Shown: positions 1 to 64,000, counted from the first letter of the stretch. The stretch: 64,000 nt of DNA from Tubulanus polymorphus (GCF_964204645.1 NC_134036.1:8546030-8610029); one strand, 5' to 3'. Notes: generated by a model not told the origin, from the sequence alone. Made by a program: numbers and translations.

Positions 1-3000
1 TTGGTCGTTCTTGTTTGAACGACGATATCAGAAACGCGCAACTGCTAATATATAACCATATTCGCAATTCACCAGAAACATACTGAGACAAGAACGACCA
101 AGCAGGCAGAAAACATTAAACAATCATCAATATCCACATTTTTCGACTATATTTAGCGTGAAATAGAAGTTTCGATCAATTTCTCATTGTTGGTCGTTCT
201 TGTTTGAACGACGATATCAGAAACGCGCAACTGCTAATATATAACCATATTCGCAATTCACCAGAAACATACTGAGACAAGAACGACCAAGCAGGCAGAA
301 AACATTAAACAATCATCAATATCCACATTTTTCGACTATATTTAGCGTGAAATAGAAGTTTCGTTCAATTTCTCATTGTTGGTCGTTCTTGTTTGAACGA
401 CGATATCAGAAACGCGCAACTGCTAATATATAACCATATTCGCAATTCACCAGAAACATACTGAGACAAGAACGACCAAGCAGGCAGAAAACATTAAACA
501 ATCATCAATATCCACATTTTTCGACTATATTTAGCGTGAAATAGAAGTTTCGATCAATTTCTCATTGTTGGTCGTTCTTGTTTGAACGACGATATCAGAA
601 ACGCGCAACTGCTAATATATAACCATATTCGCAATTCACCAGAAACATACTGAGACAAGAACGACCAAGCAGGCAGAAAACATTAAACAATCATCAATAT
701 CCACATTTTTCGACTATATTTAGCGTGAAATAGAAGTTTCGATCAATTTCTCATTGTTGGTCGTTCTTGTTTGAACGACGATATCAGAAACGCGCAACTG
801 CTAATATATAACCACATTCGCAATTCACCAGAAACATACTGAGACAAGAACGACCAAGCAGGCAGAAAACATTAAACAATCATCAATATCCACATTTTTC
901 GACTATATTTAGCGTGAAATAGAAGTTTCGATCAATTTCTCATTGTTGGTCGTTCTTGTTTGAACGACGATATCAGAAACGCGCAACTGCTAATATATAA
1001 CCACATTCGCAATTCACCAGAAACATACTGAGACAAGAACGACCAAGCAGACAGAAAACATTAAACAATCATCAATATCCACATTTTTCGACTATATTTA
1101 GCGTGAAATAGAAGTTTCGATCAATTTCTCATTGTTGGTCGTTCTTGTTTGAACGACGATATCAGAAACGCGCAACTGCTAATATATAACCATATTCGCA
1201 ATTCACCAGAAACATACTGAGACAAGAACGACCAAGCAGGCAGAAAACATTAAACAATCATCAATATCCACATTTTTCGACTATATTTAGCGTGAAATAG
1301 AAGTTTCGATCAATTTCTCATTGTTGGTCGTTCTTGTTTGAACGACGATATCAGAAACGCGCAACTGCTAATATATAACCATATTCGCAATTCACCAGAA
1401 ACATACTGAGACAAGAACGACCAAGCAGGCAGAAAACATTAAACAATCATCAATATCCACATTTTTCGACTATATTTAGCGTGAAATAGAAGTTTCGATC
1501 AATTTCTCATTGTTGGTCGTTCTTGTTTGAACGACGATATCAGAAACGCGCAACTGCTAATATATAACCATATTCGCAATTCACCAGAAACATACTGAGA
1601 CAAGAACGACCAAGCAGGCAGAAAACATTAAACAATCATCAATATCCACATTTTTCGACTATATTTAGCGTGAAATAGAAGTTTCGATCAATTTCTCATT
1701 GTTGGTCGTTCTTGTTTGAACGACGATATCAGAAACGCGCAACTGCTAATATATAACCATATTCGCAATTCACCAGAAACATACTGAGACAAGAACGACC
1801 AAGCAGGCAGAAAACATTAAACAATCATCAATATCCACATTTTTCGACTATATTTAGCGTGAAATAGAAGTTTCGATCAATTTCTCATTGCTGGTCGTTC
1901 TTATTTGAACGACGATATCAGAAACGCGCAACTGCTAATATATAACCATATTCGCAATTCACCAGAAACATACTGAGACAAGAACGACCAAGCAGGCAGA
2001 AAACATTAAACAATCATCAATATCCACATTTTTCGACTATATTTAGCGTGAAATAGAAGTTTCGATCAATTTCTCATTGTTGGTCTTTCTTGTTTGAACG
2101 ACGATATCAGAAACGCGCAACTGCTAATATATAACCATATTCGCAATTCACCAGAAACATACTGAGACAAGAACGACCAAGCAGGCAGAAAACATTAAAC
2201 AATCATCAATATCCACATTTTTCGACTATATTTAGCGTGAAATAGAAGTTTCGATCAATTTCTCATTGCTGGTCGTTCTTATTTGAACGACGATATCAGA
2301 AACGCGCAACTGCTAATGTATAACCATATTCGCAATTCACCAGAAACATACTGAGACAAGAACGACCAAGCAGGCAGAAAACATTAAACAATCATCAATA
2401 TCCACATTTTTCGACTATATTTAGCGTGAAATAGAAGTTTCGATCAATTTCTCATTGTTGGTCGTTCTTGTTTGAACGACGATATCAGAAACGCGCAACT
2501 GCTAATATATAACCATATTCGCAATTCACCAGAAACATACTGAGACAAGAACGACCAAGCAGGCAGAAAACATTAAACAATCATCAATATCCACATTTTT
2601 CGACTATATTTAGCGTGAAATAGAAGTTTCGATCAATTTCTCATTGTTGGTCGTTCTTGTTTGAACGACGATATCAGAAACGCGCAACTGCTAATATATA
2701 ACCATATTCGCAATTCACCAGAAACATACTGAGACAAGAACGACCAAGCAGGCAGAAAACATTAAACAATCATCAATATCCACATTTTTCGACTATATTT
2801 AGCGTGAAATAGAAGTTTCGATCAATTTCTCATTGCTGGTCGTTCTTATTTGAACGACGATATCAGAAACGCGCAACTGCTAATATATAACCATATTCGC
2901 AATTCACCAGAAACATACTGAGACAAGAACGACCAAGCAGGCAGAAAACATTAAACAATCATCAATATCCACATTTTTCGACTATATTTAGCGTGAAATA

Positions 3001-3954
3001 GAAGTTTCGATCAATTTCTCATTGTTGGTCTTTCTTGTTTGAACGACGATATCAGAAACGCGCAACTGCTAATATATAACCATATTCGCAATTCACCAGA
3101 AACATACTGAGACAAGAACGACCAAGCAGGCAGAAAACATTAAACAATCATCAATATCCACATTTTTCGACTATATTTAGCGTGAAATAGAAGTTTCGAT
3201 CAATTTCTCATTGCTGGTCGTTCTTATTTGAACGACGATATCAGAAACGCGCAACTGCTAATATATAACCATATTCGCAATTCACCAGAAACATACTGAG
3301 ACAAGAACGACCAAGCAGGCAGAAAACATTAAACAATCATCAATATCCACATTTTTCGACTATATTTAGCGTGAAATAGAAGTTTCGATCAATTTCTCAT
3401 TGTTGGTCTTTCTTGTTTGAACGACGATATCAGAAACGCGCAACTGCTAATATATAACCATATTCGCAATTCACCAGAAACATACTGAGACAAGAACGAC
3501 CAAGCAGGCAGAAAACATTAAACAATCATCAATATCCACATTTTTCGACTATATTTAGCGTGAAATAGAAGTTTCGATCAATTTCTCATTGTTGGTCGTT
3601 CTTGTTTGAACGACGATATCAGAAACGCGCAACTGCTAATATATAACCATATTCGCAATTCACCAGAAACATACTGAGACAAGAACGACCAAGCAGGCAG
3701 AAAACATTAAACAATCATCAATATCCACATTTTTCGACTATATTTAGCGTGAAATAGAAGTTTCGATCAATTTCTCATTGCTGGTCGTTCTTGTTTGAAC
3801 GACGATATCAGAAACGCGCAACTGCTAATATATAACCATATTCGCAATTCACCAGAAACATACTGAGACAAGAACGACCAAGCAGGCAGAAAACATTAAA
3901 CAATCATCAATATCCACATTTTTCGACTATTTTAAGCGTGAAATAGAAGTTTCG
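1..3954. repeat. 189-bp tandem satellite, about 21 near-identical monomers, continuing off the left edge
   Basis: TTGGTCGTTC or a variant recurs at 1, 190, 379, 568 ... 3781 (period 189). The array ends in a (GTT)n-like run at about 3955-3975. Confidence 0.98.
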
Positions 3955-4500
3955 TTGTTGCTGTTGTTGTTGTTCTTCGACTCTACGGGCCTCCTGGTTT
4001 TTGAAGATCATTTTCAATCCAAAATACCACAAAATAGATCTAGCCGGCTCATTCACGTATTATATTCAAAGAAATAACGAACAACGAAATCATCTTCAAT
4101 GTATTGTGAATGACAAATGAACGTTTAGCGTCACATATCTATTTATTCATGAACACGATAATTACACACATACACATATTATATAAATATTCATATATCA
4201 TTACACTAGCATACCACGCATACAGGCATTGACTAATAAAAACAAACATCGCATTTCTAGCCAAAATATATCACAATATAAATTATTATAAATTGTACTC
4301 TATGTTAATAAAATCTGATGTACACGAGTTTTTTATTCAATAATTTGATGCAAAAATTCAGAAAAATACTTAAAAACACATTTGATATAATTTATAATTT
4401 CCATTGAAAAGAAATCAATACTGAAGCTGGCCAGGACATATTTGCAAAAATATTGTTCCAAATTCACAGGGGAACAGTAGTGGATGAACAGAGATTGAAA

Positions 4501-5830
4501 ACTAGGGGTCCAGGGACACCATGCCCACTTGGGAAGTGGTTCCAAATGCTCAACAATCTAACAATTTCAATATTCAACGCCCCCTGGTGACCATATACAA
4601 AAACCAATGACCTTGAAACTCATCACAATCATAGAACATGTCAGCAGCTACAATTTTGTAATTGATTGTGATAACTAAATATGCCTTGTTACCAATCTAA
4701 TATGGAAATACTAAGTTATTCTACTATTCAACGCCCCCTGGTGACCATATACAAAAACCAATGACCTTGAAACTCATCACAATCATAGAACATGTCAGCA
4801 GCTACAATTTTGTAATTGATTGTGATAACTAAATATGCCTTGTTACCAATCTAATATGGAAATACTAAGTTATTCTACTATTCAACGCCCCCTGGTGACC
4901 ATATACAAAAACCAATGACCTTGAAACTCATCACAATCATAGAACATGTCAGCAGCTACAATTTTGTAATTGATTGTGATAACTAAATATGCCTTGTTAC
5001 CAATCTAATATGGAAATACTAAGTTATTCTACTATTCAACGCCCCCTGGTGACTATATTCAAAACCCAATGACCTCGAAACTCACCACAATCATAGAACA
5101 TGTCATGAACTACAACTTTGCAAGTGATCATGATAACAAAATACGCCTAAGTACCAATATAATAAGGAAATACTAAGTTATTCTACTATTCAACGCCCCC
5201 TGGTGACCATATAGAATAACTAATGTCCTTAAAACTCTCAACAATAATAGATGATGTCATGAGCTATAACTTTCCAATTGATTGTGGTTACAAAATATGC
5301 ATAGGTACGAATATAATAAAGAAATGCTAAGATATTGTATTATTCAACGCCCCCTGGTGGTCATTGACAAAATCCAATGACCTTGAAACTCACCACAATC
5401 ATAGAACACGTTATGAGCCACAACTTTCTAATTGATTGTGGTATCAAAATACGCTTAGGTATCAATATAATGTGGAAAAACTTTTTCCCACTTACAAATG
5501 AGTACTGGCGACACCAAGATGGCTGCCAATTGCGTCATAATTGGCTGATGAAAAATAACTGTCTCAGGTTTTAAAGCATCCCTTTCCAAAGAATACCCAT
5601 CACAAATTGCAAATTGAGAAATGGCAAACCAGTAGGAAGCTACAGGGCTCAGAATTTGGGCCAAAATTTACATTTTTGGGCACTAAAAAGGTCATAGGAC
5701 GGCCATCTTGAGTCCGATCGACCCAATTTTTGTTATGCTGATGGGCCCTGGGAAGATACACATACATCCGAAAGATCAAGGTAATTGATCAAAGCGTCTT
5801 AAAAATTTCCCTCAAAAAGTTCAAATTTTT
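4501..5830. mobile_element. Non-autonomous Helentron-like (HINE-type) element with an internal 154-bp tandem array; far end truncated
   Basis: Begins ACTAGGGGTCCAGGGACACCATGCCCACTTGGGAAGTGG, like the copy at 32841, and is colinear with it to about 5830. Confidence 0.6.
4571..5470. repeat. 154-bp tandem repeat, about 6 copies
   Basis: TATTCAACGCCCCCTGGTG at 4571, 4725, 4879, 5033, 5187 and 5341. Single dispersed copies of the unit occur near 9062, 11901, 12979 and 32908. Confidence 0.95.
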
Positions 5831-6334
5831 AGTCAGGAATATGATCAACAGCTAGTAGACAACAATAATAAAAGGAAATTGAGGTGTTTGTACAATTACC
5901 TATAAAAAATTATATTTTGAACATATTTCACGGAATTCCGGGAATTTTAATTTTACAATCCAAGGTCGCCATCAATGTCCGATTAGCAAAGTTGTCTGAG
6001 CATGGCTGCACCATTTCCATGGCTGCACCATTTCCAATCAAATTTGTAACATCCGATGTAATAAAATATTTTTTGATAATGATCTGTGCCGATATAATGA
6101 TTTGATTTAAAAAAAAAAAAAAATTACGACAAAGGAGTTTGGTAGTCGGTCGGCCATATATATTTTTGAAAAAAGTTATTTCACCCAAAATTTTGAAAAA
6201 GGGTCGATAGGCAATTATATCTTATTCTGAAAATGATTATTTGAAACGACGAAATATCGGGTCAGTCGGGCGCGAGAAACAGAGTTTTCTTTTCTGTGGC
6301 CTAAATTCCAAATTTGTGTGGCCTAAATTCAAAA

Positions 6335-9300
6335 TTAAACAACTACTTCTGTGTCAGACTCTTGATCATCAGAATCAAAAGTATACAGTGCGGAATTGGA
6401 ATCTTCTGGTTCAGCAGTTTGTTTTTCCACTAAATTTGAGTATATTTCTTGACACGAGGAAATGCGTTTATGAAGGAACTTCAGTTTTTCATATATCAAA
6501 CTCTTAAGTCCCTGATCTACATCGTCATCTTCCCTGGCAGCAAGAAGATCAGCTCGTTGAATCTCTAAATTCTGTATCACATGAGAAAGTTCAACCTGAA
6601 CCATTTGCTTTTCTTCTATCGACCTTTTCAGAGTAAACCAACTGCCTAAGGCTTTACGTTGCATTGTAGTTAAAGCTGACATCTAAAGGAAGAACAAGAC
6701 AGGAAATCAAATACGAGAAAAATTTTGTAGCAAGCTCCACCGAGAAGAATAAAGACCAACCTCGTTAGACAATGGCTGGTAAATTGTGCTTTCGAGATTC
6801 AGAGCATCTTTAGAACTAATTCTGTTGATATCCGCAGTCAGACAATTGTACAAGTTAATGGCCTTTTTATACTTTTCACAACCCGCTTCCGCTGCTTGAT
6901 CAGACGACTTGCAATTTTCTGGCCACCTAAAATTTAGTGGGGTATATACATGAGTTATGTCTGTTCTGAAGGGATTTACAAGGGAGGAATGACAATGTAG
7001 CAATTATGTCACATGGGATGGCAGTTTCACCTGCATGTTTTTTTGAAGCTTTATCAAGAACCTTCATCTCACATGCTAAGGTTCGCATTTGTCGAAGATA
7101 TGCACAACGTTTCCTGTCATTCATTGCTTCCATTAGATTGATGTATTCGTATTGAGAACTGGACCATCGAGTGAGATTCCGAATATTTTCAATTGATTGA
7201 AGTCTTGCATCCAGTCTAAACGAGACAACAGTATCAGTATCATCACAATGCCACCATAATGAAAACTGACAGAAAACAAGCTGAAAACTAATACCAATGT
7301 ACGTAGTTACTCCAACTTACTCATCTCTCTCTTTAACAAGGGTCATACATGTGGCACCATCATTAGAGCTCTTTATCATTGTACTGAGAAAAAAAATATA
7401 TTTACATTCATATTTCATTTAAGTACTTAATAAGTGCACCTCTGATGATTTATTTCATAATTACTATAACTTACCAGACACTGTAGTATGTAGACAAGAG
7501 CTTGACGTATTTTTCTTGCCATGAGGATGGGTTTCCTTAATATTGAAAAAGAAAAATAATCAATACAACAGGCCTTAAAACTCTTTCCACACCGTGGGTT
7601 AAATATTTCGCCTCATGAGATGACTATAGCTGATGTCGTGGGCAAACTCATTTGCCAGGGATATATCTAAAATAATTTCATTGAAAAAAAGTTTATAGGG
7701 CAATTTTTATTGGTTTGTCAAGTGGATGAGATCTCAGTCATGTATCTGGTATACTATAGTATAGAACTATTAGATGGCGAAGCTGTGCCCACAGTAACTT
7801 ATGGCAGGTGACCTCCATTTTTTCCCAGATTTCTAATTCAAAGGTCAATAAGTCAGCGTGACCCTCAATGGACCCAAACCCTAGAGTGTATCATATAACC
7901 ATTCATGAGCTTTCAGAAAATTATTGGTTTTGGGGTGTTGACTTAGTTCAATGCCACGTGTTCACAACCCCGAAAAGGTCCAGCACAGCTGAGTGGAATT
8001 TCATTAATGATGATCAACATGGAAAGAGTTAAACTTGTTAACACCATGCCATAACTTTTACCTTTATCTCTTTTATGAGTCACTGATACCTTTTCCTGGA
8101 AATTCCACTGTTCAAAGATATCATCTCTCCCAGTAGCTATTTCTAAAAATAATGAAAAGATACATGTAAATTCAGCTTTATTCCTCTAGCAAATAAGATA
8201 CATGGTGACAAATCGAGACCTGGAATTATCAATGATATATCGGCAAGTTCCTTTTCTGCTTGTTCTATAGCTACATCTGCTCTCTTAAACCGCTCAAACA
8301 ATGCGAATTCTAAAACCACAAACAAAAATGATGTCAAAATTATCAATATGTGATAACCATACCATCCTGGATTTACTTACCAATTTTATTCATTTTCTTC
8401 CATGTATAATGCTGGGCTGCTAATGTAAGTAACTCTAACCTACGATTTGGAGTCTGTTCCTTTGTGATTTGAGCAAATCGTCGGATATAAGACCAAAATC
8501 GTTCCATAGTTTCTCCATCCGTCAAACCAAAATTTTCCAAGCGACGTGGACTTAAGTTTGTCTGAGCGATAATAAAAGATAAAAAAACATTTTTTTTTTC
8601 AAATAAATATAATGATCCAGTCAGAAGAAAACTTAAACCTAGGTTAGATCCATACTTGACAATTGGCTTGATGACCATAGCAGTGAAATAATGGAATGGC
8701 AAATTGGAGATTACCCGGCAACATTCTTGAAATATCTGGTTTCTGAAAAAATATCAAATGCACGTGGTAGTTAGAATGGGTTCAGGGAAACCATTCTCAT
8801 TTGGGAACTAGGGATATTGTTTCAATAACATGGTCTATGGGCAATAACTAAGAAATGGCATCTACCTTTAGATATTTTTGCAATACACAAGCTATGTCAT
8901 ACATAACTACCAATTCTAATTGATTATGCTCAACTTGCAGCTCTGCAACCATATGATTCAACAGCGAAACAACGTAACTGAGCCTGGAATATGAATCAAA
9001 CACATTCTCACACATCAAAACTAGGGATCCAAGGACTCCATGAAATCATTGACTATTTCAATATTCAATGGCCTCTAATGAACATACACAGAAACCAATG
9101 ATCTTGGCACTCATCAGAGAAGATTTCATGAGCTACATATTTGCAATTGATTGTGGTTCCAAAATATGCACATGTAAGATACAGAACTAGATTACCTTTC
9201 ACCGTGCCTTAGATTTAGCATCGCTAGTGGAATCTCATGTCGTGAACATGCCAAACCCATCACACCAGTATAATCCAAATTGACAGCTTTGTTTTTGGCA

Positions 9301-12300
9301 CGGATGTCTGTTCCTGCCTGGAAATTATTACATTCCTGGAAAAATTAATCAAATGGCAATTTCAATTAAATATATTAATATATATTGTATACAATCAAAA
9401 CCATTTTTTTCAAAACCAAAATATTTACACCATCATCAAGTTTGGATGTATCACAACATCTCAAAACATACGAATCTACATTGCCTTGGTCTAAAAATAT
9501 TGGTCTTAAGATTTGTGGGGTAGAGTAACTCCTTCCTGCATTCTTTTTCCGAACCAATCCAAAATTAGCATCAGCTGACACAAAAAGTTTACCATTATCC
9601 TAGGAAGATGAAAATTGATTTTCAAAAAATATTTCAGAATACAGAAGACTCTGCCTATCCGGTAATCCATTCAATCTAAATGAAGGTCCAAATGGTACCG
9701 GTTAAGGCGGGGTCTATTTTATATGGCAAACCAGTGTCAGAAATGCAGCCAGAAGCCATACCTCAGGACAAGCCAAGCACCGCTTATAAGTGTAAGATTT
9801 CGACAACAGATATTCCTCACAAGTTATCAATCTAAATCTACTCAGACTCTCACTTGTCAGCAGTCTATACAACTGTGAGACCTACGTAACATCAAAGCAC
9901 ATCAAATTTTAGTTAACAATGAAATATAGACAGGAGATGTGCACTTGGGGTGTATTACTTTACCTGGTCAAGCGAATAAGCGTTCATCACAGCATACGTG
10001 TCTGCAAATGCTCTTGCTGACAGCTGACCTTCTATTTGGAGAGTCGTAAAAAGTTTGAGAAAATCAAATGATGCAGCGTATGTTGGCTGGGAAGGAGATG
10101 CAGGCCACAAACGATGATTGGTTAAAGCAATAGGTAGACTTTGACATTCGCAGTGCTGAACTTTTTTCGCATCACATCGACCTATTAATCAATATCAAAC
10201 ATAGCAGTGAATAAATCTGAAGTAAATTATGGTTGATTTTGATTTTAACCGTCCTGGTGAATTCTTGCTGTTTGGTTAAAGAAATTTACTTTTTTGGATC
10301 TAAATCCAGATACTGACATGCATTTTAACCTACTGACAGATAATGTCATTTATAAAACAAGAGTTAAATCTTGAGCAAATTATACATACCATAAGAATCG
10401 AAGACTGTAATAATTTTTTCTTCAATCAAGGTACAATTGCATGGTAATCTGCTGAGGAGGGGTGGCTCCCTAGGACACACATGGTTAAAAAAACCATCCA
10501 TCTGTGCAAAATAAAAACATCATAAAATACAATGTACGTAGAGTTTTTACCATTCATTCACGTTTCCACTGGTAAGGCCAGGACAAAAAGAAGTACTAAG
10601 GACTTTTTCAGCAATTTTAGACCCAAATGGAAGGACTTCTTGACTGAAAAAGAATACTTTCCAGCAAAATTAGGACCCAAGCAGGGCCCACAATAGGCGA
10701 TTTTTATCACTGAATCCAGGCATCCTCACTTGCCAGGGCTTGATTACCGCCCGCTAAAGCTCCCGTCAACACAAACCCTGGCCGTATACCCTTCATTGGT
10801 CTATTACATCGCCCAAAATTTCGTGGGCCGAGAGGTTAACACTGAATGCCCACCAGTCTATATATCTAGCCAAAGAGATGCATGATTTGTCCTACAGCAT
10901 TACCACGCATATGATTGACTGGAGTGAAATATAGACTGGCGGACACTGTCTGGCCAAGAAATGGACAATGTAATAGACCATATGAAGGGTTTGTGGCCAG
11001 GGTTTGTATTGGCGTGAGCTTATTATTCAAAAACATTTGCAATGTGTACCAATGTCAAATTTTGTGCAATATTTCCAAGCAAAGAAGTGATAGAGACATG
11101 AGATTTCAAATAAAAAACAACCTTTTTAGACGCAAAAAAAGACCTTGAGTGAACAAATTTTGACCAAATATACCAATTGACCATGAAGTGTATTAGAAAT
11201 TTCCCTTGAAAACTTCATAAGAGCTGATTTTAGCAAGCCAAATATATGGACAGACAATTGAATTAAGTGTCTTCAAAAGTTCGCCTTGACAGAATAATGG
11301 ACATATGACAGTTGAATAGTGAAAGCTAGGCCCCTGGGACTTGAGTCCCACATGGGCTATAAATACTTACAGCTTGCCACTGCTTCAATCGATGGAAAGG
11401 CAAATATGTATGTAAGTTTATGCTGCATTCCAAACAGTATGTAGCAAATGGATGACAATCATCACATCGAAAAGGCTCTTGTTCGATTTTTTCGCAGATA
11501 AAACATTCAAACGACATCGGTTTGTACTGCTTCAGAGCAGATTCAGTGAGCTTGTCCGATAACTCATCCCACGCATGGACTTCAGACACTCGTCTCTTTC
11601 CATAATCACCATAACTGCCTTTCGTTGCACTTTCAGAATGACCTTTTGAGTTAAAAGAATATTCATTTGGATCAATCATTTTAAAACAAGATGTAGTTAT
11701 AGTAGTACAATGCCATCACCAATGCCTAATGGGAACATCCGGCAAATTAACTAGGGGGCACCATGCCTACTGGCTGGTTGAAAGGCTCCACAATCTGGCG
11801 ATCTATAAAATACAGATATCAATGACCTTTTGCAACTACAATTTTGCTTTTGATCGTGGTAACAAAACATGCAATATGGAAATATCATACGTTATTCCAC
11901 TATTCAATGCCCCCTGGTGAACATTACAAAACAGAGAGTCATGACCTTGAAACTGACCACAATCATGGAACATCTCATGAGCTACAGCTACGCAAAAAAA
12001 TTGCTGCTACAAAATGTCCCCCCCCTGTTTTATGATGAGATTTTACAAGGACCACCTTCACAGCACTCAAGAGTTCAAAGAGATCGGCTCTATAACGGAA
12101 AACGGCTCTATAACTTTTTAGTGCTTGGCCCGTAGTATCTACATTCCCAGTTTCGTCAAGATGAGATTATAATTGTTGGACAAGAAGCGATTTAAAGATT
12201 TTACAAGCGCCACCCATACAGCGCCCTCTAGAGATCAAATTCGGAAAAACGGCTCCATAACTTTTTAGCCCTTGGCCCATTTTCACTTCATACCAAGTTT

Positions 12301-12762
12301 GGTCAAGATTAAAAAAGAACTGTAGCACTAGTAGCAAATTGAAGCAAAAGCTGATGGAGGAATGGACGGACGACGACAGATAATCACTCTAACCCATCAG
12401 CTCCACTGACCTCCGGTCACAGCCGAGCTAAAAATTACATGTACCATACAAATGGATTTCTCTCAACGAATTCATTTGATTGAATAAGAGTGTATTAGTA
12501 TTGACTTACTATCAGTTGGATCAAGTGATTCATAGTCCGAAGATTCAGGCTCAGTTAAATTAGATGAGCCAGAATCAGGAACATTTCCTTTTATTTCCGA
12601 CTGCCCACTGACGCTTTGAAAAACACCATCTTTGACCAGGTATAACATCGGTTCTTTTTGTTTCTCTCTTACAACTTTAATAGGCTTCATTTTTCCAGAT
12701 TTTACGATGGTTACCTCAGGATAATCTGTTTGCAATTCTTTAATAGTTCTTTTGCGAGGCAT
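6335..12762 (-). CDS. Multi-exon CxC-domain KDZ (Kyakuja-Dileera-Zisupton) transposase
   Basis: Manually spliced GT-AG exons: about 11679-11371 (CFIC..FRCDDC..CLEC..H..LPFHRLKQW), 10501-10390, 10181-9964 (LWPASPSQPTYAASFDFL), 9881-9762 (CLACP), 9599-9429 (SADANFGL), 9335-9196 (GVMGLACSRHE..GER), 8983-8866 (YDIAC), 8742-8656 (AIPLFHCYGHQANCQ), 8561-8381 (GLTDGETMERFWS). Helical C-terminal exons run on to 6335. Putative first exon 12762-12510. The exon 1/2 junction and some 3' exons were not resolved. Confidence 0.9.
10720..11020. mobile_element. Partial copy of the palindromic MITE seen at 22983-23331
   Basis: Shares CATCCTC..TTGC.AGGG, ACCCTGGCCG, TATTACATCGCCCA and CCACCAGTCTATATATCTAGCCAA with the 22983 element. 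Confidence 0.65.
11750..12434. mobile_element. HINE/Helentron-like non-autonomous element in a KDZ intron
   Basis: Starts ACTAGGGGGCACCATGCC, carries the 154-bp-family unit at about 11901, and ends in an imperfect AGCTC...GAGCTA hairpin plus A-run. Confidence 0.5.
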
Positions 12763-13610
12763 AATGGATAGACTGAAAAATAAGTGCTGGTAAAGGTTAG
12801 AAGTAATCAGATTGCATGTAGCCTTTCTGGTCTTTCGTTATATTAGTACACTAATAGGAAAGCACCAGTTCAAGAACTCAACGGGGGCCAGGATTAGTGC
12901 CTATTTTCCTCCCCTATTATAAGATGCGGTCCACCAGCTGAACCAGAGGCTCAGGAAACATGACCACTTGTCACAAAATTCAATGCCCCCTGTTGACCAT
13001 ATATAGAAACAAATGAGCTTGAAACTCACCACAGATAACTGGATTCCAGTGGTGCCCGAGGTGGAATGGTGTATTACATTGACTAGGCACCTGGTTTAGT
13101 GTGGCAGGGGTGCGCGCTGTGGCTGTGTAGCAATGCCAAAAGGTTTAACTCCCTGCCGAGGGAGGATTATTTTTTATTTACGATTTGATAGAACTGATTT
13201 AAGTGTAGGGTGCAGGGGCAGATCTAGGGGGGTCAATAGGGTGGCTAGGCACCCCCTCAAACGCCTTCAAAAAATTTTTTCGTGTAAATAGCCTATCTCT
13301 AAGAAAATAAGAATGTTAGCTGCCTCAGAATCAGAACTAACAGTAGCGTTGCGACATTATTGGATGTCACCGTATGCTACGAGCATTCATCGAGATGATC
13401 GCTCGTAGATACAAGTAATGACTGACAAAGGTGGCTATTTGAGGATATTCAAGCGGGAAGTGATCAAATCGAAGTGCTGACAGTGTACGCTGCTTAGCAG
13501 GAGAGAATTAACAAATCTCATTATATAAAAAATGCATCATAGGCCCATGGCTATTTGGTTGATAAACGTCAATCACCGGCTCAATACGTCCAGTGCGGGT
13601 GTAAAAATAA

Positions 13611-14035
13611 GGGTGTGGTTATTCAGCTGGATCTGGTCACCGACTTCTGAACAATATTTTGCCGGATATTTCTCCGCGCATATGCGCAGAGAGGTGCGCG
13701 ACTTGAAGGAAGTATGGAGAAAAGAGTTTGAGAAAGCAGAGCGCATAGAGCGAGACTCGAATCCGGGTCAGTAAATTCACCTAGCGCAGCGTCTTCCAAC
13801 TAGACCACCGAGCTCGCTGAAAACCACCCGAATGTTTTAACTAGATATATAGCCCCACCTAACCCTATCCCTAGTTGTGAAACAAAACCCTGGACCCTCT
13901 TCTCACCCTCTTGACATTAACCCTATCAAAACCCTAACCCTAAACCCAATATAATGATTTTACTAATACATGATATATGGATCCGGCAAAATATCTTTTA
14001 AGTCGGTAACCAGATCTGGCTAAATAACCACTTCC
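13611..14035. mobile_element. PIF/Harbinger-like MITE carrying a tRNA-like segment and AACCCT repeats
   Basis: Imperfect TIR of about 55 bp (GGGTGTGGTTATTCAGCTGGATCTGG / CCAGATCTGGCTAAATAACCACTTCC), flanked by TAA on both sides. Confidence 0.7.
13750..13817 (-). other. tRNA-derived Pol III head-like sequence (not a functional tRNA)
   Basis: Minus strand shows an A-box-like TGGTCTAGTTGG and a B-box-like GATTCGAGTC. A second copy lies at about 32164-32229. Confidence 0.55.
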
Positions 14036-14331
14036 TAAAAATAATCGGCCGAAAATTTTAAGTTTGATTCAGGTGATTCACTAGGCGTTTGTCGTCACCG
14101 ACTGAATATTTCGGGCGATTAATGCAGTAGCCATGCCCGTACTAGGCCTAAAGCGGTGATTCACTGGCAGCACTTTGAGTATACGGCCATGGTGGCGCAC
14201 TGCCTTTTTGATTTAATAAAATAATGAAAAGGTCGGCAAAATACTGAATAGGCCGAGGCTAAGTTGGAATTTATACTAGGCCCGGAAATCTAAGGCATTA
14301 TGCATTACCCATTTTCGATTTCCATTATAAA

Positions 14332-14769
14332 AGGGTCCTCCTTATTACCGAGATGACGTAATTTACCGAGATGACAATGACGTGAAATATAGTATATTTA
14401 ACTATTCCTTATCAATTTTAACACTTGAAATAATGTTGCATCAGTAATAAATACCTTCTAGAGTCATATTTTACATATTTTTCTGGATATTTTGTAAAAA
14501 AAATTTGACTTAATCGTAATCTCGGTTAGCAATAAAATTTCATTAGATTTGATTGATCGACGATCTCATCTCAGTAAAGATATTTTTCTACAAAAATATC
14601 CGATAAAATATGTAAAATATGACTCCAGCAGGCATTTATTACTGATATAATATGATTTCAAGTGTTAAAATCGATAGGGAATAAATAAATATGTTATATT
14701 TCTTTATGTCATCTCGGTAAATACGTCATCTGATCTCGCCCTCTCAGTCTCGGGTAATAAGGAGGACCG
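14332..14769. mobile_element. Fold-back MITE (arms of about 200 bp)
   Basis: Termini GGTCCTCCTTATTACC / GGTAATAAGGAGGACC. About 14385-14500 is the approximate reverse complement of about 14580-14700. Confidence 0.8.
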
Positions 14770-17700
14770 TTATTAAATGCATTTGGATTAACGGTAAGGC
14801 TTTCTTCTTCGACGACGTGCAAATGACTTACTTGATCAATCTACTTAGAGATAATAATAGACTTTAATTCACGTTTATCGACGACGATGTATCGTAAGAT
14901 CCAGTGGGTTTTAGGTAAAAAAAGTAACGCGCGCCACGTTCACTAAAAATGCAGAATGTCGACCGATTTACGGCCAATACTGTTGATGTTCGAATCCCAG
15001 AATAAACGACCGAGTGTTAACGCGCTCGCCCTTCTAGCGATGAGTATCTAAGAAGGGTTACCATAATATAGTATACTATAACACGGGGCGATAGACTATC
15101 GAATGAAGGTTTACCCTTCTTTAATAAAGTATCGGAGAAGAGGATGTGTATCGGGTGCATTCATTCAATTTACTTTGCGGCTTTACAACGGCTATTTCAC
15201 TGGTTCTGCGTGATGAGATAATTCTGATTAAAGTTATTGTTATAATTTCTATATGTATATACGTAATGATACTCTTTCTGAATAAAGGATGCACGTTATT
15301 CGAATCCCCACCATTGTTCTCTACAATGTACGTTAATCAAACTCACGATAAAACCAGAGCCAAAACCATGGACTCAAAAACGAAGAATCCGTGGTCAAAC
15401 ATACAATTCTAATTTCCCCGTTAGTTCACTGATGCCGTCAGTTTCTATCGAATGCAAGGATTCTAGCCAATCAGAGAGGCGCATGTACACATCCATTGGC
15501 ATGTTAGTTATAGTACAACTTAGACAATAATCAAGGTTCGAGCCAATGTCAGTAACTAGAATATGTTCTTTCATCAAATACAAATAACTCAGCAGTAGTC
15601 AGTTAGTTGAGTTTGTTTGACTTGATTTGTATTTCATCAATCAATCTATTTCATTTTATTTCAAAGTACAAACTAAACGCTTGAATTGCTTATAACACGA
15701 CCAGGTATGAATTAGAATAGATCGGCTTAATATTTCGAATGCAAATTTGGCGTTTAAGCAATCGGAAATTCGAAGTGCTTGAGAAATTTTTCAATACGCC
15801 CATTACTTCGAATAGCGATAAGTTCATTGACACATGTGACCATTGTTGTGTTACTTTCGATAGCGAGTCGAATAAGCTATGCGACAGCTAACGACAGCAC
15901 AATCGCAATATCAACAGAAGTTCATTTTATCCTACATGATGAGGCTAAATTCAGTGAAATCGATCGTGTTCTGAAATATATATTTTCCTGGATACATGTT
16001 GTCTATTGTAGCTATTCTATGCGGTTTTACATTAACCTGCTATAACATATTGACCGTTTTCAAGAACCCAAAAATTACAATTTTCTGGGTATCTGTTTTT
16101 TTTTTCAAAAACAACCCAAACCCGAAATTGTGTACAGTTAGTACGCAGCGTATATACTGTCGGATTAGAGAATATTGAAAAAACTTAGAAAAAGTTCAGT
16201 GAAGGAAAATAAGCTCAGCAGTGACAAATTGTCATTTCATCCCCTGCACGTGATTAATTGATGTCCAAATATCTTCTACCGTGAAAACTCTGCATTTAGC
16301 GTCAAACGAATTTTTGTATACGTATCTCAGGATGCATGCTCTTCAAAAAGGTAGCCTATTAGGAAAAAACTTACCCGGTAAAATCCTAATTTGTCCTAAA
16401 CGATATTCCAACTATTATTTTGTTAATTATTCAACTATCATCACTAACTGGGTAAGTTAGTTGAACTTACATAAAGATATTTCATTAGGGACACTTCAAT
16501 TTCACACCATTCAATATCATAAGGGAACAAAATTCTTTGAAACTTGGTAGTTCTTAAGACTAGGTTTTGTTTCCGAAATTTACTAAATGTACCAATTCTA
16601 ATAATTCACTCATTGAAGCTTCTATATATAAAAAGCGAAAGCTCGTGCGTCGGAATAAATAGTTAACCTTTAAACTACTACTCGTCTCTTCGTTTAAATT
16701 CAAATAATATAAGTCTTTATTGATTCTTTTTTGTTGAAATATGCATAACTTTTTCTGGGCAAATTTCTATATTCTGTCAAGTCATGGACTCTAAAACGAT
16801 TTAGACATTAAAACGTTTTAGAGTCCATGTTTGGCTATAACGAATATGACTAACTCCCTGGGGCAACGATGTGGCTGATGAAATGATCTCTCCCATTGTA
16901 ATCCCACCATTTAATTACTCATTGTATAACAACTCTCGCAATTAAGCCTCGGACTCTTAAACGAATTATGAGTGCATGCTTTAGTATAGGCTCTGATATA
17001 CCGGGTAGAGCATATTGTCTTGATTTAGAACATGTATGCATAAACTCTAGGCTGCAAAGAAATACGTTTTCAGCGGCTCTAATCGAGTTAAATTTTTCGT
17101 GATAGATTAACACAGAAAGGCGACACCCAATCGCTGCTTATTGACATTAGGCACAAGTCACTGTTATGTTCATTAGTAAAACTAATATAGAATGAATAAG
17201 TGAGGAGGGAAAATGTATAAATTAAATTTATAAATGAATTTATAAGAATTTAGCATGCATCGGAGTGCACTTAAATTGGATTATTACAAAATAACTCACT
17301 TCAAAATTTATGATATTGTTTCATTGATATTTATTACTTTAAAGCAATTCACTTTAAGAACTTTGGTCAACAATAAGTCTGACCTGCAAATCAAATCATC
17401 GGGAGACAAAATACTGTTTCAAAAAATTATATTGCTAATACATTCCTAATCTTAACCTTTCGCCATAAACCTACTGGATTTAGAGCCTGGGGCATTTTAG
17501 ATGGTTGTAGGTAGAAATCCCCTAGGTAAAATCCTCACCTGACGATTTTTCAAGAACATTTGAAAGCACGATATTTATTCAAACATATTCCTCCACAATA
17601 CAACTGCAATATATTTGAACTGTGCATTGAACTATTTTGTTGAAATAAATCTTTAAATAAATTCATAGAATAAATGAAATTAATGAACTTTTTATTCATA

Positions 17701-17789
17701 CTACCTTTTCATATTTTTATTCATACTATCTTTTCATATTTTTATTCATACTATCTTTTAATTCGAAATAAATAACTCTTTTTTACTTG

Positions 17790-20700
17790 TGGTATAGTAT
17801 GCTTATGATATGGATTCGATTTACGTATCAATATGTTCATGTTGACAGGGGCCTGATGATGGCTAATAGCATTAGCCGAAACATTGCTCGTAGAACATTT
17901 GATTTTTAGCTGAATTCATTGTGGGATTTGTCTCATTATTCACCATACACGGATATTGTGTATTTTCTTCTCATTTTCATGTTGGTTTTGAACAACTTAA
18001 ATTTTGCGATTCTAATACCTTATTAACTTTAGATGACAGTAATACCTTCAATTTACATTTAACATATGATCACTGCTGAAAGTGTAATAAGGAATATATA
18101 TTTACTCCAGTGACAATATTTTGATTCAAAGATTTAATTCAATCATCTAGTCTGAGTCTTTATGGTAAAACTTCTGGCTAACCAAGAGCTAACCGAATTC
18201 CGACAATAGAAGGTGGTCGCTTGAAAATTAGTTAATTTACGCAACAGGAATCTATCTTGATTTCAAGGGCACTTCAATTAATCGTTTCAATAGTGACCAC
18301 TGTAAATTAGCCAGTAGTTTAAATGACCGAATTCAATCAACCGATTCGTATCCTAAGAATGAGAATTGTATCTAACCACAGTAGTTATTCCTCATCAAAC
18401 GTTCGGTCATCATATTATACATCTATACATCATTACTATCATCTTCAGTTAATAGAAGTGCAATAAAATCTAGAATCTATGAGTTGAGATTTTTTAAACA
18501 TAATAAATTGTGTTGATTTTATGTTAGTTAAATCAAATATTGGGAATATTTTACCGGGGGATTTTCACTTTGGGGATAATAACCTAAATTATTTTATATC
18601 ATCGGTTTTCATTAAGAAAAAAAAACAACTATCAATCTTAACTACACTTATTTTATTCCTTTTGGAACATTAAGATTCTTTCATTGAATTTAATATGTTA
18701 TTTCGTACAATAGTTCATCACAGTGCGTCATTCACGCTTAAATGTACAAAACTTCTTTACAGAGTTCAAAATATAAACCAACAATCTCATCTCAAGCGTG
18801 TACTAGCGCTGACGCTATGGGATAAAACCAAGTCTCGATTCATTGCCTAAAATGTGGGTACATTCATTCAAATCAGGACTAAAATACGCTTATATGAATA
18901 TCTTGCATGATATCATTTTACATTACGGGTGTCTCATAGGCCTGGTTTTACTTGTACATTGTCATCAATTAATTAAACATCCCAAGTAACTTCGTTATTT
19001 ACTTATGGCTTAATCACTGGTATTCAATAGCTAGTCGGCTATAGAAAGACTAACCCGATAAAATTCCATTAACCGTTCGTCCACAGTCGAACACTCGCGG
19101 GTTAATTCGCAACGATTTTAAAGAAAGAAAATGATTGCATGAAATCTAGTTTTCGTATCAATCGGCGTCCAATCTCTTAAACCATCCTAAACACAGTAGT
19201 TTAGTAGTTTGTGTCTATTTGCTTTTGCTGATGTCATTTAACATAACAATGGAAATGTATTCGTTTATTTGGAAATTATATGAAGATATGGAGTAATCAT
19301 GTGACAAATCAAATTATTACTGCAAGGCAAAACATAGCGCACTTCAGATATATGATATGGCCTTAAAGACTTTTCATATATTAACAGTCCAGTTTAACGT
19401 CTATTGATATGAATAGTTCAGTTTTGATATGACTGTCGCAACAGTTGGAATAAAACGTATGAAATCTAGGAGCATTTATCTCATGAAATTTAGATTTGAG
19501 ATAATTGTATTGTATTGTATGAGGATTAAACATTTCAATGGCTGGTGATTATTTGTGATGAAATAATCAGTGAGATGGACTGTTGATGTAGCCCTGATTG
19601 AGGCACTCGGGTCAAATAATATTTTTAGATACAACAGTGCATTTGTTAAAGCAGAACACATGATTTTAAACTAAATATAAGTAGCTAAACCGTTAATTTT
19701 CATTCCTAACTTTTTCATCACTCCCGATTATCAAAAATAATTCAACAGTTTGATTAACGGATAGTTGCAGTTAACAACATTTCTATCTGATAGAGAAGGT
19801 ATACAGGTATACAGAGGAACAAGAAAAGAACATCCAACTAGACACTGAAAAATCTTTATTCGGGTTTTTTACCAGGGGCCTTTACCTTGGGGTATATTTC
19901 ACTAGGGGATTTTTACTGAAAGGGACCTTTACGGGGCGAGTTTTTACCCGATCACATCGATTATTGAATGACATGTTCGATAAAATCATGACAAAAACTG
20001 GTATCACTTGTACAATTTGCTAATTTTTGCTATTCGGGTGGTTCTGTAGATTATTGACTATACCGTTGGTAACTGAATAGCTATTTGTATCACTGATCGG
20101 ACTGTGATGTGAAAATATAGCTTTGACAAAACCACAACGAGAAATGAATCAAATGCAATATTTGACTCGAAAACGAGCTTAACCATGGATTCAGTAACGT
20201 TTTTTTACAGTCCATGGCTGAAATGACGCTATTGAAAAAATCAATGAGAAATACTGCCTCCGATTTTTATAACGAAAATATAGGAATGAATTCCGAACAG
20301 AATCAAATCAGGTTGTTCTTATTGGTATTGTGTATACATTTCATTTATTAGATATTTCAAGTAATTCGTGTAATTAGGAAAAACTCGATCCAATAATGGG
20401 TTTTTCTTTCAGTTTTAAGTAATTTACAACTTACCAAATATGGACTTCATGGTTTGACATTAAAACCAGTGAGCATTATGGTATCAAGTTCAACCAAAAT
20501 TGATTACGATCGGCCTTTCGTAGAATCTCCCTGAAGGTCACAATTTTAGTAAATTGACCTTGGGAGGTTTAAACCTCCCGAATCCAATTAGCAAAATATC
20601 GGTCCTCTATGTCGGCGACAATAAAAGTACCCTGCGCGTAACTTTCTATTGTGCGCCTGCCGCGTTTTGGGCACGAGTAGCTTACGTAATCTTAATTGAA

Positions 20701-20900
20701 AGTTGAGATCACAGGCAGATATTGAGGTCTATGGCCCACACAAAACATCATAAATTGGTCAGGAAATAAAGTGTTTTGTGGTATAGATGACACGTTTGTA
20801 CGATTTTACACTGTAAATTTATCATTTTTCAGGACTTTCAGGACCTAAAATCAGCAATATTTTTGATACAAACTGAGAAAGTATCAAAACATTTGAGAAC
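17790..20900. repeat. Segmental duplication, copy A
   Basis: Colinear and highly similar to 46530-48568 plus 53552-54560. A more diverged partial copy lies at about 23930-25060. Confidence 0.92.
17830..17900 (+). ncRNA. Hammerhead ribozyme core motif (type I-like, probable Penelope-like-element relic)
   Basis: CTGATGA (17853-17859), then a perfect 7-bp stem II GGCTAAT/ATTAGCC, then GAAAC. Stems I and III are weak. Confidence 0.55.
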
Positions 20901-21020
20901 GCGTTAAATGTACAGTTTGTCCTACTCTCGTTTGCCTGATTTCCCCGGTGATGGGGAAGTCATATAATAAATTGTACGGGATTTATCCTCTTTTGATGAC
21001 GTATTTTTGTTTTCTCGCAG

Positions 21021-21148
21021 ATATCGACGATTGTTTGTTAGCGCCGTGCGGTGCTGAATCCGCTACCACGTGTACGGATAAACTGAACGATTACGAATGT
21101 AGCGCTTGTAACAGCGATGACGTGTTATACGAAAACAAGTGTCATAGT
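21021..21148 (+). CDS. Exon encoding a calcium-binding EGF-like domain; 3' end disrupted by an LTR-like insertion
   Basis: Polypyrimidine-CAG acceptor followed by DIDDCLLAPCGAESATTCTDKLNDYECSAC. Confidence 0.65.
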
Positions 21149-22525
21149 ACTGATCCGCAGCAAGATTCCGTAGTAACTAAAAATATTTGTAATGATGGTT
21201 TTTGTTTGCGTTGGTGGTTTCTTTATGGGTATCAGACAGCAAACGATGTGTGCAAGTTGTTGTTTGATGCTTTGATCTACCAGCGCTGACAATAAATCAG
21301 CCAGGGGTAAAAATAATTCTTCCTCGGTTCTTGTGCTGCGATATCTGGCAAACATTCAGAATTATTTTTAAACTTAAGGATAGACGGAACTGTAATTGGT
21401 TGGGTCGGAACGATGAGGTGCTTTGATAGTGTGGTTTGTGCAGGGATCTCGCTGTTACTTCTTGATACTCCCGACTACTTTCTATAAAAGGAAGAACCGG
21501 AAGTATAGGAAGACATGGTTGTTTTGCTTTATCCTGTATTATTATAGAGTTAGTTAAATTATAAATGAAAATTGGTATAATAAGTATAGAATGATTTTAG
21601 ATTTGATAATTAATTACATTGTATTTCTGAATCAAAAGTTTACTATTGTTGATTGGAAAAAGAAACGATGAGTTTGTTCCATAATTTAGGTGAAAACTAA
21701 GTTTTGAAAATATATCTAAATTAAGTATCCTGGATGTTAATTAAGGACAAGACCTTTATAATCGCTTAAGTTTTATTGAAGTTTAATTGTGGCAAATATC
21801 AATACTAGCTCTCTAAGGTTTCTGTTGGTGTACATGTCTGTTGGTAACTCGTAGAGAATAGCTGCTCTCTCAACGATGATGAGTAGGGAGTGAGTAAATC
21901 AAAGCGCGTTATGACAGGAGGGTTGGAAAGAAAAGTTACTTTGGCAAATCAGTTTCTCAAATAATTTTAGATTAGCGAATCATTAAGGCTAATTCTACAT
22001 GTCCAAAACCGTCATGACAGCTAGGTTGCTGCTCCTTGCCAAAAGTCGAACGGGAGAGTCGGCATTCTAGGAATGCCGATCTTTTCCATAAAAGAGGCCC
22101 GCAGTCTTGAGAAAGCAGACTTACCAGGGACGCTCGTTAAGATACTTGAGATTTGGGTGGAAATAACAGAATTAAGACGGGTTACCAACAGTAGTGTACA
22201 ATAGGAATTTGGAGTTAGGAATTGGACTGTGTACTATCTGGAGATATTACTATCATCAAGGTAAATAAAATCTATATTATTATTATTATATTCAATCAGA
22301 ATTTCGGCATTTTAGTTTAATTATTTGGGTTTGTGCACGGACACGTTCTCTCGCCAGGGACCGATCTTTACGTTTTTATATTCAACGATTAAGGAGAGGA
22401 TTGTGACCGGTGTATCAGTACGTATAACAACTATACAGCCATTTCTGCCGATTGAACCCTGCATTCCCGCTCATTTTCACTCGCAGGATTTCAGCTTAGA
22501 CGATGGTCCAGTTAAGAATATCACA
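21149..22525. mobile_element. Probable solo LTR; a related partial copy lies at about 26893-27410
   Basis: Both copies begin TGATCCGCAGC and share GAATAGCTG..TCTCTC..CGATGAT, ATTTTAGAT.AGCGAATCA and ATAAAAG.GGCCCG. This copy ends ATCACA. No TSD found. Confidence 0.4.
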
Positions 22526-22982
22526 TTCTGAATTGAAAGCGAAACTACTAACACCAGACATCGGTTAATATAGAAACCTGCTATATACGGATTAAAATAC
22601 GGTTTAAAATCGAGAATTCATTCGATCGAACATAATTGAACAGACACGACGGTTCGATCACACAATAGAGATCGTCGTCGGGTGTGAGATGAATGATTGT
22701 ATCATGTATGAGAATGATCTCTAGTTTGAGGTCAAAACGTTAATTAAACGAATAAATATTTAACGGGATTTTATCTGTTCTCCCCGTTTGAGTGTGGTTA
22801 TTCTACTACCACGCATCATCATTTCATCAACGCACTTTCAAAAACCGATCGTTCCGAATTTCACGTTTCACCTAAACTAAAATGAACTACAGACGCCCGA
22901 CATTAAACACATTTTCCAAGTAGTAGTTGTAGTCGTCAGTTCACACGTGTTCAGGACATCACTGAGGTATGTTTATTTGAAA

Positions 22983-23331
22983 ATCATCCTCGCTTGCGAG
23001 GGTTTTATTGCCACCCCTGGAGCCCGCGCCAACACGAACCCTGGCCGCAAACCTTTCATTTGATTATTACATCGCCCACGATTCCTTGGGCGGACAGGTT
23101 CCAACTCGGCGGCCACCAGTCTATATATCTAGCCAATAAGATGCGTGGTATTTAAAGAGCGGACGTCGTGCCGATGAAAATGCAACTGATTGGCTAGATA
23201 TATAGACTAGTGGGCGCTGAACCCAAGAAATCGAGGGTGATGTAATAAACCAATAAAGGGTTTGCGGCCAGGGTTTGTATAAGCGTAAGCTTCAGCGAGC
23301 GGTAATCGAAACCCTGGCAAGCGAGGGTGAT
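22983..23331. mobile_element. Palindromic MITE
   Basis: Termini ATCATCCTCGCTTGCGAGGG / CCCTGGCAAGCGAGGGTGAT; the internal arms are also inverted (AGTCTATATATCTAGCCAAT / ATTGGCTAGATATATAGACT). Confidence 0.75.
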
Positions 23332-23568
23332 TGAAACTAAACTACAAACCGGCTGACATTACACATAACAGCACGTTTTGAAAAATAGATCGTCCACACT
23401 TCACATGTATTCAGCACATCGGGCAAGATATTTCCAATTGAAAGTTAGACATTTTATTAGTGCATTTTCAAACGCATAATTACGAACGTGATATATATGT
23501 AGGTGCTGAAATCCGATTGTTTCCTTTCCAATAAGTTACGAATCATTTGAATGTTGAATTTTACGCAG

Positions 23569-23691
23569 GTTGCGGTTGTGAATTTGACTGCAGTGTTTCC
23601 GGGGAAGCCGCCCGTGGATACGAGTGTCAATGCTCGTGGGAAGCGGGTTATATATTTTTCATCAACCATTGCCAGTCGAAAATTGTTAAAG
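23569..23691 (+). CDS. Symmetric phase-1 exon encoding an EGF-like module
   Basis: 123 nt between CAG and GTAAGC, reading GCGCEFDCSVSGEAARGYECQCSWEAGYIFFINHCQSKIVK. Confidence 0.6.
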
Positions 23692-25337
23692 GTAAGCCAC
23701 GCCACCCTGCTATTCAAGTACAGTGTTTATGAAAAACAAAATGTTCTACTAGTTTGAGGGTTAGTTAAGTATTGAATTAAATCGTAATAAGAATTTTGAT
23801 GAATGGGCTACGCTTGATCATTTAAGTTCATTCTATCTTTTATCAATATAAAACAGTCCCTTAAAGAGTCCTTTTTATCTAAAACGTTTGAAATGGCGAA
23901 TAAGTCGGCTCCATAAATTGATGTAAATGTTCATATGACGGTCGCACCGGTTGAAATAAAACCTATGAAATCTAGGAGCTATTATCTCAAAAATTATGAT
24001 TTTATAGAGATTATTGCGCATTCTTGTAGTATGAGGATTAAACATTTCTATGGCTGGTGATTGTTTGCAATGAGGTGGACCGTTGATTTAGCCTGAGGCA
24101 CTCGGTAAAGTAGTTTCAGATACTTTAGATATGGAACTTACCTCAAAAACATATACGAGAGAGTGAGTCAATTCAAATCGTTACGAAAATACTTAAAACG
24201 CATATCTTTAATGGAACTAACAACTGAAATGTTTTAGCTCAATGGAATACTTTCTTCTATCCGATGATAATGTTTTAGTATATTACTTTGTAAGCGCTTT
24301 AAGTCATTATGAGATTAAGCGCTATATAAAGATGAATTCTATTATTATCATTATCATGGATGAATTAATGCGTTTGTTAGAGCAAAACAAAACAACAAAA
24401 AAACAGAATTCTATACTAAAAACTCGCTAAACCGATGATTTAATACATTTTTATTCTAACTTTCATACAAGGACGCCAGTTCATTCAACGAATAGTCGCA
24501 GCTAACAAAATCTCTACGTATCTAATAATGAATCTAACATGACTTTTTCCTTTCGGTTTTAAATTTCTAATAACTTTTTACCAAATAGGGACTTCGTGGT
24601 TTGACTTTCAAACCAATGAGAATTGTGGTATCGGCTTCAACTAAATTTGATTACGATTAGAATGGCCACGATCTCTTTTTACACCCCTCCCGAATCCAAT
24701 TTGCGAATATCGCTCCCCTTTGTCGACGATAATGAAAGAACATATAGTGCGCAGTTTCTGCTGTGCGAATTCCGCGTTTTGTTCACGAATAGCCTACGTA
24801 ATCTGACTAAAACTCCTTAAACTGGTCCGTAAATAAATCAATTTCATTTTCCATTTTTAATTATAATAATCGCACAGAGTAATACAAATACAAAAATTCA
24901 AAATGGAGTGACACATGAAGAAATCGGTAAAGTGTTTTGTGGTATAGATGACACGTTTATATGGATTTATGTGTAAAATTATCAACCTTTCAGGACTATA
25001 TGACAAATAATTGGTACTTTGATACAAACTGGGAAAGGATCAAAACTTAATGGGAATGCGTTATAAATGAATGACATTCCTAATGAGTGTATGGAATGTT
25101 TTTGCTGGAAATTGATTTGCTAGCGAGAAAAGTTCGTTCGAGTTCGATCAAAATGTATAAGAAATTGAATCGCGGCAACCACTAGCGAACCTGGCGGATC
25201 CTCCTTGCCTGCAATTGCGTGGTACCAGCGTTTGAAAGCGGTTTTCCCGGGCTTGCTTATCCGGCACAAATCCCGTGCGCGGATCAAAAACGCTCGCGTC
25301 ATCGCGTTATTAATGGCTCCGATGTGTTTTCTTGCAG

Positions 25338-25427
25338 ATATACACCAACTCTAGTGATAACAAGCCAAACAGGGCGCAGGGAGATTGCGTGGACATCGAA
25401 CGCGACGATGGTGGATGGAACGATTGA
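25338..25427 (+). pseudogene. Degenerate C-type-lectin-like exon
   Basis: After a TTCTTGCAG acceptor it reads IYTNSSDNKPNRAQGDCVDIERDDGGWND* (PN..DCV..WND motif), with a stop before the final Cys. Confidence 0.4.
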
Positions 25428-26544
25428 AATCCTTTAATTATTATAATTTTTAGATAAACTGGAAATAAAACGATGACTACTCAGCTCACTACACATGTAT
25501 ACACGCAGTTGTTGTTATTGAGATTGTATTTACAAGCTCTGAAAGCCCATTCACTGGCGATATCACCACTTGCGGCATGGTGAGGTTATCCGATAGATAT
25601 CGCAGTAGTCGTCACCTGACAGATGACACTTGACTCTGGTCATTGTGGTGTATATTATATTGAGATAGTACCGAAGTAGATTAGTTATATATTATTATAA
25701 AATAATTTTTTACCATTTACCGACAAAACGTGTCTCGTACAAAAAAAAACATGTACGATACGTACGATTTTCGAGTGAAGAAAACGAGACATACATTCGA
25801 TTTATGAACTTAGAAATGATGATACGTTCGATTTTTTTTTCCTCATGTCCCCAGGACGCTTCCGTACTAACCCGCGAAGTTGAATCGGTGAAAATATTTC
25901 CTTTTTTTGTCGAAAAGAACCCTTTTTTCGTTCGAAATCTATTTGACTCATAGACTCACCAGGATTCCTTTCAAATTGATCATAACTTGACGAGCTAAAC
26001 GGTGTTATTTCGTTTATTTCTTATCGAAAATTAATCGAATTGTTTTCAATTCATTCGGTAAAATGAACTTAATGAAATTCCGTTAGTTTTTTATCATCTT
26101 ATGAGTCTTAATTTTACGTAACAAATTTTTATTAAAAACCTAATGAATATCAAAGGGGTCATGAAGAGGTTTTTGAGATATGGCTAAAAGTAATGTTTAG
26201 CACCGATTACAACCTCTTAATTGGTTTAGTGGTTTGAAATAGATTTGTTAAAACTATTGGAGAGGACAGATATAGACATCGCAGAAAGTCGTGTGGACAG
26301 ATATAGTCTGTACTAGACCCTAAAAGCGTCCTGAAACCGTAGATTCGTTCGCGTTGTATCTCACCCATAAAGCACACAAATATCCAACCAGTATAGTTTA
26401 CACACCATAGCGATGTGGGTCACTGGATAAAGCCAGTACAGGCGCAGTGGAATGCATGTATCTCTTACTAGATATTGAATATTACGGGAAAAAAGTGTTT
26501 CATTCGTCTAAAAACAATATCAGTTTTGGATGTATTACTACATT

Positions 26545-26880
26545 GACGCATTCTCCCCTGGCAGGGATTCGAACCTGATGGCATCGAGATTGCCACGGTA
26601 CGAAACACTGCCACACCAGACCGAGTGCGCAGCTACATGCGTAGCTAAGATGAGTCATCACCAGCCAATCAAGAATCCCGTTTTATTTTAGCCCGGGTTT
26701 TCACATTTATAGCTCTTCTGTGAAATTTACCTCAGCGATAATACAACGAACAATCTGATTGATCTGATTAGTGCCGCAAGTTTTCGCGCGGCCAAGCCGC
26801 GCATGTATCTGCGCACCCGGTCTACTGTGGCCGAGGTTCGTGCCGTGGGTGGATGACACTGAGATGGCATCTATAATGAT
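26545..26880. mobile_element. Short repeat with two inverted Pol III/tRNA-like arms
   Basis: GGCAGGGATTCGAACCTGATGGCATCGAGATTGCCACGGTACGAAACACTGCCACAC is identical at about 27424; the minus strand has B-box GGTTCGAATCC. Confidence 0.6.
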
Positions 26881-27412
26881 ATCGGATATAATAGTGATCC
26901 GCAGCCTGGTTTCTATAGCAGTTAAACTGTTCGTAATGTTGGTTTCTTGTGTGCGTCAGACAATAGACAACGGACGTCGCAGTTAGAATTACAGAAGTTG
27001 TTGTTCGATGCTTTTTTATCTCCCGGCGCAGACCATAAATCAGCCTATAAATTGTTACTAGCTTCCTGAAGTTTCTGTTGTTTGTACACGCCCGATGGTA
27101 ATTCACGGGGAATAGCTGTTCTCTCTGAGCGATGATAACCGAGGAGTCAGTAAATCAATACGAATCGTGACAAGAGGATTGGTTGGAAAGAGTTAGTTCG
27201 GCAAGTCAGTTTCCAAAATTATTTTAGATCAGCGAATCAGCGGCTAGATTATTCATTATTCGTAAACAAAAACTGTAGTGAGCAGTCGTGACGTTGGGTT
27301 GCTTGCTCCTTACCAAAATTAGAGTCCCGTGAGTAGGTGAATCTGTATTTCAGTAATGTAGATTCTCTACTATAAAAGGGGCCCGAGAGTCTTGACGACG
27401 CCGAGTTCGATC

Positions 27413-27720
27413 CATCCTCCCGCGGCAGGGATTCGAACCTGATGGCATCGAGATTGCCACGGTACGAAACACTGCCACACTAGATCGAGTGCTCAGCTAC
27501 ACGCGCAGTTTAGATGATTTCATTATCAGATATCTCGTTTTATTTTAGCTCGTTTTTCCCATTTATAGGTCTTCCGTAAAATTTACATCAGCGATTATAC
27601 AACGAGCAATTTGATTGGTGCCGAAGGTTTTCGTGCGGCGAAGCTGCGCATGTACCTACGCACCCGGTATAGTGTGGCAGGGGTCCGTGCCGTGGCTGAT
27701 TGTAGCGATGCCATCAGGTA
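27413..27720. mobile_element. Second copy of the inverted-arm Pol III-like repeat
   Basis: Colinear with 26545-26880. The right arm TAGTGTGGCAGGGG..GATGCCATCAGG is the inverse of the left arm. Confidence 0.6.
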
Positions 27721-29978
27721 TATCAGGGGTTGATTGTTTGTCCAATAGATTTCCTCGTGGAACGAAGTAAAGGATTTTTCGCTGTTTTTTCGCACCGGAT
27801 TCGTAACTAATCTGAATTATTGACGCGTGGAGAATGATATTGAGTTAGATCTGAAACTGCAGTTTTTTTACCCACCAATTTTCGACGAGTTTTATCGCGC
27901 CAGTTCGTTACTACACCGCTTCGAAAAAAGCATCTCGTACCTAATTAGGTGTCGAATTCGCAATTTCACCGGATTCGACGCGTTTCAGCAATACTTATTC
28001 GGCGGCGTTCCATCGACTTCGTGTGATCATTATCATCATGGATAGTAAACCAGGCACCGGATATCCCTTCAACGGATCGGACCCGACAACCACCACTGAG
28101 AAGGCGGGGTTTAAACTTAATCCGCGGTGTAAATACATATTTTTTGTATTTTTAGCGAAATCATCTCGAAAAAGTCTGACGTCAAGGCAGGTGGTGGCCA
28201 GAAAAAGAAATATTCTTGGGAAATATTTAAAGACGCACGGCAAACGCACTTATTGTTCACTTTTTTCCTATCCTTATTTTGAAATTGAAGTATTGTAATA
28301 AACTATTGATTTATTTTGTCGATCGACGCAACTAGTTTTGTTGTTTTCTTTCTTAATTAACATTTGATTTGGATGGTCATCTTGCGTAGGAGTCAGTTTG
28401 TCAGCGAAGCAATACAGTCTAACTTGTTTACGTCTCAGATGCAGCGGGGCAGGGCGGTCATTATATTGCGGACTTATACAAATTACACTTACACAGCCCA
28501 ACGTGTTTCAGTGTGTAAACTCCGTCGTACTCGGCATTATGTGGAATTGAGCTTTAGCCACATGAGTCAAGGATTTTCTAAATCTCTGAATGCTCAATAA
28601 ATTCAAATTCAATCTTCAATACATAAAATTAAGTCAAATAAATTTTTATTTTATTGAAAGAAATTCTACTGAACACAGATTTTTAAATGAATTATGTGTC
28701 GATTTGTCTACTCCTGATGATTGAAGTATATTGGTTACTCGCGCCGATTAGTCAGCCACAGTCGATTTTCATGCCATCTGACCTCTTTTCATCTGTAATT
28801 AAGCAATCAAATGTAAGAATTACTTAGTTAAGGAGCGAAATAAAATATAGATATCTTCGGAGACTAATTCAAATCATGAGTTTGCCGTGAAAATCTATAA
28901 CTACAGCCTCATAGAGCATACCCACGAAGCCACGTGGCATTGGTATTTTAAGGGCTATTCAGCTTTATCCAAAACAAGTCTATGATTAACATTAAAAAAG
29001 CTTCATATCAAGGGTATGTCGCAGGACACTTGACGCCCATGAATTATCATCCCATAATAACAATGAATCCAATTCTGCATGTACCTTAGCACGACTGATT
29101 ACTAATCCAAATATTTTATTAGAAAAAAAAATAATTACGCTAAGCGTCAAGTACTTACCGCATCTGAGAAACTTGCGATTCAGTTAGAGTGTTAAGTTAC
29201 GTCTTTGGCTGACAATGTCGAAAATTTTTAAACGTGCATTTGTTCTCTGTGGTTTAAATATATTCCTGCAAGAATCCGCAAAGGAATTGAAGACGGTAGT
29301 GACCAGTTCATTCCACGAATAATAGCTGGACAGAAAGTAATCAAAATAAATTGTCGTGCACATTCAGTGTAAACCAGGCAATAACTAGCTGCTATTATGA
29401 CATTCCACTGACTGGCTCTACCCACTATATTTAGGGCCTAAATCTTTTCTAGGAGCACGAAAAAGCTAGGCATTAAGTAAGTAGCCAACAATGATCATTA
29501 CTTCACCGAGTTCTCATTTGCTACCATACTCATATTATTAAAGAAAAATATTCCCTAGTTAACGGATTCTCACCTCAAAAAATATAAACTCCGCTGTCGT
29601 TGTCATCGATCCGAGTCGTCAACTGAACGCGAAAGTAAAATTCTGTGTGAAAATTCCTATAATTTCTGTCCATCATACGTTGATTTGAGCCAGACATCTT
29701 CAGGAAATGTAGCCAACGTAAATTGATTTACGAATAACATTAATCAATTGAATCATTTTAGGAATCATGGTTTCGTGAAATTCATTAAAGTCTTAAACTC
29801 GCGATAATTTTAAGCCGAAAATGATTTCAACCATCCACCATGTTGTTTCATTAATAAAACAATTGTTGCGCGCCGGCTGTAGTTATTCCAGTTCGATTTC
29901 ACTGTTGCTGAGGAGCGCATTAAAAATAAAGGAGCTCATTAACATAACGAGTTGCCGAGTTGTACAGCCGTGGATTGG

Positions 29979-30766
29979 CGGTACGAAAAACGCCTAATGA
30001 AAAACACCGAATCGGAAAACGCATAACGCCTAATTCAAGTAACACCCAAGAAATTGACCTAAATCCCTACGTGAACTATGTACGCAACGCTACATAGTTC
30101 ACGTCGGAGTGCGTGGAGCGCCGCCTGTTCCATCTTCGTTTCTACTGTCTTTGGTTACACAGGCTTATCTGTGTTATTATTTCATTTTAAGACTTATGTT
30201 AATTATTTCATATTAGGTATTATGATAATAAAAGACATCATATTTTTTATATGGAACATATAGTTTATTATTTTTTGTTCAAGGAAGTTCAGGGGCTGGA
30301 CATTATTTAGTCTCTCATTGGTTCGGTAGGTTCACATTAGCGTGGTTGTGAACAGTTTTGGAGGATAATTTTGAGAAAGGCTATTTTATCAGTCTTTGTG
30401 TGCGTTGTACCTACGAGCGTAGGTTGTACCATATTTATGCATTCCTGTTTCAAAATTCAAGAAAGCCGGTTTATAACCGCGGCGTTTTTTTTCGCGTTAT
30501 CATAGAAGTGTAAACTGTTTCAGTTTACACTTCTATGGCGTTATGTAATTAATTGCTTGCACGGCGGACATTCTATATCATCGTCCTATAATGAAGTTTC
30601 TTAGAGTGGTAGTCTCGTTTCGTGAAGCGTAAAACACATGTATTTTCAAAATGTTCCGTTGATGAGTTGGATTGTGAGTCTCAGTAGATGGTGCAATTAC
30701 GAAATTAGGTCATTTTCTAGGAATTAGGCGTTTTGCGTTTTCCGATTCGGTGTATTTCGAGTACCG
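29979..30766. mobile_element. Mutator-like (MULE) MITE, 788 bp
   Basis: TIR CGGTAC..CACCGAATCGGAAAACGCA.AACGCCTAATTC with its inverse; perfect 9-bp TSD GTGGATTGG at 29970-29978 and 30767-30775. Confidence 0.85.
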
Positions 30767-31764
30767 GTGGATTGGGATACGCAAACTTGAAAATATCGTA
30801 AACAGGATTATGTTGAGCTGCTATATTATGGAAATACTACATGTTTTTAATAGCAGAGATATACCAATAAATCATGTGAAACTATGAAACACACTTTTAC
30901 AATCAGTATAACGATGAGAGATAACTGCAAATTACTCAGACTACATTGCAAATGAGTGAAGCTTATACGGCTTGTATATGTCTGGTAGTCCTGGCAACCC
31001 GAGGCACCTGTTTTTTTGTTCGACTCGCTGGCGGGTGTATAAATAAAATCGATCCAGGTCACGTCGCTCCTTATCGGTGAATTGAGGTCACCTTGTGTAA
31101 ACATAAGTAGAGCAAATCCCAAAGCTTTAGAAATAGACAAGGCAGCCGATGTGCTGTACTATATTGATAACTGATTGATAGCTGCATTAGAAACTGCATG
31201 TTAGTGCATCGCGTAATAACCCTCGTAATAACCCTCATCGCGTAATAATCCCGTTTTTTTGTAACGTTGTCGATGTCGGGGAAAACTATTTGGCAACGTT
31301 CCTCAACATAAAAATGTTACCTGGGAAGATATTCATATAACCATGGACTCTAAAACCTAAATCGTTTTAGAAAACGAACTTTTAGAGAAAATTGGACATT
31401 TTTTTTCGTTTTGGCGTTCTGGCGTTCTGGCGTTCTGGTGCCCTCATTTACATACCAGGAATTTTACGCTATGGCCCTTATCAGCCACCATATAATGGAA
31501 CACATTTCTTTGAAACTTGGTAGTTCTTAAGACTAGGCTTCTATACATTGAAGCTTTCTATAGCGAAAGCTCGTGCGTCGAAATTTATAGTGTATAAATA
31601 AAAATCGATCCAGGTCACGAGGTGAATTGAAGTCAGGTTTTCTGAACAAAGTAGCGCTAAATTGAAAGCTTTTTAAATGGACACAGCGGCTGGTATACTG
31701 TACCATACATGACTCAGTGGATATAACGGCGATATAGATAGCAAATTTGAAGCTGCGGTTGGCC

Positions 31765-31920
31765 CAGGGAGAGGGGGGGGGGCAGGGCAGGGCAGGGGAG
31801 AGCTATGCAGCGACAGGCAGAGACAGGTAAACAGGGAGACAGTTGAGGATGGAGAGAGATAGAGTGAGAGAGAGTTATGTATCGACGGACACAGGTAAAC
31901 AGAGTGCACAGGTAGACAGT
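31765..31920 (+). repeat. Purine-rich low-complexity tract with G-runs
   Basis: GGGAGAGGGGGGGGGCAGGGCAGGGCAGGGG followed by AGACAG-type repeats. Confidence 0.7.
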
Positions 31921-32840
31921 TGACTATATCTGTAGTATGGGGTAACCGCTAAACGCTGAAACGCCGAATGATATCTGTAATCCCGCCGAAACTCGAAAAA
32001 TAGCATTGGATATTTTACCGTATACCGGATGAGTATTTATTTCCGCTATTGTACCGTACAAGACCGTCGCGGATTGGCTGATTTACGGATTACACAGAGG
32101 TGCGCGACTTAGAAAATTCAAGGAAAGTATGGAGGACAGAGTTAGAGAAATTAAGCGGTTCGAGCGAGACTCGAACCCGGGCCAGGAAATAACGAGCGCA
32201 GCATCATGCCACTAGACCAACGAAGTCGCTGCCCAGTAAACACGTGGATGTCTTAAAGATATCAAAATGATGTATTGATGTGACATCATAATAAGATCAC
32301 CAACTGGTCATATTTGCAAATCAGGAAGATGTCATCGGACGACTAATTCTAGACAATTATAAATGATGTCCTGAAGATATCATTCAAACTCCTTTTCAAG
32401 ATACCAGAAAGGGCAACAAAGAATATGAACAAAAAAGGCCCCATCACATTAGATGTGAAAGGCGTACACAATTTAAGCGTACGCCTTTCACATCCAATGT
32501 GTACGTCAGGAGAGGAGGAATTCAATCAATTTCCTACTAAAATAGAACGAACAATTGATATTTAAAATGAAACAAATGAACACTTTTAATTTTAAAATCT
32601 TAAAAGTTATCTAACCATTATATACAAATAAAGAGACACAGCCCAGCGGCAAATGCAGACAACGTTTCGTAAGATATACAGGTGCTCTTATGAGCAAAAT
32701 GCTCAAAGCTAAACTATAGGGGACTTCCCCAAAAAATCAAAGATGGACAATACAGTTTTTATTGAAAATCTAGTGCCTTTTTAGGCTGGACAGTAGGTAC
32801 CATTTAATGACTTAAAATGACTAGCCTAACTGTTTAACTT

Positions 32841-33622
32841 AACTAGCGGTCCAGGGACACCACGCCCACTTGGGAAGTGGTTTGAAATGCTCAACAGAAA
32901 ATTTCAATATTCAACACCCCCTGGTGAACATTTTAAGAAGGCAATGACCTTAAAACTCACCACAATCATAGATACTCTAGTAGTGATACTATTTATCAAC
33001 TATCAAGACTAAAAGTCAAAACCTGTCGATATTTTCCGCGAAAAACCTTTTTTCATTTACAAATGAGAACTGATGACACTAAGATGGCTGCCGATTGCGT
33101 CACGCTTGACTGATCAAAGAATCTGTCTGATATGTTTAAGAGTTCTTCTCAAAGTTCATCACGAATTTCAATGAAAAATGGCAAACCATTCGGAAACTAC
33201 AGGTCTCGGAATTTGGGGCAAAAATGACCTTTTTGGGCACAAAAAAGGTCACACGACGGCCATCTTGGGTCCAATCAACCCAATTTTTCTTTTTCTTATG
33301 CTGGTGCACCATAGGGAGATACAAATATATGTGAAAGATCGAGATAATTGATCCAAGCGTTTTAAAAATTCCCCTTGAAAACTTCAAAAATGTGTAAAAA
33401 GTGCTGATTTTGGCGAACAACGATGGCTGCCAGTTTGCCATCTTGATTCTGATTGGGCCAGTTTTCGGGCAAAACATGTATCTAGGGTAGATACATGTAT
33501 AAACCAAAGATTAAAACAATCCATTGAAGCGTCTTCAAAACTTCCCAATATAACTGGATTCCGTCTACGGGCGAAAAGTGAACACAATAGCCCGCTGGGA
33601 CTAAAGTCCCAAGTGGGCTAAA
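32841..33622. mobile_element. Complete HINE/Helentron-like element nested in the EnSpm
   Basis: Subterminal inverted repeat GCCCACTTGGGA / TCCCAAGTGGGC; terminal hairpin TAGCCCGCTGGGACT-AA-AGTCCCAAGTGGGCTA plus A-run; one 154-bp-family unit. Confidence 0.7.
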
Positions 33623-33680
33623 ATAAAAACATAAAAATACACACAACTTATTTTGCGAGTTTTTTTTTCCATTGGAATAA

Positions 33681-34254
33681 TGTTAGGTTCACACACACGA
33701 CTTTTTGAAGAGAAATTGAGTCTCTACTTCTGACCCAGTTAGAAGTTGTGTCGAAATGTTTGTTCACACACAACATAATTCACACAACTCCAGCTGGGCG
33801 GAGATACAGCAGTGTATAACCCAGAGATGGATTTAACAAGAAATCATAAAACTGCGAATAAGATGTCAAAATGACTTCAGTGGTTCAGCAACCATGGATA
33901 TCCCACCGGGTGTCAGGATCCTGGAAACACCTGACACAAAAAATCAAAGAGGATCCAGTCTCATTTATCAACTATCTGAGAGACACAAGTTTAATTTGAT
34001 GAGATTTTATCAAAGTTTTATTCTTTTATTGTAGAAATATATTGTCCTCTCTTATCAGAAAGGAAGCTAAAATGCGCGCGAATATACTGCATGTTGATTG
34101 GTTGTTCTATTTTTCTCAACAAGTCGAGACAAGAGTTGTGTCAAGGAAAATCGAGCAGATTTTTCGTTCACACACATGACTCACTTCAAAATAGTTATGC
34201 TCGACTGCGAGTTGCTCGATTCCTCGACGAAAAATCGTGTGTGTGAACCAAGCA
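33681..34254. mobile_element. PIF/Harbinger-like MITE
   Basis: TIR core GGTTCACACACACGA / TCGTGTGTGTGAACC; TAA TSD on both sides. Confidence 0.8.
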
Positions 34255-34304
34255 TAATCATAATAGGATTAGATTGTCAAAAGCAATGAAAAATGTATAT
34301 TGAA

Positions 34305-35227
34305 CCCTTTGGTGCCTAGGGGCGCCAAAATGCGTAAAAACGGCGCTAAGCGCCGATCGGTGCCTGCAAGTTTAAGGTGGAACCGATAAAACTACCAACC
34401 AGCTAGTGCTGCCATCGGTGGTTAAAATAAGAACTAACACGGAAGTAAATGTCTAAATGACGAATCGTGCATGAAAAAAAATCTTTTTAGTGTGTTTAAA
34501 CGGAGTCCAAGCGAAGCTAGTCATGAGGACTCCGGAAATTCTGAAGGGGCAGGTGATAGCAACTTAGAAGGTGACTATTCTAATCAAAATAACAGCGGAA
34601 ACAGCCCTGATTAATGACTATTACGAACACTGATACCGAAAATGAGGATATAGCGAAAATCAGTTCAGAGAGGAAGGAGGAGAGTAGACAACTAAGGAAT
34701 ATTATAGGTTGTAATTGCACACATTTATAAGCTAAAATGAATAAAACTTGTTGGTAACTTCAATTTTGATTTTCTGACATTTCAGTGCGTGCAAAATTTT
34801 GAAATCTGGATTCTGAGGAAAAATTGCTTTAACATTTTTATTTTGAAGTCTTTTGCCCTGATTTTGTATATGTTGTTAGAAACAGTCTATGGAATCACCT
34901 GCAATTGATTATTCTGATAAGGGCAAGATACTTTACTAAAGAGAGAGTTCCATTTTCAGAATTTCACCAAATAAATTTAACCATATTTTGAGGTGGGTGT
35001 TTGAAATTTTCTAGCTGGCCCCCATTACTAGATGTATAATTTATGACAATGGATTCTAAATATGCTAGAAAATACCTTTAATTTGATACTTGGTTGAATA
35101 CTGTAGCACCAAAAATAAAAAAGTAATAGCAATTTCATTATCAGTCGTCTTCGTCATTCATAGAAACAATAGGAATGCTCAGGCACATTAGCGGATTTAC
35201 AGGCCGGACCCCTCAGGCACCTAAGGG
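34305..35227. mobile_element. piggyBac-like non-autonomous element
   Basis: TIR CCCTTTGGTGCCT / AGGCACCTAAGGG, flanked by TGAA and TTAA. Confidence 0.7.
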
Positions 35228-35292
35228 TTAATGATATCGACGATAAACGAAATACAATACAAAGAAAGTCCTGATTCAAACTTTGAATCAGA

Positions 35293-38200
35293 TTATTCAA
35301 GAATAGTTTTTAGTCTACGTCGCGACCTCTTTTAATTCCACCTTTTCTGTCGGGCGCATTTTTTAGGTGGGTTGCGCAGACCTCGTCGAAATTAAATTCT
35401 GTACCAACAAACAATTTGAGTGCACTTTCTACAATAAAAAAAAGTTCAGTGAAAACAAAGCAATCAATATATCTTTACTTGAATACAATTAGAACCCATG
35501 CTAAAGAAACCAAGTGAAGCAAGCACCTTTGCTACCTAAACGTTACTTATTAGAATGCAAATGGTATGCATCAGGCAGTTCCAGCACATTTTGAGAATAT
35601 GATTGAAAGTAAATCAAATGGGTAGCTCGTCTGCAGTGGCATGATATTTTGAGTATTTTGTGTACCATAGTTTCAATGTAAACCGCGAAAAATGTGTGGA
35701 CATGACAGGCAGCATAAAAAGTTGCCAATATAAAGAAACACACCGATGTAACAATTGCCCAGATAATATCCCAATTGGCATATTTCTTCCATGGATGACT
35801 TTTAAATTGGGGTATTTGTACAAAAGGAATTTACCTAGATTAAGGGAATTATTCCCATATGTGTCGTTCATTTATTACGTACGCATTAGGGGAGGGGTAA
35901 GTGAAATTGTGTAATTGTAACGCTTAATGTATATGAAAAAAATGGCCGATTTTGCGTACAGAAGGGTTGAAAAATTCAAATTTTATGCGTACATAATAAA
36001 TGAATGATCCAATTTTTTAATAACAATTATATTACCTTTCAGAATGGCATATAACTTGAGGAGCGTAAAACCAAATTTCCCCCTCGTTCCATGCATGTTA
36101 AAATGCGACATGAGCTTGTTTGTGAGTAACCTAGAAAGATGAAAAAATAACAACATTTAATCAACAGTAAAAATGATTCGGTTATCAGTAGGCATGCAAC
36201 CTTTGCAAAGACCAGGTCACTGACAGGTTTCAATCCTCATTTTACAGCAATGAAGTATTTTCAGAATACTCGAGAAAAAAGTACTTCTTAATTTTGACTG
36301 TGCCTTGAAATAGATATTATGGTTTTAACAATGAAAATAATGATAAAAGTTCTAAAGGGATTGGCGTATAGGGCCCATCTACGGTCAAACTTTTTCATCA
36401 GCTTAATCGAGATTTCTATATCATTATTATAAGTCCACCTATACATAAATATAAAAGGTTTTAAAAAAATAGAAATAAAGGTTTTTAATTGTATGTACAT
36501 AAGTATAGGATCGCACTACTTTTTTTTAGTGATTTTAGGGTTACACGATTTTTGAGTCATATTAGGGAAAAATAGGGAAAGGTTTATGATGAGATTTTCT
36601 TTCAAAATTGCAGAATTAAATCATTTTATTATAGCTCTTGCATGTGTGTAGATTCTTACCTCTGCAAAGCCCTTCTTATGAAATCTGCAAAATGGGCACC
36701 GCCTATGTTCTCTAACTGCCCGAGCTGGAATGTGATTGAACAACATGTAAGCCTTAACTGTATGTAATTCTACACAAACCAACATATTTTTATTGAATTA
36801 TTCTGACTACTGAATGCCTCAACTTCTCTTAATTAGTAAAATCCAAATCACAAATAAGTTAAATGGTTCCTTTTTTAAATTAACCACGTTTTTCATCTTA
36901 AGCAAGGGAAAATTAGCATTGAAAAATCCATAGAGTTAACTATATTGCCTTGTTCGTCACTTACCAACTTCTCTTTTTCTGAACTTTCTTTTTCTAATTT
37001 GTCTTCAAATTCCTGCAGCTCTTCTATCGTGTCAACCTGTTCAATGGGTTCAACGGTTTCCCGATTTCGTCGACAAATCAGATCTTTGATTTCCATAAGG
37101 TTGTGAAGTACTTTCTTCTGAAATTCTGGAATAACAAAATGTACCTGAATTTAAACTATTTTTTTCCACAAAACTAAATACAGTAAACAGGAATAATGCC
37201 GCATTAAATATCACTAAATATTTAATTGACTGACAAATTAAACATCACTAAATATTTAATTGACTGACAAATGATTGTTGTGATATCTGTGTGCTGGCCA
37301 AAAATGCACACAGATCACACTACTACTCATCAGACCCCTAGACCAACAGTGCTTTGTTATATATAACCTTCCAATTATCTAGTGTGTTTCTCCCTGGATT
37401 CTTTTTAAATAACATCCTGTCTATTGTTGAGACCAATAATTAATCATACATCATTTGTTCAGGTAGATATTATTCTTAGCCTATTGTTCAAAACAACTGC
37501 ACTAAATCGGACTACAATTTTGGGGTTTCAGTCAATTATTTATCAATGACTTAATTTTTTTTTAAATTTGTATGTACTTACTCGCATCAGGAAGTGGGAA
37601 TGGATCAGTTGATCGTTGACTCGGCTCTATGCTGTCTTCTCGGAATTTACTGGAGGACATCGAAGGTGATTGCATTTGAGACAACTGCTCAGAGTCGTCA
37701 GCCTTTCTATTTTTCCAGTGTGTACTGAGCGGCACAGGCGATCGAATTTCACGCGACAACTTTTCGCGGTCGGCAACCATTCGATTTTTCACGGATGGTG
37801 TACTGAGCGACGTAGGCATTCGAATTTCACGCAACAACTGCTCGCGGGCATCACTTTTTCGATTTTTCCTGTGTGTACTGAGCAACTTAGGTGAACGTGA
37901 TCGAATTTCACGCAACCACTGCTCGCAGTCGTCAGCCTTTCGATTTTTCCAGGACTGCGTACTGAGGCAAGACGTAGGCGAAGGCGATCGAATTTCACTC
38001 GAAAACTGCTCGGACTCGTCGGCCTTTCGGTTTTTCCAGTGTGCACTGAGCGGCGAAGGCGATCGAATTTCACGCGAAAACTGCTCGGACTCGTCGGCCT
38101 TTCGGTTTTTCCAGTGTGCACTGAGCGGCGAAGGCGATCGAATTTCACGCGAAAACTGCTCGGACTCGTCGGCCTTTCGGTTTTTCCAGTGTGCACTGAG

Positions 38201-40985
38201 CGGCGAAGGCGATCGAATTTCACGCGAAAACTGCTCGGACTCGTCGGCCTTTCGGTTTTTCCAGTGTGCACTGAGCGGCGAAGGCGATCGAATTTCACGC
38301 GAAAACTGCTCGGACTCGTCGGTCTTTCGGTTTTTCACGGACGGTGTACTGAGCGACGAAGACGATCGAATATCACTCGAAAACTGCTCGGACTCGTCGA
38401 TCTTTCGGTTTTTCACGGACGGTGTACTGAGCGGCGAAGACGATCGAATATCACTCGAAAACTGCTCGGACTCGTCGGCCTTTCGGTTTTTCACGGACGG
38501 TGTACTGAGCGACGAAGACGATCGAATATCACTCGAAAACTGCTCGGACTCGTCGGTCTTTCGGTTTTTCACGGACGGTGTACTGAGCGGCGAAGACGAT
38601 CGAATATCACTCGAAAACTGCTCGGACTCGTCGGTCTTTCGGTTTTTCACGGACGGTGTACTGAGCGGCGAAGACGATCGAATATCACGCGAAAACTGCT
38701 CGGACTCGGCGGTCTTTCGGTTTTTCACGGACGGTGTACTGAGCAATGTAGATGAAAGTGATCGAATTTGACGTGACAAATGCTCGCGGGCATCAGGCAT
38801 TTGAATGAAACTACACTGCTTACGCAGCAACGGTGTGGCTGGTAATTTAAAGGCGGATACGGTTGGAGGTTGAGGTAAACCTATGTCCTCTGAAAGTAAA
38901 GTAAAAACGAAATATCATTCAGTACTTTATATATAGCTACAACCTAACCACAATTTTAACAAGCACTGCTACGCTCTCAAGTGATAAGGCACATGGGAGA
39001 CATGTCTGAAATCAGGGTCCAGGGACAACATGCACATTTGGTGAAATGCCCAACAATCTGATAATTTCATTATCAATGACCTATTATTCAGTATCTGTAA
39101 AACAATGTTTAAGATCAATAAAGTCAAAATTGAATTGCATTGAATTGCAATCATCGTAACAAATAGAGAGAAGTTTTACAATTCTGTCCGTCCCATACAA
39201 ACATCTCGCTATAGTAAACATTTCGGAGCATTTTAGACCAATGACAATCATATTCATAGAAAATCTTACCTTCAATGAGCAGAAATACCGTGTAAATACA
39301 CCTGTGAATAAACCAGGAAATGCGCGGTTGAATTGCGCGCACTGTGTCTCAGTGTACGGAGATGCATTCGGTACATCCACACTTAATTTTGAAAATGTTC
39401 CTAATAGGCTACCATATTTCTTGGATATATCCAAGAAACAATAGTTCAAAGGTCAAGCCACGTTAATTAGAGAGTTAGGTGCGAGTGGGACCCCTGCGTT
39501 TAGACAGGCCTGGGAGAAAATCTAGAAGTTTTTTCAGCGAAAATTATGTGAAAATGTATGAAATTTTATAGTACTAGCAGTCCGGGTCTATTTTGATTTC
39601 ACAGTAACGCGTGTATACGAAAAGATCGGCAATTTGCTTCAATTTTGGCATATTTTCGATTATTTCACAAAAACGCGAGTTCAAATTTATAAGAAATGTT
39701 TAGATCGTAAAATAGATACTATATGACACCACTGATGAAAAAATCAGATCTCAGGACCTTATAGATAAAAAGTGTGCCACCGTTTTACTGAAATTTTTCG
39801 CAATAGGCAAATGAATTGGAAGCATGACGTCATCAGCTAGTGATAGCAAAAGCGAACCATAGGTTCGCTAAAAATCAAATGTTATATTACTCAATCTTGA
39901 GACTGGATAACGCAATACTCACCGATCGCTTCAGCTGGTTCTTCATCGCCAGACGATGCACTACCTTCCTCACATGGATCTGAAGGTACAATTTTAATGG
40001 TTTTATGATATATATAGCCAATCCCATATAGTCCTAACCAACTCCATAATGCAGGAAAACTGCTATCTCTTAGATGTTTACTCTGTGACCATTGCAGGAT
40101 ATTGCGTGCAACTAAAGATGAAAATTTAAACTTTAAGTTGGCAGCTCTGAATTAATTGCGAAAATCATAGACCATGAACTATAAATTCCCCCAAATCTCT
40201 TTCTCCATGAGCCATTGAAAAGAAATTTTGGATTGTTGAATGAGAACCAGTATTATGAACATGAACTTCTTGGTGAAAAATTGGGTTTCGTTAACCGTCA
40301 ACATTTATAAGCTAAATTACCCGTATCTTCTTCCATTACATAGTCTTCGTAACAAATTTTCTTTCGTTTTCGACTTTCATCAGGTTCAGTGTCTGTATTT
40401 TCTTGACTATCGCAGAGCTGCCTGTTGGCTGAAACAGGTATCAAATATAAAATTAGAAAACAAGTTCTGAAACAGAAACTTAAGCATTTTTCAGAGCATG
40501 AGCAATATGGGGTATCATAAATTTTCCTATTATAGAAAAACAGTTCCTAATCGTATGAATTAAAAACTGAGCAGAACTACTAGTAGGATTCATCCAACTA
40601 CCTTTAAGTTGGGCAGTCACTAAGTTTATTTGATCAGGTTACAGTCCTACCACAAACTCTCCTGGATACAGAGATTAGTGCCGTGCTCAAAACACCATGA
40701 ATTCATTAACAAGCATTCAAACACTAGACTTTCCTACTGCAAGTTGAATCATTTCATTGGTATGTTTCAGAAATTAATATAATGTCAAAGTATCATACCG
40801 GATTTAACTTTTATCTTTATGATTTTGAATCTCCTCCATTTAAAATCGGGAACTGTGTGGTTCTCGAAATCCTCCTCTGCATTTATTGCAGGAGGCCATC
40901 TTAACATGTTTTCTTCCACCCAGCAGGCCGGCACCGTGCCCACCATTTCTTTCTTCCCTTCTAGCCAGACGGCACAAATCCAGAG
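35293..40985 (-). CDS. EnSpm ORF2, spliced DUF4806-like accessory protein with an expanded Ser/Pro/Arg repeat
   Basis: Exons at about 40985-40800 (AVWLEGKKEMVGTVPACWVEENMLRWPP..KWRRFKIIKIKVKS), 40428-40322, 39980-39923, 38889-37582, 37127-36965, 36725-36660 (GQLENIGG), 36130-36035 (LLTNKLMSHFNMHGTRGKFGF) and 35428-35293 (HLKNAPDRKGG). The start exon was not located. Confidence 0.75.
37670..38790 (-). repeat. Coding minisatellite of 78-bp and 75-bp units, about 15 copies including degenerate ones
   Basis: Period 78 (38341, 38419) encodes SSPLSTPSVKNRKTDESEQFSSDIRS; period 75 (38041, 38116) encodes SPSPLSAHWKNRKADESEQFSREIR. Confidence 0.95.
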
Positions 40986-41407
40986 CTAAAATAATAATAT
41001 ACATAGATTTATGGATGTACATGTAGTATGATTATCAAATCATGAAAACCAACGAAACGATTCCTGACAAAGTCCCCTGTAATTTGTTCCCTTTCACTCA
41101 GTGCGTCTACACTGCAGTGCGGTGTATAAATCAGTGATGGACTTTGCTAACCGCATCGTGATGCATTGATGTCATAAGTAATTTGTTTTTTCTATTGGAA
41201 AATGGCAGCACTGTCAAACATAGTAAAATATTAGTAACAAATGATACACCGCACCACTGTGAAGACGCACTAAGTGGTATGCCCGTTATACACTGGAGAA
41301 TTAGAAAAAAATTTCTAATTATCTCAACCACTTTTGGAGCGTGTTAATTAATCAGCACTGAACGGGTTAAACGAGGTCCCACTATTTGTGCATTTGGACG
41401 TTTTTAA

Positions 41408-42041
41408 AGGGGAACTGCAGTGAAAAGTTTTTGATATCTATATGCATTTGAAACCTCTATAAATACACTTTCGCGAAAACAGAAAAACATTCTATCTAAT
41501 AGTTTTGCAAAAAAAAAGTTTTTCGTAGAGTTCCTGGCCGCCGCCATTTTCTCTGCGTAGCAGACGCTTTCTCTCAGCTGTGACGTATTCCGGCCCAACT
41601 GCGATATGTGTTACTGCTGCTATTCATAGTGTTTTCATCATTTGAAGTCAAACAACAGTTCTAAAATGCAGCATAATGCTGCATCAGCAATTATTTGGAT
41701 ATGTCTCACACAGTGGGTAGATAAATAAAATCAGAGACGACACTGAAAGCCCAACAGGAGTGTTTAAATCGGGATTTTCAACTGAGTTCTTCTATGAGTG
41801 TATGTATTTGTGTACACACTCCCGCATGTGATGGGCCGGGATACGTCATCAATGTTTACAAGCCTCGCTTTGGAGGTTAAATATGGCGGCTCTCTCTGCC
41901 TTAAATTCTGCCGATAACAGTATTAAAATTGTTGTGTATGGGTTAATTAGGGAGAATTGGAAATTTTAACTAGCATTATGCTAAACAACAACAAGAGTAG
42001 AAATGAATAGCAAATTATAGTTTTGGCACTGCAGTTCCCCT
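41408..42041. mobile_element. Kolobok-like MITE
   Basis: TIR AGGGGAACTGCAGTG / CACTGCAGTTCCCCT with TTAA on both sides. Confidence 0.8.
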
Positions 42042-42194
42042 TTAACTCAGATCGTTTTTCAACAATTTCTATCCTTTTAATGCTTAACTATAATTCAGAT
42101 TCTCACAACACAGACAGGTTGTAATTCGTGAATGGTCGCTTAGAGAAAAGCACTACACACTGCACTTCACTCACCAAATCTACCTTTATGATTA

Positions 42195-44148
42195 CTGTAA
42201 TCCATGTAATAATGGAACAATCACATAACCTCCATCAGGTACTGGTAGGCATACTGCCTTGGATTTCAAATCTTTTTTTTTCGATGAGACCTCTCCTAAT
42301 CCCCTGCTCCAAATTAGCTATGAAGTAAATATTCACAATTCTTGAATCGCACGGCTGATCAAAGAAACTTTCCATCTGTCTAATCTTAATAACATTACAC
42401 ATACAAGTATCATGGCGAATCTCCTTGACAATAGCAAACTCAGAACTATTCAACAAAAATACACTATCTTTGTCATCATCAGATATCCTGGGCGATTGTC
42501 TTTTTTTCGTTCTGTATAAACATGCATTGTTCATTTCACTTTCCCGAAGCCTTTTTACAACTTGAACTAGTGGGGACTGGGATTTGCGTACAAGCCCTTT
42601 CAAAATCTGCAGAAAATTCTCGAAAGGGAATGCAGATATAGCATTAAGGGAGCAGCCAAAGTGTTCCACGTCTTCATGTAAATGAATTAATGTGTGAACG
42701 TTGTACGTACAGAAAGTGGTGCCATAAAACATTGGGCATTTTTTTACAAAATAATCCAGAAGCTGTTTAGCATATGGTAATAACTCATTCCTTTGAGCAT
42801 CGTCAGGATTCAACATGATAAAAAGAGGAACTGTTAAACAGAGAAAATGTTTATAATGGCCAGGTCTTAGCACGCCACGTAATGAGATTGGACCAGAATA
42901 TAGAACAAACTGACGCAACTCTGTGGCTTTCCATCGATCTAGCTCAGTTAGTCCACGTGGTTGTCTGGCAAAATCACTGGGAAATTTATTTTTGAATGAT
43001 TCCAAAACTAGAGAAACTTGTTCCACTTGTAAATTGGATAGTTTGCATATTCTGGGACCAGACTTTAAAAATGACAATATCCGCTTAACTACACCCTGAC
43101 ATATAAGATGCATGTAATCAAGACAGAATGTAGAGATACAACTGATACCATAATCAATTAATGGTGACCGCGCAGTTTGGTGAACATTATACTTATAGTC
43201 ACTAAATTTCTCATCGGTTCTTAATGTGTGTAAGCGCAAGCTATGATATACAACACGTCCATTCCAATGACCACGTATTTTACATCTTTCGCATCCATAG
43301 TAACCGTTGTGGCCAATTATACATTTCAAGAAAGATCGTGCTGGTGCATCACAAACTATGGCTTTTATATTGAATCTGAAGTTTTTCCCCGAGTACAGGA
43401 TACCAGATATTTTCAGGTTATTGAATTCTTCAAGAAAGTCATATAGGTATTCATGCACATCATTAGGTTTCGAATTCCCTAAGAACAATGCAATAATAAA
43501 AGGATTAAATTCTGCAAAATATCCAAGAATAGGCCAAAACTGGCTCTTGCTCGATTTGAACAGCGGTAGACCATCAACATTCACTTTTAATTCAATAATC
43601 TCATTTTCATTGACAAACTGTATATTATCAGCCAAACACTTGGTAACATTGGTTTCTATGCCTAAATACACATACTGTCCACCACACTTATGAAAAGATT
43701 CAACATTTCTAGGTCTTTTTAGTATTGTACGGCAATCTTTCGGTAAATCATGGCCATGTGCTTTAAGGATAGACAACAACTGATTCAAAGAATATTGTGT
43801 TGTCTTGTTTTCAACAGCCCACGTGGCCAGTTCATTTCGGAGAGCAATATCATTAGGCCCTTCATCATCATCACTGGAAGATAGGCCTAGGCTAAAATCC
43901 GGATCACTGCCCTCAGAAGTAGAAATATCAGAGTAATGAGCGACGGCTTCTCTTCCATTCTCTATTCGAATATCATCAGAAAGTAAAGTCTCTCGATCCA
44001 ATACAGAATCAGAAGAACTAGCTTGATATGATGACTCAGCGGAAGGTGAAGAAAACTGAATATTATCTTCCTCTAGCTGTAGTTCCTGTCTAACTTGTCC
44101 AGCTATATATCACCAACGATTACTGTGATTACTGTGATGAACAGACAT
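42195..44148 (-). pseudogene. EnSpm/CACTA transposase with two small lesions
   Basis: Motifs NVDGLPLFKSS..FWPIL, CDAPARSFLKC..GHNGYYGCERC, LDYMHL, WKATELRQF, YNVHTLIHL and SAFPFENFL. In-frame ATG at 44148 with TGA at codon 13. An extra A in the A9 run near 42275 displaces the KAVCLP..YVIVPLLH C-terminus. Confidence 0.92.
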
Positions 44149-44656
44149 TCTAACTATAAAAAAAAATTTTGAGCTGATCTAATACAGCAATTTTATTTTC
44201 AAACAATTTTTCTTTTGGAATTTTGAAATATGCCTAATTGACCCTTACGCCCTGAGGGGTACAAATATTTGAAATCCATTCAGTAACTTTGTCACCATTT
44301 GTTAGTAGATCACTCCTACGAAATTTAATGAAAATCTGATTGAAGTACAAACAGTAAATGACGATGACAGAAGCTTATACTGACTTTCGGTTGCATTGAA
44401 CGAAGGTAAAAAATCATAGGCTTATTTCTTGCATTGATCTGCCAAAATCAGTTTCAACACACCCTGACCTAAAAACCTTATGCATAAAACTGAGGATGAC
44501 CAATAGCTTGATATTCTACTCATTTCAGTCCAAATCTATGCATCGAAGGCCATAAATTTCCTGTAGCCCATTATGAAAATAAATTGATTAAAATTACCAT
44601 TACCAGGTAGGCCTAGGCTATAGTTAACTATGATTTTATACTGCTACATATTACTA

Positions 44657-44830
44657 CAGCGGGACCTTGTTACAGCGAACTTCACGGGACCAGAAAATCT
44701 GTTCATTATAACCGATAGTTTGTTATATCCAGTATGAAATTAATTGAATTTTCTTATGTGCGACGAAATTCTATATTTGTTATATCCGATGAATCATTGT
44801 ATCAGAGTTCGCTATAACGAGGTTCCACTG
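44657..44830. mobile_element. pogo/Tigger-like (Tc1-mariner) MITE
   Basis: TIR CAGCGGGACCTTGTTACAGCGAAC / GTTCGCTATAACGAGGTTCCACTG with TA flanks. Confidence 0.8.
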
Positions 44831-44964
44831 TATAGTATTACCCGGCGTATTCATTCAAAAACAATTCCACAACACAACCACAAATGATCTTTTCTAATTC
44901 AAGTTCCAAAGCTTGTCAAAAAGAATTGTGCTGCCATCTATCATCGGTGTTCTGTTAGTAGTAC

Positions 44965-45670
44965 TGCATGCAAAAACCGTAAGTTTCCCAAGTCTCTGTT
45001 TCTAGCTAACGCATGCGCACGTCCGTGCTAGGAAATCCTCTAAGTCGAGAAATCGGCAGAGTGCGCGTGCGTCACTACATGTGAACTTTAGTAATGACAA
45101 GTCGCTGTAGTTTCTATTAGATTTGAATCCCGAAAAAAATATGTATCTTATTGTCGCTGGTTCGCCTTATAAGCTATTAGGTTCGAATCCCGAAAATTAC
45201 TGATCGTATTTCAAGCATTACGACATGAACTTTGATTATCTCAGTCGCGCTGCTTCATTTTGTTTGCCGCGTTAAAAAAGTTGCAAAAGTTCACACAGCA
45301 GGTTCATTTCATGGTACTGACATGACTCAGTTCAGAAAAATACACACATGTAGTGATGCACGCGCACTCACAGGCACTCGCTGATGGGCTTGGGATACAG
45401 TTCCTGGGGGTTATTGATAATGTATCTGGTTTTGAGTGGTTATTCTGCAATAAATCTGAGAAAAAACATTTATCTTGCTTCTGTTGGAGTACTGATACGT
45501 TTAAAAAGATAATGGCCGCTGGCGGCTCCACGTGTCCAAGCCTATCGACGAGTGCCTGTGGCGCACTCGACCGATTTCTGGACTTAGAGGATTTCCCAAC
45601 ACTTAACTAATGCGCATGCGTTAGAAAGAAAGGGAGACTTGGGAAACTTTACGGTTTTTGCGTACTGCAT
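44965..45670. mobile_element. MITE with a TIR of about 55 bp
   Basis: GCAAAAACCGTAAGTTTCCCAAGTCTC..CTAACGCATGCGCA and its inverse at about 45611-45661. Confidence 0.65.
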
Positions 45671-46559
45671 CTCGATTTTAAGGCCTTGATACTGTGTCAA
45701 TCGACAGTAACGTTATCACCTACGCTACCTTAATAGTATGTAGACGTATAAATAATATCACCGACGATAGCTAGATCAATGGTTATACATGTAAAAGAAG
45801 TAAAAAACGAACCTTTTCTTCGAGACACATTCTCCCAGTTTTCGGCTTTTCAGCGGGGTGGTGTGTACAGTGGGTTAGTTCACAGACGTTCGATCCAGGT
45901 AGTTGCCCGGATGTTCGTGACGGTGCACGTTGGGTTCGAGTCCTTGCTATCTCCGCGAAATAATTAAACGATGATTTTATCTTTTTTTGTAAAATAAAGG
46001 TTATATCAATCGAATAAAAGGCTTATTGTGGGTTCTTTTATTGCAGTAGTTTAAAAAAATATTTTAGGTGATTTTGTCAAATTCACGTCGAGAATAAAAC
46101 AAAATCTAGTCGTCAAAATTCGGTCGAAATTACAGTAACGTCATATTGACGTCAAATATACATTTATAACCGCAACGTCTGTATTTCGATGTCATTTCCA
46201 CGTCATAATTTGGTCCTTGTGTTTACTGGGTGAAAACCATGCGAATGTTTTAACTATCTATATGATACCTCACCTTACCCTAATCATATCCCTAGGGGTA
46301 AAACGGACTCTGTTCTCAGAAGTGATGAAGTAGAAGTAATGAACATTTGAATTAGAATATCTTAACTTCGAGCTTGTAATATATTTTGATTGTGCGATGA
46401 ACTCTTTTTAATTACTTGCGAGCTGCTTGTGAGCGATGTGAACTGTGCGAAAGCTTTCAGCATTATTTTAGTATTACTGAACTGTTAATTTGTCGAATTT
46501 TCTAATTTCATTTGTACAATAATGACTATGCTCATGATATGGATTTGATTTACGTATCA

Positions 46560-46630
46560 ATATTTTCATGTTGACGGGGCCTGATGATGGCCAATAGCAG
46601 TAGCCGAAACATTGCTCGTAGAACATCTGA
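46560..46630 (+). ncRNA. Degenerate paralog of the hammerhead motif
   Basis: CTGATGA (46581-46587) ... GAAAC (46606), with two mismatches in stem II. Confidence 0.4.
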
Positions 46631-48568
46631 TTTTTAGCTGAATTCATTGTGGGATTTCTCTCGTTATTCACCATACACGGATATTGTATATTTTCTCGTT
46701 TTTTCATTTTTATGTTGGTTTTGAACTACTAAGATTCTGCGATTCTAGTACCTTATTAACTTTAGATGACAGTAATACCTTCAACTTACATGTAAAATAT
46801 GATCACTGCTGAAAGTGTTATAGTTAGGAATATCTATTTACTCCAGTGACAATATTTTGATTCAAAGATTTAATTCAATCATCTAGTTTCAGTCTGTATG
46901 GTAAAACTGGCTAACCGAGAGCTAACCAATACCGGTATATAGAAAGTGGTCGCTTGAAAATTAGTTATTTTTACGCAACAGGAATCTATCTTGATTACAA
47001 GGGCACTTCGATTAATCGTTTCAATAGTCACCACTGTAAATTAGCCAGTAGTTTAAATGACCGTATTCAATCAACCGATTCGTATCCCAAGAACGAGACG
47101 TGTATCTAACCACAGTAATTATTCCTCTTCAAACGTTTGGTCATCGTATTGTACATCTATACATCATTACTATCTCCAGTTAATAGAAGTGCAATAAAAT
47201 CTAGAATCTATGATTTGAGTTTTTTGGAACATAACAAATTGTGTTGATTTTTATGTAATTTAAATCAAATATTGGGAATATTTTACCGGGGGATTTTTAC
47301 TTCGGGGATAACAACCTAAATTATTTTATATCATCGGTAAAAAATAAAACAACAATTGATCTTTACTACACTTGTATTCCTTTTGGAATTTAATATGTTA
47401 TTTCGTACAATAGTTCATCACAGTGCGTCATTCGCGCTTAAATGTACAAAACTTCTTTACAGAGTTCAAAATATAAACCAAAAATGGCTAAAATCTCAAG
47501 CATGTACTAGCGCTGACGGGGATGAAACCAAGTCTCGATTCATTGCCTAAAATGGACTGGGTACATTCATTCAGATCAGGACTTAAATACGCTTATAATG
47601 AATATCTTGCATGATATCATTTTACATTACGGGTGTCTCAGTGGCCTGGTTTTACTTGTAAATTGTCATCAATTAATTAAACATCACAAGTAACTTCTGA
47701 ATTGTGTTGCATTTACTTACGGCTTAATGACTGGTATATAATAGCTAGTCGGCTATAGAAAGACTAACCCGATAAAATTCCGTTAACCGTTCGTCCAGAG
47801 TCGAACACTCGCGCATTAATTCGCAACGATTTAAAAGAAAGAAAATGATTGCATGAAATCTAGTTTTCGTATCAATCGGCGTCCAACCTCTTAAACCATC
47901 CTAAACACATTAGTGTAGTAGTAGTTTGTGTCTATTTGCTTTTGCTGATGTCATTTAACATAACAATGGAAATATATTCGTTTATTTGGAAATTATATGA
48001 AGATATGGAGTAATTATATGACAAATCAAATCAAAGCAAGGCAAAACATAGCGCACTTCAAATTAATGATACGGCCTTAAAGACTTATCATATATTAACA
48101 GTCCAGTTTAACGACTATTGATATGAATAGTCCAGTTTTGATATGACTGTCGCAACAGTCGGAATAAAACCTATGAAATCTAGGAGCATTTATCTCAAGA
48201 AATTTAGATTTGATAGAGATAATTGTATTGTATTGTATGAGGATTAAACATTTCAATGGCTGGTGATTATTTGTGATGAAGTAATCAGTGAGATGGACTG
48301 TTGATTTAGCCCTGATTGAGGCACTCAGGCCAAATAAAAATTTTAGATAAAACAGTGCATTCGTTGAAGCAGAACACATGGTTTCAAACTAAATATAAGT
48401 AGCTAAACCGTTTATTTTTATTCCTAACTTTGCATCACTCCCGATATCAAAAATAATTCAACAGTTTGATTAACGGACTGTTGCAGTTAACAACATGTCA
48501 ATCTGATAGAGAAGGTATACAGAGGAACAAGAAAAGGACATCCAACTACACACTGAAAAAGCTTTATT

Positions 48569-51500
48569 AAGGGTGTATGCGACAAATAAGGAAAATACAG
48601 TTAATTTCCCTGTTTTCGGCTTAAATTTGAAGTAGATGAAAACCTGTTTTCTTCGAATTGAAGCCACGGGAACCACTTAACCTCATTTTCAAGCCGGCTT
48701 AGAATTGGCGATGTTGGGTTATTATGTCATTGATTTGCACAAAACGGACACCAGTATAATCAAATTCCCATCCTCGATGGCAAGCGTTTCCAAAAACCCA
48801 GCAACAGTGAGTTCCGGGAACTCATTTTGACATGGAATGTCGGAATCCAAGCCTTCGATAATTTCCCATCTCCACCGTGACCCGATAGACTCAATTACTC
48901 AAATAATTTGCGGACCTCCCATTTTGACACGACATTAAGAATTCAAAACCCGCCAAGGAATCGACCACGAAATTCAATTAATTTAATTTTTAATACATGA
49001 ATAAAAGTTAACCGGTAGGAAATTATACGGAACAATTATCATCTTACCCACGTACGTGTATATATATACCCAGCATTATAGATATTATTGAAGTTTTCAG
49101 TTAAACAAGCCATAATAGAATTTAGGTGACATGAACTACTACCAAAAAATAAGCTTTTCATCTTATTCCTAAAGGAACTGGTTCAACACAAATCAGTTAT
49201 CTATTTTGTTACTAGCATGCAAAGCAAAACATTCAAATGTTCAAAAACATTTAAATTTTTGATATATTCTAAATGTATTGTTTGCTTTTATTTCTATTAA
49301 CGGAATTGATGAAAAAGTTGTTTAGCTGAATCGCAGTATCGTCTCGCAACTGGATCTTTTATGACACAGTGTATTATACTTTTTCCACTTTGGGGTTATT
49401 TTCTAAGTGATTCACAATACGCGAGCGGATAGTGATGGTGATTGAATACTGATTAAAGATAAAATGTCAGCTCTTTAATCTGTATTAGTGTATATGCCCA
49501 TATAATAGCTAGAAAGGACATATGCAGCAAATAATCACGAATCTGAGGATGTTCAATGTATACACTGACTTTTAAGTGTTCTTAATATCCAGCAGTGATG
49601 TATAGTGTGTGTATTATTGAAGTCCGTGTCCATGTGCAATAGGTATTATCGAGTAGACGGAATGGCCTGGTCGCTTTCGGTCTATGTGGCTTTATGTTGT
49701 AATGTTACGGAATTATAAATAAAATGCTCTAGTATAGGCCTACAAAGAAAGTCTTTATAGCGGTCAAATGCATGGTCTCGAAGAAAGAGTGAACCATGCG
49801 AAAGTTATTTACAAAATAATGTGAATTATCAGGCCATGGTAGTAGGCGGCATTGCAACTGATTCGAAATAGTCGTGTCATCATTAAGAAATATCACATTT
49901 AGATTAATAGTTTTAGCCGGTGCTCGTGGTAATTCTGATGCGAGAATGGTGTGATAAGATTAAACCAAATGATATTTTAATTTTCGTGTAGTGATAACAA
50001 TTGGTCGTTTGATTCAGTTGTTCATTTTCTTGAAAATAGAAACCCTTATAGAACTCAGATGGAAAATCTACTATGTTAATCCACTAGTTTAAGCAAGTTT
50101 CGTTTTATCTAAATAATATATTAATATATTTAGTGTAGTTTCGATCACAATGAGTTAAATTAGATATGATTATCATTGTTATGAGAATGAGGCAAATTAG
50201 GTTGGACTTATGATCGGACGTTCCGGTTTCATACAACAAAACAAATAGAATGGATATTCTATATCATGAAAATATATCAAATATGTGAAACAGTTCGCAT
50301 TGACACGATGCAGTGATATTAATGAGCTATTTGTTCTATTGACGTTGACCATGAACATGAATAAAGGTACTTAAGTACCAGCAGAACAGTTTTTAGTCTT
50401 TGAACAGTCTAACTTAACTAAATGATATTTTCATTTAGGTATCTGCTTACAGCGTTCTATTTTCTTGTTTTGAATAATTTTTTGTTTCATATTGGTAGCG
50501 ACGTATTGGTTTGATGTCTGCTCGGGAATTCTATTACTGACGAAATAGAATTACCTCCAGTTGAAGAATCAACTTATAGTATTTGAAAAAAAAGATTTTA
50601 ACGCCTGATTCATAAGTCCTCATTCAATATCTTCTGATATCTGTCTCATAATCGGGCAACGCATATAGTATAGGAGCAAACCTCACGGGTTTCAAAGGCC
50701 TGAAATAGGCTTTTGAGATCGGAATCGCTGTCGCCATCTTGTTATCATTTTAATACCGTCAACATTATTTAGAGCTTATGTTCATCTCTTATTTATTTGG
50801 CGTGTCCCTACAAACCCACCACAACTGCCGGGACTGAATTACGGGCTCAGAATTTGAAGTCAAAATTCGGGGTAACGAATATTCTATGTATGGATTATCG
50901 CAGATTCACTGAAATTTCAGTTTATATAAAATATCCAGTTAAGAAATTCCAGTTCAGTAAATAATTCCATTCAACCTGCACCAGCAAGCAACGATCTGGG
51001 GCTTTTAGTGTCGGCATTATATAGGCCTACATTGACATTCTGAAATAACTGAGCCATATTGACTGCATATTTTCTGCTCTCGTTTTCAACGAATAAATAG
51101 TCAGAAAGTTAATATTAACACATGACACTAGGCACGCTATGGTTAACATAATATTGAATTCGACCAGTCTACTGCGACACAGATTAAAGGTATCAGTAAT
51201 GAAGACTAGTTATGAAAAATAGGGTCCGAGTGCTGACACCTACACCCTAAATTCTAGTAAAGAAATTATTTTTTCATGTGGTCCAACCAGTATTTGATAA
51301 ATCTATGCCAATGAACCTACAGAAAGATAGATCGCATAGGAAACAGTTTAGGTGATGGTCTCACTGTATAACCTATAGGGTTGCTAATGTTCACCTATTG
51401 ATGACGATCGTTCAGCCGCTCTCAAGAGCTCTCAAGAATACTTAGTTCTAATCCATCCCAAAATGAATTGGGCCATTTCTATTGAAGCCTTTTACCTTAT

Positions 51501-53551
51501 ACAAAAACAAGAGGATATCGCCATAGTTGCACCATGGGCTCGCTATAACAAAAACAACTGAGGAGGTCAATAGTCAACGGGATCTAATATTCGGTACTCT
51601 GCTATGCACTTAAAATGGACCTACGAAAATCCGAATACATCTCTACATTTCGTTTCATGTCTTGCGAGAAAATAGGAAAACCACACTATCAAAAAACGAT
51701 GATGTCTTAAATGTGGCAAATTTAGGCAAATACTGACCTTCAAATTCAAACATTGTATTTATAGATTAATAATACAACATACGATATACATCAATACACA
51801 TAATTTAGTTATCGGGCCCATTGCAGGTCTACGCAATCTGATATTATTTGAATATGTATTTATAAAGGAAGATGACGCGTTAACACGGTTGTTGATTGAT
51901 AAGCGTGAGTCTATCTGGGTAACGGGTAATAATCCGCCACATAAACATCTAGCACTTCCAAATTTAATTTCATAACATGTTAATCGATGATTCTCATCTT
52001 GATTAAGAAAAACATATATCGATGTTACTATTTCTACGGAGCACTAGATGATTGACGGTAATCCCTTCAAAGTGTACTATGAACGCCAGCGAAGCACACG
52101 AATCATTTTAAGGATTGATAACTTGATATTTTGATTCGAGGAGTACGAGTTGTTGATTAGATTCGAACCTCAGCCCATAGAGCAAAGACCATTGGCTAAT
52201 TAAGGTCACGTGAAAATGGATAATTTATATTTAACATTAATTCAATGATTCTACATACATATATTCCTCAACACCTTTGTGAAAAAAATTATCCACGGGT
52301 TTCTAAAATATTGCATTTTTCCACTATTTGACAATCTCTGCAGTATGCAATCCTTACTTCGAATTAAATACTACGATCAGAATTACAATTTCATAACCTT
52401 GTTTATCAACTCTAGGTGACAGTGACCAAATGATAATTGAGAATAATAAAGAATATTGTTTCTGAAGTATACTTCAGAAACAATATTGCTTGGGGTATGT
52501 TTTCGATTGAATTCGATTAATTCGCCATATAAAACAAAAGCGATCAGACCATTTTAGTACCCCGATAATACGGATTTAGGCACGGGTATTTGTGCGGGCA
52601 TCATCATCTCCATATACACATGATAAATTATTGCTGGAGATTTATAATAAAAGTCAAAGCACTGATGCAGCATTGTAGTAAAGATTGACTGTTTATTTCC
52701 TGACGCCCGTTATTGCCTATAGGCCTACACAAGAATGGAGATCAGATGAAATGAAGTCCTGTCATTCAACCAAACGGATATTCAATTAATTTCGTTAATA
52801 AAGAAGCAAACAAAACTAAAGAAATAAAATCATTTCTTTGACAGAATTTGAACTTGGACCTTGAATGCTTTGTTTTGCACACACCCAGCTACTAACAAAA
52901 TAAACAACAGTCTGTATTGCCTATTGATTCATTGCGCATGTAGTGACGTCATTGTAGTGTATAATACTATTTCTCGTGGTTTTTATTGGGAGGTTGGAAA
53001 ATAAATGCGCTTACACTCTGCAAATATGTTTTATACTCTAGTCTATCAAGCATCAGAATTTGATAAAGTAACTTATCTATAATAATTGTGACTTTCATAA
53101 TTACGGAACTTTGTTCCAGGTTTTGGAACCTAAAATTTCGATTGTTATAATATGTTTAAAAAGATGTATAGTGTACAACCCACTGATTAATGAGGTTTCA
53201 ATTTAGGTTTATATGCAGTGGACCTAATAATAGTAATACATAAGATAGAATAGTTTTTTTTGGAGTTTTTCTTTTGGATTCCGACATTCCATGTCAAAAT
53301 GAGTTCCCGGAACTCACTGTTGCTGGGTTTTTGGAAACGCTTGCCATCGAGGATGGGAATTTGATTATACTGGTGTGCTTTTTGTGCAAATCAATGACAT
53401 AATAACCCAACATCGCCAATTCTAAGCGGGCTTGAAAATGAGGTTAAGTGGTTCCCGTGGCTTCAATTCAAAGAAAACAGGTTTTCATCTACTTCAAATT
53501 TAAGCCGAAAACAGGGAAATTAACTGTATTTTCCTTATTTGTCGCATACAT
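48569..53551. mobile_element. Non-autonomous long-TIR DNA element of about 5 kb (MULE/Foldback-like)
   Basis: Near-perfect TIRs of about 275 bp (48574-48850 and 53273-53550); 8-bp direct repeat GCTTTATT; absent from the paralogous site at about 19855; no ORF of 60 aa or more between the TIRs. Confidence 0.9.
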
Positions 53552-55093
53552 GCTTTATTCGGGTTTTTTTTACCAGGGGCCTTTACCTTGGGGTATATTT
53601 AACTAGGGGATTTTTACTGAAAGGGACATTTACGGGGCGAGGTTTTACCCGATCACATCGATTATTGAATGACATGTTCGATAAGATCATGACAGAAACT
53701 GGTATCACTAGTACAATTTGATAATTTTCGCTATTCGGGTGGTTATGTGGATTATTGGCGATACCGTTGGTAACTGACTAGCTATTTGTATCACTGATCG
53801 GACTGTGAAAATATGGCTTTGACAAAACCACAACGAGAAATGAATCACACGCAATATTTAACTCGGAGACAAGCTTAACCATGGAATCAGTAACGTCTTT
53901 TTCAGTCCATGGCTATTGGAAAAATCAATGAGAAATACTGCCTCCGACTGCCTCCGATTTTTATGACGAAAATATATGAATGAATTCCGAACAGAATCAA
54001 ATCAGGTTGTTCTTGGTATTGTGTATACATTTCATTTAGTGGATATTTCAATTAATTCGTGTAATTAGGAAAAACTCGATCCAATAATGGGTTTTTCTTT
54101 CGGTTTTAAGTAATTTACAACTTTTACCAAATACGGACTACATGGTTTGACATTCAAACCAGTGATCGGCCTTACGATCGGCCTTTCGTAGAATCCCCCT
54201 GAAGGTCACAATTTTAGTAATTTGACCTTGGGAGGTTTAAACCTCCCGAATCCAATTAGCAAAGTATCGGTCCTCTTTTTCGGCGACAATAAAAGTCCCA
54301 TGCGCGTAACTTTCTATTGTGCGCCTGCCGCGTTTTGGGCACGAGTAGCTTACATAATCTCAATTGAAAGTTGAGATCACAGGCAGATATTGAGTTCTAT
54401 GGGCCACACATTACATCATAAATTGGTCAGCAAATAAAGTGTTTTGTGGTATAAATGACATGTTTGTACTATTTTACGCTGTAAATTTATCATTTTTCAG
54501 GACTTAAGGACCAAAAATCGACGATACAAACTGAGAAAGTATAAAAAAAATTGAGAACGCAGTACAAGTATATTTAGTACATTCGCATACCTGTCATTGT
54601 CATCGCAGTGGTGAACTAATAACTCAACTTTTTTACACAATACCTCGGCTGTATTCAGTGTACGACCGAAAAAAGTAATCTATTTGGGTCAGTCCTTAAC
54701 CGAAATTCAGAAATTATTCAGGTGCTATCGAGACATATGACATAATTTGCACAAGGCCCCAGTTCGACTTGATAAGTAGGAGTAATATGACTGCGGTACG
54801 AAACTCTGGCTCATTCGAAAATATAGCAACTCAGAACGAAGTAGAGCCGTCTCAGGGTGAGTTCAAATGATTCTATATATAGACTTGTTTGTTTTTTTTT
54901 AGTATAAGTTAATTACCGTTGTGAAATTATATACATTACAAAATGATTCGCCACCGCGCACGAATGCACATTTTAGGCGAAATTTACAAAAAGAACGAAA
55001 ACAAAATGAGTAATAGGAAATGTGTTGTTTCATACCAGAGGTCGAGAGGTCGAGACACCACTCATCACCACAAGTAATTTTTTTTCCTTATAA

Positions 55094-55420
55094 ATGGGAG
55101 ATAGAAAAGCATTCTTAGCAACAATAAATAACAGAATTAAACCAGCAAAAAAACAATTTGAAATAAAAAAGTTAGTTGATGTTACAAAAGAAATTGAACA
55201 TAAAATATTGAAATTAGAAAAGATAAAAACTAAATATGGAGAGAAAGTATCAGCGAATTTAAGCTACTGTAATGTTAGTACATCGCGAGAATTTAAAGTA
55301 TTTTTACCTGATAAATGGCCTTCATTGAGTACAGAGGAATTAAAAGATTTAGAAGGATTTAAAATAATCTATCATGGAAAAAATGAAGACGGTCATCATG
55401 ATTTAGAAATTGTTGATTAA
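55094..55420 (+). CDS. Hypothetical 108-aa Lys-rich protein, probably of the Polinton-like element
   Basis: Intact ORF preceded by the same TAATTTTTTTT-N-TAAATG start motif as the viral genes. Confidence 0.55.
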   Translation: MGDRKAFLATINNRIKPAKKQFEIKKLVDVTKEIEHKILKLEKIKTKYGEKVSANLSYCNVSTSREFKVFLPDKWPSLSTEELKDLEGFKIIYHGKNEDGHHDLEIVD

Positions 55421-57266
55421 ATAAAAAATAAAAATAATGAATATCTAGAATCCAAAATGACCTTAATCGTTTTACGAACAACTATAATCATGCCAGCCAA
55501 ACATGTTATTATAAGAGAGTAGTACTTCATTTGAATATTGATCGATCAAACAGGTGTTGCAATTCAACGTTGTTGTTATATTAGATAGCTAGCAGTTATA
55601 TAATAAGCACGTAATACATACAACACACACAGGTTACATTCTCTCTCTCGTGATTAAAAGGAATTCAGTTTTCTAGGTAAGTTTTAGCAAAACCACCCGA
55701 CTTGACTCGCAGAGTTTTTAGGGGATAAGCATCCCGTTATTCAGAGGCGCCACAAGATACCTATCCCCAAGCATTTCTACTTACACCCCTGTGACCCACA
55801 CCTCACCAATTCTCCTTCAATGGTTGACAGGAAACACATTATATTAAAGGCGCCTAAAGTCTATCCCAGTAGTTATGACCGCGGTGCATCAAAGAGACGG
55901 GATCCCTGTGGTTTCTATCACTCAGCCTTACGAGTAATTGAGGTCAAGCGACTACTGCATTCAAGAGTGAATAATATACCATCAACTGGCCATTCATTAA
56001 AGTATATAAAATTCTAATTTTCATAATTTTACAAAATCCTTTCTTGAATTTTGAATTTCATTTTGGGAATAATCATGTCATCTGGCAAATTCAATCTGAT
56101 TGATTTTGTACATCTATAAACTCTTCAGAGTGTGAGCATATATAATCTGGAATTATCTCATGAGTCGAGTGTTGTTGTTTTGCTTGAAACACCATCTAAA
56201 TATAATCTTTCAACTTGGAAATTGGTTTTGACACTACATAATGTAAACTCTGACTTTAGCATCCAGCGAAAATATTCACTCTTGAGTGCAACAAGACTTC
56301 AAAACTGAATTTTCATTGCTCATTACTTCATTTTCTTGGATTAAGTGTGGAAAAGTTTTGCTCTTTATTCACTCTTGCCTGTAACCATAGTAACAAGCAG
56401 CTGGGGTCCAGGGAGTCAGCGATGCTCATGGTGAGTTTGACCACTTTAAGCTGTCAGTATCAATTGAATTGTTGTTGATACTGGCTCTTTGAGAGTAAAA
56501 TGCCGCGGTCATAACCACTGGGATAGACTTTAATGCATTTCCTATCAACCCCTTACCCCCGAAAGGAGGATCGAAAGTCGAAACTGAAGGAGAACCACGG
56601 AGGGTGGACAAAGGTGCATTTTCGAAATGCCCCTGCAAGCCAAGCCCGGCGGCACTCCAGTGGTCGAATGAATTGCCTTATATACTTAGCTAAAACACCT
56701 AAGTAAATGTTGTTGGTGTTTACTAAAGAAATATGTGAAATTTGAAATTATAAATTATTCTGAATGAAAAGAATATAGGAATGAAAACTGATAAATGAAT
56801 TATGGATTTTTAACTTAATTATGTTATAATTTGTAATCAAATTAGTCATCAATTATCCATGTTAATTAATTAACAAATTCAAATTCAAATATTCATTTTA
56901 GCATCACACCCAGTGCTGCCATCTTTCAATTTAAGAAAAAACTAATAATAAGAAACGACTGTAATACAATATTCAAGTAAAAACTTCAAATTAAAAAACA
57001 AAATAAATTAATAAAAATAATGAATATCTAGAATCCGAAATGACTTATCTGGACAGTTCAATTGCTCCGCATAGATAGACAAAAGTAGTGAGATATTCAA
57101 TTAATTGGAAAAAATTAATTTTTTTGCTTTTTTTCTAAAATATTAATCCATTTTTTTATTGTCAATTTTGGAATTTCAGAAGTATTTTCATTTTTGATAG
57201 AAGTTGTTTCAGAATTATAAATATCATGAATTTTATTTGATTTCTTATACCAATTCTTATACCAAT

Positions 57267-57870
57267 TCAATTTGAGTTCTCGGTTTTTTCTTCACAGTTA
57301 ATTCCTTCACTTCTTCCACCTCGCTCATTTATTATAGAAAAATTTTTACTTTCAATATTTGAAAATGTTATAACTCCAGTTGATAATAATGTCATAAATC
57401 CGCCTAATTGAAATGATAAATATCCAATCCATTTATTTAATTCAGTCATAACTAAATAATCATTTTTTAAATCGGAATATAATCTATTTTCATCCTCAAT
57501 TGGTAGTATATAATTACATAATTTACTATAACCTTTTACTACATTTTCTGATATCGCGTCATTAATTCTAGCTGTTCTCGCGGTTTCATAAATCTTAAAT
57601 AATCTAATAATTTCATCTGATTTCATTGTATCTAATTCATTATAAGTTAAATTTTAACCGATAAAATTTTTACATTTTCCAGATGCTATTAATATTTCTA
57701 ATTGATGTTTATAATAAAGATAATATTCATAATTATTATTTATTGTAACATTATTTAAAGCACCATCATCTGGAGTTAATTTTGTTTCTGTTATTCCTAA
57801 ATCATCTAAAGTTTTTTCAATTGGAACATCACCATTTTTAGATTTTATTTTCTTTTCACCACCTCTTTAT
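57267..57870 (-). pseudogene. Disrupted hypothetical viral protein with a C-terminal hydrophobic segment
   Basis: The 119-aa ORF extends upstream through a stop and a frameshift (YKHQLEILIASGKCKNFIG*NLTYNELDTMKSDEIIRLFKIYE). Confidence 0.55.
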
Positions 57871-57894
57871 ATAACAAACAAATTAGTTGTGTTG

Positions 57895-58170
57895 TTGCAA
57901 CTAGAATTCAACTAGAATGTAACTATAATTCAACTAGATTAACAAGCTAATTGAAATATTGTTGTTTTTATTTATTTCTTGTTAAATCTAGTTGATTTTT
58001 GTTCCAACTACCAATAACTAGAATTCAACTAGAATGTAACTAAAAATATACTAGATTAACAAGCTAGTTAAAATATTGCTGAATTTTATTTGATTTTTGT
58101 TTCAAATACCAATAACTAGAATTCAACTAGAATGTAACTAAATATGTAACAGATTAACAAGCTAGTTGAA
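57895..58170. repeat. Three copies of a composite repeat (about 100-120 bp) built from AACTAGA subunits
   Basis: AACTAGAATTCAACTAGAATGTAACTA at about 57899, 58016 and 58114, each followed by AGATTAACAAGCTA. Confidence 0.85.
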
Positions 58171-58171
58171 T

Positions 58172-58780
58172 TTAAATAAATTCATATTTAAATGGGTGTT
58201 GTAATCTGAATAGTAATTTTGATCTTTTATTATTTTTCAATTTATCCATATATTCATTATGTAAATCATGTGGAATAATATCGTTTTCCTCAAGTGCATT
58301 TTTCATCGATTTTCTATCTTTATTGTAGAATAAAACTAGAAATCTAATGTTTTCTCTAAAGTCTTTAACAATTGAATTATATTTTTGATTTAAAACCCAA
58401 GTTCTTATCCCAAAATGTCTACCAGAAAAAGCTAAATAACATAACTCACTCTCTCTAATTTTTGAATCATGTAAATTTGTGCAATCATCTATAATGAATA
58501 ATGTATTTGATCCTTTATAAATATCTATTGCTATTTTAATATAATTATCTAAATTTTCTTTTACTGTTTTAGGATCTAATATAATAAATTTATTATTTCT
58601 AGTAATATTTCCATCATAAGTTTGATTAAATTCATATGTTGGACAAAATAATACTATATTATCAAAATAGTTTTCATAAACAGTTTCTAATAAATTTAAT
58701 ATAAAATAAGTTTTTCCACAATTTTTTACGCCAGAAATTAACATATTATGAGGCTCAAATATAAATAATTCCTTATTCAT
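58172..58780 (-). CDS. A32-like (FtsK-HerA) DNA packaging ATPase
   Basis: Walker A GVKNCGKT, Walker B LFIIDD, arginine-finger region SGRHFGI..LNQKY, and FRENI; ORF intact. Confidence 0.9.
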   Translation of the reverse strand: MNKELFIFEPHNMLISGVKNCGKTYFILNLLETVYENYFDNIVLFCPTYEFNQTYDGNITRNNKFIILDPKTVKENLDNYIKIAIDIYKGSNTLFIIDDCTNLHDSKIRESELCYLAFSGRHFGIRTWVLNQKYNSIVKDFRENIRFLVLFYNKDRKSMKNALEENDIIPHDLHNEYMDKLKNNKRSKLLFRLQHPFKYEFI

Positions 58781-59909
58781 TTATATATTTTTAATTTTAC
58801 TTGATAATATCCCTTCATTGAATTTATCTGGCCATCCAACCCATTTTACTAAAGAATATTTTTTTCTTTTAATGGTTTTTGTTTTCAATACTTTTTCAAT
58901 TTTATATTCTTGTTCTAGATTTTCAGTAGTTAAACTTAATTCTTCTTCGTAAAAGTAGCCATCAACTTCTTCACCATCTAAATCTTCTAATTTATAGACA
59001 TATGGTTTTGTTGTTATTACCTTTTTTATTTCATATATTTCCCTAGTAAAATTTCGATCGTATCCTTTGTCAAATATCTTTTTATACTAGAAATTCTAAC
59101 ATTTTGACCAACTTTAAATTTAGGTTCACCAAAATCATCTACAAGAAATGCTCCATATAAATTATTCCAAACAATTTCAGCATTTTCAGGTTTTCTAGCA
59201 TCAATAGGTTTCATTACAATAGAAGAATGATAAGAATTATTATATCCTTCTATCAATTTTGGTAAAACATCAATCCATTTAAAAGTATTATTTGCTGTAA
59301 AATATTTCCACATTCTTGTTCTTAATGTTCTATTAAATCGTTCAACAACTGCTGCTTTTTTATCCGATTTTGTTGAAAAATATTTGATATTATGATTATC
59401 TAAGAGTTCATGAACAAGTGAATTATCAAACTCTTTTCCATCATCAAATTGTATTTTTTCTGGTTTCAGTTTAACATCCGAAAGAAATTTTCTTAAAACA
59501 TGCGATGTTTGTACAGCATCTTATCTATAAAGTGGGAAACTCCATACATAACGACTAAAAATATCAATTATTTTCAATATCCACCAATATTCATCATAAT
59601 CTTTCTCAACATTTTTCATATCAATTAAATCTCCTTGCCACTGTTGATCTACATAACTAACCATAGTTTTACGAGTTTTATATTTTCTAACAATTTTTTT
59701 ATGTGTTGTATATGTTGGGTGTTCTAACATAAATTCATTTATATCTTTATATTTAACTAAATTTTTTGTGGGATTATCTTATCTAATTTATCTTGTTTTA
59801 CTTGACGCCATATATTTTTGGTAGAAGAATAAGCAACCGAACTCTCAGGGTTGTAATATAAATTTCTTAAATATTGTTCTTTAGTATAAGGAGTTTTTTT
59901 ACCGACCAT
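58781..59909 (-). pseudogene. Polinton-type rve (DDE) integrase with a C-terminal chromodomain, disrupted
   Basis: LYYNP, QWQGDLIDM, IDIFSRYVW, QFDDGKEF, VVERFNRT, YNNSYHSSI, FKVGQNVRIS, and chromo YKIEKVL..LVKWVGWPDKFN. Frameshifts near 59770 and 59085; stop at 59521. Confidence 0.9.
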
Positions 59910-59929
59910 TTAATTTTAACTTTATATTT

Positions 59930-60440
59930 CTAATATTGAGTATCTAATTGTGAATTTACAATATTTAATTGTGCGTCAGATATAATATAAATGTGCATTT
60001 TAGAATTTAAGCTTCCTTTTTTCTTTTTCATGAATAATTGTATTCCATCTTTAGTGTTCTGTAGTTTTTTCCCAGAACCATGTAATGAATTATCCTCTGT
60101 TGTTCTAAAATCTAACCATAATGCATATTTATTACCGGTATAATAATCAATTTGATTAATATTACAATTTTCAGATGATTTCACTTTTTCATTCATAAAA
60201 TGTTTTCTAATTTCTGGCCATTGATCTATCATTCTCATTCCTTGACAAAATATTTTATTTGCTATTCCTTCGATAGTTATTTCTACTTTTGTTATTTCAG
60301 GGTTATAATAATTATCTACCTTTATTGCGCCATTAGAATATGTTGCAATGGTAAAAAATATTAATATACCTTTAATAGATCTTCCTGGGAAGTTAATATT
60401 CTCATTAATTATTTCATCATTTGCATTAATAGTTCCAGTT
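59930..60440 (-). pseudogene. C-terminal part of a probable major capsid protein (5' part deleted)
   Basis: The frame is open upstream of the listed Met: IINENINFPGRSIKGILIFF..YNPEITKVEITIEG..QGMR..KYALWLDFRT..DNSLHGSG..IYIISDAQLNI. This resembles Polinton-like capsid C-termini from recall; no search was run. Confidence 0.6.
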
Positions 60441-61440
60441 AACTTTTAATCTATTAATATTATAATCATATGATTTTAATAATAATTTAATTTCTTCTTT
60501 TTGTAATTCTAAATTATCTTTTAAATTATTAATTTCTTTTTCTAAACGTAATTCATTTTGCCTATATTCCATTTCATCAATTACTTGACGATCAAGATCA
60601 GACTTTAATTGTTCTATTTCTTTATTTTTATCAGTTAATTCTTTTTCTAAAGTTCTAATTTTAATATCTCTTATACTTTTATTATGTGCAATTTTATCAG
60701 CTTCATTTCTTATACTAATAATTTCTCTAATTGCTTCATCAGAAAATATATTTAAATCTTCTAATTGTTGATCTGTTGCATCAATTAATCCATTCGGTAA
60801 AAGTTTTTCAATTGGAACTTTATTTGATTTAAGTTTACTAGTTTTGGAAGTTATATTCTGTTCAGAAGTTGTTTCTGTTTCTGATTTCTTTTTGATTATT
60901 TCAAATAATTCATTAATTCTTTGTTTAAATACGTCTATATCATTATCAGTTAATTCTTGTTTTATAACACCAGTTATAACATTACTATTACTAATTCTTT
61001 TAATTCTATCTGGATCTAAATCACTCAAAGTTGATTTTGTTAATATTTTATTTTTTATTATTTTTATAAGTGATATCAATATAGTAATCACCTTTCAAAT
61101 GATAATACCATTTACCATTATTTATAAATTTTAATTGATCTGCTAAAGGCCCAACGTCTTCATCATTTATGTTAAGTTTAGAATTTTCAATTATATGTTC
61201 TAATTTAGGTATTTTGTTTAAATTATCTAAATCTTGTTTTACTAAATATGGGTCTAAATTTTCAGGATTTAATTGTGATTCTGCATTTTTAATATAATCA
61301 GGTATATTTAAATTATTATTATGTCCTGGCTCATTACCGTCATTAAAACTTGTTCCACTAAAATCAGGTTGTTGTTCATCAGTTATGCCAGGTTCATCAA
61401 AATTATCCATTCCAATATCTTCTCCACCTTCTACATCCAT
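60426..61440 (-). pseudogene. Acidic N-terminus plus coiled-coil hypothetical protein, frameshifted near 61060 and truncated by a deletion
   Basis: Two overlapping ORFs (61048-61440 and 60426-61091) join across an A-rich run. Confidence 0.55.
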
Positions 61441-62779
61441 TTAAATAATAAAAAAATTTAAATTTAAAATATAATATTCCTCCGATTACAATTCCTATAC
61501 AAGTTAAAGCTAATTTAGTATTTTCATGGAATTTATTATCATTATCATTTTTAATTATATCATGTTGAATATTATCAGTTTTAATATTTTCTGATGTATT
61601 ATAATCCGGTTTAGAATCATTATTTAATTTAATATTCTTAGTTTTAGTTTCTGTTGATTGAATATGTTTTTTATTTTTTTCACCTTCCATTAATTTTGAA
61701 GCAGTAATAATCTTTTTATTTATATCATTCAATCCAAATGAATTATTTATTGTTGCAGTTTTAATTAGATTATTATAACCAATTATATTTCCCATCTTTA
61801 ATACTAAATCATTAGAAATTATTAATAGATTAGGACCTATACAATAATTTAATCTAATATGTGATTTATCTAAATAATTTTGATATCTTACAATGTTTTC
61901 TGGAATCGATCGATTTTTAACATTATGAATTGAATCTTCAAATAATACTTTGAATTGTTTCTGCGCATCAAATGAAGTGTTATCATTTCCAATTATTGGG
62001 GATCTTGTTTCAACTTGCGCACCTAAAATACATATCAAATAAGTTCTAATTGATTGATTTATTCTTTGTATGCCAGCTTTAGTAAAACCTTCACTATTTT
62101 CTAAAATGGAATTAACCCAACCATTATTGTTTTGTTGTTGTATATTATTATAATATTTAGGTAATTCATACCAATTTAGTGTTCTTATATCTGAATTTGT
62201 CATTATTTCCCAAATTCGTTAGTATATAATATTCCTAATCCACCCATTGTTCCAATTTTTGCTCTAAAATCCTTATTTGAATTAATATTAAATTCATTAC
62301 GTATTTTATAAAACTCAGAAAAATTAATATTATTATTCAATTCTTTAAAATATTTTGAACCTGGTAAAGGACATTCTAATTCATCTAATATTAATTTTAT
62401 TTGAAAATAAGTATGAAATCTAAAAAGTGATAAAATCAATGGTAAACTCGGTTTATTTAAATGATCATTCCAACTAATTCCACATCCTGTTGTTGCGCAA
62501 TAAACAGCAAAATTTAATTGGTTCTGCCAATACTTCATATTAGATTTTAATAACCATTGTTTTGCCTCATTTAAATTTTTGAAATTAATTTCATAAACAT
62601 TGAATATATTTTTCCATCTTTACATGAAAATTATTACTTTCAGTAACAGAAATATATAAATCAATTAATGAATTTAGAGCTTCATTTCTATATGAAATAT
62701 CTTTATTAAAATCTATTGCAGGAATATTATATTTAATTGATTTATTATATTGGAAAGCTTTTGGAAAACTATCTACCAT
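61403..62779 (-). pseudogene. Hypothetical viral protein split into three ORFs, with a C-terminal TM helix
   Basis: 62591-62779, 62203-62538 (YWQNQLNFAVYCATTGCGIS, FRFHTYFQ) and 61403-62203 (GFTKAGIQRINQSIRTY..ILGAQ) are consecutive frameshifted pieces; only the first has the start motif. Confidence 0.6.
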
Positions 62780-62795
62780 TTATATAATTAAAAAA

Positions 62796-63197
62796 TTAAT
62801 AATTTATTAATTCTTTGAATAATTTATCTTGTTCTTCAACTGTTATATGGCCATTTAAACTTATTATATAATCTAGTGTATTCTTTAATTTATTAATTTC
62901 TTTATTACTTTTTATATTTAATTTTGAACTTATACCAGTTAAAACACTTGACGATAATCCTAACACACCAATTGATACAGCTAAAGGTGTAAATGGTGAA
63001 ACTATTGCTAAAAATGTTATTACAGAACTAATTGTAACCGAACCACTTATAATCAAATAATATATAATTTTACTTTTTAAATATTTTTTCTTTTTTATCT
63101 TTAAGTCACTTTCAAATTCTAATATTTGTTTTTCTAAATATATTTTTAATTCAGTTTTATTTATATGATGAGGAATAATATAAATATTATCATCCAT
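62796..63197 (-). CDS. Small two-TM membrane protein flanked by coiled-coil-like segments
   Basis: Intact 133-aa ORF with a hydrophobic hairpin IIYYLIISGSVTISSVITFLAIV / LAVSIGVLGLSSSVLTGI. Confidence 0.7.
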   Translation of the reverse strand: MDDNIYIIPHHINKTELKIYLEKQILEFESDLKIKKKKYLKSKIIYYLIISGSVTISSVITFLAIVSPFTPLAVSIGVLGLSSSVLTGISSKLNIKSNKEINKLKNTLDYIISLNGHITVEEQDKLFKELINY

Positions 63198-63216
63198 TTA
63201 TTTAGCAAAAAAATTA
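63195..63216 (-). promoter_or_regulatory. Representative TAA-T(n)-N-TAAATG intergenic start motif (poxvirus late-promoter-like)
   Basis: Minus strand TAATTTTTTTGCTAAATAAATG; similar motifs precede the ATGs at 63878, 63639, 62779, 61440 and 55094. Confidence 0.65.
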
Positions 63217-63639
63217 CTAATTAGTAAACTTATAAGCAACAAATATAACAATAACTGTTCCACCTAAAATCCATATTATTTCATATTTCTGTTGTTCTTT
63301 ACTCGGGGTATAATAATCTGATAATTTTGGTTTGTATAGACGTAATTTTTCTTTATTGGTTACCGCGTTATATAAACTCATTGCATCATCAACTGATTGA
63401 AAATCTCTATGTGAAATCTTCTGATCATATAATTCCTTGTTAATATAATCCATATACTTTTGCCTCTTTTCTCTATATTCTTCTGCAGCTTTATTGTATT
63501 TCTCTAATGCTAAGTTATGCCTTTTTTGTTCTGTTAATGATCCATTTTTATCAATATGCTTAAATAAATAACCACCACCAGTAAATGCTAAAGCGTTAAC
63601 AATTGCTGATACTATAATAGTTATAACTGCAGAAGCCAT
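63217..63639 (-). CDS. Small membrane protein with N- and C-terminal TM segments
   Basis: Intact 140-aa ORF: MASAVITIIVSAIVNALAFTGGGYLF..EQKRHNLALEK..IIWILGGTVIVIFVAY. Confidence 0.75.
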   Translation of the reverse strand: MASAVITIIVSAIVNALAFTGGGYLFKHIDKNGSLTEQKRHNLALEKYNKAAEEYREKRQKYMDYINKELYDQKISHRDFQSVDDAMSLYNAVTNKEKLRLYKPKLSDYYTPSKEQQKYEIIWILGGTVIVIFVAYKFTN

Positions 63640-63663
63640 TTATTTAGTAAAATAATTACGCAT

Positions 63664-63878
63664 TTATATAGGAGGAATATATTTTTGTTTTTCCAAATAA
63701 TCAATAGTTAAATTAGATAAAGTAACTGCTAATGTTAATTTTCATTGATACCAAATCTATCAACATTAACACTTCCCATTTTAAATACTTTTTTTAATAC
63801 CGTTGAATAACCAACAGTTCCAACTGATAGTAATGCTCCATTATATAATCCAGTTATTATCCACTTATCATCACTCAT
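63664..63878 (-). pseudogene. Small hydrophobic protein of about 70 aa, frameshifted
   Basis: MSDDKWIITGLYNGALLSVGTVGYSTVLKKVFKMG, then a frameshift to LTLAVTLSNLTIDYLEKQKYIPPI*. Confidence 0.55.
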
Positions 63879-64000
63879 TTATTAATCAAAAAAATTACAA
63901 TCTTCAAAATATTTAGTTAACTTATTTATGATTAATTCAACATTTATTTCATTACTAGTTTCATTTGTATATATTTCAATTATTATTTTTTCAATATCTT

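Follow-up and report, generated by a model that had tools for sequence, protein, structure and literature searches.

Mavericks/Polintons (Polintoviricetes, 'adintoviruses') are described as carrying an rve integrase with a chromodomain, an A32 ATPase and a double jelly-roll capsid protein, and as persisting in many diverged genomic copies (PMC8502044, PMC11131425, bioRxiv 10.64898/2026.06.19.733378). The element analysed here, which lies in a 64,000-nt stretch of the Tubulanus polymorphus genome (NC_134036.1:8546030-8610029; hereafter the window), shares each of these features. The word 'promoter' is absent from the main text of all three reports, and a literature search found no published promoter analysis of such elements. 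Polinton transcripts have been reported from coral and cavefish, for other groups of these elements and, in the parts of those reports consulted, with no helper named.

A virophage and its giant virus have late promoter motifs in common (PMC6428243). The closest parallels are mavirus and Sputnik, in which the motif at gene starts matches the late promoter of the larger virus, and mavirus also integrates into its host genome; their helper, however, is a known mimivirid of protists (PMC6428243), whereas the window element bears a pox-type motif in an animal host. Polinton-like viruses (PLVs) also occur in the occlusion bodies of entomopoxviruses in insects (Barth et al. 2024, PMC11296320). By description, these are likewise small Polinton-like viruses proposed to be parasites of poxviruses, but they were found physically with occlusion bodies; the main text of that report contains no promoter or motif analysis.

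Three transcription systems provide the relevant comparison for the gene starts. In late promoters of vaccinia and mpox viruses, TAAAT+G overlaps the start codon and a T-rich core is centred ~10 nt upstream (PMC11980589, PMC5294985, PMC4542343), the arrangement also found in the window element. Unlike in poxviruses, where late promoters define one temporal class, the putative late signals here lie on a small integrating element in which no RNA polymerase was detected, and they head nearly all of its genes. The late initiator of African swine fever virus (ASFV) similarly coincides with the start codon or immediately precedes it and yields leaders made by slippage, but it reads TATA, resembling sister elements of the window element, which itself has an exact TAAATG instead (PMC7163114). 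Yeast cytoplasmic plasmids (VLEs) use a TAAAN initiator in the corresponding position, also with slippage-made leaders, and encode their own polymerase (PMC6211774).

A decayed Polinton-type element in the window

Within the window, a virus of the Maverick/Polinton type has left an integrated copy that is now decayed, one of many diverged copies detected in genomic reads. The original prediction of a Polinton-type element is borne out by an A32 ATPase, an rve integrase and the remnant of a double jelly-roll capsid protein. Gene content was read against L002, a largely intact relative of 11.5 kb, and gene starts are supported by alignment or synteny with it. The packaging ATPase (58172..58780, −; TAAATG start at 58780) retains an open frame of 202 aa, matches Pox_A32 above the cut-off (E 1e-12) and is 80% identical to its L002 counterpart. 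The adjoining integrase with its C-terminal chromodomain (58781..59909, −; TAAATG at 59909) is broken into several frames, giving weak rve and Chromo matches in pieces, and was located also by tblastn; its L002 homolog matches both domains clearly (rve E 1.5e-10, Chromo E 1.2e-6). Of the major capsid protein, the C-terminal third survives (59930..60445, −; 67–75% identity to the capsids of L002, L004 and L006), the N-terminal part and start having been deleted. A model of the L002 capsid (pLDDT 91.6; 34 when modelled from a single sequence) found its best Foldseek matches in iridovirus and PBCV-1 capsids (E about 1e-16), with the mavirus capsid ranking below them, a ranking that is not diagnostic of clade.

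Upstream of the capsid remnant lie a broken coiled-coil gene homologous to L002 gene 4328 (60426..61440, −; TAAATG at 61440) and a conserved gene of ~440 aa, now in three frames, homologous to L002 gene 2996 (61403..62779, −; 64–84% identity; TAAATG at 62779). Then follow a predicted membrane protein of 133 aa (62796..63197, −; TAAATG at 63197), whose L002 homolog shows a weak SLATT-like match, a conserved 140-aa protein with hydrophobic ends (63217..63639, −; 77% identity to L002 gene 2014; TAAATG at 63639) and a frameshifted small hydrophobic gene homologous to L002 gene 1733 (63664..63878, −; TAAATG at 63878), preceded by its own T-run and spacer (63879..63900, −). Judging from L002 gene order, the element probably extends past 63900 and beyond the window edge.

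On the other side of the ATPase, an intergenic gap with three imperfect 89-nt direct repeats (57867..58170) separates it from a broken conserved gene homologous to L002 gene 9410 (57267..57890, −), whose start near 57866 has decayed, and from the remnant of a small gene homologous to L002 gene 9951 (approximately 57115..57347, −), with an intact TAAATG at 57328. A non-coding stretch (57013..57097, +) matches L002 intergenic positions 2433-2517 (blastn, 81% over 86 nt) and is inverted with respect to the main block. The same inversion affects a 108-aa gene with no assigned function (55094..55420, +; 74% identity over 102 aa to L002 gene 125), which is headed by a two-part signal of T-run, spacer and TAAATG (55075..55096, +; ATG at 55094).

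Unlike typical Mavericks/Polintons, neither the window nor L002 showed pPolB, a protease or termini. The protein-primed family B polymerase (pPolB), for which group 2 elements may have a substitute replicase, was not found in the window, L002, L004 or L006, all of them incomplete loci, and PF03175 pieces adjoin the ATPase in the more distant locus L024; no cysteine maturation protease, a gene typical of group 1, was matched in the ORFs scanned, the loci again being incomplete; and no terminal repeat pair was present within 50–64 kb of the window, off whose edge the element runs. A penton protein was not found in the window, and L002 gene 565, which resembles DUF5901 and unnamed viral clusters, is a putative penton (minor capsid) protein. 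No poxvirus RNA polymerase subunit was recognized among the ORFs scanned in the window and its relatives. Searches with the ATPase and capsid returned no close relative from IMG/VR; GTDB yielded no relative of the ATPase and two distant contigs for the capsid, and the phage collection yielded none.

A two-part signal at gene starts

The eight starts originally listed as TAAATG all have that context in the sequence, at the coordinates given. A ninth, overlooked at the time, lies at 57328(−) and matches the start of L002 gene 9951 at every aligned base, so that all intact window starts (9/9) carry the motif. Near 57866(−), a tenth start no longer has an ATG but keeps TAAA and the upstream T-run. 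The internal control offered with the original prediction, five frameshift-artefact ATGs without the motif, is invalid because these ATGs lie 5–69 codons inside open frames, where an in-frame TAA before them is impossible. Suitable controls come instead from out-of-frame ATGs, sister elements matched in AT content and viral loci that are unrelated, and against these the observation holds. When the first ATG after a stop is taken in the non-coding frames of the element, TAA directly precedes it in 5/71 cases, and in random sequence of 77–95% AT it does so in 7–11%; given these background rates, the chance of eight TAAATG starts out of eight is 5e-10 to 3e-8. The composite AATT[TA]TTTT-N4-14-TAAATG has five matches in the 64 kb, every one at a listed start. 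The earlier caveat concerning 58780 holds, in that the TAAATG of the ATPase uses the integrase stop.

Enrichment over other ATGs was found in 14 related loci of 20–45% GC from other samples, where TAAATG occurs at 53 of 55 homology-defined starts and at 92 of 2067 other ATGs. Larger relatives carry it at 83–100% of starts. Sister elements of the same family have it at 0/34 starts, including L014, whose GC content of 20% equals that of L002; they instead show TATA within 12 nt of the ATG at 30/34 starts, compared with 166/1780 other ATGs, the TAAATG and TATA sets having been sorted after the motif was seen, with L001, L023-L026, L030, L155 and L156 in neither. On the ATPase tree, which is weakly resolved (4/24 inner branches supported), the promoter label needs to change 5 times, compared with an average of 8.8 after shuffling. 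The motif is supported as a non-random, lineage-wide gene-start signal.

The second part of the signal is the upstream T-run. T accounts for 72–77% of bases at 9–11 nt upstream of TAAAT, and it occupies the 10th nucleotide upstream at 44/61 starts versus 40/92 non-start TAAATG sites (p=5e-4). A conserved T at the same position is described for vaccinia late promoters (review PMC11980589). Our poxvirus control was L054, a single 16-kb locus with 9–10 starts, confirmed as chordopoxvirus by Pfam. T stands at the 10th nucleotide in 8/9 window starts, 8/9 L054 starts and 15/40 other viral starts. The T profile of L054 correlates with that of the window (r 0.60), of all relatives (0.62) and of the GC-richer relatives (0.72), and in other viral loci rich in AT, 40 TAAATG starts give a flat profile (r −0.07 to 0.07), positions in these correlations not being independent of each other. 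The original observation of TAAATG at gene starts stands, and the T-run is placed as in vaccinia late promoters, but TAAATG alone is not specific to poxviruses.

The spacing of neighbouring genes is informative about leaders. In L002, gene gaps measure 0–20 nt at 6 of 12 junctions, and two junctions read stop-TAA-ATG. Divergent genes abut as CATTTAAATG, and divergent pairs lie 4, 4 and 6 nt apart in the form CAT-TTAA-ATG or CAT-TTATAA-ATG, an arrangement that could hardly accommodate a templated leader; in the tightest of these pairs, the T-run upstream is weak. Position −3 is T in 96% of starts, an unfavourable base for host scanning initiation under the Kozak rule.

Proposed helper-dependent transcription and its alternatives

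By analogy with the vaccinia system, we consider it somewhat probable that the T-run and TAAATG form a poxvirus-type late promoter on which the RNA polymerase of a pox-related helper acts in the cytoplasm. Transcription would then start in the AAA of TAAAT, and slippage of the polymerase would supply a poly(A) leader without a template, as in vaccinia; such a leader would replace the 5' UTR and place an A three positions before the AUG. Copies that are still intact would be expected to stay largely silent until a helper infects the cell, whereupon the element would be expressed and packaged in the helper's factory, like mavirus with CroV. Helper dependence of this kind, in which replication occurs only when the helper infects and helper yield falls, characterizes virophages such as mavirus and Gezel-14T. 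The window copy, which the original prediction had cast as a virophage-like parasite, is too decayed to behave as a virophage itself. Counting against a pox helper, poxviruses need only part of their genes late, and here nearly all genes carry the signal. Coding strands are not depleted of AATAAA, the nuclear polyadenylation signal (139 observed versus 144 expected), a result we do not count as evidence because the nuclear control ORFs (2 observed versus 1.7 expected) lack power. Coding-strand T-run depletion is a hint only, TTTTTT numbering 8 versus 31 and A-runs being depleted as well (149 versus 221).

The same cytoplasmic late promoter could instead serve a helper from another large DNA virus lineage, iridovirus-like or uncultured, an explanation that we regard as unlikely. 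In two non-pox large-virus loci, roughly half the ORF starts are TAAATG (6/11 in L289 and 8/15 in L279), the former, with its MSV199/DUF3627 genes, being presumably iridovirus-like; a third locus, the TFIIB-encoding L181, has it at 7/17 starts with T-rich DNA upstream. Iridoviruses infect invertebrates, and an own polymerase has been proposed for their late cytoplasmic phase (PMC5294985). The T profile nevertheless correlates with that of L289 and L279 (14 starts) at r of only 0.15–0.26, against 0.60–0.72 for the poxvirus locus, and none of 359 non-Polinton viral loci comes near the frequency of the larger relatives. For pox-like helpers themselves, motif scans of IMG/VR gave no invertebrate candidate among the matches listed (at least ~120 each). 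Quite improbable, in our assessment, is an autonomous nuclear element whose own VLTF3/TFIIB-like late factor steers host Pol II to a virus-style initiator. Weak matches in some relatives, namely Pox_VLTF3 in L020 (E 6e-4, below the cut-off), a TFIIB zinc ribbon in L032 (E 0.005) and Pox_VLTF3 in one L032 homolog (E 0.07), would allow such a self-supplied factor, and VLTF3 is reported in some coral polintoviruses, with core genes expressed (PMC11131425). However, no alignment was obtained between the L020 and L032 proteins, neither the window nor the 11.5 kb of L002 contains a recognizable VLTF3- or TFIIB-like gene, and T at −3 together with 4-nt divergent gaps fits slippage initiation better than Pol II leaders.

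A translational or compositional origin of the motif appears very unlikely, whether it is put down to coupling of stops and starts in a genome that is compact and AT-rich, to a trans-splice acceptor or to a guard stop preceding the ATG. The close junctions of L002 and the ATPase start within the integrase stop would suit coupling, and the ~8% of ORF starts with TAAATG in unrelated viral loci (81/1020) would suit composition; yet the motif is kept at 45% GC and missing from the sister element at 20% GC, and a spaced upstream T-run would not be expected from coupling. Stop-start coupling was rejected, since TAA ends an upstream frame of 40 or more codons at only 4/63 starts and divergent genes also carry the motif, and a trans-splice acceptor was rejected on the rarity of AG within 12 nt upstream (6/55 starts only).

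Implications for Polinton biology

Almost no direct evidence has so far addressed whether the Mavericks/Polintons abundant in animal genomes are nuclear viruses acting on their own or instead parasitize larger viruses, and a precise two-part, pox-type signal at nearly every gene makes the question testable. Transcription by a pox-related helper predicts pox-related viruses in invertebrate groups where searches have found none, and the host might possibly gain antiviral protection. The gene-start motif also offers a possible means of matching endogenous elements to helper groups. More tentatively, and with clear doubt on our part, animal Mavericks/Polintons of this family may be virophages of large DNA viruses of the pox/asfar class, with promoter dialects that mark the helper, TAAATG with a T-run pointing to poxvirus relatives and the TATA of the sister elements to asfarvirus relatives. 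If so, promoter switches would mark helper switches, and integrated elements would indicate that invertebrates, for example ribbon worms, have pox-like viruses yet to be discovered.

TAAATG starts in the window element and its relatives

The original prediction described the element at the right end of the window (~55075..63900) as a candidate virophage-like Polinton-like virus in which all eight recognised gene starts carry TAAATG, the poxvirus late initiator. All eight contexts were found as quoted, every one ending in TAAATG. The internal control offered with them, five artefact ATGs lacking the motif, fails: these ATGs sit 5–69 codons within open frames and so cannot be preceded by an in-frame TAA, which makes the control invalid. 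A fair null asks how often the first ATG downstream of a stop comes straight after TAA; this is 5/71 in antisense frames of the element and 7–11% in random AT-rich sequence; under it, the probability of 8/8 is 5e-10 to 3e-8. TAAATG accounts for 17/166 minus-strand and 5/81 plus-strand ATGs at window 57,000-64,000 and for 58/2048 at 1-54,000, and the pattern AATT[TA]TTTT-N4-14-TAAATG has five matches in 64 kb, each at a listed start. Two further starts were absent from that list: 57328(-), also a TAAATG, lines up with the beginning of gene 9951 of L002, the closest relative, and near 57866(-) a gene lacks its ATG but retains TAAA and the upstream T-rich core (T-run). The start-signal feature of the window element is real.

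Across loci, starts were defined by homologous gene families. In 14 related loci of 20–45% GC, TAAATG stands at 53/55 homologous starts (61/63 with the window added) vs 92/2067 other ATGs. The same genes in sister loci of the family have TAAATG at 0/34 starts; there, TATA lies <=12 nt from the ATG in 30/34 starts vs 166/1780 other ATGs, both the sorting of loci into the two types and the TATA window having been chosen after inspection. L021 and L034, which are near-duplicates, are excluded from these counts, and so are L001, L023-L026, L030, L155 and L156, which are mixed or of another type. Since the sister locus L014 has the GC content of L002 (20%) without the motif, AT content does not create TAAATG. 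Unrelated viral loci, each selected for one motif match, have it at 81/1020 and 189/2058 ORF starts. An ATPase tree places the window in a six-member clade, all TAAATG, with support of 100/99; deeper branching is weak.

Loci of the TATA type are L014-L018, L020-L022, L027-L029, L031 and L033, and their starts resemble the ASFV late initiator. One of them, L020 (49% GC), has a recurring AAATT-like element further upstream of starts. Starts in L026, L155 and L156 lean towards TAAAA(G)ATG, a third dialect resembling poxvirus intermediate or VLE initiators.

Identity, state and surroundings of the element

GC drops from ~35% to 23% at 57 kb of the window. ORF 58172-58780 encodes an A32 packaging ATPase, whose alignment, used as query, retrieved 33 metagenomic loci; L002, the best of these (11.5 kb, ATPase identity 80%), shares its gene content with the window element in largely the same order. 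The L002 integrase has rve and chromodomain matches, and its 415-aa protein gives a confident predicted fold (pLDDT 91.6, 82-sequence alignment) which matches double jelly-roll capsids. The window copy is decayed: it retains only the last third of this capsid protein, most of the gene being deleted, and breaks interrupt the integrase, a 440-aa gene, a coiled-coil gene and two small genes. The gene at 55094-55420 runs opposite to the main block, the L002 counterpart lying upstream in the same direction as the other genes; it could be part of a long terminal repeat or a rearrangement. In 1,934 Mb of a genomic run labelled as the same species, 26,658 reads matched and together covered all 30 bins; only 551 of them are at least 99% alike and most 90–99%, which points to a diverged multi-copy family.

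Neither pPolB nor a protease nor element termini could be recognised in the window or in L002, L004 and L006, each of which is incomplete; fragments of pPolB are present in L024, a more distant locus. The window element belongs to a lineage of animal Mavericks/Polintons whose start signals are of the poxvirus late type. Open-access literature on Polintons and TAAATG contained nothing on this subject, as judged by titles and opening lines of abstracts, and the word 'promoter' is absent from the main texts of Barth 2024, Starrett 2021, Stephens 2024 and the 2026 PLV framework preprint.

Among accessory genes, L002:10340-10981 (-) encodes a deoxynucleoside kinase (PF01712, E 1.7e-31) with a TAAATG start, and zinc-finger and weak HNH genes also occur in relatives. 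A 1.5-kb insert flanked by a 44-nt direct repeat (55419-55461 and 57001-57044), with a 30-nt inverted repeat pair inside (55855-55884 and 56503-56532), is probably a nested small mobile element. The element is flanked by KDZ/CxC transposon remnants; at 8376-12837 (-) a Kyakuja-Dileera-Zisupton transposon has left remains of its KDZ transposase and of CxC1/CxC2. Elsewhere lie a cysteine-rich stretch resembling an EGF-like exon of a host gene (20897-21289, +; no Pfam match at E 0.01), a tandem repeat array with long open frames on both strands (37562-38914) and a 624-aa open frame without a Pfam match (42235-44109, -), which resembles a DNA transposase.

Upstream anatomy and comparison with poxviruses

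Nearly every gene carries a conserved two-part signal, T-run plus TAAATG, joined directly to its start codon. At 61 TAAATG starts, T reaches 72–77% at 9–11 nt upstream of TAAAT, with G and C nearly absent; 92 non-start TAAATG sites have a flat upstream profile (T at the 10th nt: 44/61 vs 40/92, p=5e-4). In vaccinia late promoters, as a review describes them, TAAAT and the G after it overlap the start codon, and the 10th nt upstream is a conserved T (PMC11980589; similarly PMC5294985). The poxvirus comparison rests on one small control locus from the motif scan, L054, a chordopoxvirus core region (Pfam matches in 13/13 scanned ORFs, 11 poxvirus-named) from which the start selected by the search pattern was dropped before counting: T stands at the 10th nt in 8/9 starts there, 8/9 in the window, 38/55 in relatives and 15/40 in other AT-rich viral loci, and between -20 and -4 the T profile tracks that of L054 (r 0.60 for the window, 0.62 for relatives and 0.72 for GC-richer relatives) and not that of other viruses (r -0.07 and 0.06).

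The TAA is the stop of a long upstream frame in only 4/63 starts, and an extra TAA follows the stop at two L002 junctions. Divergent gene pairs are separated by 4, 4, 6, 19, 27, 30 and 72 nt, the tightest reading CATTTAAATG. Position -3 is T in 96% of starts, a poor context for host scanning initiation. That position would become A in a transcript whose poly(A) leader arises by polymerase slippage, a mechanism known from vaccinia and from yeast VLEs (PMC6211774, PMC7163114). At L002:565, L002:1333, L004:4001 and L006:4918, an A-rich core (AATAAAAA-like) replaces the T-run; such genes are possibly a second temporal class.

Transcription of the element

By analogy with poxviruses, we consider it somewhat more likely than not that the signal is recognised, within a cytoplasmic factory, by a late transcription complex of poxvirus type that a helper supplies. 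Against the pox-type reading, TAAATG also stands at many starts of non-pox large-virus loci (6/11 in L289, 8/15 in L279), whose upstream T profile is a poorer match (r 0.15–0.26). With L181, a further non-pox locus that has a TFIIB gene and T-rich upstream regions, TAAATG spans 41–55% of ORF starts in these three. The data also allow an autonomous variant, in which the element would use its own VLTF3/TFIIB-like genes: a weak VLTF3-like protein is encoded in a TATA-type element (L020:6543-7052, +) and a weak TFIIB zinc-ribbon-like protein in a TAAATG-type one (L032:1528-2406, -), and coral polintoviruses are reported as expressed, some with VLTF3 (PMC11131425).

No helper virus was found among the viral-locus matches listed; passages of the egovirus preprint place those pox relatives in gut protists, and main-text passages of an endogenous-virus survey do not name any element of the pox class in ribbon worms. 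The ORFs scanned, which include 75 of 168 listed, held no poxvirus RNA polymerase subunit. Because the element shows no polymerase gene, a late transcription complex would come from a helper, mavirus and Sputnik being the analogous case of helper-supplied transcription (PMC6428243). The element is likely to be helper-dependent.
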